A stretch of DNA of 64,000 bases from an uncultured virus (IMG/VR IMGVR_UViG_3300032160_000002) (lineage: Duplodnaviria > Heunggongvirae > Uroviricota > Caudoviricetes): IMG/VR virus record IMGVR_UViG_3300032160_000002; one strand, 5' to 3'. Below are positions 1 through 64,000 of this stretch, one piece after another. Under the pieces are notes generated by a model, which ran no database searches, was not told where the DNA came from, and worked only from the letters and a program-made list of their open reading frames with translations. Made by a program: the position numbers and the translations under genes. Numbering within the stretch: the first letter of the stretch is position 1; every line of letters begins with the position of its first letter.

Positions 1-99
1 AAAGCCCTGACTTCTTTTGTAATCCGCTGATCACAGCGCTGGAAGCGCCTGCGCCACCCCAAAGCCAAATTCCCCCGGGAAGCGAGTATCCTCTTAGGT

Positions 100-127
100 A
101 GTTTACATAATACCTGTTATCGGACAT
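100..127 (-). other. dif-like XerC/XerD recombination site
   Basis: Minus strand reads ATGTCCGATAA-CAGGTA-TTATGTAAACT, an 11-6-11 layout with inner ATAA/TTAT. The right arm resembles the XerD arm of E. coli dif (TTATGTTAAAT). Confidence 0.75.
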
Positions 128-264
128 CGCGCGGGCAAGCCTCGAAAATCGGCCCGCAAGCCCACCGTCCCCGCTTCACTTCCTGAAAATCTCGACACGG
201 AGGCGTGCTTTGATCTCGCTTCCTAGCCTCCTTTCGTGGTTACTGCATACAATCGGGCTTCACG

Positions 265-657
265 TTGTGGGAGTCCAAGGCGCTTCCCCCGAAGAGCCTA
301 CCTTTGCCCTCCAGCCAGTCGGTCGAGCGCATCCTGGTGCGCCTCGAGCGAGCCGTTGTCTCCGAACTCAATCCTCACTTTCAAACCGACTACTGCATCG
401 CCTGGATCACCGTGCTGAACGCGGCGCGCGGCGTGGCAGAACCGCATGTGTCGGCAACCTACACGGTTCTGGGAATTCACCCGGACAAAGTTTGGCCGCG
501 GATTCAGGCGCGACGGCACGCCGATCTGCGCGACGAGTACGGAAAGTTTTATTCGCCAACGGGCGAACTGCTGAGCTTCGACGGCGAGTCCATGCCGAGA
601 AAGCCGGCGCAGGCGGAACGGCGAACGCTCAAGCGGGATGGCGAGAAAGCGGCCTGA
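265..657 (+). CDS. hypothetical phage protein
   Basis: 130-aa ORF with TTG start and genome-typical codon usage; start uncertain. Confidence 0.6.
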   Translation: MWESKALPPKSLPLPSSQSVERILVRLERAVVSELNPHFQTDYCIAWITVLNAARGVAEPHVSATYTVLGIHPDKVWPRIQARRHADLRDEYGKFYSPTGELLSFDGESMPRKPAQAERRTLKRDGEKAA

Positions 658-738
658 AGGTGTGAGCTAAAACAAACGGCGCGGGTTCATAGGCCGCGCC
701 GCCACAAAATCAAGTCCACCTAGGCAAGGAGAACTCAA

Positions 739-1146
739 CTGGCAGGATTCCACAATTCGCGCCCTGATTCAAGCGAAAAATCTGCGGAAAATCCTTCTCT
801 TTCTGTTGAAAACTCCCGCTCCCTTGCCTTGAAGCTGGCGGCCGATCTAGCACGCCAGATCGGAATGACGCGCACCTGGCCGAACCTCCAAACCATCCGT
901 CTCGCGATTGAAGGCGAAGCAGACTTCAGTGGAATCTCAATCAACCAGGCGGCCGCCGTCATCACCATGGCGGCGCTCCAGTGGACACGGTGCGGCGATG
1001 GTCTTACCTGTCCCTCGTCTTCGGAGCGATACATGACCTTGAAGGACAACACCATTGACCGATTCTGGTTTGAGGATGCCCGCTGGCGGAACAAAGGCGT
1101 GTACGTCGCATTCCTGGAGCGCTTGCAGGAGGCGATTTCGCCGTGA
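739..1146 (+). CDS. hypothetical protein
   Basis: Track ORF 829..1146 extends in frame to CTG at 739, which follows AAGGAG. Its stop overlaps the next start (GTGA). Confidence 0.6.
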   Translation: MAGFHNSRPDSSEKSAENPSLSVENSRSLALKLAADLARQIGMTRTWPNLQTIRLAIEGEADFSGISINQAAAVITMAALQWTRCGDGLTCPSSSERYMTLKDNTIDRFWFEDARWRNKGVYVAFLERLQEAISP

Positions 1147-1385
1147 GCATTGGCCGGGTGAAGTTCTTCAACGCCAAGAAGCACTGGGGGATTATTACCC
1201 CCGACGGAGTGAAGCCGCACGACCGGGAGAAGCAGGTGTTTTTCTACGAGAACGTTTTGCCGGAAGGGATGACGCGGATCGCGGAGGGCGCGGAAGTGGA
1301 ATTCGAACTGATTCCCTATCATCCCTCGGGCAAGCGGGCGTTGTCGATCAAGCTGTTGGGGCAGAGTTACGCAGCAGCCGACTGA
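1143..1385 (+). CDS. cold-shock domain (OB-fold) protein
   Basis: GRVKFFNAKKHWGIITPD...VFFY...EGAEVEFEL...GKRALSIK follows the CSD pattern (G.VK.F...KG.GFI, VF.H, EG..VEF). Confidence 0.85.
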   Translation: MSIGRVKFFNAKKHWGIITPDGVKPHDREKQVFFYENVLPEGMTRIAEGAEVEFELIPYHPSGKRALSIKLLGQSYAAAD

Positions 1386-1398
1386 AAAGGAGCAGCCT

Positions 1399-1593
1399 AT
1401 GGAACCGACTAAGTGGTCGATGGAATTTGTGGAACGGCGCATGGAGGCACATCGCCGCTGGCAGCATGAAGTCGAATACGCCCTGATCGAAGAGATCATC
1501 GACGAAGTGCAGGCTCTTCCCAAGCGGCAACCGAAGACTGGAAGACTGTTTCTGGAGTTGCCGGAGCCGATGCGGGAGCAGGCGGGACAATGA
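1399..1593 (+). CDS. hypothetical protein
   Basis: AAGGAG RBS; ATGA overlap with the next gene. Confidence 0.65.
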   Translation: MEPTKWSMEFVERRMEAHRRWQHEVEYALIEEIIDEVQALPKRQPKTGRLFLELPEPMREQAGQ

Positions 1594-3158
1594 GCGAGAT
1601 TTTGCTTGGCTACGAAGTCGGTACTGGCGAAGCCGTGCGAGTGCCTTACGCGCATACGGTTGTCTGCGGCCAGACTCAAGCCAGCGGAAAAACTACCACG
1701 CTCGAAGGAATGATCTCTCGCGCGGATGGCAAAGTGGCGATCGCTTTCGCCACGAAACAGGCTGAGAGTGCTTTCGCTGGCGCCCGCCGCATTCCGCCAT
1801 TTTTCCGCGATCGCGCCGATTGGCAATTCGTGGAGTCGATCCTCGAAGCCATGATGCAGGAGCGGATGAAGTACGAGCGGCAGTGGATCATCCGGGTCTG
1901 CAAGGGTGCGCAGTCCCTTGAGGAAGTGGCCGCGAACACGGAGCGCGCGCTGCACGGTGACGGCAAGCATGCGAAGCCTGCCTCTGGTTATGCGGCGGGA
2001 ATGTATCTGCAGCTCTCTGAATATTTCAAGCTGATTTTGCCAGAGCTGAAGCGCTTGAAGGTTCGCATGTCTCGCGAGTCCCTGGAATTGGATTTAATGC
2101 CAGGGCTCAACGTGATGGACCTCACCGAATATTCGATCGAGATGCAATCGCTCTGCATCGCTTCGACCTTCGAGAAGGTTTACAAGATGCGCGGCATCAT
2201 CAGCGTGATCCCCGAGGCGTGGGAGTTCATCCCACAGGGCAAGAATACGCCGGTCAAGGTTGCTGCGGTCTCGTTGGTTCGTAAGGGGCTGGGCGCGGGC
2301 AATTTGATGTGGCTGGACTCGCAGGACATCGCCGGCGTCGATAAGCCGCTGCTGAAACAGGTTGGCGTTTGGATTCTCGGGGTGCAGCGCGAGATCAACG
2401 AAGTCGAGCATACCATCGCGCAAATGCCCGTCCCGAAAAAGGCGAAGCCGAAGCCGGAAGACGTAATGCAGTTGCGCCGCGGGCAGTTCTACGTCTCGTT
2501 CGGCGACGTGATGAAGCGAGTTTATGTACTACCGCGCTGGATGCCGGAAGGCATGGGTCAGAGAATCGCGAGAAGTGCGCCGAGCGCGGCCGCTGAGGCC
2601 ATGATGCGCGACGCCATCGAAAAGTATCAGCCGGAAAATCGCCGGCACGAGGAGGAGAACGTGGACTATAAAGCGGCCTACGAAGAAGCGCAGCAGGAAA
2701 ATGAGCGACTGAAGAAACGTCTCGCTGAACTGGAATTGATAGTCAAGGGTCGCCTCGGGAAGCCAGAGCCACAGTCGGCGCCCCCTGCGGCAAGTCCCAC
2801 CCCTCGCAACGGTGACGTCGTCGTTGGAGATGAAGTCATGATGTTGCTCGACGTGCGCAAGCCCACGATCGACGTGACCGTGCGGAAATATACCGTCGAG
2901 ATGGGCGACGACAACACCCAGGGCCGTCTCGCCGTCTTGCTGTCGGAGGGATTTTTGGATTCACCCAAGCGCATTCAGGATTTCTATCCTGAGTTTCGTG
3001 CGCGCGGCTGGATGAAACAGACAGGAGCGCCGACGCCGCTCAACCTTCCCCTCGCCAAACTCACGGAGATGGGATTTCTGCGCATGGTGGGAAAGAACAC
3101 GTATCAATCCGTCCCCGGCATGAAGGTGAACGTGAAAGAAGTCAACGCCGTCGCCTGA
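1590..3158 (+). CDS. HerA/FtsK-like P-loop ATPase (DUF87-like) with coiled coil and possible C-terminal winged helix
   Basis: HTVVCGQTQASGKTTT Walker A; IPEAWEF at the Walker B position; RKG arginine-finger region; LDSQ; L.RGQF motifs. Confidence 0.75.
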   Translation: MSEILLGYEVGTGEAVRVPYAHTVVCGQTQASGKTTTLEGMISRADGKVAIAFATKQAESAFAGARRIPPFFRDRADWQFVESILEAMMQERMKYERQWIIRVCKGAQSLEEVAANTERALHGDGKHAKPASGYAAGMYLQLSEYFKLILPELKRLKVRMSRESLELDLMPGLNVMDLTEYSIEMQSLCIASTFEKVYKMRGIISVIPEAWEFIPQGKNTPVKVAAVSLVRKGLGAGNLMWLDSQDIAGVDKPLLKQVGVWILGVQREINEVEHTIAQMPVPKKAKPKPEDVMQLRRGQFYVSFGDVMKRVYVLPRWMPEGMGQRIARSAPSAAAEAMMRDAIEKYQPENRRHEEENVDYKAAYEEAQQENERLKKRLAELELIVKGRLGKPEPQSAPPAASPTPRNGDVVVGDEVMMLLDVRKPTIDVTVRKYTVEMGDDNTQGRLAVLLSEGFLDSPKRIQDFYPEFRARGWMKQTGAPTPLNLPLAKLTEMGFLRMVGKNTYQSVPGMKVNVKEVNAVA

Positions 3159-3169
3159 AAGGATTCTGC

Positions 3170-3379
3170 ATGAGCTGCTCCACCGAAACCGTAGCTTCCG
3201 ACTTCGTCACCGTCTTGGACTCGGACATCTACCGGGACAAGCGCTGGTGCGCGAACTGCGGAGGGGAACAAGCGTTCGTGGAAGTCTACGAATTTGAAGG
3301 CGGGCGGGTGGGATTCTGCTGGGGCTGTGGAGAAGAAAGAGTCGTGCCATTCAGTAGAACCAACTCAGAGGCAGCGTGA
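3170..3379 (+). CDS. small zinc-ribbon protein
   Basis: CANC...CWGC; AAGGA RBS. Confidence 0.7.
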   Translation: MSCSTETVASDFVTVLDSDIYRDKRWCANCGGEQAFVEVYEFEGGRVGFCWGCGEERVVPFSRTNSEAA

Positions 3380-3619
3380 AAAAGTCTTTGCGTCTACGAA
3401 GCATCGCCTGAACTGGCAGCTTTGGGATGGGTCCAACTGCCCATGAAGCTCTTGAGAGGAGATGGTAAGCGTGGGAAAACAAGTTTGGAACTGGCGCTCT
3501 CAGGCCCGAGCAGTCCGAGTCAGGGCAAGTACCCGGCGTGAAGCTGGAATCAGTCTCGGATTCTTTGTCAGCTAGTTCCATTTAAGTTTCCGGGTTGGCG
3601 GGCAGTTAGCCCCACAATT

Positions 3620-3850
3620 ATGGGTTTTGATTCCAGCGAATCAAAAAATGGGCAACAAGCCCGCCCCGGAAAGAAGGAGATAGTCAGCATGGCGAGATGG
3701 CGAAAAACGCGGAGAGTGTTTTATTTGTCATGGCGCTACTTTACGACCGTGATCGTCGGCATTCTTTGCTTCTGGTTTTATTTCACACGGCCAAAGGAGT
3801 GGCGGGAAGATTTGTTAGAACCCGCCAGGAGTAAGCCCGACGGTGGGTAG
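3620..3850 (+). CDS. small membrane protein (start may be the later ATG after AAGGAG)
   Basis: Hydrophobic stretch FTTVIVGILCFWFYF. Confidence 0.5.
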   Translation: MGFDSSESKNGQQARPGKKEIVSMARWRKTRRVFYLSWRYFTTVIVGILCFWFYFTRPKEWREDLLEPARSKPDGG

Positions 3851-3903
3851 CTGGACCCGCTCGACTCAAAGTTCGGAGACGTGCTTCGTAGAAGAAAACG
3901 ATT

Positions 3904-4125
3904 TTGAAGGTGCTGAAAATGCCAACCGGCGACTACGCCATCCAATTCGTCCTGAGAAACGGAACCAAGGAATTCTTGCTGATCCCCCTCACCAAGACTC
4001 CTCAGAGCTTCCCTTCTTACGCCGCCGCCACCCGTCAGGCCAACTCGCTGATTCAAGCCAACAACCAGAAGCCGAAGTATCTGTCCGTGAACATCGTGCC
4101 GTATCCCAAGAGGAGCACACCATGA
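3904..4125 (+). CDS. hypothetical protein
   Basis: Typical codon usage; stop overlaps the methyltransferase ATG. Confidence 0.6.
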   Translation: MKVLKMPTGDYAIQFVLRNGTKEFLLIPLTKTPQSFPSYAAATRQANSLIQANNQKPKYLSVNIVPYPKRSTP

Positions 4126-4925
4126 CCACTCTCTCCGTCCGCGAGCAAGCCGAAATCCACCGCTCTGCCAGCGAAGCCGCCAAAGGTGCGAACTCGTTGG
4201 ACTACTCTCAATTGGAGCGCTATCGCAATCCGCCGGCGAATACCGTCTACCCGCTCGAATACGCCTATCACTTACTCGGGGATGTCACCGGGAAAACCGT
4301 GCTCGATCTGGGATGTGGACAAGGGGAGAACTCGATCGCGTTAATCCAGCGCGGCGCCTACACCATCGGGATCGACATCTCGCCGGAGTTGATCGACATC
4401 GCCCGCGAACGCAAACGACGCTTTGGTGCCAGCGAGTTAGGATCGATATTGTTCTGCGGCTCGGCCTACGACACCGGACTGCCGGAGAACTCCGTGGATG
4501 GGATCTTCTCGATCGCCCTGATTCACCACTTGGAGATTCCCCGAGTGCAGAAGGAGATGCTGCGAATCCTGAAGCCGGGGGGATTTGTCATCCTGCAGGA
4601 GCCCGTCCGGTTCTCGCGTGCGTATGCGTGGCTGCGACAATTCTTTCCCGCCCAGGCCGACGTCTCAGACTTTGAGCATCCGCTGACTCGGGAAGAGTTG
4701 GATGTGGTGCTGTTCCCGTTTCGGATGGAGAGTTTGCGGTATTTCTGGTTGCCCTGGGTTGGATTAGCTTTGCGCTGGTTTCCAACGCTTGAGCATGAGG
4801 CGATTCGATGGAGTGCGCGGATGCTCGAACGATGGCCTCGGCTGGAGAGGTACGCGACGGTGGTGGTGGTGAGGTTGGTGAAGGAGGGGAAGATCGAGAC
4901 GGGACAGAGGAGGATGGCGTCGTGA
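4122..4925 (+). CDS. class I SAM-dependent methyltransferase (non-DNA type)
   Basis: VLDLGCGQG motif I, GIDIS, LPENSVD, RILKPGG; ATG 4122 follows GAGGAG. Confidence 0.9.
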   Translation: MTTLSVREQAEIHRSASEAAKGANSLDYSQLERYRNPPANTVYPLEYAYHLLGDVTGKTVLDLGCGQGENSIALIQRGAYTIGIDISPELIDIARERKRRFGASELGSILFCGSAYDTGLPENSVDGIFSIALIHHLEIPRVQKEMLRILKPGGFVILQEPVRFSRAYAWLRQFFPAQADVSDFEHPLTREELDVVLFPFRMESLRYFWLPWVGLALRWFPTLEHEAIRWSARMLERWPRLERYATVVVVRLVKEGKIETGQRRMAS

Positions 4926-5122
4926 GCCGATTGTTGATGCATTACGCGATTCCCTCGGAAGGCTTGCCGGACCTGGCGAAAGTGGGGATTGCTTACGTGG
5001 CAATGTTTGCGTGGCGCTGCGGGAATTGCAATGTCGATTTCCATCTGGATAAGAAGCCGATATTTTGCCCGACTTGTGGCACGAAGTTCACACGCGAGGA
5101 AAGATTCGGGAGAGCCGCATGA
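4922..5122 (+). CDS. small zinc-ribbon protein
   Basis: CGNC...CPTC; GTG start overlapping the upstream stop; GGAGG upstream. Confidence 0.7.
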   Translation: MSRLLMHYAIPSEGLPDLAKVGIAYVAMFAWRCGNCNVDFHLDKKPIFCPTCGTKFTREERFGRAA

Positions 5123-5171
5123 GTGCTGCTTTCACCCTCGACTACTCCGGGCCGCAAACAGGGAGACTTGA

Positions 5172-5366
5172 ATGACTCAGCACTTCACCCGCCTCACGGT
5201 TTCCTCGGCCTTCTACTGCTCCAAGTGCGGGAAGGTCACCCAGCACCGCATCGATGACAAAAGAAAAGGGCCGTGTCTCGGATGCATCGCCAGATTGGAT
5301 CAGCAACATGATGCACCGAAGCCGGAAGTAAACAAGCAATCGAATCTTTTTGGAGAGGCGACGTAG
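5172..5366 (+). CDS. small zinc-ribbon protein
   Basis: CSKC...CLGC; GGGAG RBS. Confidence 0.7.
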   Translation: MTQHFTRLTVSSAFYCSKCGKVTQHRIDDKRKGPCLGCIARLDQQHDAPKPEVNKQSNLFGEAT

Positions 5367-5717
5367 ATGTGCCTTCACATGGACTTGCCGGGTGGTGGTC
5401 ACGCGATCATCTGCGGGACGCGGCAGCGCGTGAAGTATTGTGCGTGTGGCCGAGTAGCTCCGCTGCTCTGCGATTGGAAGGTGAAAGAGAAACGGAGCGC
5501 GACGTGCGATCAGCCGATCTGCGAAAAGCACGCGATGCAGGTGGGGCCAGATAAGCATCTCTGCCCGCAGCACCAGAAAGCCTATGCCGAATGGCAGAAG
5601 CGCCATCCGGGAGCAATTCTGCCGCCCGACTACCAGCAGTTATCACTTCTCGCCGACGCGCACGCCGATGGAGGGCAGGGTCCCGGAAAAGTTTCGCCCG
5701 AAGAGAGGAACACGTAG
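5367..5717 (+). CDS. Cys/His-rich hypothetical phage protein
   Basis: CAC...LCDW...TCDQPICEKH...LCPQH. Confidence 0.75.
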   Translation: MCLHMDLPGGGHAIICGTRQRVKYCACGRVAPLLCDWKVKEKRSATCDQPICEKHAMQVGPDKHLCPQHQKAYAEWQKRHPGAILPPDYQQLSLLADAHADGGQGPGKVSPEERNT

Positions 5718-5720
5718 AAA

Positions 5721-5855
5721 ATGAACGACCCAGTCATAGTGATGGGCACGGTCTGTGTTCTGGCAGGTTTAGTCGGAGGGTTGATAACTCTCGGAGCCTT
5801 TGTGTTTGGCATGTTCTACGAGAGGGAGAGGCAGCGGAAGGAGCGGGAGCAGTGA
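5721..5855 (+). CDS. 44-aa single-pass membrane peptide
   Basis: Read manually: MNDPVIVMGTVCVLAGLVGGLITLGAFVFGMFYERERQRKEREQ; fills the gap with coupled stop and start. Confidence 0.6.
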   Translation: MNDPVIVMGTVCVLAGLVGGLITLGAFVFGMFYERERQRKEREQ

Positions 5856-6178
5856 AAGCGAATCCAAAAGGCGAATCGGACGCGGAGAAAATCGCACGGC
5901 TCGAAGGTTGGGTGCGCGATCTGCAGTCGGGCATGTACATCAACTGCGTTTACTGTGGGCATCGCTACGGCCCAGAAGATAAAGTCCCGTCTTCCATGGC
6001 GGACATGCTGAAGCGTCACGTCGCGCAATGTCCCGAGCACCCGATGGCGAAATGTGTGAAGGCTCTCGAAGCCGCGTCCCACGGACTGCGCAGTTACCAG
6101 TTCGGCAATGCCGCGCCAGCCTTGGCCGGAGAGATGGCGGATCACATCGATGCGCTCCTGAAGGAGATCGCGGCATGA
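5852..6178 (+). CDS. zinc-finger protein (CxxC...HxxxC)
   Basis: CVYCG...HVAQCPEHPM; GTG start overlapping the upstream stop. Confidence 0.7.
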   Translation: MKANPKGESDAEKIARLEGWVRDLQSGMYINCVYCGHRYGPEDKVPSSMADMLKRHVAQCPEHPMAKCVKALEAASHGLRSYQFGNAAPALAGEMADHIDALLKEIAA

Positions 6179-6537
6179 TGCCCTCCGAACTCTTAGCCGA
6201 CCTCGACACCGGGCCAATCCCCAACTCGGAAAGCTTGCTCTTCGCCCGCATCTTACTGCGCTACCTGGCCGATCACGCGAGAGATGCCCAACTCGCCGAC
6301 GGCTCCTACTTATCCGACATCACCAGCTTTGTAGACTGGTTGCGCGAATTAGCCGAAGCCGCTAGAACTTCCTCCGGCAGGAAGGTTCCCTCCATCCGAC
6401 CCGCGCAAGCTTGCTACGACACCGTGAGAGGCGACTGGTGCCCAGACTGCGGCCACGTGCATGTGGATGAGAGTGAGTGTCAGTTTCCCATTGGTGGAGG
6501 AAGAAGGTGCCGGTGTGAAAGGCAGGTGCCCGCATGA
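6175..6537 (+). CDS. hypothetical protein with C-terminal Cys cluster
   Basis: AAGGAG RBS, ATGA coupling, CPDCGH...C...CRC. Confidence 0.7.
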   Translation: MMPSELLADLDTGPIPNSESLLFARILLRYLADHARDAQLADGSYLSDITSFVDWLRELAEAARTSSGRKVPSIRPAQACYDTVRGDWCPDCGHVHVDESECQFPIGGGRRCRCERQVPA

Positions 6538-7460
6538 AACTATTCTGGCTTCTCTTCGCTTTGGGCGCGCCGACGAGCGCAATCAGTTACTGGCTCTCTG
6601 GCGTGATGTGGGGATTCCATGTCTGGGAGAAGATCCCCGAGCGGATCAAGAAGTACTGGAAGATTTACGCGGCGGTCACGCTCTTGTCCGGCGGCGGGGC
6701 GGCTGTGACCATGGCGCGACCCTGCGACATTCCGTTGTGGGCGGGCCTCTCCGCTATGAACTCATCGGCGGAAACCCGCGAGGCGCATCCAATCGAAACA
6801 CGCCGCTGGAGAGACTTAGGAAAGATAGACACGCCTCCGAGCGACGTGCTGAAACGACTGAAGCAGCAAACGGACGCTGACGAGAAACAGGCGAAGGCGG
6901 CAGAAGAGAAGAAAGCGCGGGATGCTCGAGAGCGCTTAGACCTGATCAAGTCCGGCTCTGTTCCCAAACAATTCTTAGCGCGTGAAGTGCGCAAGCGGCA
7001 GAAGGAAGAGGAGCGACAGCAGAAGCTCATGGCGCAGATCGACGCGCAGATACAGGCGATGGCGCAGCAGCAGGTGGTTTGGACAACTTCCACGATTACC
7101 AACGGAACGGTGATGATGACGTCGGGCGGAACGATGACCTTCAGCTCCTCACAAACCCAGCCCATCGGTACGCGCAAAGGTCCGTTCTGTCGCGTCACTT
7201 GCAGTTTTCACCATGGCGATCCACGCCAAGGGACGGGCGATGTCGAATTAGACGCGGAATTTTGCCAGAAGAACCGCATTCCGCCAGAGTTGGATGAAGT
7301 CATGGGCTGGATACAGGTGAACGACCAACTGGAAGTGAAGCAGCCTTGGCCGGGGCCAGCAGGCGGCGGACTCGATAACTACAAACTCTACTGGGTGGGG
7401 CGAACAAATGAAGAGATGGCGACACCCGAGCTTTTGGGCAGCGGACCCGGCGGGCATTAA
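6534..7460 (+). CDS. membrane-anchored coiled-coil protein
   Basis: Two N-terminal hydrophobic segments and a central K/E/Q-rich helix. Confidence 0.7.
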   Translation: MKLFWLLFALGAPTSAISYWLSGVMWGFHVWEKIPERIKKYWKIYAAVTLLSGGGAAVTMARPCDIPLWAGLSAMNSSAETREAHPIETRRWRDLGKIDTPPSDVLKRLKQQTDADEKQAKAAEEKKARDARERLDLIKSGSVPKQFLAREVRKRQKEEERQQKLMAQIDAQIQAMAQQQVVWTTSTITNGTVMMTSGGTMTFSSSQTQPIGTRKGPFCRVTCSFHHGDPRQGTGDVELDAEFCQKNRIPPELDEVMGWIQVNDQLEVKQPWPGPAGGGLDNYKLYWVGRTNEEMATPELLGSGPGGH

Positions 7461-7630
7461 ACGCGGAGAGTGAAAGGTGAGAATAGAAAGAGATTTAGAT
7501 TCTGTAGTTCGCTAGAACGGGACACGTAGAAAAGAAAAGTTTTTGGCATCATCCTGTTGTCGAATCGTGAAGTCGAAGGAGGAAAAATCAGAACACAGCT
7601 TTAGCAACTCTGAGATGTCTCACAAGCAAC

Positions 7631-7720
7631 CGGGCCGCGCCCGTGCTGAAACACGAACGCGGTCCTAACCCGCAGCAAGCCTCAAAGGAGGAGGCTCACG
7701 ACATGGCTCGTATAAATTTA
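7631..7720 (-). ncRNA. candidate cis-antisense RNA / structured leader cassette, copy A
   Basis: Near-identical to 12521-12608: GC hairpin plus SD-occluding hairpin; antisense -10-like TAAATT at 7715-7720. Confidence 0.5.
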
Positions 7721-9247
7721 CGCCAAATTCTGTATGCATTCGCTGTCACTCTACTGCTGGCTCTGCCGCTATTGGGGCAGCACACGATGGACGGTGGCAG
7801 TTTCACATTCAACTACACGTCTTCTCCGGGTACTCCAACGATGGTGGATCACACTGCATGGTGTGCGACCCACGACTGTTACGTCGGTATCGGCGGCCCA
7901 GGAGGACAAGTTAGTGTAGGAGCAGATGGAACGCTCTATGAATTAAGTACACCAGGAAACAAGGCGTATCCAGATGCTCTATACACATACACTCCCGCGA
8001 GTGGGTGGGTAGCAGCCGCATCCGGATTACAAACTGCTGGAGGCAACGCAATTACACAAGTCTCCGTGGGAGGGTTTGGCAATTTCCTAGCCTTGACAGC
8101 AGGCACCAACAATGTTTATGGCTACAATACCACTGGCGGAGCCCATTGGTACTCGCTGCCGGGAAACGGCACCTGTACTTGGGTCGCGATTGCTTCAGAC
8201 GGAACCATGGTCTGTCTCAACTCTGACGGAGGCCACGTTTATCTTTACGACAGAACCTCACAAACGTGGAATTTGATTGGGAGCGACTCCGCAAATGTGG
8301 CTGTGGAAAATTCTGCAACAATTTTAGCGGTGAATGCGGGGAACAACGGACTATACATATACGAAGGTGAGGGGAACTGGACGCAAATAACACCGCTTCC
8401 TTTCACCCCTTCCACGTTGACGACAGCGATCACTCTCGGCGGTCAGAATTTAGCAATGCTCGACACCGGCGGTCACCTATATACCTCGACTGCTCTAGGA
8501 GAGAGCGGAACCTGGTCAGCGGCATTTGATGGTGCTGGACTTAACACTGTAACCGGCGGTGCGTACACACTTTTTGAGTTGACTGATCAAACCCTTGGCC
8601 ACGTCAATTTGCTCGTGCCACAAGTAAGCATGACAACGAGTGGCTATTCTAGCTGCCCAGGCGATCCAACCATTTGTCAGAACATAAACCACACCTTGCA
8701 CGCCAACGTAACGTGGAATGGTGTCGCAACCGATGAATACACCATAGGCCCAGCCGGGAATCAACTTCAGGTCACAGCCTTCGGAAACGGCGATCTCTGT
8801 GATCCTCTTCTAAATCCAGAGTCAGAATTTTGCCAAGGTTCCGTAGAAGGTGATACCGTGTGTCCCTATGTTGGAACGTTGGCCAGTCTTTCGGGGATTT
8901 TCAAGGGTACTGGTTACGGAGAGGCTGTGCTCGGACTGCAGTGGACGGGGACATCGAGTGCGGGACCTTCAAAAAACGACGCTTGGTGCGATGTGAAGCC
9001 CTACTGCACTCCCGAGACCAATCCACCCCTTTGCGGCGGTCCGTCCAAAGAGTTTATAACTCTTCCGCAGGGCGTCTCGGCCCAGACGGAGTGCGGGAAT
9101 GCCGACCATTGGAAGATGAGCGATCCGTACTTTAACATCAGCATATTCGGACACATCGTCCACACGTTCTGCACCGATGAGAATTTTGGGGCAACCTGGC
9201 TCGGCAAGGGAGCACCAGCCGTTGTTTGCACCACGACACCTGACTAG
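7703..9247 (+). CDS. secreted tectonin-like beta-propeller protein with Cys-rich C-terminal domain
   Basis: GGAGG RBS; signal peptide (YAFAVTLLLALPLLG-Q); repeats QVSVGADGTLYEL, QVSVGGFGNFLAL, WVAIASDGTMVCL, NVAVENSATILAV. Confidence 0.7.
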   Translation: MARINLRQILYAFAVTLLLALPLLGQHTMDGGSFTFNYTSSPGTPTMVDHTAWCATHDCYVGIGGPGGQVSVGADGTLYELSTPGNKAYPDALYTYTPASGWVAAASGLQTAGGNAITQVSVGGFGNFLALTAGTNNVYGYNTTGGAHWYSLPGNGTCTWVAIASDGTMVCLNSDGGHVYLYDRTSQTWNLIGSDSANVAVENSATILAVNAGNNGLYIYEGEGNWTQITPLPFTPSTLTTAITLGGQNLAMLDTGGHLYTSTALGESGTWSAAFDGAGLNTVTGGAYTLFELTDQTLGHVNLLVPQVSMTTSGYSSCPGDPTICQNINHTLHANVTWNGVATDEYTIGPAGNQLQVTAFGNGDLCDPLLNPESEFCQGSVEGDTVCPYVGTLASLSGIFKGTGYGEAVLGLQWTGTSSAGPSKNDAWCDVKPYCTPETNPPLCGGPSKEFITLPQGVSAQTECGNADHWKMSDPYFNISIFGHIVHTFCTDENFGATWLGKGAPAVVCTTTPD

Positions 9248-9357
9248 CACCGAAGGAAGTTGCACCGCTCCGATTTCGGTTGGGGCGGTGTACAATTTCA
9301 CTCGCTACGGGATGGAGCCTCAGTACTCAATCCCACCGCCGAAATAAAGGAGGCAAC

Positions 9358-9678
9358 GTGAACAAGCTAAAAAACGAGTGTCACAGCATGAAGCGAGTAT
9401 TACGGGAGCTTTTTTTGGGCATATTAACGATTGGTGCCGTGGCGTGGGCAGCGCATTGGAGCTGGTTTTTGCTGGGCAGGGGGCTGGGACCGGAGGGAAT
9501 CTGGGGAGTCCGCGAGCCAAGTTTCAGCGTGAGAGGTCCAAGCGGCGTCGTTGAATACTACCACCAATTCCATTTCCATCTGCTGACCGGCCTGCTGGGC
9601 GCGTACCTGCCGCTCGGCCTGCTGGGCGCATTCTGGGTGTGGCGATGGGCTAGTCCCCGTCGAGCGCCACTTCCTTGA
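9358..9678 (+). CDS. two-TM membrane protein
   Basis: AAGGAGG before GTG 9358; two hydrophobic segments. Confidence 0.6.
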   Translation: MNKLKNECHSMKRVLRELFLGILTIGAVAWAAHWSWFLLGRGLGPEGIWGVREPSFSVRGPSGVVEYYHQFHFHLLTGLLGAYLPLGLLGAFWVWRWASPRRAPLP

Positions 9679-9867
9679 CGTGACAACATAGAAAATCAGT
9701 GACTGAAGAGAATAATCACTGGCGCGTGGTGACCATCGAATCCGATCCCCAAACCGGAGAGATCCTGGTCCACTATAAGATGCCTCATGGCGAAGACGTG
9801 AAGCGCTACTCGCAGAAAGAATTCATAGAATTGGCCCCGCTGCTTTGCAAGGGCATCTTGTTCCACG

Positions 9868-10215
9868 TCATCCCTTGAGTCCGTTGCAGACCCAGTGCGC
9901 GGCCCCGTTCCAGTCTTAACCGTCTTTCGTGATCCGGTCGTCTCGCCACGCGGCTCCCATCCCTCTGCGCCGTTGGTGCTCAAATGTGGCCTGCGCCAGC
10001 GATAAGCGCTTATTACAGAGGGAGCAGAGCCGGTCCTGGCGCTGAACCATCACCCCGACTCTGCGCTTGTATTCCTTCCAGCCCGCTGGGGAATCCTGAC
10101 ACACTTCCCTTCCGTCCGAGTACCGGCGCACGGCTCCGTCCAGAATGGTCTCGTAGTGCTGCGAGAATTCTGGACGGAGTTTGAAGCGCGGGATGGGCCG
10201 GCGGCGAAAGGTCAT
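9868..10215 (-). pseudogene. HNH endonuclease with in-frame nonsense codon
   Basis: CSLC...TFEH...ITKDG*DWNGAAHWVCNGLKG; TAA at 9916-9918 interrupts the motif and the frame ends at TGA 9868. Confidence 0.75.
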
Positions 10216-10314
10216 GGCTCTTCCATAGGTTAGAAGGCTCCGTCCCTCACCCTCGGAACCTTCTGGTTGGTATTCCCGGCGGTCGCAAGTGTCGGTGGAG
10301 GGACCGGGAAGCTT

Positions 10315-11622
10315 TCAGTCTCCCGCGAGTTCGCGATCCGGCCACTTGTCCATGATGGGAACAATTGGCTGCAGTGCCTTCGGCTGCACGTTCTGCACGC
10401 TCTTCGCCGTCATCAGTTCGAGCAGCGTGACGGTATGCTCGGGATGGAGAACGTCCTCGGTTGCCAGATGCAGCAGTGCGGCGTGGGAGGCGTTGTCGGT
10501 GATCTTCTCGCCTTTGTCCATGCGTGCCCGGAGTGCCTTGATGATCTCCACGTTGCGCTTCAGATTGATGGTCGCGATCTCCTCCTCCATCCGCGACCAA
10601 GAGCTGTAGCCGTTCAAGTATTCAAGGGTGAGGTTGCGGAACATGGCATCGACCTTCGAGCGCTTCTCGCCGCCGGGGAAGCAGTGGGAGAGCAGGTTGT
10701 CCAGTTCTTCGAGAAAGCATTTGCGCTGGATGGAAGCCTCGTGCTGACTGTGCTCGGAGTTGGATTGGAAGAGCGTCGCCGACTTCGGACGGTCCATGTC
10801 TTCCACGTTGTGCGAGCCGCCGATGTTGATAGCTTCGAAGTGAGGCTTAAACGATTCGGCGACGAGTTTGTAGTAGCCGGGCTTGTAGGCGGGTTGATCC
10901 TTCCAGGAAAATGCTTTGCCATTGAGGGACCACACACGGCATTTTTTCACGGTGGCGACGTGAACCATCTGCGACTTGAAAGTTTTCCGCGCCCGTCCGC
11001 GCACTTTTTCGTAGCGGATAAAATCGGGATCATCGGTCTGGGCCATCTCGATCTCTAAGTCCGGTTCGTGGCCGAACTCGCCCTCTGCTTTGATCTTGGT
11101 GCCAGATTTCGAAACCTCCTTGACGAGTTCGCCGGTTTTTTCGTCGATGATTTCGACGTCTTCCCAAACAAACCCCAGGCGGCCGCTGACTCCGAAGTGA
11201 ACCGGAGAGTCCTGAAAGTCCTGCGAGAACGGCGCCCACTCTTCCTTGATACGTGCGATCCGCTGCAAACGTGGACCGCCCGCGTTCATTCCTGCAGTAA
11301 AAAGCTCCTGCCAGAAATGGGTGATCGAATCGACGCAGACCACGCACGCTTTTTCCCGGAGCGCGTCTTTGGCCGCATTTTTCAGATCAATGAACGATCG
11401 AGAACGGTTGAGCAGCAGCGGCACGCCTTCGGTTTTGAAGATGTCGATGACGAAATCGACGCCCTTCTCGGACGCGAGCCACGCTACCGGAGCGGAATTG
11501 TGGTAGGTCTTCGAAAGGTAAATCGCGATCATGGCTTCGAGGGTGGTTTTGCCCGTTCCGGGCGGACCGTAGATAGAGAACTTTGCGAATCCGACTTCTT
11601 TGGTTGCTGGTTTGAACGGCAT
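10315..11622 (-). CDS. AAA_24/Sak4-like P-loop ATPase (phage recombination)
   Basis: IYGPPGTGKTT Walker A, VCVDSITH Walker B, located in the early leftward operon. Confidence 0.8.
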   Translation of the reverse strand: MPFKPATKEVGFAKFSIYGPPGTGKTTLEAMIAIYLSKTYHNSAPVAWLASEKGVDFVIDIFKTEGVPLLLNRSRSFIDLKNAAKDALREKACVVCVDSITHFWQELFTAGMNAGGPRLQRIARIKEEWAPFSQDFQDSPVHFGVSGRLGFVWEDVEIIDEKTGELVKEVSKSGTKIKAEGEFGHEPDLEIEMAQTDDPDFIRYEKVRGRARKTFKSQMVHVATVKKCRVWSLNGKAFSWKDQPAYKPGYYKLVAESFKPHFEAINIGGSHNVEDMDRPKSATLFQSNSEHSQHEASIQRKCFLEELDNLLSHCFPGGEKRSKVDAMFRNLTLEYLNGYSSWSRMEEEIATINLKRNVEIIKALRARMDKGEKITDNASHAALLHLATEDVLHPEHTVTLLELMTAKSVQNVQPKALQPIVPIMDKWPDRELAGD

Positions 11623-11624
11623 GA

Positions 11625-11882
11625 CTAAGCTGCCTCCTTAGCAGCGGTTGGGTGTTGGGACTGCGAATGGGGGGGAGTGACTTTGCGGCGGAATTCTTCG
11701 ATGGCTCCATCGGCTTCGACACACATCTCTAAGCCGAGCATGAGCGTCCGTTGTGCGGCGGCGGGATCGTTCAAGTTCAGGTTCCCGATGGCGTGGATCA
11801 CGACGCCGACGAGATTCAGCAGCGCCAGTTCTTTATTTTCGAGAAGAGCCTGGTATTCGCGGAGAGTGTCTTCGCTGCTCAT
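11625..11882 (-). CDS. hypothetical protein
   Basis: Coupled gene in the leftward operon; GGAGG RBS. Confidence 0.7.
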   Translation of the reverse strand: MSSEDTLREYQALLENKELALLNLVGVVIHAIGNLNLNDPAAAQRTLMLGLEMCVEADGAIEEFRRKVTPPHSQSQHPTAAKEAA

Positions 11883-12094
11883 GACGGCCTCCGGCGGCTG
11901 GTAATGTCGCGGACGGTTGTCTCACGCTCGGGTCGCAGGACTTTGGCCACATTCCGAGCCTCATTCAGCCCGATCAAGAAGTCGTTTTCCGTGACGATCC
12001 GGGCCAGTTGCCCGATCACACAGGATGGGAATACTTCTCTCTGAGCTTTGGTGAGTTCCGAGAGGTAGACGTCGTAGAGCTGGAGGTTATCCAC
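11879..12094 (-). CDS. hypothetical protein
   Basis: GAGGAGG RBS; overlaps its neighbours. Confidence 0.7.
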   Translation of the reverse strand: MDNLQLYDVYLSELTKAQREVFPSCVIGQLARIVTENDFLIGLNEARNVAKVLRPERETTVRDITSRRRPS

Positions 12095-12302
12095 GGCTCA
12101 CCTCCTCAATCGGTTCGGCTTCTTCCCCGTCAATGCACGGCCCTGTGCCCAAAGGCTGATAGCACTCAGTGCATTTGCATCGGCAGTTTTGGTAGGCGTC
12201 TGGCCCATCGTCGGGAGCGTGCATCCACTCGCGAGGATTTCCCCAGGGATCAGTCCACAAGCCGATTTCTTGGCCGCAGTGTTTGCAAATAGCTTTTTTC
12301 AT
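12087..12302 (-). CDS. small Cys-rich protein
   Basis: CKHC...CRCKCTEC; GGAGG RBS. Confidence 0.7.
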   Translation of the reverse strand: MKKAICKHCGQEIGLWTDPWGNPREWMHAPDDGPDAYQNCRCKCTECYQPLGTGPCIDGEEAEPIEEVSRG

Positions 12303-12538
12303 CGGCTCACCTCCCCAAAGCTGCCTTTGAGTTGCCGCATCCGCAAATGCTTCGAACAGTCCGCTTCATCCCCATCCGGTAAGAACTGGATGATTGCGGG
12401 ATCGCCGCATTCGCAACCTTCTAAGTCAACATGGGTGCAGAAGGGGCGGCAGACGCGGGTAACTTCAAAGTGAAGTGCTTGGGTGAGTACCTGTGGAAAA
12501 GAGGGGTGGGTGAGCAGTGGTAGATTGGCGTGAGCCAT
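12299..12538 (-). CDS. small Cys-rich protein
   Basis: CECG...CSKH; GAGGAGG RBS inside the repeated leader. Confidence 0.7.
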   Translation of the reverse strand: MAHANLPLLTHPSFPQVLTQALHFEVTRVCRPFCTHVDLEGCECGDPAIIQFLPDGDEADCSKHLRMRQLKGSFGEVSR

Positions 12539-12616
12539 CGGTGAGCCTCCTCAGTAGGCTTGCTGCGGGTTAGGGGCGCGTCCGTGTTAGAAGCACGGGC
12601 GCGGCCCGTTAAGTTT
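12521..12616 (+). ncRNA. candidate cis-antisense RNA / structured leader cassette, copy B
   Basis: TGG-TAGATT extended -10 at 12518-12526 reads across the ATG and SD of the 12538 gene, ending in a GC hairpin followed by TTAAGTTTT. Confidence 0.55.
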
Positions 12617-12831
12617 TACGACTTCAGTGTGGCGTAGAGCTTGTTCATCAAAGGCTGCATGTTGTTATTGAGCAACCCGATCTGGATCGCCTCTTCTGCC
12701 GCGATAGCCCTGCGATAGCGCGTGACCAGCTTCATGGCTTCGTCGCGTGTGGTATAGAAGCGTGCGCGGAAATTGTTGATCCGCAGTTCCCAGAGACCGA
12801 TTCGGCTTTGGAATCTCAGTGTGTAGGTCAT
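12616..12831 (-). CDS. hypothetical protein
   Basis: 71-aa ORF with ATGA coupling to the upstream gene. Confidence 0.65.
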   Translation of the reverse strand: MTYTLRFQSRIGLWELRINNFRARFYTTRDEAMKLVTRYRRAIAAEEAIQIGLLNNNMQPLMNKLYATLKS

Positions 12832-13001
12832 TGCGGGCCATCCTTTTCTAGATCGTCGAGACGTTCCTCGTGGCTGGCGAGAAGGCGGATGACCTGATTC
12901 AGATGTTTTTCGGTTTCGATCTGCATCCCCGACAGCAACTCCACATTGCGTGCGATGGCGTCGATTCTTTCGTCTGTATCCATGCTGCCCTCCGTCATCA
13001 T
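12828..13001 (-). CDS. small coiled-coil protein, first gene of the leftward operon
   Basis: MMTEGSMDTDERIDAIARNVELLSG...HEERLDDLE; ATG 6 nt after the -10 box. Confidence 0.65.
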   Translation of the reverse strand: MMTEGSMDTDERIDAIARNVELLSGMQIETEKHLNQVIRLLASHEERLDDLEKDGPQ

Positions 13002-13007
13002 GCCTGA

Positions 13008-13036
13008 ATTATCTACCGTGCTAAGCACGGTGTCAA
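13008..13036 (-). promoter_or_regulatory. leftward sigma70-type promoter with palindromic operator in the spacer
   Basis: TTGACA-N17-GATAAT; ACCGTGCT-A-AGCACGGT palindrome at 13015-13031. Confidence 0.8.
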
Positions 13037-13066
13037 GGGAAAAGTTACGATTCGTGAAAATGTTTC

Positions 13067-13095
13067 TTGCGTCCTGCTGAGCACGGTGGTACATT
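13067..13095 (+). promoter_or_regulatory. rightward sigma70-type promoter with second operator copy
   Basis: TTGCGT-N17-TACATT; spacer contains TGCTGAGCACGGT. Confidence 0.75.
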
Positions 13096-13101
13096 CGGCA
13101 C

Positions 13102-13290
13102 ATGGACACTTCTGAAGTTGCGGCAATCAAGGAAGCCGCCATTAAAGAGGAGCGACATAGAATCGCCAGCGCTGGAGGTTTGGCCCGAGCGCAATCCCTC
13201 TCAGCAAAGGAGCGCCGCGCTAGTGCTACGAAAGCATCCAAAGCCGCCGCCGAAGCCCGCCGCAAGAAAGCAAAAAAGCGGAAAGCCTAA
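13102..13290 (+). CDS. small basic protein (GG.ARA..L...ER...A.KA..AR type), putative DNA-binding regulator
   Basis: ASAGGLARAQSLSAKERRASATKASKAAAEARRKK; leaderless position after the promoter. Confidence 0.75.
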   Translation: MDTSEVAAIKEAAIKEERHRIASAGGLARAQSLSAKERRASATKASKAAAEARRKKAKKRKA

Positions 13291-13435
13291 GATGCTCTGG
13301 GTCGGCTCCTTCGAGACTGAGGACTTCTTGTACGTGGTGATCCGCGCCAGCCGGAAGCAGGCCTGAACCTCTCTCGCCACTTTCCCCCTCCCCTTCCTTC
13401 CATGCGACCATCCTCTACTAAGGGAGGAAACCCCT

Positions 13436-13702
13436 ATGCGCACCACACTCCAGTTAGGCCAGCCCATCAACACTTATGACCTGGGCGAAGCCTTGAAACT
13501 CCAGACCGGGCACTTCAAAGTCATTCCACCCGACGGCGATCCCTTCTATGTCACCTGCGAACAAGGCAAGGGCATCGTCGACGTGCAATGGCCGAACCAG
13601 GCGAACACGAAGCCGCTGACCGTGGTCAAGGTCTTCGAGCCGACGAACACGATGACGAACGAAACCGGGGCGACGCCGATCCCAGTCCGCGCCACAGGAT
13701 AA
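13436..13702 (+). CDS. hypothetical protein
   Basis: GGAGG RBS; typical codons. Confidence 0.7.
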   Translation: MRTTLQLGQPINTYDLGEALKLQTGHFKVIPPDGDPFYVTCEQGKGIVDVQWPNQANTKPLTVVKVFEPTNTMTNETGATPIPVRATG

Positions 13703-13807
13703 GCCGGACCCGTTCGCTATAATCTTCCTGCAGTTTGGATCCCTCGAAACATCCCGACCGATGGGAGGGCAAGCAAATGGTGTGTCTGACGAATTAGGAG
13801 GCGAATC

Positions 13808-13990
13808 GTGGGGTATGACGCAAATACGCAGGAACTGAAACCTCTTACCGACAAGGAAGCTGCGGATCGGGCGCGTTTAGGGCTGCCCGTTTTCAGGGTC
13901 GGCGAAGAGATCACACTGCGCGGCATCACTTTCATTGTCGCGGACGTTGCGCCCGGCCAACTCAAGCTCAAGCCCAAGAAAGATGGTTAG
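13808..13990 (+). CDS. hypothetical protein
   Basis: AGGAGG RBS; TATAAT upstream near 13718. Confidence 0.65.
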   Translation: MGYDANTQELKPLTDKEAADRARLGLPVFRVGEEITLRGITFIVADVAPGQLKLKPKKDG

Positions 13991-14179
13991 GGTTTCACTG
14001 ATCTCGCCACGCGCACGCTGAGGTTTATGGGCTTGGGCCCCATCCCAGAACCTTGACCACGGAGCATGAAGGCGTAGACAAAAAGCCTTCTAAATCTATC
14101 TTTCGTCCCCCACACCTCGGTAACCTTCTCTATCTCCTGAATTCCACCTAAGCTAACCCTGCGTTTTACCATGTAGACC

Positions 14180-14641
14180 ATGCTCTTTCCTGAGCCTGGT
14201 TCCATACCCGGTCGATGCCCGGCGCTTTTCAAAGCACACCCACCTGCTGGGATCAGTGCGCTCCAAAATCTCCTCTCAGCCTTCCTGATGCGTTCCCACG
14301 ACTCAGTTCCCTGTTATTACGCGGGAGACCTCCGTTCGTCCCGTCTGCCTGCCGAACTCCGCCCGCGCGCCGCTCTGCACAAACTCAAAAAGGCAGGACT
14401 CGGCAGATTCGTGGATAACGGCCAAGCCTTCCAGTTCAACGTCCTCAAAGAAGACCTCCCGCTCAGTGTCGGCAACATGCTTCCTTTCTCGAAGCCGCAT
14501 TGCTACGGCGATAAACTCCATTACGAGACGCCCCACGCAGGCGATCGATCAATCTGGGCTCGTCATTACCGCAAGCTGATCCATCCTTCCTCTCGAAGCT
14601 TGTTCAACCACCAGGCGCTGCCCATGGCGGTGAGCGCGTGA
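14180..14641 (+). CDS. hypothetical protein (start uncertain)
   Basis: 153-aa ORF with GTGA coupling to the next gene. Confidence 0.55.
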   Translation: MLFPEPGSIPGRCPALFKAHPPAGISALQNLLSAFLMRSHDSVPCYYAGDLRSSRLPAELRPRAALHKLKKAGLGRFVDNGQAFQFNVLKEDLPLSVGNMLPFSKPHCYGDKLHYETPHAGDRSIWARHYRKLIHPSSRSLFNHQALPMAVSA

Positions 14642-14877
14642 GACGGTTGACTGCAAACGAGAGCCGGATCGTGGGCCTCATCGCCGATGGCTTAGGTCCG
14701 ACAGCAATCGCCCAGGAGAAAGGGACCGCTGTCCACACAGTAAAAACGCAACTCACGCTGGTCTATCTGAAGCTTGGCTTGGATGACCCGAGTCTTCATC
14801 ATTATGTGCGGCTCGGCATCTATATGAACTGCGAACTCTTCCGTATTGGCCTGCAAGAACTGGGACTCTCCGCCTGA
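14638..14877 (+). CDS. LuxR/GerE-type HTH protein
   Basis: LTANESRIVGLIADGLGPTAIAQEKGTAVHTVKTQLTLVYLKLG. Confidence 0.85.
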   Translation: MRRLTANESRIVGLIADGLGPTAIAQEKGTAVHTVKTQLTLVYLKLGLDDPSLHHYVRLGIYMNCELFRIGLQELGLSA

Positions 14878-14883
14878 TTCCAT

Positions 14884-15246
14884 GTGCGCTGGGTCGAATT
14901 TGGCGTCGAATATGTCATCGCTTTCACCGATATACGGATGTCACTCGGTGGACAGGCACTCTCCCACGAAGCCTGCGCCATTTGTGCGGTCCTGATCATG
15001 TCCATGCCGGACCCCAAACTCGAATCCGCCGTCGAGTACGCGAAGCGCCTCGGCACCTACAACAAGCTGGACCGTTCTCAGCAGTACGCCGGCCGCTACT
15101 CGAACGAAATTCTGAAGCGCAACGATGACCTCCTGTTTGAAAGGTTGCGTAAGCACGAGGAGCGCGAGTTCCGGCACAGACTAATTCTGGGGCTGATCGC
15201 GCTGGTGCCGACGATCTTGGTCTTTGTGATGTGGTACTACGGCTAA
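14884..15246 (+). CDS. protein with C-terminal membrane anchor (true start probably a downstream ATG)
   Basis: LILGLIALVPTILVFVMWYYG. Confidence 0.55.
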   Translation: MRWVEFGVEYVIAFTDIRMSLGGQALSHEACAICAVLIMSMPDPKLESAVEYAKRLGTYNKLDRSQQYAGRYSNEILKRNDDLLFERLRKHEEREFRHRLILGLIALVPTILVFVMWYYG

Positions 15247-15248
15247 TC

Positions 15249-15410
15249 ATGCTCTTCCCTGTCCTACCCAAGAGCCCTTACACAGTGGAAGCCGCCGGCT
15301 TCTGGCTGCAGCAGCTCCGTCATGCTCATTGCTCGACTCTGGGACGCCGAGACTCGCAAGATCCCGTAACCAGCCACGAAGTTGCGGACGAGGACGACGA
15401 AGAAGCATGA
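15249..15410 (+). CDS. 53-aa hypothetical protein
   Basis: Read manually; ATGA overlap with the next gene. Confidence 0.4.
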   Translation: MLFPVLPKSPYTVEAAGFWLQQLRHAHCSTLGRRDSQDPVTSHEVADEDDEEA

Positions 15411-15658
15411 AAGCGATCACCATCACCTGTATCGGCGGAGTACATGGCGACTGCGAAAGCGCGGTGTGTCACTGTGCGTGTCATCGCCTGGAAGAGCCGG
15501 AGACAGGCCGAGTAAAGCGCGCCAGAAAGACTTTCAACGAGCCCCTCGGGATGGCATGCGCCGCGGCAGTCAACCGATTGAACGAGTACCAGGCCCAGCG
15601 CCAACATCAGGAAGCCCTCTGTCGGCTGGTGGGCATCCCGCTCACGATCTCCGCATGA
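15407..15658 (+). CDS. small Cys/His-cluster protein
   Basis: CIGGVHGDCESAVCHCACH; coupled to the resolvase ATG. Confidence 0.65.
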   Translation: MKAITITCIGGVHGDCESAVCHCACHRLEEPETGRVKRARKTFNEPLGMACAAAVNRLNEYQAQRQHQEALCRLVGIPLTISA

Positions 15659-16248
15659 AAGTCGCCCTCTACGCCCGCGTCTCCACCGACAAGTGCGAGA
15701 TCTGCGGCAAAAAACCTTCCGCCCATACTTCCTCCAGCACCCATGAGTTTCGCGGGCAGGATCCGGAAGTACAACTCCGCGAACTGCGGGACTGGTGCGC
15801 CGCCAACAAGCACACCGTAGTTCACGAATACGTCGATCGCGGCGTCTCTGGAGCGAAAACCTCCCGCCCTCACCTCGATGAACTGATGGCGGCGGCCGCC
15901 CAGGGCTTGCGAGAAATCGAAGCCGTTGTCGTATTGCGCCTCGATCGCTTTGGGCGATCGGTGCAGCACCTGCATGCGGCTGTGGGCAAGCTGCTCGACG
16001 CCAAGGTCGAGTTTGTCAGCGTGAAGGACAATTTCGATCTCACCACGCCGATGGGGAAACTCCTGTTCGGCATCCTGGCTGTCTTCGCTGAGTTCGAGCG
16101 CAACGTGATTGCGGAGCGCACCAAGGACGGGTTGAAGAAGGCGCGAGCCGTCGAGGGACATATCCCTGGCCGCAAGATCGATCTCGCGAAAGGGCCGAGC
16201 CGTACAACGCGCTGGCGGCAGAGGATCGGAGCCCGGAAACTGGCCTGA
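15655..16248 (+). CDS. small serine recombinase (resolvase/invertase family)
   Basis: YARVST catalytic motif, RLDRFGRS, AEFERNVIAERTKDGL; about 197 aa with no large-recombinase domains. Confidence 0.95.
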   Translation: MKVALYARVSTDKCEICGKKPSAHTSSSTHEFRGQDPEVQLRELRDWCAANKHTVVHEYVDRGVSGAKTSRPHLDELMAAAAQGLREIEAVVVLRLDRFGRSVQHLHAAVGKLLDAKVEFVSVKDNFDLTTPMGKLLFGILAVFAEFERNVIAERTKDGLKKARAVEGHIPGRKIDLAKGPSRTTRWRQRIGARKLA

Positions 16249-16251
16249 AAC

Positions 16252-16347
16252 TGTTCCCAATGGCATACGAATGGAAACACGCCACGCATCTGCCCGTTTC
16301 CAAAGGTGCGTTTGGAAACATCAACAACTTACAAGGGATTGGAAACA
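16252..16347. promoter_or_regulatory. res-like multi-subsite recombination site
   Basis: TGTTCCCA-N12-TGGAAACA, GTTTCCAAA-N6-TTTGGAAAC and a lone TTGGAAACA directly after the resolvase. Confidence 0.65.
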
Positions 16348-16410
16348 CGAAATTGCGCCACAAACAGCCCAAACGCCTTATCTGACGCCACTTTCCGAAG
16401 GAGAGACACC

Positions 16411-16626
16411 ATGAAATCAACGATAATCGCCGCGCTGTTTGTCGTAGCGCTGGCGGCTTTTGCCGCCGAAACCTCCACGGTCCAGATTACGCACATCAGC
16501 CCGAGCGAGGTTGGATTCCGCTGCACCAACGGCGGAAAAATGAAGGCACGCGAGGTCGCGGACATGACCATAATCGGCTGCTCTCCGAAGTCTTCCGAGC
16601 CTCCGAAGGCCGCCGACGCCAAGTAG
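16411..16626 (+). CDS. small secreted protein
   Basis: AAGGAG RBS; MKSTIIAALFVVALAAFA signal peptide; two Cys. Confidence 0.75.
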   Translation: MKSTIIAALFVVALAAFAAETSTVQITHISPSEVGFRCTNGGKMKAREVADMTIIGCSPKSSEPPKAADAK

Positions 16627-16731
16627 CCGGTGACGTATTTCTCTGCGGAGATGTAGTGTGACTTCTAGTAGTAGGCAGCACCAAATTCCCGAACGACCCA
16701 ATTCCACCAAACAACCATGAGGAGAACTTCC

Positions 16732-17586
16732 ATGATTCGTAAAACGCTTGCGCTCTCGGTACTACTCGTTTGCGGGCTCATCGCTGCCGAACCAGCGCCA
16801 GCCCAGAACGCCGCCCAAAACCTCAGCTCCACGTATGGCAACTACACCCTGAACTCAGGCAGTACGGTGGCCGCCGCGTCTGGGCAAACGGTGGTGCTCA
16901 ACAACTGCTTCGTGAACGCAGGGCCGATGGGCGGCGGACGCGGCTTCTTCCCGCCTGCGACTAACGTCCCATTGCAGATCAACGACGGATCCAACTCCGA
17001 AGTGGTCACCCCGAGTTCGGTGCAGACTCCCATTGCCAACACCGAACCAGGCGGCGGCCAGAATCCGTACTTCTGTTCTTTCACTGCAACCTTCTCGAAC
17101 GCTCACAGCTTCGGCCCAACTACTTTTATTACTTCGGGCGATGCCGGACGAGCGGAAGCAGCAAACGATAACGGCAACGGATACCCGATGACGCAAGGCG
17201 CCAACTGGCTCACGGGCACTTGCACCGGCACCATGACCGCCTCGCAGACCAATGGCCTTTACGGAGCTGGCACACAGACCGTGGCTTGCGGCTCGACTAC
17301 GATCACCCTCGGCGTCCCCATGTATCGCGCCGGCGTGGCGCGCAACCTGAACTGCACTGCAGGCACCGGCGGCGTCGGCTCGGGATCTGGTGTGGTTACC
17401 GTGCTCAAGAACCACGCGGGCACAAACGCGACCCAGACGGTCACCGCGACCTTCGGCACCGGTACCACGGCGTCCGACTCGACTCATACCTTCTCGTTCG
17501 CTGCAGGGGATATTCTCGGCATCCAGGTTACGAGCGCTGGCTCCGAGACTCTCGCCAACGTCGCCTGCACTCTCCAATTGTTCTAA
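16732..17586 (+). CDS. signal-peptide-bearing beta-rich (virion decoration/fibre-like) protein
   Basis: GAGGAG RBS; AxA-type signal; G/T/S-rich; C-terminal FAAGDILGIQV. Confidence 0.75.
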   Translation: MIRKTLALSVLLVCGLIAAEPAPAQNAAQNLSSTYGNYTLNSGSTVAAASGQTVVLNNCFVNAGPMGGGRGFFPPATNVPLQINDGSNSEVVTPSSVQTPIANTEPGGGQNPYFCSFTATFSNAHSFGPTTFITSGDAGRAEAANDNGNGYPMTQGANWLTGTCTGTMTASQTNGLYGAGTQTVACGSTTITLGVPMYRAGVARNLNCTAGTGGVGSGSGVVTVLKNHAGTNATQTVTATFGTGTTASDSTHTFSFAAGDILGIQVTSAGSETLANVACTLQLF

Positions 17587-17768
17587 AGGGCTGCTAGACC
17601 AGGCCCAGCGGAACAACCCTCCAGTTTTCACCTCGCTGGCCGCTGGGCCATTCTCCCTTTATTTGTTCGAGTTCCCCGACCAAGCGGCGTGCTTTCCGCA
17701 CATGCCGAATGGGGCGAGAGGGGAGTTTCCTAACGGGAACATGAGACTCGCCCCATAAAGGTTTCGCT

Positions 17769-17951
17769 ATGTCTGACGAGAAGTGGATGCAGAAGGCGCG
17801 CGATGCCATGAAACGCAAAGGCACTGTGGGCCTGTTCACGCGCAAAGCGCAAGCTGCAGGCATGAGCACCCAGGCCTACGCGCAGAAGGAATACCACGCG
17901 CCGGGAGTGCTCGGCAAAGAAGCACAGTTCGCGGCCAACCGGGGCAAGTAG
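17769..17951 (+). CDS. small basic phage protein
   Basis: KWMQKA...GLFTRKAQAAGMSTQAYA...KEAQFAAN. Confidence 0.7.
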   Translation: MSDEKWMQKARDAMKRKGTVGLFTRKAQAAGMSTQAYAQKEYHAPGVLGKEAQFAANRGK

Positions 17952-18212
17952 ATGGCGAAAAACCATACAGAGCCGCAGGTTCACGTCGACGAAGATGCCG
18001 CCTGCGGGAATTGCGACGGAAGCGGCTGGATGATCTGGTACACCCACATCCTCGACATGAAGCGGAGCGGAGCTTTCCCGGTCGCGATGTTCGTCGCCTG
18101 CGCGGATTGCAACGATGACGCCACGAAGCCATACCCAGCGCCATGGCCGGTTTGTGTGCTCTGTGAGCAGCAAACGCTGTTCTGCCAGTGCGGTCCGATC
18201 CTGATCAACTGA
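17952..18212 (+). CDS. Cys-rich hypothetical protein
   Basis: CGNCDGSG, CADC, CVLC, CQC. Confidence 0.7.
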   Translation: MAKNHTEPQVHVDEDAACGNCDGSGWMIWYTHILDMKRSGAFPVAMFVACADCNDDATKPYPAPWPVCVLCEQQTLFCQCGPILIN

Positions 18213-18213
18213 G

Positions 18214-18414
18214 ATGCCTCAATTTCTCGAAAACGCTCTTCGCCACGCGGCCAGCAAAAAGGGTCTCGCCGGCAAAGACGCCGACTCCTATGTCTATGGC
18301 GCGATGAACAACATGGGCGCGATGCACGGCAACAAGGAAACAGCCAAAGGCGCAGAAATGGAAGAAAAGCACACCGCAGCCATGCGCAACGCCATGAAGC
18401 GAAGGAGAAGCTAG
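18214..18414 (+). CDS. small basic phage protein
   Basis: MPQFLENALRHAASKKGL...YVYGAMN. Confidence 0.7.
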   Translation: MPQFLENALRHAASKKGLAGKDADSYVYGAMNNMGAMHGNKETAKGAEMEEKHTAAMRNAMKRRRS

Positions 18415-18594
18415 ATGAAGAAGAAAATTGACGCAGCTTTCGACAGCGGGAAGAAGGCTCAAGCCAAGGGCGCGATGCGCGTCTCGCCATTCTATGAAGT
18501 GAAGGAAGTTATCGACGGCAGGCGCGTGGATGTCACTGATCAACTCGATCAGGCGTGGTTCGCCGGTTACGACGCGCTGCAGAAGTCCGCTTAA
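18415..18594 (+). CDS. Rmf/CrpP-like small protein (59 aa, below the track cutoff)
   Basis: MKKKIDAAFDSGKKAQAKGAMRVSPFY...DQAWFAGYDA; AAGGAG RBS. Confidence 0.65.
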   Translation: MKKKIDAAFDSGKKAQAKGAMRVSPFYEVKEVIDGRRVDVTDQLDQAWFAGYDALQKSA

Positions 18595-18603
18595 GGAGAA
18601 CTC

Positions 18604-18999
18604 ATGTCACCCAACACCGCAGGCGTCACCAACCTGGTCGATCCGCAAGTTCGTCTGATCGCCGTCAACGGCTCGGCAGGCGCGAAAGTGCTAATCTCCG
18701 CCTCCGTCCCAACCGGCTATGTCGAGATTCAGGAGTGGCCGCTGACTCCCAGTTCGCAATTGCAAGGTCTCTCGATTCAACGCTCGGACGAGAACTACGC
18801 GAACACTTACCCGCTTCCACCTGGTTCGATCTGGTCAATCGGCGACTCCATCCGGAAGAACCGCTGTGAAGGAATGCCTTCCTTCACCTATCCCGATGGT
18901 GTGGTGCGCCCCGCAACTCCGTGGATCGAAGTGATCTCTGCCACCGCTACCGCAACGCAAGTGATGGTGCGGGAGTGGCGGCAGCAGTACAACAACTGA
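18604..18999 (+). CDS. hypothetical (possibly structural) protein
   Basis: TAAGGAG RBS. Confidence 0.75.
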   Translation: MSPNTAGVTNLVDPQVRLIAVNGSAGAKVLISASVPTGYVEIQEWPLTPSSQLQGLSIQRSDENYANTYPLPPGSIWSIGDSIRKNRCEGMPSFTYPDGVVRPATPWIEVISATATATQVMVREWRQQYNN

Positions 19000-19077
19000 C
19001 ATTACCCGTGAAGATTTTACGGGCGTGTAAAGATTTGAGAGGGGTGTAAAGAATTTCGCACCAATGTCGGCAGAGCC

Positions 19078-19491
19078 ATGAAGTTCCAACTTCCATTCGT
19101 ATCTCGCGAGCGCTACGACGAGCGTGTTGCGGAGCTGGCAACCCTGCGATCGGAACTCGCCGCCGAACGCGATCGCAACCAGAAGCTGTGGAACTTCCTC
19201 AATTGGCGTACCGGCGGAGTCGCCTTTGACCCCATGATGCTCGCCGAACACTATCAGCCACGAAATACAGCAGCGCCGGCGAAAGCGGCGAATGCCGAGG
19301 CCCCGGAAGGACTACGAGGAGTACGCGCACCAGGTCAGGCACGGCGTGAGATCGCTCAATTTGAAGTGAAAGCGCAACAGGACTTCGAGAAAGCAACGCC
19401 TCGCCCCGCGCGGATCTCGAAAGAGCAAACTGAATTCCTGAGAGAACTCGACGACGCGGCCAACGAAGGGCAGAAGATGGCGGGAGATTGA
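19078..19491 (+). CDS. hypothetical protein upstream of portal
   Basis: Coiled-coil N-terminus; typical codons. Confidence 0.75.
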   Translation: MKFQLPFVSRERYDERVAELATLRSELAAERDRNQKLWNFLNWRTGGVAFDPMMLAEHYQPRNTAAPAKAANAEAPEGLRGVRAPGQARREIAQFEVKAQQDFEKATPRPARISKEQTEFLRELDDAANEGQKMAGD

Positions 19492-19514
19492 GAGACGTAC
19501 CGGAGGCTAACCCA

Positions 19515-19853
19515 ATGATGAACAAGAAAGACGTAAAGCGCGGACGGCTGCGCCGCGTGACCATCAAGCATATGTACAACGAGGATGGCAATCTGGCCGG
19601 CCACACCGTCACTGCGGAGCATGAGCCGGACATGGACGACATGAAAGGCAAGAGCGACGGTCCCTCCTACATGCCCTCGCCGCCCGACATCGAAACCCCT
19701 CACGAAACCTACGACTCCGCCGAAGCCAAAGCCCGCGAGCATCACACGGATAACATGGCACGGTTCGGCAAAGGCAAAGCAGCAGCAAAGAAAACTGCTA
19801 TGCCGCAGATGGACGAAGAGCCCATGCGGGCAGCGATCGGGCGCAAACGATAA
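19515..19853 (+). CDS. hypothetical protein
   Basis: GGAGG RBS before ATG 19515. Confidence 0.75.
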   Translation: MMNKKDVKRGRLRRVTIKHMYNEDGNLAGHTVTAEHEPDMDDMKGKSDGPSYMPSPPDIETPHETYDSAEAKAREHHTDNMARFGKGKAAAKKTAMPQMDEEPMRAAIGRKR

Positions 19854-19859
19854 CGTTTC

Positions 19860-22376
19860 ATGGGTAGCCTCTCTCTCAACCTCGAACAAACGGCGGAAGA
19901 CGCCTCTCAGCCGGTTCCCGGTCAACCCGGTCAAGGGAAAATCGACAAAGGCCCGGAGACTTCCCCAGCCACGCCGGCGCAAGGCACCGCGGACGATCGC
20001 AAGGCCGCATTCTTCAAAACCAACGACCTCGGCAAGATCAAAATCTTCGAATCGAACCTAAAGAAGTGCTGGAAAGACCATATCGAAGACTGGGCAGTGC
20101 AGCGCCGCGAAGTTCTCCGCCAGACTCTCCGTGCCCTCGAGTACCGCAACGGCAACCAGCATATCGGCTGGGACCCGCTCACCTGTAGCTACGTCGGCTA
20201 CAACGACATCATTCGCAGTTCGTCGTATAACGCCGGCACTGAACAAGGGAAAACCGATTACACTCCACAGAAGAACGCCAATATCATCGACTGGCTCTGC
20301 CGCGTCTGGTGCTCGACCTTGGGCGCTGCCATTCCCGGAGTCGAGTGGTGGCCGGGAGATTCCGACAGCGATCTAGACTCCCGTGCAGCCGTCGCCAGGG
20401 ATCGCGCCTACAACAAGATCGCCAGCGACAACCATGACAAAGACTTCCTGGAGCAGTGCCTGGAATTCTTATTCCTGACCGGTTCCTACTTTCGTTATGC
20501 ACGCTGGTCGATGGATCAGCAACTCACCGGCACCCACTACGAAGACATCCTCGGCTGGAAAGACCAGCAGATCACTCCGGATCGCTATCTCTGCCCGCAA
20601 TGCGGCCAAGCCACTCCCGTCGACCTGGCGCAACTGAGTCAGATGGGCAAGCCCATGAATTGCCCGCAGTGTGGCCGCCCCATGACATCCGCCAGCTTAT
20701 ACCCGGGCGCGAAGATGAAAATGCCCGTGGTCACGGGTCAACGCGAGGTGCCGAACGGCCAGGTCCGTTGGGACGTCTATCACGGCCTGAGCGTGCAGGT
20801 GATGCCGCAAGCCAATACCAACGGCGGCGGCGTGATCGCAAACACTCCTTTGCTCGAACTGCAGACCGACATTACGAAAGGCGCGTTCCGCCGCATGTAC
20901 CCATCGAGTTGGCAGTTGGCGGATAATTCGAGCTCGGATGCCTCGGCTCCGGACAGCGAACTCGCGCGGCTCGCCCGCATGCGCTCCACTTCCCCGGGGG
21001 GAATGCGCTGGACCAACAGCTTGCAGCGTACGCCAACCCTGCATCGCGTCTGGTTTACCCAGGATGCGATCGCCTCCATCGACAAACAGCAAGACGCCCA
21101 GGAACTCGGCGACCTGGTCGGAGAAGGCTGTGTAGGAGTGTTCTTCCAGGACAAGCTCATCGATATCCAGTCCGACATTCTGCGCAAGCATTGGAGCTGG
21201 TGCGGCGCGAAGAAAGGCTGCGGCGCCTATCCCGTGGCCCCGGTCAAGCTCGCTCTCGATTTCCAAGACCGGCTCAACGACCGCGTCGACGGTGCCGACG
21301 ATTACTTCGATCGCATTGGCTGCCCGCCGGTTCTCTACAACCAGACCATCATCGGCGAAGCCATGAACGGCAGCTATATGCCGCCCGGAACCATGGTGGG
21401 AGTCGCGGTGAACACGGACGTGGGACGAAGTATGAAAGATGCTTTCTTCCAGCCCGAGTTTCACCAGGACAACGCCATCTTCCAGTGGATCGAAGCGCTA
21501 TTGAAGTACGTGCAGCTTCTGGTGGGAGCGCTGCCCCAGACCTATGGTGGTTCGGACAAAGACATTCAGACCGCCAAAGGGCAGGAGCAAGCGCTCAAGA
21601 CTGCCATGGGCGTGCTGTGGCTCTACTGGAACCTGGTCCGCGCCGAGTGGGCATCGTCCGCCAACATCAGCGTCGACTGTTTCGCCGAGAACGCGACTGA
21701 TGACGAGTACCGCGTCACCAAGAGCGAAAGCTCTTCCGACTTTCAGAACGAACCCATCCGGCTCGCCGATCTCGACGGCAAAGCCGACGCACGGCCGGAA
21801 GCCAACCAGGATTACCCCATCGGCTACGAACAGGAGCGTCAGCTCTACAAAGAATTATTCCTCATGGCAAGCGGCAAAGAGCCGAACCCGCTGGTCATGG
21901 AAGTGCTTGACACGTTTGAGGCACGACGCCAAGCCATGCGTTACCTCGGGCCGCCAGACATGGAATTGCCGGAGACTGTCTTCCGCTACAAGGTGCTCGC
22001 CGACATCGATCAATTAATCAGCCAGCCGCCGATCCCCTCCGCCGCGCCCGATCCTCAGACCGGCCAACCTGTTCAGGTGATGAAGCCGCCGGTCGAACCC
22101 GACCCGGACTTCGACGACATGGATGTGACCATCGATACCGTAACCAGGTACGCCGTGAAGAATTTCAAGGAGTTACCCGTGGGAAGCCCGCCCTTTGTGA
22201 ATCTGAAGGGCTATCTCAAGCTGGCCGTGATGTACAAGGCGCAAAAGGCGATCGCCGGATCGGCTGGGCCGCAACTATTGACTGCAGGCGCGCCGGGATG
22301 GCAAGGCACGCTCGGTCACCCGGCCATGGCCAGCAAAGGGCAAGCGCCCGGAGCGCAGCCTGGAGCGGGCGCATGA
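19860..22376 (+). CDS. portal protein (P22-like) with inserted zinc ribbon
   Basis: Size and position before scaffold/capsid; EYRNGNQHIGWD...NIIDWLCRV pattern; Pro/Gln-rich tail. Confidence 0.75.
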   Translation: MGSLSLNLEQTAEDASQPVPGQPGQGKIDKGPETSPATPAQGTADDRKAAFFKTNDLGKIKIFESNLKKCWKDHIEDWAVQRREVLRQTLRALEYRNGNQHIGWDPLTCSYVGYNDIIRSSSYNAGTEQGKTDYTPQKNANIIDWLCRVWCSTLGAAIPGVEWWPGDSDSDLDSRAAVARDRAYNKIASDNHDKDFLEQCLEFLFLTGSYFRYARWSMDQQLTGTHYEDILGWKDQQITPDRYLCPQCGQATPVDLAQLSQMGKPMNCPQCGRPMTSASLYPGAKMKMPVVTGQREVPNGQVRWDVYHGLSVQVMPQANTNGGGVIANTPLLELQTDITKGAFRRMYPSSWQLADNSSSDASAPDSELARLARMRSTSPGGMRWTNSLQRTPTLHRVWFTQDAIASIDKQQDAQELGDLVGEGCVGVFFQDKLIDIQSDILRKHWSWCGAKKGCGAYPVAPVKLALDFQDRLNDRVDGADDYFDRIGCPPVLYNQTIIGEAMNGSYMPPGTMVGVAVNTDVGRSMKDAFFQPEFHQDNAIFQWIEALLKYVQLLVGALPQTYGGSDKDIQTAKGQEQALKTAMGVLWLYWNLVRAEWASSANISVDCFAENATDDEYRVTKSESSSDFQNEPIRLADLDGKADARPEANQDYPIGYEQERQLYKELFLMASGKEPNPLVMEVLDTFEARRQAMRYLGPPDMELPETVFRYKVLADIDQLISQPPIPSAAPDPQTGQPVQVMKPPVEPDPDFDDMDVTIDTVTRYAVKNFKELPVGSPPFVNLKGYLKLAVMYKAQKAIAGSAGPQLLTAGAPGWQGTLGHPAMASKGQAPGAQPGAGA

Positions 22377-22409
22377 GCGACAAATCGCATCGATTTTAAC
22401 GGCTGCGCG

Positions 22410-22685
22410 ATGACCCAATGGGGCCTCGATGTCAGCACAGAGATCCTGAAGCGCTGCGGCTCGGTTGATATCTGCGGAGTGCCAGGACGCGAAGGAAACT
22501 ACATCTTTAGCGATCAGGCGACACTCATCGATTGGGCGGCAAGGCTAATAGCCCCTCCGCCCATCGACGAAAGCAAACTCACACTGGCCGTTGCGCAGTG
22601 GAAGACAGACCGCCAAAGCGTAATTGCTACCATCGAGTCCTTTCTGAGCGACCGAAGTACAGGAATCTTTTCCGTTCACAAATAA
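22410..22685 (+). CDS. hypothetical protein
   Basis: 91-aa ORF between portal and scaffold; weak start context. Confidence 0.4.
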   Translation: MTQWGLDVSTEILKRCGSVDICGVPGREGNYIFSDQATLIDWAARLIAPPPIDESKLTLAVAQWKTDRQSVIATIESFLSDRSTGIFSVHK

Positions 22686-22760
22686 ATCATCAACACACTT
22701 TCACAGTTACACCCAATTCAACCCATCGCCGAGCCAGCGCGATGAGGAGGAGAACTATTT

Positions 22761-24383
22761 ATGGGAACACCAACGATTACACCTGAAGCCCCGGCGGCAG
22801 CAGTGACCACGCCGGAAACTCCAGCAGCCGCAACTACGCCTTCCACCCCTGCAGCACCATCGACGCCAGCAACTCCGTCAACCCCTGCAGCTACGACTCC
22901 AACCACTCCGCGCGATCCCGAACAGGCGCTGCGCGACGCCGTTGGCCGGACGATGGACAAGGTACCGGGCTATGAAGTCAGCAAGCCCGCCGCGGAAACC
23001 AAGACACCCGAGCAGCTCGCCGCCGAGAAAGCGGAAACCGATCGCAAGGCCGCCGAAGCTGCAGCCGCAACACAAACTCCAGAGCAGAAGGCCGCCGCTG
23101 ACAAGGCAGCAGCAGATAAGGCCGCAGCCGATGCTGCGAAAGCTGCGGAGACCAAGGCTGCGGAGAATCCCCTCGACAAGCTGGGACCACTTCCCACTGA
23201 AGTTCTCACCAAAGCGATCACCGAGAATCCCGCCCTCGCTGCCGAGCTTGAGAAATCCGGCCTCGACGTCGAAACTCTCACCGAAACCTGCCGCCAGGCC
23301 GCACTCTGCGACCAGTTGATTGAAGCGGGCGCAACCACCCCCGAAGTGGTGAAGTTCATGGGCGAAAGCGCTCAGCACTTCTACGACATCGAAGAAAGCT
23401 TTCCGCAGATCAAGAGCGTCGAAGACTTCGACAAGTTCGTGATGAATACAATGCTGCCGCTCTCCGCGCTTCGCGATCCGAAGTCCGGCGAGCCGCTGAT
23501 GAACCCAGACGGCAAGACCTTTCAAACCGATGGCTCGGTGGCCCGCTTCATGGACACCGCCGCGCAGTACGAAGCCATTGGCTCGGTCTCTGCCGCCGAT
23601 CGCCTGATCAATGAGTACTCGCGAATGCCCGCCGGCGACGAACGCGATCGCCTGGTCGGAGAAGCGCAGCGTATCCGCGAAGCCGTCATCCTCTCGCAGA
23701 ACTTCCGTGATGCGGGATACAAGCTGCCGGGAGAAAAGAAGGCAGCCACGGAACGATCGCCCGAAGATCAAGCCTTGCTCGATCGCGCTGCACAGACGGA
23801 ACGCGATGCGAACCAACGCACGGCAGAAGCCCGCAGGGTCGAGAACGAAGCCTACGAAGCCAGCGTCTTCACCGACGCAAGCACGGCTTCGTCCAACTTC
23901 ATCGTCGAGAACCTGAACCGCACCAGTCTGAGCGATACCGAGAAGAAGCTCATTGCCAAGGAAATCTCCGCCGAAGCCTGGGATGCGCTCGGGAAGAATC
24001 GCCACTTCCAGATGCAGAAAGAGAATCTGTACGCGCTCGGCAACACCCCAGAGAACAAGGCCGCGCTCGTCGCTCTCACCAAAAACACTTTCGAGACCAA
24101 GGCCGCATCAATCATGCGCACCAAGGTCGCAGAATACGGCGGGAAGCAAATCTCTCGCCAAGAAGCCAAGCAGAGGAAAATCGACACGCAGATCACCGCC
24201 GACAAGATGAACCAGGGCACCGGCACCACCCCGGCCGCGAAAACCGCGCCGGTGCTGACCAGCGCCCAGGTCCGCAGCCAGGCCATCGCAAATCTGAAGG
24301 CGAAAGGCAACACTTCGCCCGACGATGGCGAGATCCTCACGGAATCCTTGGCCATTCGCGGTCTTGCCGCACGCTCTGCGTGA
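22761..24383 (+). CDS. capsid scaffolding-like protein
   Basis: GAGGAGG RBS; Thr/Pro and Ala/Glu/Lys low-complexity N-terminus; helical; directly before the capsid gene. Confidence 0.7.
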   Translation: MGTPTITPEAPAAAVTTPETPAAATTPSTPAAPSTPATPSTPAATTPTTPRDPEQALRDAVGRTMDKVPGYEVSKPAAETKTPEQLAAEKAETDRKAAEAAAATQTPEQKAAADKAAADKAAADAAKAAETKAAENPLDKLGPLPTEVLTKAITENPALAAELEKSGLDVETLTETCRQAALCDQLIEAGATTPEVVKFMGESAQHFYDIEESFPQIKSVEDFDKFVMNTMLPLSALRDPKSGEPLMNPDGKTFQTDGSVARFMDTAAQYEAIGSVSAADRLINEYSRMPAGDERDRLVGEAQRIREAVILSQNFRDAGYKLPGEKKAATERSPEDQALLDRAAQTERDANQRTAEARRVENEAYEASVFTDASTASSNFIVENLNRTSLSDTEKKLIAKEISAEAWDALGKNRHFQMQKENLYALGNTPENKAALVALTKNTFETKAASIMRTKVAEYGGKQISRQEAKQRKIDTQITADKMNQGTGTTPAAKTAPVLTSAQVRSQAIANLKAKGNTSPDDGEILTESLAIRGLAARSA

Positions 24384-24461
24384 AACCCGTAACGTGCTTC
24401 GGGCTGCAAGCCTTGCCCGGCCTAGAAATCCACGAAACGTTTCGTGGACACAGGAAGTTCC

Positions 24462-25760
24462 ATGACACCGCCTACCGCTGATGTATCCAGTCTGATCAAT
24501 CTGACGCTTGAAGGAGTGTCGGATGTGATCAACGAAAACTTAATCACCTCCGATACGCTGATTTCGCAGTTCCGCAACGGGCGAGCCCAGCGGGTTTCAA
24601 ACCGTCTTTACCGCATCGTGCAACAGATCGCACTCGCCGGCGGCGACAGCCGTTCGGTCGCAGTCGACGGCGGCGCCCTGCCGCTCGGCAGCTTCTCGCA
24701 GTACATCGCGGGTGGCGTAACTCCAGTTTCGCTCTCAACGGCGATGAACTGGACCGAGCTTATGGCCCTCGTGGGGGTCAAGGTCGATGGCGTCGCAATT
24801 CAGAACGCGATCACCAAGGGACTCGGGGATCTCACCACGATGATGAAGAACTGGGAAGACATCGGGATGCACACCGATGGCACCGGAACGCTGGCCACCT
24901 TGTCGGCGGCTCCTCCCAGTGCCAACACCGTCAACCTCAGCGCCACGCCGTTTGGGGCGCGCAACATCGAAATCGGCCAGACCGTCGATATCGTCAACCC
25001 CACCGGCAACGTCACGCGCTGCTCGCTGACGGTTCTCAACAAAGGCGCATTGCTCGGCGCGCAGCAGTACTTCATCAGCCAGCAGAACGCACAGGTCGGC
25101 ACCACGGGCCAGGGCAACCCGGCAACATCGGACATCGTCCGCTACGGCGGACTGACCGACGGCGTGCCCAAGTGGCTGAACGGATTGCGCTACCTGATCA
25201 GCTACTCAGCCACGGGCGAGCTGCATGGCGTGCCGCGCTCGACTCCGCAGGTCGTTGCCAATGGCTTCGATATGGGCGGATCGGCGATCACGCGATCGGC
25301 GATTCAGTTGCTGTTGAGCCAGCGCCGCGCCCGGATCAAAGAGTCGGAAGTGGGAACCGACTTCTGGTACACCCATGATTCTCAGGTGAACAGCCTGAAG
25401 GAAATCGGGTACGACCTGGAGTACATCCCGCTCTCTGGCGGCGAGGCTGAAGGGTTCGATCCCTTCTTCCGCGGCGCACCGACGATCGAAGGCAAGCCGA
25501 TCAAATGGGGACAGCACTCCGACCAGCAAGCCTGGTATCTGGTCTGCCCGAAGGCAGTTGGGCGCGTGATGTTCAAAGAGCCCTACTTCCCGCTGGTGAA
25601 CGGAAGCAGGGTCTACAACACCTACAACAGCGGGGGCACCCCGAATTTACAGTACGCGAGTAGTTACCTCAACTTCGAACAATTCTTCACAGACCTAGCT
25701 CCAGCTCATGGAGTTATTACAGGCTGCGGAGTTCCTGCCGGGACACTTCAGGGCTTCTAG
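24462..25760 (+). CDS. major capsid protein
   Basis: About 432 aa after the scaffold; DGTGTLA and LNGLRYLI...LHGVPRST patterns; followed by a terminator. Confidence 0.75.
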   Translation: MTPPTADVSSLINLTLEGVSDVINENLITSDTLISQFRNGRAQRVSNRLYRIVQQIALAGGDSRSVAVDGGALPLGSFSQYIAGGVTPVSLSTAMNWTELMALVGVKVDGVAIQNAITKGLGDLTTMMKNWEDIGMHTDGTGTLATLSAAPPSANTVNLSATPFGARNIEIGQTVDIVNPTGNVTRCSLTVLNKGALLGAQQYFISQQNAQVGTTGQGNPATSDIVRYGGLTDGVPKWLNGLRYLISYSATGELHGVPRSTPQVVANGFDMGGSAITRSAIQLLLSQRRARIKESEVGTDFWYTHDSQVNSLKEIGYDLEYIPLSGGEAEGFDPFFRGAPTIEGKPIKWGQHSDQQAWYLVCPKAVGRVMFKEPYFPLVNGSRVYNTYNSGGTPNLQYASSYLNFEQFFTDLAPAHGVITGCGVPAGTLQGF

Positions 25761-25784
25761 TCTCTGACTCGTTCCGCTTCACGA

Positions 25785-25815
25785 GGCGGGGTCACCGCAT
25801 GGCCCCGCCGGTTTT
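25785..25815 (+). terminator. intrinsic terminator after capsid gene
   Basis: GGCGGGGTCA-loop-TGGCCCCGCC then GGTTTT. Confidence 0.7.
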
Positions 25816-25853
25816 CCTAAATATGGTAATTTCTCGACTTAGAAAATCTTTTT

Positions 25854-26702
25854 ATGCTTCCCACTCTTCTTCCTGAACGTCCTGACGTCTTACCCACGGG
25901 CGTCGCACCGAAACACATTCGCAAATGGCTGCGCTCGACCGGCGGCGTCAACCCGTGGGGCGAAAACCGATATCGGCTGATCCTCGCGCAATCGATTGTG
26001 GTCCACTGCGGCGCACGCTGGCATGACTGGGACGCGAACACCCCGCTTGAAGATCAGGGCGGACTCGAATTCTCTCCGGAGACGCGCAAGTCGACGATGG
26101 TCATGCGCGATCCCACCGATCACACGAAGACGATCGCCGTCGAAGCTGAAGTACCGCGCGCCGTGCAGGTCAAGAAAACTGCGCCCACGCGCATCGTGGA
26201 AGAGATGCGCTGGATCCAGCGCTACCCGAACGATGAAGGCTGGATGCTGCAGGTCTGGTATCCCGCGAGCTATTACAGCCACGAACACTATGAAGTCACC
26301 GTAGCAGGGCGGCCCGATCTGCCGTTGCTGGGCGAATTCCCCGCCCATGGGCAGTACGAGCGGCAATTCTTCTATCTCGATGACAAAGGCGAGAAGCACG
26401 AAACCTTTCCCAAGATGCCGGGACAGTCGTGGATGGAACGCGCCATCCAACATCACGAATCGAGTCTGGCCAAGAAAGCGAATGAGTCACCGAACGTAGA
26501 GTGGCGGATGCTGAAGACGCTCGGCGAGATGAAGGCGGCACGCGATTTCTACGCGAAGCAGGCGCGCGCGGAATTCGATGCGCAGATCAAAGACAAGATC
26601 TCGCCAATCTTCTCGAATTCGCTCGAAGGCGGACGCTATCGCGAGCAGTTAGCCAAACAGGCGCGGGAGAAAGGCGTGGTCATCGGGCATGTTGGGAACT
26701 AG
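25854..26702 (+). CDS. hypothetical phage protein
   Basis: 282-aa ORF with typical codons. Confidence 0.8.
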   Translation: MLPTLLPERPDVLPTGVAPKHIRKWLRSTGGVNPWGENRYRLILAQSIVVHCGARWHDWDANTPLEDQGGLEFSPETRKSTMVMRDPTDHTKTIAVEAEVPRAVQVKKTAPTRIVEEMRWIQRYPNDEGWMLQVWYPASYYSHEHYEVTVAGRPDLPLLGEFPAHGQYERQFFYLDDKGEKHETFPKMPGQSWMERAIQHHESSLAKKANESPNVEWRMLKTLGEMKAARDFYAKQARAEFDAQIKDKISPIFSNSLEGGRYREQLAKQAREKGVVIGHVGN

Positions 26703-27077
26703 GACTGGCGGACGCTTTGGATCGAGGTATGCGCACTCTCTCAGTGGAATGCCGGCGAGTGGCCACGTAACCGGGATGCAACCTAGCGATGGTGGCGCTT
26801 CCACTAGCCGCATTTCGTAGCCGCCGACGAACCCAAGTTGTTTGAACGCGGCCAGTTGCTCGGGGTGCATGTAGATCGTGTCCTGTGTAACCGTGCCGAG
26901 TCTGCGCTTCATCTGTTCTATGAGTTTCCGCATCGCTTCGAGGGTCAAGACACTGGTTGCGACTTGCGGTACAACGATCTCTTTCGGGAAGCTGAACACC
27001 CGGAACGGATAGGTTCGAACGGCTGCAGCGGCGGCGACACCGCCAACCATTAATTTGAGAAAGCCACGGCGTTCCAT
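26649..27077 (-). CDS. protein with twin-arginine-like N-terminus, antisense to the late operon
   Basis: MERRGFLKLMVGGVAAAAAV; fills a gap in plus-strand coding. Confidence 0.65.
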   Translation of the reverse strand: MERRGFLKLMVGGVAAAAAVRTYPFRVFSFPKEIVVPQVATSVLTLEAMRKLIEQMKRRLGTVTQDTIYMHPEQLAAFKQLGFVGGYEMRLVEAPPSLGCIPVTWPLAGIPLRECAYLDPKRPPVLVPNMPDDHAFLPRLFG

Positions 27078-27109
27078 GGCAGAGAGTTTATCACCGGCGC
27101 TTTAATTCC

Positions 27110-27421
27110 ATGACCTTACTGGCAGTCCGAACCTACACGCTTACTGCAGGAACCTGGACTCCGATCATGCTCTCCGGGCGGGTTTCAAAAGCCTGGCTCA
27201 CGTTTAACGGCGACATCGTAATCGGCAGCAGCACCACGGACCCAACCCAGCAGCAGACTTTAAGTTTCGCCCAAGGCAATGAATTCATGATGGACCTTCC
27301 AGGAGAGGTGCAGTTAGGCGACGCCCCAGGAACCGTTCTGTGTTACGCCACTGCCGTGAGTGGCACGGTCACCTGCACCGTATATGGTTTGGACAGGCCG
27401 ATGGTTCCAATCCCTTTGTAG
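27110..27421 (+). CDS. small beta-rich structural protein (putative)
   Basis: 103-aa T/G/V-rich ORF in the morphogenesis block. Confidence 0.7.
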   Translation: MTLLAVRTYTLTAGTWTPIMLSGRVSKAWLTFNGDIVIGSSTTDPTQQQTLSFAQGNEFMMDLPGEVQLGDAPGTVLCYATAVSGTVTCTVYGLDRPMVPIPL

Positions 27422-27448
27422 GAACCGAGAGAAAAAGGAGAGAGTTCT

Positions 27449-28135
27449 ATGAACAACGCACAGAAGTGGGTCGTGATCGTCGGATTGTTTCTGATCGGGC
27501 TGGTCGGCGGACTTTTCGCGCAGCAGCAATACTCGGGCGGGCAGTCGGTCACGGTTGCATCTGGAACTGTCACGGCAACACAGGGCACCGGCTCCAACTT
27601 GCATGTTGCGGTCGATTCGGCTCCAACCACTGCGGTCACGGGAACTTTTTGGCAAGCCACACAGCCAGTGAGCGGGACGGTAACCGCGACCCAAGCCACA
27701 GGCTCCAACCTGCATGTCGCCGTCGATTCCGCGCCGACGACTGCCGTCACCATGGCGACGGCTCCGGCGCTGGTCGCAGGCACGGCCAAGATCGGCGTCA
27801 CCTATCCGTACACTGGATGCGGAACCACGCAATATGAAAGCGGTTCACCCGTTGGCTTTGCGGCGCTCGCGGCTTCGACGACAACCCTTACCGCGACAAC
27901 CACCTGCGTACTGAGTTTCGTTGTGAGCAATACGGGCGCGGCCAGTTTCACCTACTACGTGACCGACAATCAGGCGACACCGATTCCGGTGCTTGGCTCT
28001 TCGGGAAATCCCATCACCATCCTGCCTGGGGAGCGCGACGAGTACACGTTCAGCAATGGGACCAAGTTCAACAGTGGAATCAAGCTGACGGCGAGCGCAA
28101 CCACGGGCAGTTACTACGTGTTGGGGATTCAGTGA
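27449..28135 (+). CDS. signal-peptide-bearing fibre/decoration-like protein with internal duplication
   Basis: AAGGAG RBS; hydrophobic leader; TGTFWQATQPVSGTV motif. Confidence 0.8.
   Translation: MNNAQKWVVIVGLFLIGLVGGLFAQQQYSGGQSVTVASGTVTATQGTGSNLHVAVDSAPTTAVTGTFWQATQPVSGTVTATQATGSNLHVAVDSAPTTAVTMATAPALVAGTAKIGVTYPYTGCGTTQYESGSPVGFAALAASTTTLTATTTCVLSFVVSNTGAASFTYYVTDNQATPIPVLGSSGNPITILPGERDEYTFSNGTKFNSGIKLTASATTGSYYVLGIQ
27560..27751 (+). repeat. two copies of a 27-codon unit (SGTVTATQxTGSNLHVAVDSAPTTAVT)
   Basis: 27560-27640 and 27671-27751. Confidence 0.9.
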
Positions 28136-28567
28136 GTGTGGCGCGTCTACCTCTTCGTCGCCGTCTTCGGCCTTCTGGCAGGGGAAGTGTGCGCCCAGCA
28201 GCAGACGAGTCCAGCGCGAACCAACTGCAACAATTTCGCCGTGCTGCAGATGACCACGGCCACGACGACGCAGTTAGTCGCATTGGTCGCGGGCGAAAAG
28301 GTTCGGGTATGTGCCTATGCGATTCAAGGCTCGACGACGAGCACCGCGACAACTCTAAAGCTCGAATATGGAACTGGCACGGCTTGCGCTACCGGGACGA
28401 CGGCCCTAACTCCCGCATGGAATATGCCCGCCTCTAGTACAGCACTTCCTTTCGGCGCGGGAGAAGGCACCGGAGAACTTTTTCAGACCCCAGCAGGAGA
28501 CGCGCTCTGCGCCGTGAATAGCGCGGCGGGCACGGTCAACATTTCAATTACTTACGCACAATTCTGA
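28136..28567 (+). CDS. signal-peptide-bearing small beta protein
   Basis: MWRVYLFVAVFGLLAGEVCA-Q; GTGTACATGT. Confidence 0.75.
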   Translation: MWRVYLFVAVFGLLAGEVCAQQQTSPARTNCNNFAVLQMTTATTTQLVALVAGEKVRVCAYAIQGSTTSTATTLKLEYGTGTACATGTTALTPAWNMPASSTALPFGAGEGTGELFQTPAGDALCAVNSAAGTVNISITYAQF

Positions 28568-28637
28568 CGGCTTCACCCATCCGGTCCAAGCCCTGAGCTA
28601 GAGAGCGCGGACCAACCCTTAAAGGAGAACCACTCGT

Positions 28638-29684
28638 ATGTCAGCATCTTCGATCGTTTTACAACCCGGCAGTTCGGCGGAGCGGCAAGGCGCTTCCATG
28701 GACAGCTTTCTCACTCCCTTGCAGCAACAGGCCGTGAATGGCTATCGCCGATTGCAGGCCGAAGCCCAACGTCGCGGCTGGAGTCCAGCTTCGCTCATCA
28801 ACCTCCACCCGTTCCAATGGCCCGTCACTGGCCCCGTTCATCAAGTCGACATTCGTATCCCCGCCGTCCCGCTCGATAAAGACGTGTGGCTGGCTGCGCC
28901 CAAGCTGAAGCTCGCGAGCGGCCTCGAAATCCCCTACACGCAATACATTTTCGGGCAGTGGAAGCCACTGCAGCAGAAATATCTGATGGGACAAATCGAC
29001 TTCGAGGAAGTGAACGACTCGGGGCACATCTGGCCGCTCGAACAAGCCGAGGATGCAGTCAAACAGAATTCCCTGAGCGGCGATCGTGGCGGAGTCTTCT
29101 GCTACGAAGGCATTCATCAGCCCAGCAACAAAGAAATGAGTCTCGTCGAAGAAGCGCACCGGGCGCAGATGGCCTACTACCGTGACTGGTACGACAAAGC
29201 CAACGACGCCTATCGCTCCATCAATTCAACAACCTCCTGGCGCGATCTGGTCGGCAAAGGGAAATATCACCGCTGGATTGCGAAGTACCTCTTCCTGATC
29301 GGCAGCATCAAGGATCTCCCGACCTGGTATCAGGAAATGTCGCAGGTGGGCGGGAAAGCCCACCGCAAGTGCGGCGCCTGTGGCCACAACCTTGAGCCGG
29401 AAGCGGTGATCTGCAGCCCGAAAACGTGTGGTTGGGTCGCCAATCCCTACCGGGCCTTCGCGGAACTACTAATCGATGCGGACACACCGGGAGCGAAACT
29501 CGCCGCCAAACGCCTCAGCGAAGACGAGATCGAGAAGCTCATCGCAGCCGGACACCTCACCGAGCAGAACTTTGTGGACTGGGGCTTTGCAGCCGCCGAT
29601 GAATCTTCCTCTCCGCGCGCCGCACGGAAAAAGTCTTCCGGCAAAGCAAAGACCGAGAAGAAAGAACCAGAGAAGGAAGTCTAA
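28638..29684 (+). CDS. hypothetical protein with zinc ribbon
   Basis: AAGGAG RBS; CGAC...CSPKTC. Confidence 0.8.
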   Translation: MSASSIVLQPGSSAERQGASMDSFLTPLQQQAVNGYRRLQAEAQRRGWSPASLINLHPFQWPVTGPVHQVDIRIPAVPLDKDVWLAAPKLKLASGLEIPYTQYIFGQWKPLQQKYLMGQIDFEEVNDSGHIWPLEQAEDAVKQNSLSGDRGGVFCYEGIHQPSNKEMSLVEEAHRAQMAYYRDWYDKANDAYRSINSTTSWRDLVGKGKYHRWIAKYLFLIGSIKDLPTWYQEMSQVGGKAHRKCGACGHNLEPEAVICSPKTCGWVANPYRAFAELLIDADTPGAKLAAKRLSEDEIEKLIAAGHLTEQNFVDWGFAAADESSSPRAARKKSSGKAKTEKKEPEKEV

Positions 29685-30659
29685 TTGTCCACCGTGCAGG
29701 ACATCATCAACCGCGTCCAGACCGAACTGGAAGATGCCACGGGCGAATCCGGTTCGGACTGGACCGACGCGGATTACATTCTCGGAAAGCTGGCTACGCT
29801 CTCCGATGACATCGCGATCCGCCTCGAACTGATTGACCTGAACTACAACACCAACGAAATCATCCTGCCCAATATTTCCGCGAACAGCATCGATCTCTCG
29901 GCCTATCAGCAGTACGGGCAAGTGCTGGCGCAGATGCTGATTCCGAAAAGCATGGAGTGGCGTCTGGTGGGGGAAAATCAGCAACAATGGACGCCGGTGC
30001 GGCAAGTCGACAAGATCGTCGATACCGACATGGGCACGGGCGAAGGACAGCCCGCGGTCTCAACCCTGACCCAGAGCGCCGTAGCAGCCACGGGAAGCCA
30101 GACCGTCGATGTGCTCTCGGTGAATTCGATGCAAGTGGGGCAGACGCTCTCGATCGACGAGGGAGCGAATCAGGAATCGGTTGTAATCACGGCACTCGCC
30201 AGCTCGCCGCCATCGTTCACTGCAGTCTTCACCAAACTGCATGCGAACCAGGTTGTAGTCACGGCTTCGCCTGCCGGTGTCGAATCCGACGACCCAACAG
30301 TGGAGAGCTACGAGTGGCGTGGCGGCATTCTGCGCATGAGCCCGTGCATGGAGCCAGTCGATTTGCGCATCCGCTTTGTCTCGACGGTGATCTCGCTCGC
30401 AACCAATTCCCAGCAGCAGATTGTTGGCCTGACCAACGTCTATGTCTACAAATGCTGCCAGAAGATCACGTTTTCGCGCGCGGCTGGCACCAACACGTTG
30501 AGCGATGGCTTCGAAAAAATGTATGAGCGCGCCTGTGCCGATTACGAAGGCCTTTCGGTCAAGACGCAGCAGTCGAAAGTCATACGCCTGGGGGGACGCA
30601 GATCCGGCTCGGGGTGCGGCTCAACAAGTGGAGGGTTCTTCCCTCCGATCGTGAATTAA
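29685..30659 (+). CDS. head-tail adaptor / tail tubular A-like protein
   Basis: TVQDIINRVQTELED...WTDADYI N-terminus typical of adaptors; position. Confidence 0.6.
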   Translation: MSTVQDIINRVQTELEDATGESGSDWTDADYILGKLATLSDDIAIRLELIDLNYNTNEIILPNISANSIDLSAYQQYGQVLAQMLIPKSMEWRLVGENQQQWTPVRQVDKIVDTDMGTGEGQPAVSTLTQSAVAATGSQTVDVLSVNSMQVGQTLSIDEGANQESVVITALASSPPSFTAVFTKLHANQVVVTASPAGVESDDPTVESYEWRGGILRMSPCMEPVDLRIRFVSTVISLATNSQQQIVGLTNVYVYKCCQKITFSRAAGTNTLSDGFEKMYERACADYEGLSVKTQQSKVIRLGGRRSGSGCGSTSGGFFPPIVN

Positions 30660-30714
30660 CAAATCCGAACTAAAACAATTTCACACACTTTGTTTCAAAG
30701 GAGCATTTCACACC

Positions 30715-31143
30715 ATGGCAAACGCACTCGCCTATCTCAGAAGCGACCGCGCCGTAAGCACTTTTGTATTCAAGGTCTTCACCTGCACGCTTTCCGGTAA
30801 CTACACGAACGGCGGGGCTATCGGCGTCCCGGGGGAGACGCTGAGCTTCAACACCGCAACCGTCACCGGGAAGCCATCGCGTCCGCGCATTCCGAATGTG
30901 CTGAATGGCTCTACCAGCCCGCTGCCGAAGAACACAGACTTCGAAGTTTTCGTTCCAAATGGCTACAGCGCCCAGGTAGAGCAGAACGCGACGAGTCCCA
31001 CGGCTGCGAACTATGCGCTGCGCATCTTCGCCGCAGGGTCGGGCAACGCAGCTCCGGTGGAACTGGCGTCCGGTGCCTATCCTGCCGCGCTGACCGCCGC
31101 GCCCATCGTGATCAAGGTCCGCATTCCGGCGAAGTACGCCTGA
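30715..31143 (+). CDS. small structural (decoration-like) protein
   Basis: AAGGAG RBS; NYTNGG...GYSAQ...ELASGA. Confidence 0.65.
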   Translation: MANALAYLRSDRAVSTFVFKVFTCTLSGNYTNGGAIGVPGETLSFNTATVTGKPSRPRIPNVLNGSTSPLPKNTDFEVFVPNGYSAQVEQNATSPTAANYALRIFAAGSGNAAPVELASGAYPAALTAAPIVIKVRIPAKYA

Positions 31144-31189
31144 TTTCGGCTCGGCCCCTGAGTAATTTCCCTCGCTCTTCCCTGCCTTT

Positions 31190-34100
31190 ATGGGCTCCGT
31201 CAATCTAGATGGTCTGATACCAGTTCGTACTACCCGCTTCGGCGGGGAGGTGGACTGGGACGATCCGATTCAGATTCCGAATGGGCTCGCCATCGTCAGC
31301 CAGAACATGCAATTTCTGGCGGAGTCGGTGAAGGTGCGCTGGGGAATGCGGCAGGCCATGAAGATCGCCTTAGTCATGGCCGATCCCACGGGCATCGATG
31401 TGCTCACGGTGCTTGGTTCGCCACAGGCGCCGACGGTACAGCAGCAAGCGGGCGGGGGAATCGTTTCGGCAAGCTCGCTGAACCCGAACGCGATCGTAGG
31501 CAACAACGCTTCGGTATTCCTGCCCATCAGCCCAAATACCCAGGTTTCATTGGTCTTTGCCGACATTGGGAAACTCTATCTCGAACTTCCAGCCGGATCG
31601 GAGAATCTGATCCTGCTGCCCAGCACAAGAGTCGCCTTGTCAGTCTTCGACATTCTTCCCACTGGATCGGGGATGCAAACAGCGAAGGCTTATAACCGGA
31701 TTTACCAGGCCTATGCGGACTTCATGAATCGTGTCACACCAGCATCGTCTGGGCCCGTACTCGCGCTCGATGCATCGACTGGCTTTGAAAGCCCGGTGGG
31801 ACAAAACCCGATCGCCGCGGCCTGGAGGCCGAATACCTTCTATCAGCAGGGGGATTTAGTCACTCCGACCGCATCGGGAACGTTTTGGTTTCGCCGGCTG
31901 AATACCGGTTACAGCGGAGCCACGGAGCCGAACTGGCAACTGTCCGTCCAACCCGCGAACTACTTCGCCTCGGGCTACGTGGCCAACCCTTTTACCGTCA
32001 CCGATGGCGGATCAAGCCCACAATGGCAAGAATGGACCCCGGGCTTCCCTTCTTATCTCCCGGCTGGGCCGCAAATCACCTCTGCTACCCAAGTGACACA
32101 CGGCGGAACGATCTCCGCGGGCCTCGACGTTTATATCTACCTTGCTTACTTCAACGACAATGGGGAGAGCGTTTGGGGGCCGCTCAAGGTCTGTTCAAAC
32201 ACCGTCGCTTTTGAACCTATCACTTGCCTGTTCCAAGGCGTGCCCGGGGTAGGACCGTTCATGCCCGCATGGCTTTTCTCGGTCACGCCAGACGGCGACG
32301 GAGTCCCCGGCCACTGGCCTTCGTCAACCTGCATCAATGTTTATGTGAATGCGGTGACGCACGGCTCGGCAGCACCCACCCAGTTCTACCTCTACAGCCA
32401 GGTCACCGCCGACAACAGTTTCAACATCTCTTCCATTCCGAGTTCGGGAACCCTATTCAACGTTCGCACCGCACCCACGGCCGCAATTTCCGACCAGCAG
32501 TTCATGGGAGAAGCCGGACAACGCTACGCCATGCTGCTGCGGCAAAACACCATGGGTGATCTCAGCCCGGCCGATCCGAACGACGCGATTGCGGTTCAGT
32601 TTCAGGGCGCACTTTCCGACTCAGCTTTTGCGGTTTTTCAGGAGGGATCGGTCAACACTGCGGTCTATCTCTCCGTCGATGACATCACACCCTACGTCGT
32701 CGGAATGGGAATCCAGGTTGCGGGAGCGAATCTACCGGTTGGCTCGACTGGCAACAAAACCATCGTCAACATCATCGCCGGGCACTCCTACCAATGGGAC
32801 ACCACAACCAATTCTCTGATCGATACCCCAGTGAACTATCCCGCCGGAATTCTGATCTACGCTGGCACCGGCACCGGGTCAACGGCGGGCAACTCGGCGG
32901 CTACGATTTCCGTCCCCGCCGGCCCCTGTCCGATCGCGGTTTTGCCGGAAGGATCCCAGGAAGGGCCAGGTTACTCTTACGACATCGTAGCCTTGACGGT
33001 TGTGGGTAGCGGCCCGAGCGGCCCGTTTTTTTATCTGGCCAGCGGAAATCCTCCCAACCCGTTCGAAACCGGCGTAATCTCGGAAACCACGGATGGAGCG
33101 GGGAATGCCCTGGCTCTCCTGCAGTCCGTCGAAGGCCTTGCTCCGGGGGATACTGTCCTGATTCAAGGATGGGGCTCTCCGAATCAGGCTCTTAATGGCC
33201 AAAGAGTCTTAGCCACGGTCGGCACCCGCCTGCTCAGTGTGACCTTCCCGGACTCCGCAGGAGCTACAACCGCCCAGGGCGCCGGCGGGGTCTTTATGTT
33301 TCTCGTCCCCACCCAAGCCACACAGGCGGTGGCAGGATTGGGGCGCATCCTGCTTCAGTTCGACGACACGAGTCTTGTGGAAGGCGTCGATGTCACCGGA
33401 AACTTCTTGTTCGTCGCGCTGCCACCCTGCACTGATCTCGCCTATATCCCGTCGGTCACGCGCATGGCCTACGTCAGCGATCTTTTCCCCACGACTCTCA
33501 TCTTTTCCGAAGAGGACTTCATGGGGGAGGTCGATGGCCTGAACGACATCCTCACCATTGACGCCTCGAACGGGGCAACGCTCGCCGGCACGCGCGAGTT
33601 GCTGAATGGAACCATCGTAGCAGCCAAACAGAATTGCGGCTATCAGATCACGCCGACGGCAGACGTGCCAGCGCGCTGGGGACTGGGAACGCTTTGGGGC
33701 AATCATGGCCCGTGGTCCGGGAAGAATATCGCCAAAGGAAAGGACGGCGCACGTCTGCCGTTCTTTATGTTCGTCGATCCGGAATCCGGCCTCTACAAAT
33801 GGCCTCCCACGCTCGGGTCGGGAGAAGAACTCGACCACCTCAGCAAGGAATTGAGCGGAGCCAACAATCAGGACGCTTCGCGCATGGCCACGTGGGATCG
33901 CGTGAACCGCGCGGCGGGCGCGACCATCGAAGTCGTCGTCGACACCATCGCGAAGGAAGTCAAGATCGCGGTGCCGCTCGATGGGGCGACCAGCCCTTCG
34001 CACATTCTGACGATGAGCTACTTCAACGGCTGGCAAGATCCGTTGTTGCTGACCCTGAGCGGCGAGTGGGTGCCAAGCCGGCAAGCACGGCGCTGGAATA

Positions 34101-34960
34101 TCGATCCGATCCCCACCAACTGTATGGCTTTGGTGAAGCGAACTCTGGCGACGCCGGTCGATCAGCGGGTGAATTACCAGCAACTGCTTTTGGGAACGCC
34201 GACCTTTCTCGCTTCGAGCTACGCAACCATCGTCCCCACATCCCTCAGCCAGCCCGGAGCGCCCACGATCACGCCTGGCACGTATTACGCGCAACTCGCG
34301 AAGGTCACCGGCGGCCAGGAAACCGCATACTCGCCGGTTCTCGGACCCTTCACAGTTTCAGAGAGCGGCAGTGGCCCTTACGCGGTGAACACATTCAAGG
34401 CGGTACTGCCCGGGGATCAACTCGAAGATAGCTGGACGATTTACTTCGGCACGTCACCCGGCGGATTGACCTCGAAGATCACCGGCATCCCCAACGCAGC
34501 GCCGAGTTACAACGTGACCACCGCCGGCGTGGGGACCGCAACGCCCACCGGTTTTCTCGGTCTCAACTACATGCAGCCCGCCGCCTACGATGATCTGGGC
34601 GGAGGCTACAACGCGCGCTATCGCCCCGCTTACGCCAGAGAAGCTCCCAGCCAGGCATTTATGGATGGAGAGCGATACCTGCGCTTCAGCGCGGTCACCG
34701 GAAAGGCGCTGGGCGCGGGAAACATGCTGATCGCGCCGGTCACCGACGATCCAAACTACGAACCCAATCCGAAGAACGTCGCCCTTGGCGTAGGCTCTGC
34801 CGAAGTCCCCGGAAGCGCACCGATCACCCATTTCGCCGAATCGCTGATGGGAGATAGCTACTTCCTGACCTGCGAGTATTCGAACGGCGGCGTGCCGGGC
34901 GCATGGTTCCAACTGATGCGGCATACGGTCTGGCACAAACCGCTGCGACCGACCAAGTAA
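31190..34960 (+). CDS. tail tubular B / packaged-DNA stabilisation-like protein with inserted beta domains
   Basis: FGGEVDWDDP..IP.G....QN N-terminus; AWRPNTFYQQGDLV carbohydrate-binding-like motif; position before ejection genes. Confidence 0.65.
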   Translation: MGSVNLDGLIPVRTTRFGGEVDWDDPIQIPNGLAIVSQNMQFLAESVKVRWGMRQAMKIALVMADPTGIDVLTVLGSPQAPTVQQQAGGGIVSASSLNPNAIVGNNASVFLPISPNTQVSLVFADIGKLYLELPAGSENLILLPSTRVALSVFDILPTGSGMQTAKAYNRIYQAYADFMNRVTPASSGPVLALDASTGFESPVGQNPIAAAWRPNTFYQQGDLVTPTASGTFWFRRLNTGYSGATEPNWQLSVQPANYFASGYVANPFTVTDGGSSPQWQEWTPGFPSYLPAGPQITSATQVTHGGTISAGLDVYIYLAYFNDNGESVWGPLKVCSNTVAFEPITCLFQGVPGVGPFMPAWLFSVTPDGDGVPGHWPSSTCINVYVNAVTHGSAAPTQFYLYSQVTADNSFNISSIPSSGTLFNVRTAPTAAISDQQFMGEAGQRYAMLLRQNTMGDLSPADPNDAIAVQFQGALSDSAFAVFQEGSVNTAVYLSVDDITPYVVGMGIQVAGANLPVGSTGNKTIVNIIAGHSYQWDTTTNSLIDTPVNYPAGILIYAGTGTGSTAGNSAATISVPAGPCPIAVLPEGSQEGPGYSYDIVALTVVGSGPSGPFFYLASGNPPNPFETGVISETTDGAGNALALLQSVEGLAPGDTVLIQGWGSPNQALNGQRVLATVGTRLLSVTFPDSAGATTAQGAGGVFMFLVPTQATQAVAGLGRILLQFDDTSLVEGVDVTGNFLFVALPPCTDLAYIPSVTRMAYVSDLFPTTLIFSEEDFMGEVDGLNDILTIDASNGATLAGTRELLNGTIVAAKQNCGYQITPTADVPARWGLGTLWGNHGPWSGKNIAKGKDGARLPFFMFVDPESGLYKWPPTLGSGEELDHLSKELSGANNQDASRMATWDRVNRAAGATIEVVVDTIAKEVKIAVPLDGATSPSHILTMSYFNGWQDPLLLTLSGEWVPSRQARRWNIDPIPTNCMALVKRTLATPVDQRVNYQQLLLGTPTFLASSYATIVPTSLSQPGAPTITPGTYYAQLAKVTGGQETAYSPVLGPFTVSESGSGPYAVNTFKAVLPGDQLEDSWTIYFGTSPGGLTSKITGIPNAAPSYNVTTAGVGTATPTGFLGLNYMQPAAYDDLGGGYNARYRPAYAREAPSQAFMDGERYLRFSAVTGKALGAGNMLIAPVTDDPNYEPNPKNVALGVGSAEVPGSAPITHFAESLMGDSYFLTCEYSNGGVPGAWFQLMRHTVWHKPLRPTK

Positions 34961-35413
34961 ATGGCCTACAAGACTCCGCAGCCTTCGGTGCAGGCCTTCC
35001 AGGACGCCGATCAGCAGAACGTGGTCAAGAGAATCTATGAGCGTTTGGACTCGATCGAGGAAGCAACCAGCCTGCAGAGTTTTGTTTCCGGGCGGGCGGC
35101 GCCAGCACCGCCGCAAGCCGCGCTCACGGTGAGCACAAACCCGACCCAACCCGGTCATGCGTATATTCGCATCACCAACCCACAATATCTGGGCACGAAC
35201 AAGAACCGGATCGCGACCCCGATTCAACACTGGCTGATCGCCAGCCCTAGCCCGGGTTTCAACAGCGGCGTGATCGACTTCGGGAAAACCTCGCAGACCT
35301 ATATCGACACTTCGGAGTTGGGCTCTGGAATCTGGTATCTGCAGTTGCGATCAACCACGGACGGCAAGACGTTCAATAACCCCGTAAGCAGCGGGAAAGT
35401 AGTGATCCCTTGA
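34961..35413 (+). CDS. hypothetical tail-region protein
   Basis: Abuts the upstream stop. Confidence 0.75.
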   Translation: MAYKTPQPSVQAFQDADQQNVVKRIYERLDSIEEATSLQSFVSGRAAPAPPQAALTVSTNPTQPGHAYIRITNPQYLGTNKNRIATPIQHWLIASPSPGFNSGVIDFGKTSQTYIDTSELGSGIWYLQLRSTTDGKTFNNPVSSGKVVIP

Positions 35414-35859
35414 TGGCCTGGCGACTGTACAAAGGCCCTGATCCAAAGACCGGGGAGCAAAATGATCTGCCTGCAGTGCAAGTGCTGCACGACGCCATGA
35501 TTCAGCGCGTGGGCGAGAAATTTGAACTGCCCACACTCGACGAGCGTCCGGTACTGATCACTTTGGTAAATGAAGTGGCGGGAGTCATCACACATGCCGT
35601 CTTTCTCGAAGCGCAAGCGGAAATCTGCGCCATGGGCGACGACTCGCTCTCCAGGCGGGACTGGAAAGACGCTGCCCTGAAACTCGCCGAGCTTTGCAAG
35701 GTCTATGACCTGAAGTTCGTCCGCGCCTTCGTGCCGAATGTAGCGATCGAGAGAAAGAAACCCGAGAAGCCGGCGGCGATCGAGCGCTTGCTCTACCACT
35801 TCGGTTTTGTGCGGGAAGACTTGTCGCGCATCACTCCCTTCACGCGCAGATTGGCCTAA
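35410..35859 (+). CDS. hypothetical protein, possibly GNAT-like (P22 gp14 position)
   Basis: C-terminal RLLYHFGF; sits just before the ejection genes. Confidence 0.5.
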   Translation: MMAWRLYKGPDPKTGEQNDLPAVQVLHDAMIQRVGEKFELPTLDERPVLITLVNEVAGVITHAVFLEAQAEICAMGDDSLSRRDWKDAALKLAELCKVYDLKFVRAFVPNVAIERKKPEKPAAIERLLYHFGFVREDLSRITPFTRRLA

Positions 35860-35862
35860 CTT

Positions 35863-36867
35863 ATGGGACGCTCCGCACCCGCTTCCGCCGCGAACACCAC
35901 ATACAGCGGCCAGAGCCAGACCGCGTTCAACAACGCGCAAACCGATATCGGCCAGTACAACGCCAACGAAAAGAAGCTCGCTTCGGGGGTAAATGTTGGC
36001 GCGAATCCGTTCCAGTCATCGGCGTACCTTTCGAACGTCAACAAGCTGCAATCGGAAGCGCTTGACACTTCGGCAGCCTCCGGCAAAGCCAACTTACAGC
36101 GCTGGAACACGGCCACGGGCGGATTGAACTCTTCGGAAGTGCCGCTCGCCCAGCGCGATATCACCATGCAGACCGGGCGGTTAGCCGACAGCCTCAGTGC
36201 GCAACGCGCAGCCAGCGATTACAAATCGAATCTGGCCTGGCAGCAATATCTGGCGCAAGCCCCGCTCGCAGCCGCCGGCGCAGAGTCGCCGCTCTACAGC
36301 ACGGCAACCGGCGGACAAGGGAATGCGCTGAATAACCTGACGAACTTGAGTGGACAGCAGTACGGATTCTGGGGCGGCATGATCGACTCGGCTCTCATGG
36401 GAGCCGGAACGGGCGCCGGGCTGGCGGCATGTCCGGTAGAAGGGTCGCTCTGCCTCATGCCCGATGAGACAGAACAGCCAGTCGAATCACTGAAGATCGG
36501 GGAACTCATCGCCGGAATCGATGGAGAAGCGCAAACGATCGAGAACATACAGATTGCTTACGTGGATGCGCTGCGGGTCGTCACGGAGAACGGATGCGTG
36601 TTCCGTAACTCCACGACGCACGCCTACGTGCTGCCGCGCGGCGGATTTACGATTGCGTTCAAGGCTCTTGGCCGCATGATCGGTACGAGATTCGGGCCCA
36701 GCAGAGTTATCAGCGTGGAGTCGATTGGCAAACAGAAGGTCTTTAACATTATGACCGACGGCTCCCACACTTACTGCGCGGACGGCGCATGGGCATTGGG
36801 CGAGGAAATGTTTGATCCCGCCACGGGAATGAACGAGTGGTCAGCCGTGGGAAAGGCGGTGGCCTAA
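35863..36867 (+). CDS. DNA-ejection/internal virion protein with C-terminal Hint domain
   Basis: A/Q/N/S/G-rich N-half; AA-CPVEGSL...VESLKIGE...STTH...VFNIMTDGSHTYCADG. Confidence 0.75.
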   Translation: MGRSAPASAANTTYSGQSQTAFNNAQTDIGQYNANEKKLASGVNVGANPFQSSAYLSNVNKLQSEALDTSAASGKANLQRWNTATGGLNSSEVPLAQRDITMQTGRLADSLSAQRAASDYKSNLAWQQYLAQAPLAAAGAESPLYSTATGGQGNALNNLTNLSGQQYGFWGGMIDSALMGAGTGAGLAACPVEGSLCLMPDETEQPVESLKIGELIAGIDGEAQTIENIQIAYVDALRVVTENGCVFRNSTTHAYVLPRGGFTIAFKALGRMIGTRFGPSRVISVESIGKQKVFNIMTDGSHTYCADGAWALGEEMFDPATGMNEWSAVGKAVA

Positions 36868-38193
36868 ATGGGTGGATGGATGCCGCCGATTCCGCCAGAG
36901 ATGATGGCGGCTGCGCTGGCTCGCCGGGGAACCGCGAATCTTCCGCCTGCCGCCGTGCCGCCTCCGCCGGGCGTAACCCCGCCCCTCGCAACTCGCACGC
37001 CAGTCACGCTGCCTGCAGGAAATCCTGGACCGCTGCCGTCGAATGCACCTACACCACCAGCCGCCACGCCGATTCGTATGGGTCTGGGCGGACGCAATCT
37101 GGCCGAACCTAGTCCGCCCGGAGTTGGCGCTACCGGCGTGCCATACGTCCCCCCATCCTATACGCCTCCGATGTCGCAAGCACAACCGCCATCCTCATCG
37201 GATGATCCCGCGATCAGCCCGGAGATGCGCAAGGCGATGCAGTCCACGCAAAGCGCACAAGCTGCCCTCGATGCCGAAGGACAGAAGTATCAGGACCTCA
37301 GCAGTAAAGCGGCTGCGCTGAAACCACCGGACTACGAGAATTACAAACCGCCGCTCTGGAAAAAGATTGCCGCGCCGTTTGTGGGAGCCTTAGCAGGACG
37401 CAACGCCGGACCTGCCGTGGAGAGCATGCTTTACAGCCCGTACAACCGGGCCGTGCAAGGCTATGAACAACAGAAGTCGGCACTGCAGCAGCAACTCGAA
37501 GCGGAACGAGGAATTGGAATTCCACTAGCTGAGAGCCGCGCAAGGGTCGCGCAAGAGGGATACACGAACACACTGAATGCACGCAAGGAAGCGGAAACCG
37601 AAAAGCGCGATACCGCGACCGAGCAGTACAAGAGCGACCTGAATGAAATCCGCTCCAACATCGCGAGCGACAAACTGGACGAAGCTCAAAAGAAACTGGA
37701 CGAGACCGCCGAGAAGAACAAAAACAACTTCCAGATGCAGAACGAGCTACTGAAGGTGCGTCAGGAGTTGGCCGACGCCGCGAAGGAACGCGCGGACAAA
37801 GCCGCCGCCAACGGTGCGGGCGCGAATGGCATGACCGCCAGCGAGCAACGGGACTTCAACGCGAAGACACGACGCTACCAAGCAGAGATCGACTCCCTGA
37901 ACCGCGAACGGGCGCAGATGGTGGGCATCCCCGGAGACTTCGCCACGAAGCGCACAGCCGCGATCGACAAACGATTAGACGAACTCCACGGCAACATCGA
38001 CAAAGCAGAACAGGACATTCTCGATCGACGGCCGCAGAAAGGCGGCGCGGAAGCAACAAGCGGATCTGGCGCAAAAGGATTTCAGGTTCCCAAAGGCGCA
38101 CCCAATCCCACGAAGCCCGGCCAAGATTTGAAAATGAACAACAAGATCGTCGCGCACTCAGCCGATGGTAAGAGTTGGGGACCGCCGCAGTAG
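36868..38193 (+). CDS. DNA-ejection/internal virion protein
   Basis: Pro-rich N-terminus, long coiled coil, position. Confidence 0.65.
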   Translation: MGGWMPPIPPEMMAAALARRGTANLPPAAVPPPPGVTPPLATRTPVTLPAGNPGPLPSNAPTPPAATPIRMGLGGRNLAEPSPPGVGATGVPYVPPSYTPPMSQAQPPSSSDDPAISPEMRKAMQSTQSAQAALDAEGQKYQDLSSKAAALKPPDYENYKPPLWKKIAAPFVGALAGRNAGPAVESMLYSPYNRAVQGYEQQKSALQQQLEAERGIGIPLAESRARVAQEGYTNTLNARKEAETEKRDTATEQYKSDLNEIRSNIASDKLDEAQKKLDETAEKNKNNFQMQNELLKVRQELADAAKERADKAAANGAGANGMTASEQRDFNAKTRRYQAEIDSLNRERAQMVGIPGDFATKRTAAIDKRLDELHGNIDKAEQDILDRRPQKGGAEATSGSGAKGFQVPKGAPNPTKPGQDLKMNNKIVAHSADGKSWGPPQ

Positions 38194-38264
38194 CTAGGGA
38201 TTACTGGCGAAGAACCCGACGACCATCGCACACAGGAAGATGAAGAGCAGCACCGGCATTTTCG

Positions 38265-38378
38265 TTAGTCCCCGTGGTGGGCGCGCCAGAGTTCGGCCAG
38301 AAAGAAGCGCAAGGCCTTCCCCGCGAAGAAGCCGAGGATGCCCGCCGCGCAGCGCGCCAGAAACGTCAACTCCGTCAT
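38265..38378 (-). CDS. 37-aa hydrophobic peptide
   Basis: Read manually: MTELTFLARCAAGILGFFAGKALRFFLAELWRAHHGD. Confidence 0.4.
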   Translation of the reverse strand: MTELTFLARCAAGILGFFAGKALRFFLAELWRAHHGD

Positions 38379-38416
38379 AACGCCAAAATCGTACTACAAA
38401 CTGGAGGATTAAGCAC

Positions 38417-39007
38417 ATGGACGCACCCAAGCACGTCATTCTGTTCAGCTACGACGCCGCAACCAAGCAGCATGAACGCTACGATGCCCTGGTCATTGGC
38501 TCACGAGAGTTCGAGGATCACGACGAACCGATCCTGAATCTCGTCTACTTCCGCCACAACGATACGGCCAGCCATCATGCCTTAAACGGCGTCGATTGGG
38601 CGGACACGCTTGAAAGAATGCTGGATGTTCCGCACAAGTACGATTTACAGCAGCAGAGTTTTTACTACCTGAACGAGGGTGAGGAGAATCCGGTACCGGC
38701 GCAACCCGCAGACGAGGAAGTCGTGACCCTTCGCGAGCAGCTTAAGGATGCGCGTGAAGTGCTGGAGGAATACGACAAAGTTGTGAGCAAACTGCGGGCG
38801 GAACTCGCAGACACAACCGAAGGAAGAGACAAAGCACTGCAGGCCATCGCAGACGCCGGAAACAAATTACCGTCTGGGCCTTCTCTCGTGACGACCGAAA
38901 CCAGGCAGTACAGCGACGGATCGAGCGCCACCGGGCCAGCGCCTTTGCCGGAGCAATCGCCCGCGCAACAGGACGCAGCCGACGCAGCCAAGTCCGCCAG
39001 CGATTAA
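38417..39007 (+). CDS. hypothetical protein
   Basis: GGAGG RBS; coiled coil. Confidence 0.8.
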   Translation: MDAPKHVILFSYDAATKQHERYDALVIGSREFEDHDEPILNLVYFRHNDTASHHALNGVDWADTLERMLDVPHKYDLQQQSFYYLNEGEENPVPAQPADEEVVTLREQLKDAREVLEEYDKVVSKLRAELADTTEGRDKALQAIADAGNKLPSGPSLVTTETRQYSDGSSATGPAPLPEQSPAQQDAADAAKSASD

Positions 39008-39010
39008 TTC

Positions 39011-42000
39011 ATGGCCGATCCCTCCAGTCCGCAGTTCGAGGTGGTGGATCCACAATTTGAAGTTGTGGACCCGCCGCCTCTGACGATGAACCAGAGACGA
39101 GGAAGCTACTCGGGGGCTCCAATTCCGCCTCGACCCACACTTCCTCCCTACGATTGGCAACGCGCGATCGTGGGCGGATTGACCGATATCGTCACGGGTG
39201 GGGGAATGCCATCGAATGAAAGCGCGCCGCCACTGGGCGAACCGATGGCACAGGGCGTGCGCGAACTGGAGACGCCGGGAAAGCGGGGCACAGGAGCCTT
39301 GCGAGTCGCGGCAACTGGCACCGAAGCCTTAACACCGCTGATGGGACCGGCGGCACTGGAAAACCCTCTCTCGATCGCCCGTGGGTTGGCCGAAGGAACG
39401 GCAGCAAGCAAAGGCGTTGAGTACGGCGCAAAGAAGTTAGGCGCAACCAAAGAACAGCAGGATCTTGCCGGAAGTCTGGCATTCTGGGCGCCTGGTGTAG
39501 CACGCTCTGTCATCGATCCGCGCGTTGCCGTGGAATCGGCACCAGAAGGCACACGAGTGGGAGCTACCGTCGCCGGCGGTCGGGCCGGCGCTGGGGTACA
39601 GGTTACCCCGGAGAATATCACCGTAGCCGGGAAAGTTGGCCCGTTCTCCGGCAGCAAGACATTTACTCGCGGAGCACAACCGGCAGGACCAGGAATTGAA
39701 GCTCCGACGATTGAAGGGCAGCCGCTAACCCCAGCACCGCCGACCGATCCCGCCGCTACCGCGATCGCAGAGTATGACACCGTGATGCAGAGAGCAGGCC
39801 AAGTCGTTCGCGGGGAGCCGATTGCACCGCCGCCGCCAGCCCCGCCGCCGATTTCTGCCAGCCCCAACGCTCCGCCATCAGTAAAAGCCGGAAGCATCTC
39901 GCCCGAAGATGTCGCCCAGGTTGCGCAGACCATTGCCAAGTTGCCTCCAGAGATTCGCCCGCAAGCCATGCAGGAAGTCCATCAGACGCTGACGAAAGTT
40001 CTGATGGAGCAAGCCGCGAGCGGAAAGCCGGTCGTACTCCCGAATGGCCAGATGGCGATCATCAAAGACCCGGCCTCCGCCGAAAAAGTAGCGCTGCAGT
40101 TGATGAATGATGCGGTCAAAGATCACGACAAAGCACAGGAAGTAGCAGCCAAGGAAGCGGAGAAAGCGGCGAAAGAGGAAGCGAAGCCGACACCAGCCGC
40201 GACGACGGGAGTACGGGCCAACAGTAGGCAGAAAGCCGCAGAACTGGCACAGCCTAAGTTTGAAGTTTCGGAAGCGCCCGCACCGAAGTTTGAAGTCGTA
40301 GAACCGGAACAGAAGGTAGAATCAGGAAATGGACGACGCGAATCCCAAGGTGCATTATCTGAGAGCCGAGCTCTACCCGTGGAGCGGCCCGGACGTGAAG
40401 AAGTTAGTGGAGAACCTCAACGAAGTCCTGAGCCGAGTGTCGCGGGAGGAATTGCGGTTGCGTCTGGCGAAGCACATGGGAACGCCGGAGAGCCACCTGT
40501 TCGTGTCGGATCGGGAACTGGTGCACCAAGTGCAGGAGAATCCTCAAATATTCTTCCCGGAAATAAATCTGCCGCAGTAGCCGAACAGCAGCCCTTTACC
40601 AAAGGCGATCCGGTAACTTTCTCCCGCAACCTGCAAGTTCGGAAAGGGGAAGGCAAATCGGAGATCATCCCGGTCGGCACCAAAGCCTTTATCGAACACG
40701 CCAATCCGGGGATGAACTTCGCAAGAGTGCGGTTGACCGATGGACGAGTACAATCGGTGCCGCTGAGGAATCTGGAGAAACATGAGGAAGCCCAAGGAGC
40801 GGGTGACCGCAGCAGAGCCGCCGAAATATCTGCTCAACGAGCAGGGGGAAATGGTGGGAGTGCAGCAGGAATTGGAAATGTCGCGAGCCGACCTGCAGAA
40901 GCTGTATCCGAACGTAATCCTGCCGCCGCCGCGCAAGAAGGGGCGAGGATTACCAGCGTTGCTAAAGAGACCGCGCCCGCAGTAACTCCCGCCAAGTCCG
41001 AGTGGCAAACCCTCTTCGAGAAAGCCTCTTCCCTCCAACCCGACAAAGTAGAGTCTCTGCGCAAGATGAGTGGAGAACAGTTGCAAAGTGTCATTCAAGG
41101 ACATTCCGAGACATCCAAGAAGCCCGTCACGCCACAGGTGGAACCGTCTTACTCCTATGGTTTGCCGTCCTTTGTGGGTGCAGGGCACACCGCGAAAGCC
41201 GAGCCGGTCGCGATTCCCAAAGGCCACTGGATGAATCGCATGGATGTGGACGAAGTTGCCAATCGGTATGGGAGTCATCCGGTTCACCCGATTCTCGGCA
41301 AGGCCACGAAGTTCCTGCAACAGTTCGTCGAGGAAGTGGACAGCCACAGCGACGGCTGGCCTTACTGGCAGGCACCCGCGCACGCCGCACAGCAACTCAT
41401 GGACCTAATCCAGAGTCCGAAGCTGGCGACCGAAGAGGCTCTCGCGAAGGCGATGTCCCCGATTAAATCCTTTATGACCAAGCGCGGCACTGCGGCGGGA
41501 ATGAAGATGCCGGAGATCGCGCTGCAGGCGAAAGAAAAAGCTGCGAAAGCCCCTGAAACCGGGAGTACAATAGATTCCGAGAAACCGCATGAGCCGCTCG
41601 CAAACCAGACCGCGGGAACCGCTCGAAACCCTGAAAACTTACCCAGCGTTTCAAGCGCTGCGCGCGAAAGCGGAACAGCACCAACTTCACTTTCGACCGA
41701 AGGAAAGCGAGCGGATGAAGAAGAACGGCTCGCTGGACGACATCCTGGACAGCCGGGCGGAGAGCGCCTGGAACAGCCTGCAGGACAACCTGGCCAACGG
41801 CTCGAACCAGAAGGAAGCCGAGGAAGTGGCGCTGCCGAACATCCTGGTACGAAGCGAACAGGAGGACGAGCAGGATCGCCTCGATCAGGAGGAGCAGGAG
41901 CAGACGGCCAGCCAGTAGAATCTCCTACCCCGCAAGAGCCAGAGGAAGCCCGCACTACCACCGCCGAACTGCGCAACCAGCGCAACTTCCGTATCTCGGA

Positions 42001-45000
42001 CGAAGAAGCCGCGAAGATCGGCACCGGCGGCGAAATCTCCAAAATCAAAGGCAACCTCGATGCGCTCGAAACTCTGAAGACGATTCAGAAAGAAGGGCGC
42101 GAGATCGCGACGCCGGAAGAACAGGCCACGCTTGCGAAGTACGTTGACTTCGGCGGCCTCGTCGGAATGCTGCAGAATCACTGGAAGCCTGAGTACACCA
42201 AGCACTACGAGCGCTTCACCAGCCTACTCACTCCTGCCGAGATTCAGGAAATCCGCGAAACCCTGCCGAACACCCACTACACCAGCATGCAGATGGTCGA
42301 CTGGATGTGGAAGGCGATGCAGCGCATGGGATTCCGTGGCGGGCGAATTATCGAGCCGGGTATGGGCATCGGCAACTTCATGGGGCGGATCCCGGAGAAA
42401 ATTGCCAACCGCTCCGAACTCTACGGCGTAGAGCGCAACCCGCTCACCGGCAGCATGGCGAAGCTGCTTTATCCGGACGCAAACATTCAGGTCAAGCCAT
42501 TTCAGCACTTCCTTGTCCCGAACAACTCACTCGACGCCGCGATCGGCAACGTTCCCTTTCAGGACGTGAACATCACTGACGATCCGGTTTACAAAGACCT
42601 CAAACTGAATCTGCATAACTACTTCATCGTGAAGACGCTCGACAAGCTGAAGCCGGGCGGGATCGCCGCGCTGATCACCTCGCGCTACACCATGGACTCC
42701 GCAAAAGGCACGGGCGTTCGGGCGCGCGAGGAGATGGCAAAGCGTGCGGACCTGGTCGGTGCAATCCGCTTGCCGGATGCGGCGTTCAAGCGCACTGCTG
42801 GCACTGAAGTCGTTGCTGATCTGCTGATCTTCCAGAAACGCGATCCGAAGGTCGAACTGGAAAAGATGCCGGAATGGGTTAAGTCCGTTCCCACGAAAGT
42901 GGGCAGCGCGGAATTCCCCATCAATCAATACTTCCTCGACAATCCGAGCCACGTCTTAGGCGAGCACTCCGATCAGGGACAGATGTACCGGGCTGGCAGC
43001 TACACCGTGAAAGCGCCGAAAGATTTCGACGCAGCCCTCGCCGGCGCCGCCGATCTGGTTCCGCGCAGCATCTTCGGAAAGGTGAAAACGAACCAGCCGA
43101 GCCAGGCACCGCCGGCAACGCTCGATCCGGGCGAGATGCAATTCGCGCCGGAAGACGTGAAGCCGGGCGCATTCTTCCGAGATGCGAAAGGCGCGATCAA
43201 GATCAAGCAGGCCGGCGTCGCCGCGGACCTCCCTGAAAACCTGCGCAACGCGGCCAGTAAGGAACAGATCGGTCACGCGATCGATCTCCGCGACCAACTC
43301 AATCGCGCCATCGAAACCCAGTTGCAGACCTCCGACGATGACTCGCTGAAGGAAGAGCAAAAGAAACTGGTCGACCTCTACAACAAGTACCACAAGAAAT
43401 ATGGCCCGCTGCATGGGCCGAAGCTCGCGAAGCTCTTCGGCGATGATCCGGAGTATCCGAAACTGCTAGCGCTAGAGAACGTCGATCCGGAGACCAAGGA
43501 GATTACGCGGGCCGCGATCTTCACCAAGCGCGTACTTGCGCCCTATGAGCCTTTGCGCGATCTGCCGGATGATCCGAAATCAGCCATGCTGAAAGTGATG
43601 GCGGAGCGCGGCTACCTCGACACCGGGCTCATGGCCGGGCTTCTCAAGAAACCCGAAGCCGATGTCATCGCGAATCTGGAAAAGCAGGACCTGATCTTCC
43701 AGGATCCGCAGTCCGGCATCTACCACACTGCCGACGATTATCTTTCCGGCAACGTGCGCGAGAAGTTGAAGCTGGCCGAGCACGCGCTCGAAAGCGATGC
43801 GAAGTACGCGCGCAACGTCGAAGCGCTGAAGAAATCTCAACCGAAGCCTCTCACCATCCACGACATCCAGCCGAATCTGGGCCAGACCTGGATTCCGATG
43901 AACGTTTACAAGGGCTTTATCGCGCACCTGGCGAAGACCGGAAACATCGACGTGGAGATCAACCGCGATGCCACGGGAAAGTGGCTGGTACGGGCCGAAG
44001 GCAACAAGTTTGCTCTGCAACACGAATGGGCGGGCGGCGACATTCCCGGACACAAGCTGGTGCAGTACGCCATGAACCAGCAGCAGCCGACCGTCTACCA
44101 GAAGGACGACAAAGGTTCCGTCTCGATCGATCAGCAGGCGACAACGGCCGCGCGGGAAAAGCTGGCTGCGATCAAGGAAGAATTCCGCACCGTCCTGCGA
44201 CGTGCCAACCAATCGACCGTCGACAAGCTCGAACAGATTTATAACGACACCTTTAACGCCTACAAATTGCGGGAGTTCTCCGGAGAGCATCTTGACTTCC
44301 CCGGCATGAGCGAAGAATGGCGCGACAAGATTCGCGGCTACCAGAAAGCGGCCGTGTGGCGCATTCTGCAGGAGGGGCGCGGCGGCATCTTCCACGCGCC
44401 AGGTCTCGGCAAGACCCTGACCATGGCCGCCTCCGGCATGGAAGCGCGCCGGCTGAAGCTCTCGCGCAAGAATATGTATGCGGTGCCGAATCACATGGTT
44501 CCGCAGTGGCGCGAAGATTTCAAACGCTTTTACCCGAATGCAAACGTGCTCGCTGTCACCGACGATGATTTCACCGCCACGAACCGCGCGAAGCTGATGA
44601 GCCGTATCGCAACCGGCGACTGGGACGCTGTGATTGTGCCGCACTCCCAGTTTGATCTTTTGCCGATGTCGCCGGAGTGGGAAAAGCAGACCATCGACAA
44701 ACGCCTTGCCGACTACCGTCAGGTCCTCGAAGAGTTAGACGAGGATAACGACAAGCGCACCATCAAGCAGATCGAGAAGGCCGTCGACAAGCTGGAAGCC
44801 CGCCTCAATGAGTTGAACGCAAAGAAGAAAGACGAAGCGATCCCGTTTGACCAACTCGGCGTCGACATGCTCTTCGTCGACGAAGCCCACGCCTACAAAG
44901 CGATGGCCGTACCGAGCAAGATGGGCAATGTGGGCGGACTCTCGAATCGCGCCAGCCAGCGGGCTTTCGCGTTGGAGATGAAAGCAGACTATCTCCGCAA

Positions 45001-48000
45001 CACCCACAAGGGCCGCGGCCTGGTCTTTGGCACCGGCACCCCGATCACGAACACCGTGGGCGAACTTTATGTGATGACGAAGTATCTGGCGCCGGAGATG
45101 CTCGAAGCCGCCGGTATTCGCAGCTTCGACGACTGGGCGGCCAACTTCGCGACGACAGTGACGCAATGGGAGTATTCCCCGGATGGTGTAACCTTCAAGC
45201 CGAAGACCACGCTCTCAGAATTCGTGAACGTCCCGGAACTCTCGACCATGTTCCGCCGCTACGCGGAGTATCTCTCGAAGGAAGCAGCCAAGCAACTCTC
45301 GAACCTGAAAGAGCCCAAGGCCAACCGCAAAGACCACATGGTCACAGTGACGCCGACGCAAGAGCCGTTGCTCGAAATGATCGCCGATCGCGGAGACCAC
45401 CTCACGAAACACCCGCCGCGCACCAAGGAAGAGCGCCAAGCGGACAACTGGCTGAAGCTATCGAGCGATGCCCGCAAAATCTCGCTCGATCCGCGCCTCT
45501 ACAATCCGGAACTCCATGACGACGCGGGATCGAAGGCGAATGAAGCCGTGCAGGTGATTAAGGACACCCTCGACAAAAGTAAAGAACAACGCGGGACCGT
45601 CGTCGTGTTCTCCGACTTCTTTCAGCACATGGGAAAGGACGGCAAGCCCGATTTCAATCTCTTTGAGGACATGAAGAAAAAGCTGGTGAAGCAGGGAGTT
45701 CCCGCCGGCGAGATCGCCATCATCCACGAAGCGGCAGATAAGGAAGAAAAAGAGGCGCTATTTGCGCGCGTGCGCAGCGGGAAAGTGCGTGTACTGTTTG
45801 GTTCGACCGACAAGATGGGCATCGGCACCAACGTGCAGGACCGGCTGAAAGCGGAATTGCACCTCGATCAACCCTGGCGCCCGGACCAGGTGGAACAGCG
45901 CGAAGGCCGCATCATCCGCTCCGGCAATATGTGGGACGATGTCGACATTCACCGATTCATCGCCGAACCGGAAGAGGGAATGATCAAGCGCTGGGATCCG
46001 CAGCAGCAGAAGGAAGTGGAGAAGCCCCGCCCGCGCGCCTATGATCTGCAGATGTATCAGCAACTTTCGCGCAAAGCGAACTTTCAGGAGCAATTCCTCA
46101 CCGGCAACTACACCGGGCGAAGCATGGAGGACGTGGGCGGCGATGTAAAACTGAATTCGCAAATGTTCGAGTTGGCGAAGGCGATGGCGACCGGCAACCC
46201 CGATGCCCTGCGCAAGATCAAGGTGGAACACGATCTGCGCACCTATTCGATGCTGGAGCGCAACTTCCAGGTCGAGCGCTCGAAGAACACCCGCACCCAG
46301 CAGAACCTGGAATACCGCATCCCTGTCATCGAACAGAAAATCAAACTGCTCGATCGCGATATCGCACTGTGGAAGAAAGCGGAAGAGAACGAAGAAAAAG
46401 GAATCTCGCTGCAGGTTGGCGACAAGACGCGCCAGGGCGACGAACTGAAGACCTGGGTGGACTCCGAGCCGAACATCGCCGACCTGGTGGGCAAGCCTTT
46501 GAAGATCGGCGGCATCGCGACGGAGTTAGACGCCTCGCTCGGCCGCGAACTCAACAAAAAAACTGGCGACTGGTTTGAGACGGTACGCTATCGTTATCGG
46601 CTCGCTGGCGAGGAGCACGAAGTTCCGTTCAACTTCGAGAAGGGCGTCCACCAGGTCCGGGCGCTGCTGAATTCCTTCGCGCAACGGGCGCGCCATCTCG
46701 AAGCGATGCGGACGACGGCGGGATACGACCTGGAGCGATCCAAAGAGGACCTCACCAATATCAAGAAAGAATTGGAGCGCACTTCTCCCTACCTCGCGAA
46801 AGTGGAGGGGATGGAGAAGGAAATCGCGGAGATCAACAAGCGCCTGGGCATGACAGGCCCGGCAGAAGTGGATGAGGGCGCCGCGCCGAGCGAAGACGAA
46901 TCGGAAAAGCCGACTACGACAGGCAAAGAGAAGAAAGAAGGCATCCTCACCGGCGAATCCGGCTCCCTTGAACCTGCGAAAGCTGCCCAAGTCGTTGCCA
47001 ATGGTGCTGGCCGTGTCGGAGATTTCCTCCGCCAGGAAGTCGAAGACAACCGCCGCGCCCACGAACTGCAGTGGGATCTGTACGACCTCGACAAACGCCA
47101 TGAAGGGCGTGTCCTACGCGCAAAGCAACTTCTTGAAGGTCTGCAAGCCGATGGAGTGACGCAGGAAGACCGGCGCGCGATCGATGATCACCTCGACGCG
47201 CTGCAAGCCGACTCCGATTCTGTTCCCGTGCCGCCGCTCACTGAGAAGCAGGACCGAATCCTGGATGACGTACTCATGCCCATGAAGGCCGAAGCAGAGG
47301 AAGCCTTCAAGAAAGTCACCGGCGCCGGCATGACCATTCCGAACTACAACCCGCGGCAGACCAAAGGCCGCGGGGGAATGCTCGACCGATTCCTCACTCC
47401 AGAAGGGGAGAAGCGCACCGGGCGCGGCAACACCCTCTCCACCGCGAATCCAGCGAGCAAACATCGGGTGATGATGGCGCTCGAAAACCAAGGCAAGCGC
47501 ATCGTGGTCTCGCTGAAGGGCGGCCAGGTCACCGCCTGGGACCATGGCACCCCAGAAAACCTAGGGCCAATCCTGCACACCGACGAAGGCCGGGAATTCC
47601 TCGACAAGGATGACAACATCTGGACGCTGAAGCAGGCGACCAAAGACGAAATCGAAGAACACACGGGAGTCGAGTATTATCACGACGCGGCCGCTTCCAC
47701 GATCGTGAACTGGCTGCAGGCGAAGAAAGCCGAAGCCGCGCACGATTTCCTGGAGAAGTTCAAAGGCGATCCCGAATTCAAGCAGATCGCAGTCCCAACC
47801 GACGCCGGCAATCCTCCAAAGGGCTGGCGAACCACCAACCTGCCGCAGATGAAAGGCTACTACTTCGAGCCGCACACGGCAGAAGTGCTCGACTGGTTCA
47901 ACGACCGGCTGAAATCCGGGAACCCCAACGCCTTCGATTCGATCAACTCCTACATGCGCATGAAGATCCTGCTGAACCCGATCAAGCACCCACTGAACGT

Positions 48001-49417
48001 GGGAGCGCAGTGGGCGGTGCAGAAGGGGGTCACCGGATTCCTGCCGAACCGCTGGATGAAGATCGGGCGTACCGGAGCGAGAGCCATCAACGCGATCGTG
48101 AATCAGAATCACGACATGCGCGAAGCCTTGGATGCAGGAGGAGCGCTGCAGTCTGCGCACGGCGTCACGCGCGACCTAGTGAAACTGTTCTACGACCAGA
48201 TGGCCGATGGCGCGGAAAAAGGCGAACCGTGGGCAACGAAACTAGCAAAGGCTGTGGGACTCGCGCCGGTGGAGTTGGTCAAGGTGCTGCACAATTTCTC
48301 GTCCAAGATTGCATGGCCAGTCTCGGACATGATGTACCTGCAGGCAGCTTACGAGTATCAGGAAGATCACGCTGGCGTGGATCTGCACGAGGCTCTGCGC
48401 GAAGTGGGAAAGATCATTCCGGAGTATCGCTTGCCGACGCGGATCATGGACTCGCGCACGCTCGCGAAAGTGATGGGTTCGCCGATTGGCACGGTGTTCG
48501 GAGCCTACCACTACGGCCTGTTGCGATCCTTTTCCGAGAGCGCGAAATCCGCACTGGGCGCGGGCGAACCAGCACCAGGAAGAACCAAAGCGCAAGAAGT
48601 GGGGAAAGGCTGGGATCGGTTGGCGATGATGGCTCTCGGAGCTTTCGCAATCTACGCCGTGGCCGATGAGCTCGCCCGGAAGCTGACCACCAACAAAGAC
48701 GCGACCGTACAGCGGCATGGAATCTTCGGACTGATTCAGGCTGTTAGTGATGTGGCCCGGAAAGAATCCTCTACGACGCAAGCCATCACGAAAGTGATGA
48801 CGCCGAACCCGCTGACGCTCGGTCTCACGCAACTTGCCTTCAACCGCGATCTGCGTACTGGACGACGCCTCTGGGACCCTGCCGCAGACTGGGGAACGGT
48901 CGGTACGCAACTTATGGCCTACCTAAAAGAGCAAGCACTGCCGCAGGGCCAACAGATCGAACGCGCCGCGCACTCCGATGAAGGCTGGAAGAAATTCGCC
49001 TGGAACCAGGCCGACGTAAACCTCCCTAAACACGGCGCCGAGAAACTAGCCGCAGAGATCGCGAGCTCGAAGATGGACACCTCCGCCTGGACGCCAGAAG
49101 AGCGAGAGCGCTACTACGCGCGCCAACAGGCTCTCGAAGGTCTACGCCGCGGAGATTCGCACGCTCTGGAGGAAGGACTGGAGAAAGGCCGCATCCGCTC
49201 GGACGAACTCACCAGCATTCTCCGCCGATCTTCCGGGAGTCCGCTTTATGATCGCGTGCATGGCTTCAGCTACGACGAAACCCTGCGCGTGTACGAGAAG
49301 GCTGTCGAAGACAAGGACGAAGCCGCACAGGAAGAGCTATTGCCCCTCTTGCTCGAAAAGCAGAGCAAGCTGATGAGCCAGGGGAGATACGAAGAGGCCG
49401 GAGTGCCAGTGCAATGA
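39011..49417 (+). CDS. giant DarB-like internal virion protein: N6-adenine DNA methyltransferase plus SNF2-type helicase
   Basis: EPGMGIGNF (motif I), IGNVPF (motif IV), YLSGNVREKL, HAPGLGKT, VDEAH, TGTPITN, MGIGTNVQ, EQREGRIIR. Confidence 0.9.
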   Translation: MADPSSPQFEVVDPQFEVVDPPPLTMNQRRGSYSGAPIPPRPTLPPYDWQRAIVGGLTDIVTGGGMPSNESAPPLGEPMAQGVRELETPGKRGTGALRVAATGTEALTPLMGPAALENPLSIARGLAEGTAASKGVEYGAKKLGATKEQQDLAGSLAFWAPGVARSVIDPRVAVESAPEGTRVGATVAGGRAGAGVQVTPENITVAGKVGPFSGSKTFTRGAQPAGPGIEAPTIEGQPLTPAPPTDPAATAIAEYDTVMQRAGQVVRGEPIAPPPPAPPPISASPNAPPSVKAGSISPEDVAQVAQTIAKLPPEIRPQAMQEVHQTLTKVLMEQAASGKPVVLPNGQMAIIKDPASAEKVALQLMNDAVKDHDKAQEVAAKEAEKAAKEEAKPTPAATTGVRANSRQKAAELAQPKFEVSEAPAPKFEVVEPEQKVESGNGRRESQGALSESRALPVERPGREEVSGEPQRSPEPSVAGGIAVASGEAHGNAGEPPVRVGSGTGAPSAGESSNILPGNKSAAVAEQQPFTKGDPVTFSRNLQVRKGEGKSEIIPVGTKAFIEHANPGMNFARVRLTDGRVQSVPLRNLEKHEEAQGAGDRSRAAEISAQRAGGNGGSAAGIGNVASRPAEAVSERNPAAAAQEGARITSVAKETAPAVTPAKSEWQTLFEKASSLQPDKVESLRKMSGEQLQSVIQGHSETSKKPVTPQVEPSYSYGLPSFVGAGHTAKAEPVAIPKGHWMNRMDVDEVANRYGSHPVHPILGKATKFLQQFVEEVDSHSDGWPYWQAPAHAAQQLMDLIQSPKLATEEALAKAMSPIKSFMTKRGTAAGMKMPEIALQAKEKAAKAPETGSTIDSEKPHEPLANQTAGTARNPENLPSVSSAARESGTAPTSLSTEGKRADEEERLAGRHPGQPGGERLEQPAGQPGQRLEPEGSRGSGAAEHPGTKRTGGRAGSPRSGGAGADGQPVESPTPQEPEEARTTTAELRNQRNFRISDEEAAKIGTGGEISKIKGNLDALETLKTIQKEGREIATPEEQATLAKYVDFGGLVGMLQNHWKPEYTKHYERFTSLLTPAEIQEIRETLPNTHYTSMQMVDWMWKAMQRMGFRGGRIIEPGMGIGNFMGRIPEKIANRSELYGVERNPLTGSMAKLLYPDANIQVKPFQHFLVPNNSLDAAIGNVPFQDVNITDDPVYKDLKLNLHNYFIVKTLDKLKPGGIAALITSRYTMDSAKGTGVRAREEMAKRADLVGAIRLPDAAFKRTAGTEVVADLLIFQKRDPKVELEKMPEWVKSVPTKVGSAEFPINQYFLDNPSHVLGEHSDQGQMYRAGSYTVKAPKDFDAALAGAADLVPRSIFGKVKTNQPSQAPPATLDPGEMQFAPEDVKPGAFFRDAKGAIKIKQAGVAADLPENLRNAASKEQIGHAIDLRDQLNRAIETQLQTSDDDSLKEEQKKLVDLYNKYHKKYGPLHGPKLAKLFGDDPEYPKLLALENVDPETKEITRAAIFTKRVLAPYEPLRDLPDDPKSAMLKVMAERGYLDTGLMAGLLKKPEADVIANLEKQDLIFQDPQSGIYHTADDYLSGNVREKLKLAEHALESDAKYARNVEALKKSQPKPLTIHDIQPNLGQTWIPMNVYKGFIAHLAKTGNIDVEINRDATGKWLVRAEGNKFALQHEWAGGDIPGHKLVQYAMNQQQPTVYQKDDKGSVSIDQQATTAAREKLAAIKEEFRTVLRRANQSTVDKLEQIYNDTFNAYKLREFSGEHLDFPGMSEEWRDKIRGYQKAAVWRILQEGRGGIFHAPGLGKTLTMAASGMEARRLKLSRKNMYAVPNHMVPQWREDFKRFYPNANVLAVTDDDFTATNRAKLMSRIATGDWDAVIVPHSQFDLLPMSPEWEKQTIDKRLADYRQVLEELDEDNDKRTIKQIEKAVDKLEARLNELNAKKKDEAIPFDQLGVDMLFVDEAHAYKAMAVPSKMGNVGGLSNRASQRAFALEMKADYLRNTHKGRGLVFGTGTPITNTVGELYVMTKYLAPEMLEAAGIRSFDDWAANFATTVTQWEYSPDGVTFKPKTTLSEFVNVPELSTMFRRYAEYLSKEAAKQLSNLKEPKANRKDHMVTVTPTQEPLLEMIADRGDHLTKHPPRTKEERQADNWLKLSSDARKISLDPRLYNPELHDDAGSKANEAVQVIKDTLDKSKEQRGTVVVFSDFFQHMGKDGKPDFNLFEDMKKKLVKQGVPAGEIAIIHEAADKEEKEALFARVRSGKVRVLFGSTDKMGIGTNVQDRLKAELHLDQPWRPDQVEQREGRIIRSGNMWDDVDIHRFIAEPEEGMIKRWDPQQQKEVEKPRPRAYDLQMYQQLSRKANFQEQFLTGNYTGRSMEDVGGDVKLNSQMFELAKAMATGNPDALRKIKVEHDLRTYSMLERNFQVERSKNTRTQQNLEYRIPVIEQKIKLLDRDIALWKKAEENEEKGISLQVGDKTRQGDELKTWVDSEPNIADLVGKPLKIGGIATELDASLGRELNKKTGDWFETVRYRYRLAGEEHEVPFNFEKGVHQVRALLNSFAQRARHLEAMRTTAGYDLERSKEDLTNIKKELERTSPYLAKVEGMEKEIAEINKRLGMTGPAEVDEGAAPSEDESEKPTTTGKEKKEGILTGESGSLEPAKAAQVVANGAGRVGDFLRQEVEDNRRAHELQWDLYDLDKRHEGRVLRAKQLLEGLQADGVTQEDRRAIDDHLDALQADSDSVPVPPLTEKQDRILDDVLMPMKAEAEEAFKKVTGAGMTIPNYNPRQTKGRGGMLDRFLTPEGEKRTGRGNTLSTANPASKHRVMMALENQGKRIVVSLKGGQVTAWDHGTPENLGPILHTDEGREFLDKDDNIWTLKQATKDEIEEHTGVEYYHDAAASTIVNWLQAKKAEAAHDFLEKFKGDPEFKQIAVPTDAGNPPKGWRTTNLPQMKGYYFEPHTAEVLDWFNDRLKSGNPNAFDSINSYMRMKILLNPIKHPLNVGAQWAVQKGVTGFLPNRWMKIGRTGARAINAIVNQNHDMREALDAGGALQSAHGVTRDLVKLFYDQMADGAEKGEPWATKLAKAVGLAPVELVKVLHNFSSKIAWPVSDMMYLQAAYEYQEDHAGVDLHEALREVGKIIPEYRLPTRIMDSRTLAKVMGSPIGTVFGAYHYGLLRSFSESAKSALGAGEPAPGRTKAQEVGKGWDRLAMMALGAFAIYAVADELARKLTTNKDATVQRHGIFGLIQAVSDVARKESSTTQAITKVMTPNPLTLGLTQLAFNRDLRTGRRLWDPAADWGTVGTQLMAYLKEQALPQGQQIERAAHSDEGWKKFAWNQADVNLPKHGAEKLAAEIASSKMDTSAWTPEERERYYARQQALEGLRRGDSHALEEGLEKGRIRSDELTSILRRSSGSPLYDRVHGFSYDETLRVYEKAVEDKDEAAQEELLPLLLEKQSKLMSQGRYEEAGVPVQ
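40329..40580 (+). CDS. overprinted +1-frame gene 1 inside the DarB-like gene
   Basis: Genome-like codon usage in this frame; GGTAGAAT 6 nt before ATG; main frame is low-complexity here. Confidence 0.6.
   Translation: MDDANPKVHYLRAELYPWSGPDVKKLVENLNEVLSRVSREELRLRLAKHMGTPESHLFVSDRELVHQVQENPQIFFPEINLPQ
40782..40985 (+). CDS. overprinted +1-frame gene 2 inside the DarB-like gene
   Basis: GGAG RBS; genome-like codons; main frame is low-complexity. Confidence 0.55.
   Translation: MRKPKERVTAAEPPKYLLNEQGEMVGVQQELEMSRADLQKLYPNVILPPPRKKGRGLPALLKRPRPQ
41589..41918 (+). CDS. overprinted +1-frame gene 3, TnpV-like helical protein
   Basis: HFRPKESERMKKNGSLDDILDSRAESA...NG....EAEEVAL; strongly G/C-ending codons; TACAAT upstream. 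Confidence 0.65.
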   Translation: MSRSQTRPREPLETLKTYPAFQALRAKAEQHQLHFRPKESERMKKNGSLDDILDSRAESAWNSLQDNLANGSNQKEAEEVALPNILVRSEQEDEQDRLDQEEQEQTASQ

Positions 49418-49421
49418 GCAG

Positions 49422-49595
49422 TTACCAATCCACATCCCGAATGTGCACTGGATTGAGATGGAAATGCCAGAGGAGCCAGTTCAGCGTGATGCCGACGGCA
49501 AGAGCCAGCGCCGCAGCAAGTACGGCCTTAACAATTTTACCCCGTTGCACTCGATGTGGGTAGCGACGTTCCAATTCGTCAAGTAGGTCAGCCAT
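49422..49595 (-). CDS. small membrane protein
   Basis: IVKAVLAAALALAVGITLNWLLW. Confidence 0.55.
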   Translation of the reverse strand: MADLLDELERRYPHRVQRGKIVKAVLAAALALAVGITLNWLLWHFHLNPVHIRDVDW

Positions 49596-49712
49596 ACAGT
49601 CGTATAGATTAACCCTTTTCAAAGCTTTTGCAACACCCTTCGCTTCCCCTTAGACCGCGCCTGAGTCTTTGGAAGCCAGTTGTAACCGCCCCGAGCCTTG
49701 AGGGCGATCGCA

Positions 49713-50318
49713 ATGCCCCGAAAAAAGAAAGCAGCCAAAGCCCGTCGTGGCGGAAATCCCGCCAACCTCGAAAAGTCGCGCGCACAGACTAAAGCCCATC
49801 TGCAGCGAGGCCGGCAAAAAGAACGCGAACTGTCGATCCCGGAGATTGAGTATTGCGCCTGGCGGGCGCAGGGAGCAGCCCAATGGGATGCGGCGGAGTT
49901 TGCCGGTATCGCCAAAGGGAACCTTTACCGCCTCGAACAGCGCGAGAGCACACAGAAAACTATCGAGGAGTTCAAAGACAAATTCAAATCCGGCGCGATC
50001 GACCGCGTGGAGCAGATGCGGCAAGAGTTCACCGCATTCGTCTTCGGGCAATATCGCTTGCGGTTGCGGAAGATGAAGACTCACTACTTCCGCGGCGATG
50101 AGTCGATCCAGCGCATGATTGAAACCGGCTTCAAGGCTGCCGGGCTGATCCAGTCGCAGAAAACGGTTAACCAGCAGGTCAACAACGACAACCGGAATAC
50201 CACGAATCAGCTTTACGCCAAACGGCTCTATCTGCCGGATTGGCGAAGGGAAACCATTGAAGGGCTACAGGCAAAAGAATTACAGGCAGCGAAGGAGCCG
50301 GCCAAGCCCGCGCCCTGA
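49713..50318 (+). CDS. terminase small subunit (putative)
   Basis: HTH-like GAAQWDAAEFAGIAKGNLYRL; directly upstream of TerL. Confidence 0.7.
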   Translation: MPRKKKAAKARRGGNPANLEKSRAQTKAHLQRGRQKERELSIPEIEYCAWRAQGAAQWDAAEFAGIAKGNLYRLEQRESTQKTIEEFKDKFKSGAIDRVEQMRQEFTAFVFGQYRLRLRKMKTHYFRGDESIQRMIETGFKAAGLIQSQKTVNQQVNNDNRNTTNQLYAKRLYLPDWRRETIEGLQAKELQAAKEPAKPAP

Positions 50319-52914
50319 GCCTGCCCGCTGGCTGGTTCCGATCGGCCTGACGCTTTTCTTCCTGCTTTGCCTGATCCCCAACGGCCAAACACAAATGATG
50401 ACGGATGTTCAAGTCGAGCCGAAATTCCCGACGCAAGGCAGTTTTACGCCCGCCAGCCAAGCGCAGAAGGACTGGCTGAATTCCCGCGCAGAATTATTGC
50501 TCGGCGGCGGAAGTGTCGGCTCGCTAAAGACCTCGACCATGCTCGTCGATGGCTCCGTCGAATACGACAACTCGAACATGCACACCATCATGTTCCGCAA
50601 GACGCTGGCGGAGCATTCTGAGGCGATCCGGATCTCGCGCGACTGGTTTGCTCAAACCGGAGCGTCCTTCTCCGAAAACGTCCCCCTCGACAACGGGACC
50701 GGCACGCCTAGCTTCAACGGTAACTCCCATATGTGGCGCTGGCCTTGGGGATCAACCTTTCAGTTCGCCTACTGCGCGACCGACAACGACGTTTACGCGC
50801 ACCAGACCCAGAGCTACTGCGTGGAAGTCGGCACCCCCGTACTGATGGCCGACGGCACGTATAAAGCGATTGAGTCTATTGCTGTTGGTGACGTGGTGGC
50901 GACACTCGAAGGGCCTCGCCCGGTGACTCGGACACATGGGGTAAGGTGGAAGCCCTGCGTGCGCGCCGATATTCTCTCTGCTGCAGGGCAGCGCGTAATT
51001 TCCTCGCAGGTACATCCGGAGAACCATCGGGTTTTACTGGCTTCGGGGTGGGAGTCCTACGCTTCGCTAAAAGATGCTCGAAGCGCCTCCGCAGTGTCAT
51101 ATGACCACAACCTAGCACCTTCGCAGCCTCAAGAGTTGTTCGCCCTTGCAGTGCTTGCTTCACCTGTTCTTCGGTCACTGGAACGATCTGCGCCGAGACC
51201 CACTGAATGCTATTTACATCACAAAGCTTCCGCACGGTATTCCAACACATTCCTAGACGACGCGCTGCATCTTGGAGCGTCATGTGAGGATCGGCCGCTA
51301 ACGGTATCACGGCGGCAATTAAAGAGGGATCATGAATCTTCGCCTTTTGTAAGTGATGGAAGCCTATATGCTCGCTATGGGTGGGAAACAACCGTAGATT
51401 TTCGTCGCGATTGTCGCTGCGAATCTTGTTTATGTGATGAACAGCCTCCATTCCTGACAGGTACCTCCCAAGGCGTTTCTCGACAACAAGTCGGTGCTGT
51501 GGAACGAATCCATCCCAGTGCGCTGCTGGATGGTTCGACCGGCGTTCTAGGACGTAGCCAGCAGCATCCATGCGCGTATCCCCATCCTTATACGCATGAA
51601 CCCCGGCCTTGGTTGGGCGATGCGACCATTGCGCCATTGCGGCTCTCTCCTGTAGGTGACCGTGCAGTTTGCGACATTACGATTGATGGGCCGAATCACT
51701 ATATAACATCCCCTGCATTAGTCAACCAAAATTCCTGCATCCTCTGGGATGAATCAACCCGCACCGCCAGCGAATTCATGGTGCGCTACCTGCTGACCCG
51801 ACTGCGATCCACTGACCCATCGTTGTTCCTGCGATGCCGTTTGGGAACGAACCCCGGTGGCGAATTCGCGGAATGGCAGATGAAGATGTTTCTGGGCGGA
51901 GTCTGCCCGCACTGCGAACCTCCAAAGCTCTTTCCCGGAAAGATTTACCACGACACGAAGTGGCCGAGCGACGAGCGTAGCCTCGAAGGGATGACCACGC
52001 AGTTCATCTTCTCGAAGGTCACCGATCACAACCTGCTAGGCGAGAAGTACGTGCGCAATGTCCGTATGCAGCACGCAGCGACGGCAGAAGCTTTGCTAGC
52101 CGGATGCTGGAGGGCCTTCGAGGGCCAGTACTACACCATCTGGCATAGACCCACGATGGTCGTGCCGCGCCAGACCATCCGGGATAAATGGTATTGGGAA
52201 TCTTGGGTCGGGGCGGACTACGGCTTCGCTGGATCAAAGGCCGTGGCCTACCTGTTCGTTCGCGATCCTAAGACACGGCGTATCTACATCATCGACGAGC
52301 ACGTGGGCGAGCATGAAGCTGTCCGCGACTTCGCGCGTAGCGTCTACGAGAAGTTCGCCAAGAAGCGCGACGATCAGGAACAACCCAGGAAACTGCGGAT
52401 CATGTACCTCTCACCCGACGCCTGGAACGATCGCGGCGATCAACATACGCTGGCCGGCCAGATGAATGACGTGCTGCAGCCGCATGGCCTCGTTTTCGTC
52501 AAGGCGAAGAATGATCGCGCTGGCGGCGCCATGCTAACTTACGAATTGCTGCGTGACGGCACGGTACTGATCGCGGACAACTGCACTCTGCTTCCCCCGG
52601 CCATCGAAAGCGCCGTACACGATCCGAAACAGCCGGAAGCCATCCTCAACGTTCCCAATAATCCGCACTCGGACGCGCGCGACGCATTCCGCTACGGGAC
52701 TTACTCCCATCACCGCGAGGCCCTAGAACCGCTCGATGTGCGCGTCGCCGAACGAGTGCAGGAAGAGTGGAAGCACGATCCGACCTCAGCCATGTTCCAC
52801 GCGCAGCAGATTCGCGACGAAGAAAAGGCCAAAGAAGGCCCGAAAGTCTCCTCTTACGGCGGTGGCAACGCGCGGCGCCGCATTCAGCAGTGGGAGCGCT
52901 CGCGCAAGGGATAA
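50257..52914 (+). CDS. terL: terminase large subunit containing an intein (start either TTG 50257 or ATG 50395)
   Basis: LLGGGSVGSLKT Walker A, ILWDE Walker B, GTNPGG, GADYGF nuclease motif, DARDAFRYG. Confidence 0.92.
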   Translation: MKGYRQKNYRQRRSRPSPRPEPARWLVPIGLTLFFLLCLIPNGQTQMMTDVQVEPKFPTQGSFTPASQAQKDWLNSRAELLLGGGSVGSLKTSTMLVDGSVEYDNSNMHTIMFRKTLAEHSEAIRISRDWFAQTGASFSENVPLDNGTGTPSFNGNSHMWRWPWGSTFQFAYCATDNDVYAHQTQSYCVEVGTPVLMADGTYKAIESIAVGDVVATLEGPRPVTRTHGVRWKPCVRADILSAAGQRVISSQVHPENHRVLLASGWESYASLKDARSASAVSYDHNLAPSQPQELFALAVLASPVLRSLERSAPRPTECYLHHKASARYSNTFLDDALHLGASCEDRPLTVSRRQLKRDHESSPFVSDGSLYARYGWETTVDFRRDCRCESCLCDEQPPFLTGTSQGVSRQQVGAVERIHPSALLDGSTGVLGRSQQHPCAYPHPYTHEPRPWLGDATIAPLRLSPVGDRAVCDITIDGPNHYITSPALVNQNSCILWDESTRTASEFMVRYLLTRLRSTDPSLFLRCRLGTNPGGEFAEWQMKMFLGGVCPHCEPPKLFPGKIYHDTKWPSDERSLEGMTTQFIFSKVTDHNLLGEKYVRNVRMQHAATAEALLAGCWRAFEGQYYTIWHRPTMVVPRQTIRDKWYWESWVGADYGFAGSKAVAYLFVRDPKTRRIYIIDEHVGEHEAVRDFARSVYEKFAKKRDDQEQPRKLRIMYLSPDAWNDRGDQHTLAGQMNDVLQPHGLVFVKAKNDRAGGAMLTYELLRDGTVLIADNCTLLPPAIESAVHDPKQPEAILNVPNNPHSDARDAFRYGTYSHHREALEPLDVRVAERVQEEWKHDPTSAMFHAQQIRDEEKAKEGPKVSSYGGGNARRRIQQWERSRKG
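50876..51637 (-). CDS. HNH homing endonuclease with HTH-like domains, encoded antisense within the intein
   Basis: YKDG...GYVLERRSNHPAA..GFVPQHRLVVEKRLGRYL...EAVHHINKIRSDNRDENLRLF..HSEH..FH; AGGAG RBS. Confidence 0.9.
   Translation of the reverse strand: MAQWSHRPTKAGVHAYKDGDTRMDAAGYVLERRSNHPAAHWDGFVPQHRLVVEKRLGRYLSGMEAVHHINKIRSDNRDENLRLFPTHSEHIGFHHLQKAKIHDPSLIAAVIPLAADPHMTLQDAARRLGMCWNTVRKLCDVNSIQWVSAQIVPVTEEQVKQALQGRTTLEAAKVLGCGHMTLRRRFEHLLAKRRTPTPKPVKPDGSPDVPARKLRAALQQREYRRARRASTLPHVSESPGEALRVSPPRHQQQ
51698..51725 (-). promoter_or_regulatory. candidate promoter for the antisense HNH gene
   Basis: TTGACT-N16-TATAGT on the minus strand, inside the intein C-terminal codons. Confidence 0.6.
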
Positions 52915-52922
52915 CGAAACCG

Positions 52923-54485
52923 ATGAAAACTTTCTTCAACCTGGTACGGACCCTCGCAGCGGTGTGCGCTCTCTCGCTTGCAGCCTTGGGACAAGGGGTT
53001 ACAGTCACCGCGACGCTCACCGACGGCCAGGGCATTCCGCAGAAAACATCCTATCTCCACTGGCAATTGTGGAACTGCGGCAACAATGTACCGCAGATCA
53101 TCGGCCAGCCCTACGCCATGGTCGCGCAGCAGTTCGACATGCGCGCCAATCCGACCACCGGCGTGATCTCGGGCTCGGTATACGGCAACGACCAGATCGA
53201 ATGCGGAAACGTTTTATCGACGCAGTGGATCGTCACCGAGTTCAAATCGAGCGGCCAGGCCGGAGGACAGCCCCAGTACTACTGCCTGACCAACGGTGAG
53301 AGCTTCAATCCCGCGACGACTCAGGTCTGCCAGGTCGTGCCTCCGCCTCCGGGCTACATCCTGCTATTCGGCAATCCGATCCAGAGCCAGACTCTCGACC
53401 AGCCGCTCGGAACGGAGATGAACTTCCAAGGGACGATGAATTTCTGTTCCGCGACGGTGCTCTGCGCCGGAGGGGAAGGAGCGTATTCGCTCGAAGTCAA
53501 TGGCGTTGGTCTCAGTGGCGGCGACACCGTGAACTTTAACAATTCGCTGCCTGCGGCCGGAGCCAATGGGCTCAACGTAATCTTCCAGACTTCGAAGAGC
53601 GGATCCACCGACAGCGTCAGCGCGGAACTTATCGGAGATGGGAACGCGGGTCACTTCCTGGACGGACAAGGAGTATTTGCCGCCCCACCGGGTAACGGGC
53701 TCCCCAGCAATCCCCAAACCGGCGACACCCTGCGCTGGAACGTCAACGGAGACAACGCCTGGGATGCGGTGAACTACTCGAATACCCGGATTGTCTCGGT
53801 GTTCTTCACCGCAGGCTCGAACGATTTCGGAGCGTCCGGCGGGAAGACAACTACCCCCAACGCAACCGGCGGCGTGGCCCAGGTTCCTGCGACCTATACC
53901 GACGACTTTGGGGGAAACCTCTTCGTGAACGGCACTCCCTCGACCAACACGCTCGTCGGAGTCGACTACGAAGCGGGCGCCAACTTAGGCGACTTTGGGA
54001 TTGGATCCTTCTACAAATGGAGCTTCCGTTTTGCCGCAGGCTATACCACCAGCGTTCGTTACTGGATGGGCATGGGAGTCTATTTCATCGGCGGGACCGG
54101 GGCGAACGGGACTGCGCTTCTCGGCACCACGGCCTACGCGACCGACACTCCCAACAAATCTACCGTCGGATTCCGCTTTTCCGCCGGAACCGATAGCACA
54201 TGGCAGGCCTGTGCCGTCACCGCCGGATCCAGCAGCGGAACGCAAACCTGCACCTCCACTGGAGTTACCCCCGACACGAACCCACACCTGTTTGAGATGA
54301 CCACCACGGGAACGGTGGTGACCTATTACATCGACCATGTGCAGGTCGCGACCGTGAGCACGAATGTTCCCTCCGGCCTTCTGGGCGGCAACTCCGCGGC
54401 CTTGATGTTTTGGACCGGAGACAACAAGAACACCAGCAACAATATTTCCGGAACGCACTACTACATGACGCTCTCGCCCAAGTAA
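52923..54485 (+). CDS. signal-peptide-bearing tail fibre-like protein with C-terminal lectin-like beta domain
   Basis: MKTFFNLVRTLAAVCALSLAALG-Q; VTATLTDGQG; FLDGQGVFAAP; GDTLRWN; VTYYIDHVQVAT. Confidence 0.7.
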   Translation: MKTFFNLVRTLAAVCALSLAALGQGVTVTATLTDGQGIPQKTSYLHWQLWNCGNNVPQIIGQPYAMVAQQFDMRANPTTGVISGSVYGNDQIECGNVLSTQWIVTEFKSSGQAGGQPQYYCLTNGESFNPATTQVCQVVPPPPGYILLFGNPIQSQTLDQPLGTEMNFQGTMNFCSATVLCAGGEGAYSLEVNGVGLSGGDTVNFNNSLPAAGANGLNVIFQTSKSGSTDSVSAELIGDGNAGHFLDGQGVFAAPPGNGLPSNPQTGDTLRWNVNGDNAWDAVNYSNTRIVSVFFTAGSNDFGASGGKTTTPNATGGVAQVPATYTDDFGGNLFVNGTPSTNTLVGVDYEAGANLGDFGIGSFYKWSFRFAAGYTTSVRYWMGMGVYFIGGTGANGTALLGTTAYATDTPNKSTVGFRFSAGTDSTWQACAVTAGSSSGTQTCTSTGVTPDTNPHLFEMTTTGTVVTYYIDHVQVATVSTNVPSGLLGGNSAALMFWTGDNKNTSNNISGTHYYMTLSPK

Positions 54486-54545
54486 TTCGCAGTTCGGAAA
54501 CACACTCTGAAATTTTCTTCTTTCGTTTTCTCTGGGAGCTTCCTT

Positions 54546-57500
54546 ATGAGCTTTCGCCGTCGCAATCTGCCTGTTCTTCTCTTTTTTCTCTGCGGTTCGC
54601 TCGCCTGGGGCGCGGATCCTTCGGTGCGCCATGGACTACCAAAAGGGTTGGCTTCGCCCTTCCCTGCCCCGGCGACAGGGGTCCAGCTCTCGAATGGCTT
54701 GGTTATTGATTCGGGCGGCAACCTGATGATCAACGCAGGCCTCGGCGGTGGCGGCGTAAGCCTCAGCAACGGTCTCTCGCTCGACAGCAGTGGCAACTTG
54801 CTAGTCCATTGCGTGGTCGGTTGCTCTAGCGGCGGCTCGGGCACCGTGCAGGCGGCTCCGCAGTTCACTGTCGGCTGCTATCCCAACACGCCCTCGGCAA
54901 GCGTGATCGGCGGCTGCACCAATATCCTGAGCGACGGCAACGGAAATTTAATCCTCTCTCCAAGTTCCGGGACCAGTTCGTTCACGGCCCCAGACTACGG
55001 AGCTTCGCCAGTGCTGGGAGCCATCAATGATTTGAGTGCTTCCACGTCCACCACCGACAACTCATTTATTCGTCGAATCAGCGCTGGCACAACCAGCTAT
55101 CAAAATCCCTTGCTCGTCGACGTCTTTGGCTATCCGCAATTGCAAGTTGCCAGCCTGCAGGGAGCTTCGCACGTCGGCACGATTCTGGTGGGCGGCTCGA
55201 TCCCCGTCAATACGTTTACGCCAGGCTCGTTCTACACCGGCCCTCTCACTACTTCGCAGACGAGCACGATGTGGATTTACTCGAAATCGCGCACGTCCGC
55301 ACTCACCCTAATTGCCGATGAGACGAGCGCCAGTTTTGGCTCGATCTTCCGCATGCGCACGTCACAGGCAGCAGCGACCACGTTTAAGGGCTTTGAGCTT
55401 TGCACGGGTATGACCACCTCGCCGACTGGCGATGGAAGCTGCTCCAGCGGAAACATTCAGGCGTATCTCGACGGAGCGGGAAATTACTTTGGAGCAAGTT
55501 ATACAGGACTCAGTTCAGCGTTTTTGCTGTCGAGTACATGCCCCGGATCGAATCCCTCGCCGCTGAGTGGCCTGTCCGGTTTAGCCGTATTTTCTGATTG
55601 CAATTTTTACAGTTCCAACAATGGGGGCACCTTCTATCAAGTTGTCAACCTCGCTCCCGTTTCGGCCAACACGATTTTCGGGAATCTCACCGGATCATCC
55701 GCCGCGCCATCGTTTGTCGCTACCCAAGGCACCGATAGCAAGGTTATGACGGCGGGAACAGTCTCCGGCACGTCACAGAGTCTTTGCACGGATGCAAATG
55801 GCGGAGCAACCACGGTAAGCTGTCCACCGGGCGTGGCTCTCCCGGTGAGCGCGGCGAACGGTGGCACCGGACAGACCACAACCGTTTGGGGCGATCCCCG
55901 CAACTCGACTTCTCCCGCCATGGCCGCTGGGGCCGACTGGTGCGCTGGGGTGAATTCGCTATGGTCTTCTTCGGTCCATAACATCGATGGGTCGAACGTT
56001 GGAACGTGGACGAGCGGCGGACAATTATTCTGCAATTCCAATCCATTCACAAATGCGCCGAGTGGAGCAATTCTTAGACTCCCATGCGCGACCATCGTCA
56101 TCTCGGTTAGTTGGGCCACGGGCGGAGCGCCACACGATACCATCCCTTGCATCGGCAACAACGGCAATGGCGCTTCCTATGCAGGAACCGTCATCCAGCT
56201 TTGCTCGGACTCCACGGGAAGCACCGGATGCGGCCCGAACGCCTACCCAAGTTTTGAACTCACGGCAACGAATGAGTATCCCGTCGGCGAACCCAATGCG
56301 CCAGCCCTCGTTTGCTATTCGAGCGGCGCAACCTGGGGATCGCACTTCTGTAAGACAGGGTCAACGGTCAGCACCGGGACTGCGACGTTCGCAGCATCGA
56401 CCAGTGTCACGGGAAGCTCTGTCACGTGGACATCGGCCATGGTTGGCGGTTTTGTCACAGACTGCGATTCGACTCTGTCCCCAGCGTGCTCCGCCATCGG
56501 CCACATCATCGCGGTGCCGAACTCTACTACGCTGACTCTGGACGCAAACTGGACGGGGAGCGCGAATTCGGCGCACGCCTACACGATTTTTGAACCAAAC
56601 GTCTTTGTCGCGTATTGCGACGGCTGCAAAGCAGGCTCACTGAATAGTACCGTCTTCGCGCACCACCTCGGCCCAGTGCATATCGATCTGGGCGGAATCG
56701 CGAACGCTACAGCCTATCTCGACCCAGCGATTTGCCAGGAGCGCTGTCTGGTTGATGGCATTGCCGTGACCCACAACGGCGGCAACCAGACCCACGAGGA
56801 AACCAATCAGGCTTATGCGTGCGGAGTTTGGGATCGCAGTTTCCGGACCGGTGGCGGCTCGGCGCACTGGGGCATGTCCTCGCCCTCGCAATGTTCTGTG
56901 GGCACCAACGGCGGAGGGACGACCAGCAACGGCTGGATGATCGAGATGTACTCGATTCTCACGCAGTTGACCGGCGGCGGCCCGGAGATTTTTTATGCAG
57001 GAACCGTAACCGGCGCTTCGGGACACCTGATTCAAATTCCGCTGGCCATCGATGGCATGCAGGGCGCAAATACCTTCCACTGCCCGCACATGGAATTCAT
57101 CAACGGCGACGGAGTCTCGATCGGTGTCACCAATGCGGTGAGCGGCATAAAACTCGAAGGCTGCACCATCGCCAACACCTTCAACGGCGATGTGGTCCAC
57201 TTCCTGACGCCAACCAATGGCACCAGCATCTCGAATACCGTGGAGAATCTGACCTCCGGCAGCGGCGCGAAATCTCTGATCGTGGACGACTCCAACACCG
57301 GAACGAACGTCACGTCGGCAACCTATATCGCCTACTGGCAACAGACGGGATCGCTGGCGATGCTGGCCTCGATCATCGACAGCGGCCTTACGGCGAGCAC
57401 CAGCCCGATTTGCCCGCATGGAACGAATGGAGCGTTTACGATCACGGGATGCAGCGGCGCAGGTGCGGCTTCGACCGTAATTCCGGTCGCGAAAACCTCC

Positions 57501-58382
57501 AACTACACGTTGACTTCCGGCGATTTCCAATCGGCCAGTACGACCTCGGTCGAAGCGCTGCAATTTACCATCTCCTCGACTACCTCAGTCACCGCAACCC
57601 TTCCATCCTCGGCTCCGGCTCAGATCAGCAGCCAGAATCCCTGCGTGTGGATTGAGAACTCGATTGCCTCGGCTCCTTGGGTATTGCTGATCAATTCAAA
57701 CAGCCTCACGCTCGACGGCACCGCGTACCCGGTGGCTTCAACCACCGACGTGGGAGTGAGTCCGGGAGAATCCGTGGAAATCTGCTCCAACGGATCCAAC
57801 TATCTGGTTGCGGCTGGATCTGTGGCCATCATCCCCATTCAAGTGGGGCGGGGCGGAATCTGGAGTAATGGCGCTCACTTCACCCTTGGGGCTTATGGGG
57901 AAAATGGCACAGGGGCTTTAGCCATCAATACGATGTACGGTTCGCAGTTGACGCTTTCGCAGCCGATGGCGCTCGGCGATTTCATCGTAAGCGCCACCAC
58001 CGCAGGAACCGGCAGCGTGGTATTTTACGCCTGCGTCTACAACTCTGCGGGAACGACGCTACTCTGGTCTGCCAGTGCTTCCATCGGCACCGGCACCGGA
58101 CCTTTCACCGGCAGCGCCACGCAGACGGTTCTCGCCCGAGGGAATTATCTGGTTACCTACGGCAACACAGGGACGACGGGAGCGGAATATTGGTGGTATG
58201 AACCGCCTCTCTCGGGCATGAGTAGCCTGTTGAACAAACTGAATGCGGTGAGCGGCAGCAATCCGCCGGTCTATTTCACGGCGGCCAACGGGGTGAGCAG
58301 CGGCTGCCCGAGTTCCACAGGAGCACTGTCGGCGGAAAGCGTCGGCACCATCCTGGAGACGATGGTTGGGTTAGGGCCGTAG
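54546..58382 (+). CDS. large signal-peptide-bearing, Cys-rich fibre/spike-like protein
   Basis: LLFFLCGSLAWG-A; LPVSAANGGTGQT, ANTIFGNLTGSSAAP and VAKTSNYTLT fibre motifs. Confidence 0.75.
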   Translation: MSFRRRNLPVLLFFLCGSLAWGADPSVRHGLPKGLASPFPAPATGVQLSNGLVIDSGGNLMINAGLGGGGVSLSNGLSLDSSGNLLVHCVVGCSSGGSGTVQAAPQFTVGCYPNTPSASVIGGCTNILSDGNGNLILSPSSGTSSFTAPDYGASPVLGAINDLSASTSTTDNSFIRRISAGTTSYQNPLLVDVFGYPQLQVASLQGASHVGTILVGGSIPVNTFTPGSFYTGPLTTSQTSTMWIYSKSRTSALTLIADETSASFGSIFRMRTSQAAATTFKGFELCTGMTTSPTGDGSCSSGNIQAYLDGAGNYFGASYTGLSSAFLLSSTCPGSNPSPLSGLSGLAVFSDCNFYSSNNGGTFYQVVNLAPVSANTIFGNLTGSSAAPSFVATQGTDSKVMTAGTVSGTSQSLCTDANGGATTVSCPPGVALPVSAANGGTGQTTTVWGDPRNSTSPAMAAGADWCAGVNSLWSSSVHNIDGSNVGTWTSGGQLFCNSNPFTNAPSGAILRLPCATIVISVSWATGGAPHDTIPCIGNNGNGASYAGTVIQLCSDSTGSTGCGPNAYPSFELTATNEYPVGEPNAPALVCYSSGATWGSHFCKTGSTVSTGTATFAASTSVTGSSVTWTSAMVGGFVTDCDSTLSPACSAIGHIIAVPNSTTLTLDANWTGSANSAHAYTIFEPNVFVAYCDGCKAGSLNSTVFAHHLGPVHIDLGGIANATAYLDPAICQERCLVDGIAVTHNGGNQTHEETNQAYACGVWDRSFRTGGGSAHWGMSSPSQCSVGTNGGGTTSNGWMIEMYSILTQLTGGGPEIFYAGTVTGASGHLIQIPLAIDGMQGANTFHCPHMEFINGDGVSIGVTNAVSGIKLEGCTIANTFNGDVVHFLTPTNGTSISNTVENLTSGSGAKSLIVDDSNTGTNVTSATYIAYWQQTGSLAMLASIIDSGLTASTSPICPHGTNGAFTITGCSGAGAASTVIPVAKTSNYTLTSGDFQSASTTSVEALQFTISSTTSVTATLPSSAPAQISSQNPCVWIENSIASAPWVLLINSNSLTLDGTAYPVASTTDVGVSPGESVEICSNGSNYLVAAGSVAIIPIQVGRGGIWSNGAHFTLGAYGENGTGALAINTMYGSQLTLSQPMALGDFIVSATTAGTGSVVFYACVYNSAGTTLLWSASASIGTGTGPFTGSATQTVLARGNYLVTYGNTGTTGAEYWWYEPPLSGMSSLLNKLNAVSGSNPPVYFTAANGVSSGCPSSTGALSAESVGTILETMVGLGP

Positions 58383-58427
58383 GATTTCTGAGATTCGCTC
58401 CCTATCTTACATGGGGGAGGGAAAAAG

Positions 58428-58694
58428 TCATTTCGATTTCGGGCCGATGTGCTCGAACGTTAAGGAATCCTGTTTGTCGCCTATGACATCTGCCAGACTC
58501 ACAGTTTCCGCCCATGCTTGCGGACCCACTTTTCTTCGGCGCGGTACGGCTCTAGCTTTATCCAGCGAAGCGTCGGCCAACGCATCAACCACTGCACGGC
58601 CCTGTTTGTGACAGCGACATCGGCAACTCTTTGGATCGCAGGGATTCCCATCTCTACGTCCGATCGAACACGGTTCGCAACGCTCTACATCCAC
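58428..58694 (-). CDS. small Cys/His-cluster protein antisense to the late genes
   Basis: GTG after AGAGGGG; CEPCSIG...C...CRCRCH. Confidence 0.55.
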   Translation of the reverse strand: MDVERCEPCSIGRRDGNPCDPKSCRCRCHKQGRAVVDALADASLDKARAVPRRRKVGPQAWAETVSLADVIGDKQDSLTFEHIGPKSK

Positions 58695-58725
58695 TGAAAA
58701 TCCCCTCTTTCGTTCCCATCCTACA

Positions 58726-61700
58726 ATGAAGCGCCTCCTTTTCCTCTGCTGTTTTGCCTGCCTAACTATTCCTGCGTTCGCGGCGGGAGGAACCTGTCCC
58801 ACGGGAGCGAACTACATCGACCTGACTAACCCCTCGAATGGTGGTGGCCTTGGCTCAATTACGCTTTCCACTCTGGGCGAAACGTCTTGCTATTACATCT
58901 CCGCGAGCGGCCTCGATACGAATACCGGCACGGATGAATCTCACCCATGGCTTCATGCGCCCGGCATGGCGAATTGTAGTTCCACTTGTGCCGGAGTCAC
59001 ACCGACTGCCGGATTAGGCTTCATCTTCCGCGGTGGCGACACTTGGCATCAGCACTCGGGCAGTCCTCTTACCGGCGCGTGGGCGTGGAATTACAGCACA
59101 GGCACCAGCAGCAATCCCATCTATTTCGGCGTTGATTTCACCTGGTTCAGCGGGGGCTCATTCGTGCGCCCCATCTTCAATCAGGACAACCCCCTCAGCA
59201 CGACCACGGTTTCCAGTTGCTCGTTCGCGGAAGACGGCAACACATTCCTCACCCTCTCCGGCAGCTGGATCATCGCCGATACGCTGGAATTTACCGGAAA
59301 TTGTATGTCCGGCTCTGGCGACAACAGCACCATCGATCCCACGGGCGGCGCCGACATCGTCACCGAACGGCTTTACATTCATGGCTGGACGATGACCTCC
59401 GGCGTGGGCGATGACGGCGGCGTCAAAATCGGCACCAACGCGAACTCCACCGGCAACGTCTCGAACCGGCATCTGTTCGATGTGATCGACGGTTCCGACT
59501 CCACTTACGGAACGAACTGCAATTCCTCCAGTTGCATCGGGGTCGGCAATTCTCCGCCCACGCACGGCGCAACCGGCTGGGGTTTCGGCGATGCCTACGA
59601 CGTGGAATATTCCTTCATCCAGCACCTCTCGAATGGTATTCAGGCAGGTGAAGTCTGCAATCTGATTGGCGACACCATGCAGTTTATTTTCGAGCCCTCG
59701 TTCGGTGGACGGCACGGGAACGTGGTCGAGCACAACTTTGGCGCGGGCTGCACCACGGGACTGATCTACAACAATCTGGTTCTGAACACGAACACCGGGG
59801 TGCGCTGGTGGCTGGAACTGGGCACCGGCTACATCTTCAATAACGTCTCCATCCATAGCGGGCACACCTTCACCGAAGGTACTTGCGGGGCGTGCGATCC
59901 CGACGGGCTGAATCTCTCGGGAACCGGCAGAACCGGATTCCCCGTCGTTCATTACTACCTTTACAACAATACCTTTCAAACGATCTTGTCGCAGGCACAG
60001 GCGGAGAGCAGTACCACGCCCGGCTGGGGATCTGGTTCGACGATCACCTTCGAAAACAATCACATCATGGATTACACCAGTTCGGGAGCCTTCTTTAACT
60101 GCCTTGGCAGCAATAGTTGCTCCGAAACCGACAACGGTGGATCGAAATTTATGACCACCTCGGTCGCGAACACGGACGGCTACGTGCTCGCGAATAACTA
60201 CGCTCCGACGTCTGGCTCCAGTCCAACGGTGGGCACGGGAAATAATGTCACCTCATCGTTTTGCTCAACACTGCCTAATGCCAACGCGATTGCGGCGTGC
60301 GAAGGAGCGACTTCGACGGGAGTGAGCGAGATTAGCGCCTGGGGTGGAAAATCCGCTTCTTATCCGGACATTACGGTCAATGCGAGACCCTCCTCCGGCG
60401 CATGGGATACGGGAGCCTACGAGTTCAATGCCGGGGTAAGTTTCACAGCCTCCCCTACCACGCTTCCCGCGCACCACTCCAGCAATATTGCCGTCACGCT
60501 CACCGGCAGTGGAACTTCGTGGACCGGCAGCACTGCATTTTCGATCTCAGGCGTAAGCGGTGCGACGCTAGTCAGCAAGTCGAACTCCTCTGCCACGAGT
60601 GAGACGCTGCAAATTACAACTGGCAGCGGCACAGGCACATTAACGATTACCGACACTACGGATTCAATTTCGACGACGGTTGCGGTAGCGACGGCCACGC
60701 TCGGACTTTCTCCGACAACCGGCGCCACCGGCACGACTCCGACCTTGACCCTGACGGGAACCAATACACTGTGGCTCTCCGAAACTCTGAGTGGCTTGTT
60801 TACCGAGAGCGGCGGATCAGGAGCGAGCCTTTCGGGTTGCTCTGTGACCACAAATACTGCGGCCACTTGCACGCTGACAGTTGGCTCCGCTACGGGCACG
60901 CTGACCATCACAGACAACAGCACGACCGCGACGGCTAGCTTTACCGCCACTGCGTCCCTCGCTTGCGGTGGCACGGCGAGCGTCGTCCAGCATCTCTACA
61001 CGACGTCCTGCGTGGGGAACGGATCGAACACGACTTGCACGGTCACGCCGTCTTCGACGAGCGGAGCGAACCATCTAGGCGGGATCGTTGCGTGGTTTTC
61101 CGGTTCGAGCAGTTCTACATCGAATGGGATTACCTCCGTCAGCGGCAACGTGAATGGGACGACCGGCTGGACAGCGTGCCCCAGTCACTCTTGTTTCGCC
61201 TCGGTGGGAACGATCGCCTCCGGCTGCGCATCCGGCTTCTGCTCACAGGATGTTTATTACAACCCCAACATGACCGGCGGTGACACTTCATTCACGGTGA
61301 CGCTCGGAAATCCTCCACCAACTTTCTTCCAAGTCTGGTACGGGGAATGGTCGCTACCGGGGACTGGTGGCGCATTTTACGATACGAGCGGAAGCGGCAC
61401 GGATGCGACGGCCTGCACCAATTGTGCCGGGCAAGCTCTTACGTTGAGTGATAAACAGGACATCATCATCCAGACTTCGAACTCATCGCAGGAATGCACC
61501 GCGATCTCTCCTTCGACCTACTCCAACCCGGTGGATGTGGTTCCGACGACCGAGTATGGTGGGGTAGCAGCGGCGCAAATCGACGTGACTTCGGCGCCGA
61601 CGACGCCAACTTACACCTGCGTTTCTGGCACTGTTCCGGTATCCGGGCTGGCGCTGGCGGAGTGTACCGCTGCGCTCGGTACAACAGTTGTCAATCCTGC

Positions 61701-64000
61701 CTTCTCGCTCACGACAGGAAATTACGTCGGGCCACAATTTGAAATTCTGAGCGATCCAACCCCTGGAGCTACGATCTGCTACACCACGGACGGCTCGACC
61801 CCCGCAGCCTCGACGCCGGGAACCTGCAGCCACGGAACCACCTATACGGTTCCGTTTCTGCTGCCGCAGCCCACGCAGACTGTGCAAGCCCTAGGAACAC
61901 TAAGTGGAGACACGAACTCTTCGGTCGTCTCAAGCGGGGCCATCAACATCACCAACGTGGCGCAACTGCCCGCCGTCCAGGTCGATAACAACGAAGCCGT
62001 TGACGGCACGACCACGCTGACGACTTACGAGTTGAATCTCGGGACGCAGACCTGGACTGTCGGCCCGCCGCCGTCCTGCAGCTTCTCTGTGCCTTATTGG
62101 ACGGTCGGAACCCCAACCTTGAGCGGCTTGCAATCGGCAATCAACGATGTGGAAATCTGCCGGACCCATTTCGGCTTCGCCTCGATCCTCGACATTCCTC
62201 CCGCACTTTATACCGGAGCGGCCGGGATCTACATCCCGCAATCCAGCTCCTCGCTCGCCACGCAGTTCAACATCCTGCGATCGACGCAAGATTCCAATCT
62301 GCCGAATGGAACCACCGTTTGCTCCCACGGCATTCAGGACAATCTGGCCACCTCGACCGATCCGGGAATCGACAATCCCGACTGTGCTGGGGATGTGATG
62401 ACCTACCAGCTTGGAACTACCGTCACCTCGATTTCGGCGGGAGCTTTCACGCTAGCGAATGGCACCGCGACCAACACATCGAATTACGACGACGTGCAGT
62501 ATATGTGGACCCTCGAAGGATCCGGAACTACGCCGACCGCCATGCGCTTTTGCTCCCCTGTTGGCGGTGGTAGTAGTTCCTCGTTGGTTCCCGCATGCAC
62601 CAGCTCCACGCTGGCGCCGGATCATTGGCTGATCGAAGACGGCGAGTTTCGCATTCAGGCGGGAGACACAACCGGATCGGATATCGTTGACATGGCGGGA
62701 AGCGGGAGCGAAACGGCTACCAGCCAATATCCCACCCACATCCACTTCCGCAAGGACTGGGCGCATGGCGATTGGACAAGCCTGGTCGCCGGTGCAAATT
62801 CCGTCTCCGATGGTTTCAATCTGATCTGTCAATACTGTTCCATTGTGGACTCGCAGGTGAGCGAGGCGCTCCGGCCCGGCGCCGAAGGTCACGCCTTTAT
62901 CTTTCAAGGAGACACCGCGAAGTTCAATCACAACTGGTTCGAGGGCCAATCCATCGGCATGATCACCGGAGGAAACTGCTCTCCATGGCCGGTGAGCGGC
63001 TACATTCCCTTTCAGGACGTTGAAATCCGGCGCAACCGGTTTACCTTCCCGTGGTCGTGGCTCGGAGTCGGAACCGTTCCGGGCGGCAACACGAACTGGG
63101 GCGGTTCTGGGATCGCCCGCAAAAATGCCGGACCGGAACTGAAATCCGGGCAACGGGATCTGATCACCGGCAACATCAGCGAAAACATTGATACCTCGGG
63201 CGGCCAGGGCGGGGTTACCGACGACTTCAAAACGGCGAACGATTCTTGCGGATTTGGAACCAACTATCAGAACATCCTCACCGACGTGACGGATGTCTCG
63301 AACATCCGGCGCAACGGCCTGGAAACGTTTGAACTCGTTCGCAACCCCGGAACTGTCGGCGGAGTGGATCAGGGGACGCGCCGGGTCAGCATGAGCAATG
63401 ATTTCTGGTACAACATTTCGGAAACGAATTTCGGCGGGAGCGAGAATCAGGGCTTCCAGATTCAGGCATCCGGGTGGGCATGGCAGGGAACACTCACAGA
63501 GAATGCCAATGGGTCGGCCACCTTTGTCGCGAATTGCTCCGTCGATCGAGGCACCTGTATTGGGCAGATCGCCTCCGTCACTATCAGTGGATGCTCTGGA
63601 GCTGGAAGTTGGTCAGCTTCCGCTCCAAATCTTACTGGCGGGACGAAAGCAACTGGAAGCTACAACGCTTCCTGTGTAGCAACCATCAGTAATCCGGGAT
63701 CTGGATATACGTCCGCTCCGACAATTTCTCCTTCCACTGGTAGTGGAACAGCTACCATTAACGCCTCTTCGACCACGCCTCCTACGGGCTTTACCGTCCT
63801 CGACATTCCTCCGGGCGACATTGCCGGAGTCTACGGCTGCTCTGTCGTTACCTCGTTCAACCAGCCGACGACTTCCTATAGTTCAGGGTTTTTGCCTTCC
63901 GGGATCGGCCCTGTCGTCTTACCGGGCGTAAATCCACTGAGTCTGACCACAACCTATGCGTGGCCGACTTCCACGACGCCCAGCGGATCGTCGGACACGG
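58726..64000 (+). CDS. very large secreted-type multi-domain beta protein, truncated by the window edge (>1750 aa; absent from the ORF track)
   Basis: MKRLLFLCCFACLTIPAFA signal; YYISASGLDTNTG and RGGDTW beta-helix start; WDTGAYEF; ATICYTTDGSTP (CHB_HEX_C/Fn3-associated); SNPGSGYTSAPTI; same frame at all positions spot-checked. Confidence 0.85.
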   Translation, partial: MKRLLFLCCFACLTIPAFAAGGTCPTGANYIDLTNPSNGGGLGSITLSTLGETSCYYISASGLDTNTGTDESHPWLHAPGMANCSSTCAGVTPTAGLGFIFRGGDTWHQHSGSPLTGAWAWNYSTGTSSNPIYFGVDFTWFSGGSFVRPIFNQDNPLSTTTVSSCSFAEDGNTFLTLSGSWIIADTLEFTGNCMSGSGDNSTIDPTGGADIVTERLYIHGWTMTSGVGDDGGVKIGTNANSTGNVSNRHLFDVIDGSDSTYGTNCNSSSCIGVGNSPPTHGATGWGFGDAYDVEYSFIQHLSNGIQAGEVCNLIGDTMQFIFEPSFGGRHGNVVEHNFGAGCTTGLIYNNLVLNTNTGVRWWLELGTGYIFNNVSIHSGHTFTEGTCGACDPDGLNLSGTGRTGFPVVHYYLYNNTFQTILSQAQAESSTTPGWGSGSTITFENNHIMDYTSSGAFFNCLGSNSCSETDNGGSKFMTTSVANTDGYVLANNYAPTSGSSPTVGTGNNVTSSFCSTLPNANAIAACEGATSTGVSEISAWGGKSASYPDITVNARPSSGAWDTGAYEFNAGVSFTASPTTLPAHHSSNIAVTLTGSGTSWTGSTAFSISGVSGATLVSKSNSSATSETLQITTGSGTGTLTITDTTDSISTTVAVATATLGLSPTTGATGTTPTLTLTGTNTLWLSETLSGLFTESGGSGASLSGCSVTTNTAATCTLTVGSATGTLTITDNSTTATASFTATASLACGGTASVVQHLYTTSCVGNGSNTTCTVTPSSTSGANHLGGIVAWFSGSSSSTSNGITSVSGNVNGTTGWTACPSHSCFASVGTIASGCASGFCSQDVYYNPNMTGGDTSFTVTLGNPPPTFFQVWYGEWSLPGTGGAFYDTSGSGTDATACTNCAGQALTLSDKQDIIIQTSNSSQECTAISPSTYSNPVDVVPTTEYGGVAAAQIDVTSAPTTPTYTCVSGTVPVSGLALAECTAALGTTVVNPAFSLTTGNYVGPQFEILSDPTPGATICYTTDGSTPAASTPGTCSHGTTYTVPFLLPQPTQTVQALGTLSGDTNSSVVSSGAINITNVAQLPAVQVDNNEAVDGTTTLTTYELNLGTQTWTVGPPPSCSFSVPYWTVGTPTLSGLQSAINDVEICRTHFGFASILDIPPALYTGAAGIYIPQSSSSLATQFNILRSTQDSNLPNGTTVCSHGIQDNLATSTDPGIDNPDCAGDVMTYQLGTTVTSISAGAFTLANGTATNTSNYDDVQYMWTLEGSGTTPTAMRFCSPVGGGSSSSLVPACTSSTLAPDHWLIEDGEFRIQAGDTTGSDIVDMAGSGSETATSQYPTHIHFRKDWAHGDWTSLVAGANSVSDGFNLICQYCSIVDSQVSEALRPGAEGHAFIFQGDTAKFNHNWFEGQSIGMITGGNCSPWPVSGYIPFQDVEIRRNRFTFPWSWLGVGTVPGGNTNWGGSGIARKNAGPELKSGQRDLITGNISENIDTSGGQGGVTDDFKTANDSCGFGTNYQNILTDVTDVSNIRRNGLETFELVRNPGTVGGVDQGTRRVSMSNDFWYNISETNFGGSENQGFQIQASGWAWQGTLTENANGSATFVANCSVDRGTCIGQIASVTISGCSGAGSWSASAPNLTGGTKATGSYNASCVATISNPGSGYTSAPTISPSTGSGTATINASSTTPPTGFTVLDIPPGDIAGVYGCSVVTSFNQPTTSYSSGFLPSGIGPVVLPGVNPLSLTTTYAWPTSTTPSGSSDT

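Follow-up and report, generated by a model that had tools for sequence, protein, structure and literature searches.

The giant gene and its nested reading frames

The stretch of DNA analysed here, 64,000 nucleotides in full and called the window below, is from a phage or prophage. It encodes a terminase large subunit at 50257-52914, with weak capsid and adaptor matches upstream, and a resolvase (serine recombinase) at 15382-16248. The host probably belongs to the Acidobacteriota, since the closest relatives of nested gene C, described below, are found in Acidobacteriota genomes. The terminase has a long insertion with a weak Hint-domain match, probably an intein. Judged by eye, the protein at 35863-36867 ends in what we take to be a Hint-like stretch, for which there is no database match.

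The gene considered in the present work encodes a DarB-like polyvalent protein. phrog_10089 (DarB-like) matches it with 1398 bits over residues 880-2639, and its core consists of an N6-adenine methyltransferase and an SNF2-type helicase fused in one ORF, with matches to ResIII, SNF2 and Helicase_C. The nearest solved relatives of the methyltransferase are TaqI-type methylases. A GTGG motif and helices at residues ~997-1070 fit the LPD36 description, which makes this a candidate four-helix cap. From its position after the virion genes, and by analogy with the JC1 proteomics (PMC9144972), the protein may be packaged in the virion, injected, and active in antirestriction. The features of the gene are as follows.

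39011..49417, + strand: giant DarB-like polyvalent gene, 3468 aa (phrog_10089, ResIII, SNF2 and Helicase_C matches)
40317..40322, + strand: TAGAAT, −10-like box, 6 nt before the ATG of A, a spacing that appears to be of the leaderless type
40329..40580, + strand: nested ORF A, 83 aa, +1 frame, probable gene, orphan (codon score, shuffles)
40583..40780, + strand: small strand-rich main-frame segment between A and B (aa 525-590)
40749..40754, + strand: TACAAT, −10-like box of B (from sequence)
40774..40777, + strand: GGAG, ribosome-binding-site-like motif of B (from sequence)
40782..40985, + strand: nested ORF B, 67 aa, basic (pI 10.3), +1 frame, probable gene
41231..41500, + strand: helical domain, main frame, phrog_22197 (aa 741-830; 80% identical in L002)
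41566..41571, + strand: TACAAT, −10-like box of C, without a clear ribosome-binding site
41589..41918, + strand: nested gene C, 109 aa, acidic (pI 4.9), predicted all-helical, TnpV/DUF1896-like, +1 frame
41591..41965, strand not given by the contigs: stretch covered by RNA contigs in 4/4 runs
41963..43000, + strand: candidate four-helix cap with GxGG motif and N6-adenine methyltransferase domain, main frame
44327..45925, + strand: SNF2-type helicase/translocase, main frame (aa 1773-2305, domain match)

The initial annotation had placed A, B and C in the +1 frame of the giant ORF, with genome-typical G/C-ending codons, over a main frame of G/R/S/A/P/E low complexity, and all of this is borne out. 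A codon model trained on the other genes of the window switches from the main frame to +1 over all three ORFs. A model trained on the giant's own core puts the +1 frame ahead of the main frame by 57, 44 and 88 bits for A, B and C; for the remaining 17 of the 20 shifted-frame ORFs of at least 40 aa in the giant, the score difference is negative. The third-position G+C is 0.75, 0.75 and 0.79 in the nested frames, compared to 0.30, 0.40 and 0.38 in the main frame and 0.74 in the gene core, and the six residues named make up 72-76% of the main frame over the three ORFs. Among 2000 base shuffles that keep the main frame open, the observed score was reached in 3 cases for A, 29 for B, which makes B the weakest of the three on this test, and 0 for C, while five control spacers and domains favoured the main frame. 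An open +1 frame alone is unsurprising, since synonymous recoding of the main protein leaves it open in 42% (A), 63% (B) and 42% (C) of cases. A fourth nested candidate at 46872-47159 was rejected (z −0.3).

The view that each ORF has an initiation signal holds for A (TAGAAT-N6-ATG) and for B (TACAAT plus GGAG), and for C as far as the TACAAT box is concerned, a clear ribosome-binding site being absent there. The + strand of the 10.4-kb giant contains five TAnAAT hexamers, three of which lie 12, 33 and 23 nt before the starts of A, B and C, a pattern that was picked post hoc, after the initial annotation had pointed to such boxes. The last T of the box of C is also the first base of a +1-frame stop codon, TAG (41571-41573), which shuts the frame 15 nt ahead of the ATG, and the same hexamer occurs upstream of the C-like ORF in L001, L002, L006, L027 and phage DC1. 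A strict −35/−10 scan gave no full sigma-70 promoter, and no terminator was found on the + strand. The other two TAnAAT boxes, at 41916-41921 (overlapping the C stop codon) and 45500-45505 (in the helicase region), have no nested ORF tied to them.

The single-sequence model of the main frame has a mean pLDDT of 44, too weak for domain calls; the stretches over A and C are modelled as coil, and the part separating them as strands or helices. In the segment between A and B, codon usage returns to the main frame and strands appear in the low-confidence model; family matches were looked for here and none was found. The proposed alternation of nested ORFs with folded main-frame domains gains some slight weight from this pattern and from the phrog_22197 match.

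Conservation, selection and fold of gene C

C has 34 close relatives, and 96 are found by profile. Four of the related loci (L001, L002, L006 and L022) have it nested ahead of this methyltransferase too, and the main frame there is free of stops. As had been noted from the window, C ends just before the methyltransferase part: its stop is at 41918 and the cap/methyltransferase segment starts at 41963.

For C, selection on the two frames can be compared directly. Between the window and L001, L002 and L006, dN/dS is 0.32, 0.28 and 0.24 in the C frame and 2.25, 3.34 and 2.60 in the main frame, and the methyltransferase control gives 0.12-0.17 in the same comparison. Against L022, the values are 0.55 for the C frame and 1.25 for the main frame, and two further nested pairs give 0.54-0.57. 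Under random recoding of C, the main frame stays open in only 0.8% of trials, but it is stop-free in all nested relatives, which means that the main-frame read-through is selected as well.

The model of C (pLDDT 79) is all-helical, and 2APL (DUF1896) is the top match in two fold searches. Foldseek ranks it 1, with probability 1.0, E 0.28 and TM 0.51. VIA gives Z 7.9 and an rmsd of 2.4 over 67 residues; this Z is within the range common for helical models, yet it is 3 units above the next match (4.7) and agrees with weak sequence matches. C is thus predicted to have a 2APL-type helical fold. Matches to designed proteins were dismissed as composition matches.

The initial annotation had likened the third ORF to TnpV. 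Neither C nor 33 close relatives match Pfam TnpV (PF14198), and C has no gathering-score match to DUF1896 (PF08989). The likeness stands by way of the profile chain and the fold: in a scan of 93 of the 96 profile relatives, 10 match TnpV, one of them above the gathering score, and 4 match DUF1896, none above it (the best at 19.3 bits vs 25). On sequence profiles and the modelled fold, then, C is related to TnpV/DUF1896 and is not a Pfam member. Compared to TnpV of Tn4451/Tn4453-type elements, C has a shorter last loop. Its identity to the DUF1896 protein PG0816 (2APL) is 21-23%, and PG0816 has a further C-terminal part. A tblastn search with C as a single sequence gave no match in phage or plasmid records.

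RNA over gene C

RNA-library contigs cover C in 4/4 runs (41593-41965, 41591-41959, 41611-41962 and 41611-41944). They are wholly aligned without mismatches, begin some 20-40 nt past the TACAAT box, and span C plus about 45 nt. The runs come from one study with three samples, were retrieved with 40000-42200, and yield contigs without strand or level; since the source could also be DNA or an identical solo copy, we take the RNA as a hint of a separate C transcript and not as proof. Apart from C, contig pieces are seen only at 38120-38314 and, partially, at 41993-42026. None lies over A, B or most of the giant in the four runs, an absence that is uninformative. The pieces at 38120-38314 are short, come from two runs, and cover the end of the gene at 36868-38193 and the following intergenic stretch. 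No significant hairpin is found at the RNA 3′ end (z −0.9). Separate expression of the nested genes, as originally suggested, thus appears plausible from sequence for all three, with RNA adding to the case for C only.

Nested genes in other giants

The survey drew on 363 confirmed viral methyltransferase loci, of which the best 80 were taken. A profile built from the relatives of C alone finds a match in 37 of these 80 loci; every one of these matches is nested in +1, and in 36 cases the methyltransferase follows directly. The iterated profile raises the number to 67/80, and with the codon test added it becomes 71/80 loci, or 57/65 clusters; by profile or codon test, 9/80 have no nested gene. 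In the 80 loci, neither the +2 frame nor the frame of the giant itself yielded one. The codon test gave one nested ORF downstream of the methyltransferase, the part on which the test was trained. C keeps its place ahead of the methyltransferase across phyla, also where methyltransferase identity is down to about 40%, and 51/63 nested TnpV-like proteins have a pI below 6.

The same layout is present in cultured phages: the records of VvAW1, DC1, LASTA, Gerry and 8P all (5/5) contain an unannotated +1 ORF, which the first C profile matches in all but 8P. In 8P, a Pseudomonas stutzeri phage, this ORF is at 7693-7965 of L037. It is also seen for 5/7 methyltransferase matches in Acidobacteriota-class genomes. 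Canonical TnpV itself is nested in +1 in Firmicutes-type giants (L134, L060), where it lies 500-1000 codons upstream of the methyltransferase and not next to it.

Further nested ORFs are common. Extra non-TnpV ones occur in 21/80 loci, several of them in small families, and 2/80 loci have three nested ORFs. Two TnpV-like genes are nested in one giant in L113, L115 and L119, and four loci have a further TnpV-like copy outside the giant. Second unannotated nested ORFs of 54-59 aa are found in DC1 (L034, 5944-6108) and Gerry (L036, 6193-6372); they are Leu/Pro/Arg-rich, have a strong AGGAGG, and form small families. A 54-codon candidate over the nucleotide-cyclase-like domain of L032 was judged doubtful.

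The annotation of phage PBC5 (L039, about 26500) has two DarB-like genes, apparently parts of a single giant that was divided by a one-base shift. This shift probably joins the first half to the nested C-like frame, which would also explain a C-like domain at the end of phrog_938. The viral fold match Q8W6J4, presumably the PBC5 protein, had suggested an in-frame copy of C; this was rejected, as the PBC5 record shows the one-base shift.

Solo copies of gene C

C also occurs where there is no giant: chromosomal patches carry such solo copies next to resolvase-, integrase- or terminase-small-subunit-like genes. A search of four (incomplete) solo-copy genomes gave no cognate methyltransferase (0/4). 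The solo copies L025a, L025b and L026 share an end junction and have dN/dS of 0.09-0.13; in L008, L009 and L027, C is kept and the relic breaks off just past it. On this sequence evidence, C survives without the methylase in Acidobacteriota chromosomes, under purifying selection. It is important to note that solo copies are rare, with 0/400 in further genomes, and that the −1 frame is still open in 8/10 of them, so they may be recent debris.

The L025 patch (1621-8811) has an integrase-like ORF, two tandem C copies, a terminase-small-subunit-like ORF and an ORF that we take to be restriction-endonuclease-like, and is possibly a satellite element. The terminase-small-subunit-like ORF shares a C-terminal motif with window 49698-50318, and each tandem C copy ends at a CCCTACCTAGGTAGGG palindrome, which is also present in L026.

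Which frame is newer

We now turn our attention to the direction of the overlap. In the genes of the window, the −1 frame has 1.8 stops per 100 codons and the +1 frame 3.5, and this twofold difference can account for the fixed +1 phase of the nested genes. Pairwise comparison of 53 nested proteins gives 368 similar pairs out of 1378, compared to 73 for their main-frame overlaps, which are 20% Gly with almost no aromatic residues. In two of the 80 giants, moreover, the main frame is open across nested +1 HNH endonuclease genes (phrog_3377; L074 4734-5348, E 1e-53, and L085 5337-5891, E 1e-56). Since the nested proteins are more alike than the overlaps, and since HNH is an old family that cannot arise from a spacer, the giant's spacer is the newer frame.

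Over C, the nested frame is conserved and family-wide while the main frame behaves as unconstrained spacer, and read-through as the direction is supported by these sequence comparisons. That the spacer over C is the −1 reading of a complete small gene with its own promoter and start is close to certain. The growth of the polyprotein by read-through, as the initial annotation proposed, agrees with the dN/dS of C, the nested-frame conservation and the HNH cases, and we consider it likely that the giant grew by reading through small genes. The description of the small genes as overprinted is reversed by the conservation of the nested frame: the overprinted frame is the giant's spacer.

Alternative explanations of the layout

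The status of A and B differs from that of C. Neither has a Pfam or PHROG family, a viral-contig relative, a match in the 401 genomes searched with each (0/401), or a relative among 93 nested ORFs. The sole match of A is its own sequence, and its Atlas model is poor (pLDDT 0.59; Atlas matches of A and C are under 0.9). B has one relative, P0036, 84% identical, whose tail runs on into the +1 reading of the same downstream DNA. Together with the shuffle result for B and the ease with which +1 stays open, this scarcity of relatives could mean that only C is real, A and B being dead or accidental, i.e. remnants of engulfed genes or recently imported spacer DNA with a fossil codon pattern. On the other hand, both have kept an ATG and a stop, with one of the rare −10 boxes suitably spaced from the start, the relative of B differs mostly by conservative changes, and there are the extra non-TnpV nested ORFs of other giants. 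We therefore regard the accidental origin as rather improbable; from codon pattern and start signals, A and B are each probably a gene. A more radical alternative attributes the layout to misassembly, or to programmed frameshifting by which the frames are fused; the joining of the N-terminal half of the giant to a C-like frame in the PBC5 record could be cited in its favour. This alternative is largely refuted and highly improbable: the main frame runs through all 3468 codons of the giant without a stop, and it is likewise open in the identical contig L004 and in 80/81 related loci; the +1 stop lies 15 nt before the ATG of C; and PBC5 is explained by its single one-base shift, with no in-frame match in the 80 loci.

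Proposed function and its rivals

The giant would be a chain of folded modules joined by spacers, three of which would be −1 readings of small genes. A gene with G/C-ending codons has few −1 stops, and its −1 product would be a hydrophilic G/A/R/E/D/P/S chain usable as a spacer, so that a module could fuse without losing the gene in front of it. C would have accompanied the methyltransferase-SNF2 module since ancient times, as its dedicated partner. A promoter of its own inside the giant gene would allow C to be made apart from the giant, for instance in a lysogen. Being acidic and helical, it might bind and hold off the DNA-methylating translocase, and in this way shield the host chromosome from the cell's own giant and from giants that related phages inject. 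For A and B, a more recent arrival is conceivable, as passengers or as partners of the small domains near the N-terminus. That C is a separately expressed inhibitor of the methylase-translocase is our tentative reading, held at somewhat less than even confidence; the whole model, with modules joined by read-through spacers and C restraining the methylase-translocase, seems to us evenly poised. Complex prediction for C with main-frame aa 985-1770, the part without the helicase, gave a score of 0.00 in both runs, a result that carries no weight for or against binding.

Several observations sit poorly with inhibition. P1 DarB is described as protective and not toxic, the Firmicutes-type TnpV genes are nested far from the methyltransferase, and there are the nine loci without a nested gene and the rare, perhaps decaying, solo copies. 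C could instead help the giant as a chaperone or adaptor, by folding it or by bringing it into the capsid or onto DNA that is being transferred; elements with a solo copy would then borrow the giant of a helper. The tight linkage of C to the module in phages and conjugative-type loci would fit such a role, as would the neighbours of the solo copies, which recall TnpV in mobilisable transposons. A gene used only together with the giant would, however, not need its own promoter, the cryptic remnants keep C after loss of the methyltransferase, and the RNA contigs, if weakly, mark C as its own unit; we consider the helper role unlikely. Slightly less likely still is that C acts elsewhere, as a recombination directionality factor or an anti-defence protein, its link to the methyltransferase being historical. 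TnpV has been postulated to be Xis-like (PMC3158075), and the solo copies in L005 and L010 adjoin serine recombinases, one of which the window also has. Against this, the acidic, all-helical model of C matches DUF1896, with no Xis-type match among the top matches listed, and the position before the methyltransferase has been kept across phyla. The inhibitor reading can be widened into a general rule, by which each enzyme module joins with its small control gene, whose −1 frame then serves as spacer, the giant hides separately promoted antidote genes, and TnpV/DUF1896 proteins act as inhibitors of the DarB-type methylase-translocases. Lysogens would make these proteins, and hosts and satellites would keep them so as to be immune to injected enzyme. 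This we put forward as a possibility, and a doubtful one.

Relation to known systems and significance

Both embedded genes and the DarB-like type of giant are already known. comS in srfAB is a whole gene inside the frame of another on the same strand, and C is of this kind, lying wholly inside an open ORF with purifying selection on the inner frame. The Rz1-in-Rz spanin genes (PMC9144972) share this same-strand arrangement with the window, which differs in having three genes in one host gene, a promoter-like box for each, and a host frame that is passive and newer. As embedded genes, the JC1 paper (PMC9144972) names Rz1 and, in the accessible text, none within the DarB-like gene of that phage. 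Iyer et al. 2017 (PMC5512222) described the methylase-helicase dyad found in polyvalent proteins, including phage P1 DarB; the present giant resembles it in its N6-adenine methyltransferase, SNF2-type helicase and location at the end of the virion gene block, and in having a candidate four-helix cap. The main text of that paper describes no nested spacer genes and contains no occurrence of TnpV, DUF1896 or 'overlap'. For TnpV, a role in excision is only postulated (PMC3158075). Our searches of the openly available literature brought up no description of genes nested in DarB-like genes. What is new here is the RNA support for a nested gene, the solo retention in host chromosomes, and the nested HNH cases.

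Annotation discards genes nested in genes, yet most of the DarB-like giants examined carry at least one. The nested HNH cases suggest that a mobile endonuclease gene can insert without breaking its host gene, and read-through would offer very large multidomain proteins a route to gain spacers. The findings also link two families of obscure role, TnpV and DUF1896, with a specific enzyme module, and they open the regulation of DarB-type antirestriction to tests in cultured phages by single silent changes.

Follow-up and report, generated by a model that had tools for sequence, protein, structure and literature searches.

A probable two-strand selfish element in a phage terminase gene: an intein with an HNH nuclease gene on the opposite strand of its spacer

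The window analyzed here is the whole 64,000-nucleotide stretch of IMG/VR record IMGVR_UViG_3300032160_000002 (Caudoviricetes). The host phage is uncultured and was recovered from a peat metagenome. The plus strand of the locus carries one long ORF for the large terminase subunit (TerL), with PHROG matches to the terminase large subunit families phrog_979 (6.3e-20) and phrog_5653 (5.7e-7). The N-extein contains a deviant Walker A motif and ends in the residues ...HQTQSY. An in-frame insert follows, immediately upstream of the Walker B motif (S)CILWDE. This conserved site in the Walker B strand is uninterrupted in close TerL homologues; the 16 relatives with 64–89% identity, at 494–559 aa, leave no room for the insert. 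Both insert junctions are bridged by identical contigs in the independent DNA run X2. No intein-less allele of the same phage was seen in DNA runs X2 and X4, which showed no joint that skips the intein; lack of coverage in such runs carries no weight. Features on both strands are collected in Table 1.

Table 1. Features of the interrupted terminase gene and of the gene nested within it on the opposite strand
Feature	Coordinates	Strand	Basis and remarks
TerL precursor ORF	50257-52914	+	885 codons stop to stop; ORF list
Probable TerL start, ATG (residue 47)	50395	+	Homologue P0137 begins at query residue 47
N-extein, N-terminal part of TerL ATPase	50395-50817	+	Junction alignment with intein-less homologues
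Putative intein, 305 codons	50818-51732	+	C1...QN, then Ser; 0 stops; close TerL relatives too short
Predicted N-terminal splicing (Hint) subdomain, residues 1-90	50818-51087	+	pLDDT 89-98, beta-rich; Foldseek; codon variability
Sense-frame spacer, intein residues 119-250	51172-51567	+	pLDDT <50, no secondary structure, no family match
Predicted C-terminal splicing subdomain, residues 251-305	51568-51732	+	pLDDT 83-97; conserved in alignment A2
C-extein: Walker B (SCILWDE), ATPase remainder, TerL nuclease domain	51733-52914	+	70-89% identity to intein-less homologues
Sigma-70-like promoter candidate, TTGACT-16 nt-TATAGT	51725-51698	-	10/12 matches; inside intein
Shine-Dalgarno-like AGGAG	51651-51647	-	9 nt upstream of HNH ATG at 51637
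Nested antisense HNH_3 + two-HTH gene, 253 aa, ATG start	50876-51637	-	Pfam, PHROG, homologues, pLDDT
HNH catalytic domain, protein residues 21-100	51338-51577	-	Invariant residues; Pfam match residues 48-85
Two helix-turn-helix DNA-binding modules, residues 104-190	51068-51328	-	HTH_23 in 2 stretches; helices at high pLDDT
Non-conserved C-terminal tail, residues 198-253 + stop	50876-51046	-	Antisense to intein N-splicing domain

The insert has the ends expected of an intein, as a first-pass annotation made from the sequence alone had proposed; all features named in that annotation were recovered at the positions it gave. The N-terminal nucleophile, C1, is cysteine in 15 of 16 aligned relatives and threonine in L010. 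The block B histidine (H70) is invariant in alignment A2, and the block B threonine position varies (proline in the window, serine in several relatives). At the other end, N305 is followed by serine; the C-terminal asparagine is present in 15 of 16 loci (L001 ends in Q), and every one of the 16 has S, T or C at the +1 position. The usual penultimate residue of intein block G is histidine; here this position holds Q or K, without H. The C-terminal splicing subdomain also contains a Y.HPYT motif and blocks F/G (...DITIDGPNHYIT...LVNQN), and two mini-intein relatives (L053 and L068) retain this C-terminal motif. Across the insert the terminase frame has no stops; the other five frames have 3–16.

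AlphaFold2 predicts both splicing subdomains with confidence, and all 12 Foldseek matches of the intein model in the PDB at E ≤ 0.001 are inteins. In the profile search that had been suggested for the Hint domain, the only Pfam match of the plus frame was Hom_end_hint (residues 1–32), and its 23.9 bits fall below the cutoff of 32.1; the same frame matched no PHROG family. Together, the conserved splicing residues and the essential role of TerL point to a class-1-type intein that presumably splices. The middle of the insert had been described as resembling an off-frame translation, and its low pLDDT and absence of family matches agree with that description. This spacer is open, yet it is predicted to be disordered and is not selected as protein.

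The opposite strand of the spacer encodes the 253-aa HNH nuclease that had been read there, and the whole length of its ORF lies within intein DNA. Its Pfam matches exceed the cutoffs both for HNH_3 (34.1 bits, cutoff 24.8, E 2e-8) and for HTH_23 (31.6 bits, cutoff 24.6), the latter in two stretches that correspond to the two HTH-like segments of the first reading. It also matches 11 PHROG families annotated as HNH endonuclease (best 2.1e-18) and has 128 homologues. The catalytic motif is complete: among 22 sequences, H48, R49, L50, E53, H67, H68, N76, L81, H90 and H94 are invariant and N80 nearly so, and the motif is predicted at pLDDT above 90. The AlphaFold2 model has a pLDDT of at least 86 over residues 21–190, and sequence conservation among relatives extends to about residue 197. 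The tail beyond differs in length and sequence among relatives, and the terminase-frame coding signature dominates it. The only solved relative found by profile is I-HmuI (E 0.022), which is also the top Foldseek match (E 0.057, prob 0.90); both scores are marginal, and the alignment extends through the HTH. The number and order of HTH modules vary among relatives of the HNH protein.

The start and stop of the nuclease gene and its candidate promoter all lie inside the intein DNA, in line with the initial reading, and the AGGAG ribosome-binding site was likewise located upstream of the ATG. Many relatives have purine-rich sites at the equivalent place upstream of the HNH start. The promoter candidate is the antisense of the NHYIT...LVN codons, and a promoter-like site occurs at the same position in 10 of 16 loci. 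Codon resampling gave a mean summed score of 106.3 vs 112 observed (P = 0.04; 12 of 16 loci, with L001, L002, L006 and L010 left out for C-terminal indels). Conservation of the NHYIT...L[VI]N amino acids accounts for most of the site, with a marginal excess, and we do not claim a promoter under selection.

Both genes place codon position 1 at coordinates 1 mod 3, so that each wobble position faces the second base of a codon on the other strand; the frames are out of codon register, as had been noted. When the HNH gene was shuffled synonymously, keeping its protein and codon usage, the plus frame was stop-free in just 4 of 20000 shuffles, and in 3 of 20000 when codon order was shuffled (about 6–7 stops expected vs 0 seen). 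This bears out the earlier view that the pair is not the usual GC-rich shadow ORF. The proposal that selection keeps the sense strand open is supported too. In all 16 unique loci the sense frame has 0 stops vs 2–11 expected, with a per-locus share of stop-free shuffles of 0–0.048. All 24 free-standing HNH relatives have 3–18 stops in the equivalent phase. The open terminase frame across the HNH gene is not due to chance.

Codon-position variability indicates which frame is constrained where. Mean pairwise differences at terminase-frame codon positions 1/2/3 among 15 loci are 0.49/0.41/0.68 in the N domain, 0.46/0.67/0.36 in the middle, and 0.48/0.41/0.65 in the C part. In the HNH frame the corresponding values are 0.48/0.43/0.65 (15 loci, about 39% amino-acid identity), the wobble position being the most variable. 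Amino-acid identity in the intein middle is 0.39 in the HNH frame vs 0.20 in the sense frame. The coding signature is thus that of the terminase frame at the splicing ends and of the HNH frame in the middle. AlphaFold2 likewise gives opposite outcomes for the same DNA, with high confidence for the HNH protein and disorder for the middle of the sense frame.

The first-pass annotation had suggested collecting related inteins and translating their reverse strands, and the layout does recur in dozens of divergent phage terminases. All 20 viral loci with a match reaching HNH residue 146 or beyond are nested, within antisense frames of 665–941 codons; this first scan used the HNH protein as query, which favors intact copies. 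None of 26 loci that match only the HNH motif has a spanning antisense frame of more than 282 codons. Both full-length genome matches, one in a cyanobacterial MAG and one in a Chlamydiae MAG, are also nested. A second scan used a degenerate DNA pattern for the intein C-terminus, independent of the HNH protein. It found 31 loci, 29 of which carry an antisense HNH relative in the same phase, although the pattern requires an intact intein C-terminus and so removes the bias toward intact copies only in part. The remaining two are mini-inteins. A stop-free antisense frame of at least 223 aa is retained in 28 of the 31; widespread antisense stops among homologues, which would have spoken against the element, were not encountered, nor was any other refuting outcome that the first-pass annotation had named at the sequence level. 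The relative phase of the intein and HNH frames is identical in 16 of 16 loci, and the stop-free HNH frame lies within intein DNA in 15; in L007, 25 nt of this frame, ahead of the start codon selected for the gene, project past the end of the intein.

The distribution suggests mobility, given the short TerL relatives, the higher identity of inteins than of exteins, and a series of decay forms. A profile of the intein frame matches 207 cluster representatives at E ≤ 1e-30. In 106 of 120 pairs the splicing domains are more similar in sequence than the exteins; between the window and the other loci the identities are 0.30–0.48 and 0.17–0.26, respectively. Decay is seen as deletion of the HNH motif (L043/L044), an HTH-only remnant (L054), and the mini-inteins L053 and L068. 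The sporadic distribution and the conservation of the intein above its exteins lead us to regard the HNH protein as a predicted homing endonuclease that probably cleaves or nicks element-free alleles at a specific site. Among GenBank phage records (INPHARED), the HNH protein has 44 matches, all to the HNH motif only (≤34% of the query) and none nested; the intein frame matches generic Hint N-termini in three records, and no cultured phage with the combined element was found there.

We consider it likely that the locus is a two-strand selfish element, composed of a TerL intein and a separate antisense HNH gene in its spliced-out spacer. Coding signatures, fold predictions, stop avoidance and recurrence all agree with the composite element first proposed; we infer antisense expression independent of TerL, splicing, and the nuclease target. 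In the proposed cycle, the class-1-type intein would interrupt the Walker B strand of the TerL ATPase on the sense strand, its predicted Hint halves (residues 1–90 and 251–305) joined by a disordered spacer of about 130–160 residues. The whole precursor would be translated, and the intein would presumably excise itself to yield active TerL. The opposite strand of the spacer would serve as an intact gene with its own ATG, ribosome-binding site and candidate promoter, from which an I-HmuI-like HNH_3 nuclease with two helix-turn-helix modules may be made. During co-infection, this nuclease would presumably cut or nick intein-less terL alleles, and repair of the cut allele would copy the intein and nuclease gene into terL. 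Because TerL is essential, only copies of the element with a stop-free sense frame would persist. Such a frame in turn limits the codon pairs available to the nuclease, excluding NTT, NTC or NCT before a codon that starts with A.

The nuclease gene might instead be a silent relic that landed in a mini-intein, a junk loop that is unexpressed and survives only through its youth. The family does include decay forms (L043/L044, L054, L010 and the two mini-inteins), and the authors of a 2025 preprint expect antisense ORFs to decay fast once homing stops (bioRxiv 10.1101/2025.01.02.630785). RNA-library contigs from a related peat study (runs X6 and X7, one contig each) map to 50898–51083 and 51351–51550, both within the HNH ORF, while the exteins drew none. 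They lend the two-strand element weak support, as they are strandless and could reflect DNA carry-over. Against a relic, the ORF in the window is intact with all catalytic-motif residues kept, the HNH-frame wobble is the most variable position in loci at about 39% identity, and the long frames kept in 28 of 31 motif-found loci would be unexpected for unselected DNA so diverged. A silent relic is, in our view, quite unlikely.

Three further readings can be considered. HNH endonucleases that adjoin terminase genes and aid packaging have been described in HK97-like cos phages (PMC3592412; PMC11855218, discussion), and here the HNH gene sits inside terL itself; a role as packaging co-factor in place of homing is nonetheless very unlikely. 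The HNH gene is dispensable for packaging, because the entire insert is absent from the 16 nearest TerL relatives and the mini-intein relatives lack HNH. Moreover, the HNH_3 plus HTH build and I-HmuI point to homing enzymes, and the protein travels with the intein among terminases of only about 20% identity. TerL could also be assembled by trans-splicing from two polypeptides, a fractured gene with a split intein in which the open sense frame is incidental. Nuclease genes located between the two parts of a split intein have been described (Dassa et al. 2009, PMC2677866). A split gene would have no need of an open frame, yet none of the 16 loci has a stop there, none of the 24 free-standing relatives is stop-free in the equivalent phase, and the sense frame of the window showed neither an internal stop nor a signal for restarting translation, which makes this route extremely improbable. 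Finally, a G+C content of 55–60% favors long spurious ORFs, and one might suspect that the antisense ORF is a shadow that arose by chance, that the assembly is faulty, or that the insert is a group I intron rather than an intein. The probability of these is negligible: the above-cutoff HNH match, the rarity of stop-free shuffles, the bridging contigs of run X2 and the recurrence in dozens of loci dispose of them, together with an Rfam search (E ≤ 1) over 50000–53000 that returned no match and so gave no hint of group I or group II introns.

The two-strand element has close parallels. Antisense LAGLIDADG genes have been described in the inteins of Synechocystis DnaX and a Chloroflexus SpoVR-like protein (Gorbalenya 1998, PMC147447; Gogarten 2002; as cited in bioRxiv 10.1101/2025.01.02.630785), and actinobacteriophage inteins, including those of terminase, carry antisense LAGLIDADG or VSR-like nucleases (Gosselin, Arsenault, Gogarten, bioRxiv 10.1101/2025.01.02.630785). 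These inteins share with ours a separate opposite-strand ORF between the splicing blocks, an open sense frame, a sense middle without recognizable structure, and TerL among the hosts. The origin proposed there, invasion of an intein by a free-standing nuclease gene, fits here too. In contrast, the nuclease of our element is of neither the LAGLIDADG nor the VSR-like type but HNH_3 plus HTH, and in the available text the survey lists HNH only as an in-frame domain. The preprint's phage inteins are from actinophages, whereas our family was met in uncultured environmental phages and in prophage-like DNA of a cyanobacterial and a Chlamydiae MAG. The novelty implied by the first reading goes too far. 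The antisense arrangement is already known, and the HNH_3 nuclease is what differs; our literature searches turned up no intein with an antisense HNH, although the supplements of the preprint could hold one.

Other systems share some of these features. In ShiLan, out-of-frame HNH endonucleases are hidden in actinophage DNA methylase genes (Arsenault, Gosselin, Gogarten 2025, PMC11855218). There too an HNH gene occupies an alternative frame of a stop-free insert in a phage gene, with an unstructured sense loop and a sporadic distribution. However, the ShiLan HNH lies on the same strand in frame 3, without splicing domains, and its loop stays in the host protein, whereas our HNH is antisense between complete Hint ends. 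In fractured genes, a free-standing gene for a VSR-like nuclease separates the two halves of a split intein (Dassa et al. 2009, PMC2677866). The nuclease gene there likewise lies within the intein-coding region of an essential gene, but the host is broken into two trans-spliced ORFs, while here a single 885-codon ORF spans the nuclease complement with no stops across the insert. I-HmuI (PDB 1u3e), from a phage group I intron, resembles our protein in having an HNH followed by a C-terminal helix-turn-helix; it is encoded in the sense direction of its intron, and our protein has two HTH modules. Solved inteins (e.g., PI-SceI, gp41-1, DnaB and RecA) share the Hint fold by Foldseek and the position of nuclease DNA between blocks B and F. 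Unlike inteins with an in-frame nuclease, ours leaves the nuclease outside the intein polypeptide.

It is tempting to speculate that the intein and the antisense nuclease gene form a sequence-entangled unit, although we think this unlikely. The NHYIT...L[VI]N codons of the C-terminal splicing blocks, which are strictly conserved, may also provide the −10 and −35 boxes from which the nuclease gene is transcribed, and Y.HPYTG of the intein and YKGG.T of the nuclease may share bases. If so, loss of the nuclease promoter or 5′ end would kill splicing and hence the phage. Transcription of the nuclease gene would run counter to the late operon and would not depend on TerL; it might occur early in infection, and antisense transcription across terL might delay or damp packaging.

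With the probable two-strand element, the antisense-nuclease solution would reach a third class, HNH, in a large family across environmental phage terminases, and so would be more than an oddity of a few LAGLIDADG and VSR-like inteins. It may also provide a natural test case for dual-strand coding, in which an essential gene forces one strand open while the protein of the other strand is selected. The cost would be measurable, as about 2–11 potential stops removed per gene and as dipeptides that the nuclease cannot encode (e.g., Phe before Ile, Met, Thr, Asn or Lys). With a full decay series, the data agree with the invasion of a mini-intein by a free-standing nuclease gene and would support a ‘splicing first’ origin of intein nucleases. 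Genome annotation is affected as well, since a caller restricted to a single gene per locus will overlook the HNH gene or else break up the terminase.

A Hint-type intein in the phage terminase has a spacer whose opposite strand is an intact HNH and HTH gene under selection (table). The host gene is identified as the terminase large subunit (TerL) by PHROG families phrog_979 (6.3e-20) and phrog_5653 (5.7e-7), and it probably starts at ATG 50395, because its homologue P0137 starts at residue 47 of the query. The splicing ends that the first-pass annotation had read here are present and enclose 305 stop-free codons in the terminase frame; the remaining five frames of the same stretch contain 3–16 stops each. 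The only Pfam match in the intein frame is Hom_end_hint over residues 1–32, below its cutoff (23.9 versus 32.1 bits), and none of the PHROG families matched this frame. An AlphaFold2 model of the intein frame has pLDDT values of 89–98 across residues 1–90 and 83–97 across residues 251–305, while residues 119–250 fall below 50 and lack secondary structure. Searched against solved structures, the model gave 12 matches at E ≤ 0.001, all of them inteins (including PI-SceI, gp41-1, Prp8, DnaB and RecA), and the solved mini-inteins align over both of its halves.

Features of the intein-bearing terminase gene (window positions)
Feature	Position	Strand	Description
TerL ORF	50257–52914	+	885 codons; from the ORF list
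Intein	50818–51732	+	915 nt = 305 aa; Cys first, Gln-Asn last, Ser next
HNH ORF	50876–51637	-	253 codons, wholly within the TerL ORF
AGGAG	9 nt upstream of the HNH ATG	-	from sequence
Sigma-70-like promoter candidate, TTGACT-16-TATAGT	51725–51698	-	10/12 matches

The separate 253-aa minus-strand nuclease gene, with HTH segments and an AGGAG ribosome-binding site, that had been proposed from sequence is likewise borne out. Its product passes the Pfam cutoffs for HNH_3 (34.1 versus 24.8 bits) and HTH_23 (31.6 versus 24.6 bits) and matches 11 PHROG families annotated as HNH endonuclease. In the AlphaFold2 model of this frame, pLDDT is at least 86 across residues 21–190. The intron-encoded HNH homing endonuclease I-HmuI is both the top solved structural match, at a marginal E of 0.057 (prob 0.90), and the only PDB sequence-profile match, also marginal (E 0.022). 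At E ≤ 0.001, 128 homologues of the protein were found; the closest resemble it through the HNH domain and the two HTH modules, to about residue 197, and have variable tails. The number and order of HTH modules after the HNH domain vary among related loci (L009, L011, L013, L014, L026, L028, L031 and L047); in some, an RTTLEAA...KRxSP module comes ahead of the DP.V...W one, and in some the number of modules reaches three or four.

The two strands share the base pair of codon position 1, which sets each wobble base opposite the second position of the other strand, as the first-pass annotation had stated. We compared mean pairwise nucleotide differences by terminase-frame codon position among 15 aligned non-redundant loci. 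At positions 1/2/3 these are 0.49/0.41/0.68 in the N-terminal splicing part (intein residues 1–85), 0.46/0.67/0.36 in the middle (residues 86–255), and 0.48/0.41/0.65 in the C-terminal part (residues 256–305). At both intein ends, the terminase frame varies in the way usual for coding DNA. In the middle it is the HNH frame that varies in this way, a reading that follows from terminase position 2 being the HNH wobble position. When the loci are aligned through the HNH protein, the HNH-frame values are 0.48/0.43/0.65, and amino acid identity over the HNH stretch is 0.39 in the HNH frame versus 0.20 when that DNA is translated in the sense frame. The predicted structures agree with this switch between frames. 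A short segment of true dual coding lies at 51575–51600, where the intein motif Y.HPYT(G), which is conserved and also present in mini-inteins, and the likewise conserved HNH motif YK(G/D)G.T occupy the same bases.

Stops in the sense frame are selected against, as had been proposed. Because of the register between the strands, a sense stop arises wherever a codon starting with A comes directly after an HNH codon NTT, NTC or NCT. When synonymous codons were permuted without changing the HNH protein or its codon usage, the terminase frame of the window was stop-free in 4/20000 trials, with ∼6–7 stops expected; shuffling codon order left it stop-free in 3/20000. Free-standing HNH_3 relatives provide a natural control: all 24 contain stops in the same antisense phase (3–18 each, mean 0.035 per codon; 0/24 with none). 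Across 16 unique loci, window included, the sense frame has no stops versus 2–11 expected, counted over the tblastn-matched HNH stretch (the whole ORF for the window). These loci span G+C contents of 0.38–0.60, and in each locus a fraction of only 0–0.048 of the shuffles is stop-free.

The nested layout recurs widely. A scan of viral contigs with an alignment of the HNH protein found 46 loci. Wherever the match reached at least residue 146 (20/20 loci), the gene was nested in a stop-free frame of 665–941 codons on the opposite strand; among the 26 loci matching the HNH motif only, the longest spanning antisense frame was 282 codons. In two G+C-rich contigs with free-standing HNH relatives, the HNH match is spanned by antisense frames of 246 (L019) and 282 codons (L023) without stops, which may be ordinary shadow ORFs. 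The long frames are those of divergent terminases (TerL), interrupted by a related intein in the strand preceding Walker B (hhhhDE). There are two insertion points, three codons apart (...QGxxY|[ST]WhGhDE and ...QGSQIPLI|CFDE), divided by TerL subfamily, suggesting a shift of the insertion site between subfamilies. After five near-identical duplicates were set aside, 16 unique loci remained, including the window. The relative phase of HNH and TerL is identical in all 16, and in 15 the stop-free HNH frame lies inside the intein DNA (L007 overhangs by 25 nt). In species genomes, both full-length matches are nested alike, one in a cyanobacterial MAG chromosome (L047) and one in a Chlamydiae MAG (L049), and none of the four motif-only matches is nested. 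The L047 TerL ORF (1326 codons) apparently holds two inserts: one of ∼390 aa in frame in the P-loop, after GGSAGGGK and ending ...THN|S, and a Walker-B intein of 302 codons with an antisense HNH gene.

A scan of viral contigs independent of the HNH gene, using a degenerate DNA pattern for the intein C-terminal motif, found 31 loci, four of them on contigs already found. In 29/31, an ORF of the HNH family lies on the other strand, again in the same phase, and in 28 of these 29 the stop-free frame is at least 223 aa. At the protein level only, a profile of the intein frame matched 3782 of 1.84 billion cluster representatives at E ≤ 0.001, 499 at E ≤ 1e-10 and 207 at E ≤ 1e-30; the best 150 matches are mostly 700–900 aa long.

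The element is sporadically distributed and occurs in decay forms. Sixteen TerL relatives with 64–89% identity are 494–559 aa long, which corresponds to the window protein minus its insert (534 aa from M47). The closest intein-bearing relative, P0137 (846 aa, 70% identity), has an uninterrupted Walker B junction. Its intein is a different one, matching Pfam Hint_2 and Intein_splicing, and sits near the C-terminus, in the nuclease domain; therefore this terminase lineage has been targeted by at least two unrelated inteins. Another homologue, P0138, shares just 37% identity overall, yet it bears the intein of the window in the same position. Splicing domains are more alike than the flanking terminase sequences (exteins) in 106/120 locus pairs; between the window and the other loci, identities are 0.30–0.48 and 0.17–0.26, respectively. 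Several loci form a decay series: the HNH motif itself is deleted with both frames still open (L043/L044), only a 95-aa HTH remnant is left (L054), the HNH ORF is truncated and intein position 1 is Thr (L010), or the nuclease gene is absent from mini-inteins of ∼175 and ∼145 aa (L053 and L068). From the sequences, this is the pattern expected if the element moves between terminases, loses its nuclease, and then shrinks to a mini-intein.

The coding signatures, stop avoidance, recurrence, sporadic distribution and decay forms together support the first-pass reading of a composite selfish element whose nuclease gene sits in a spliced-out spacer. The TerL precursor would be translated through the spacer and the intein then spliced out, given that TerL is indispensable and that the catalytic residues have been conserved. 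The HNH protein would be made from its own minus-strand message and may cut or nick intein-less terL near the Walker B codons; repair of the cut gene would then copy the element in. The promoter-like site noted earlier within the intein DNA is present in the sequence, and comparable sites (at least 9/12, same offset and spacer) occur in 10/16 loci. It lies opposite the conserved NHYIT...L[VI]N codons (LVN in the window), and synonymous-codon resampling in 12 of the 16 loci gave a mean summed score of 106.3 versus 112 observed (P = 0.04). The site is mostly a by-product of the amino acid motif, which supplies most of the score, and is therefore only a candidate promoter. Contigs from two metatranscriptome libraries of a related peat study match 50898–51083 and 51351–51550 exactly, within the HNH ORF; being strandless and possibly derived from DNA, they are at most a weak hint of expression.

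Both the coding signature of the HNH frame and the intact frame in 28/31 motif-scan loci contradict a silent relic in the antisense frame. A role for the HNH protein as a packaging co-factor is likewise contradicted, as the protein is absent from the closest terminases and from mini-inteins. A split intein would have no need of an open sense frame, yet that frame is open in 16/16 unique loci. A chance ORF, an artefact or an intron is excluded by the rarity of stop-free shuffles and by contigs of an independent DNA sequencing run (X2), which span both intein junctions unchanged; an Rfam search of 50000–53000 at E ≤ 1 gave no match, hence no sign of an intron.

Inteins with an antisense homing-endonuclease gene, of the LAGLIDADG or VSR-like type, are already in print, with the terminase large subunit among their hosts; a survey of them (bioRxiv 10.1101/2025.01.02.630785) names Gorbalenya 1998 and Gogarten 2002 as the sources of the earliest anti-sense LAGLIDADG examples. 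This survey describes HNH only as an in-frame intein domain, whereas the HNH gene of the window is antisense. In ShiLan, described by the same group (PMC11855218), an HNH gene lies out of frame on the same strand of a methylase insert without splicing domains; here it lies on the opposite strand, inside an intein with Hint ends. Full-text literature searches, whose coverage stops short of the preprint supplements and Gorbalenya 1998, turned up no antisense HNH gene inside an intein. The element fits best into the known class of inteins with antisense homing endonucleases, as an HNH-type version found in a large environmental phage family. Directly upstream of the terminase region, a 3468-aa ORF (39011–49417, + strand) encodes a giant methylase-helicase protein, as in some phages and plasmids, with ResIII, SNF2 and Helicase_C domains and an Eco57I-like methylase signature slightly under cutoff.
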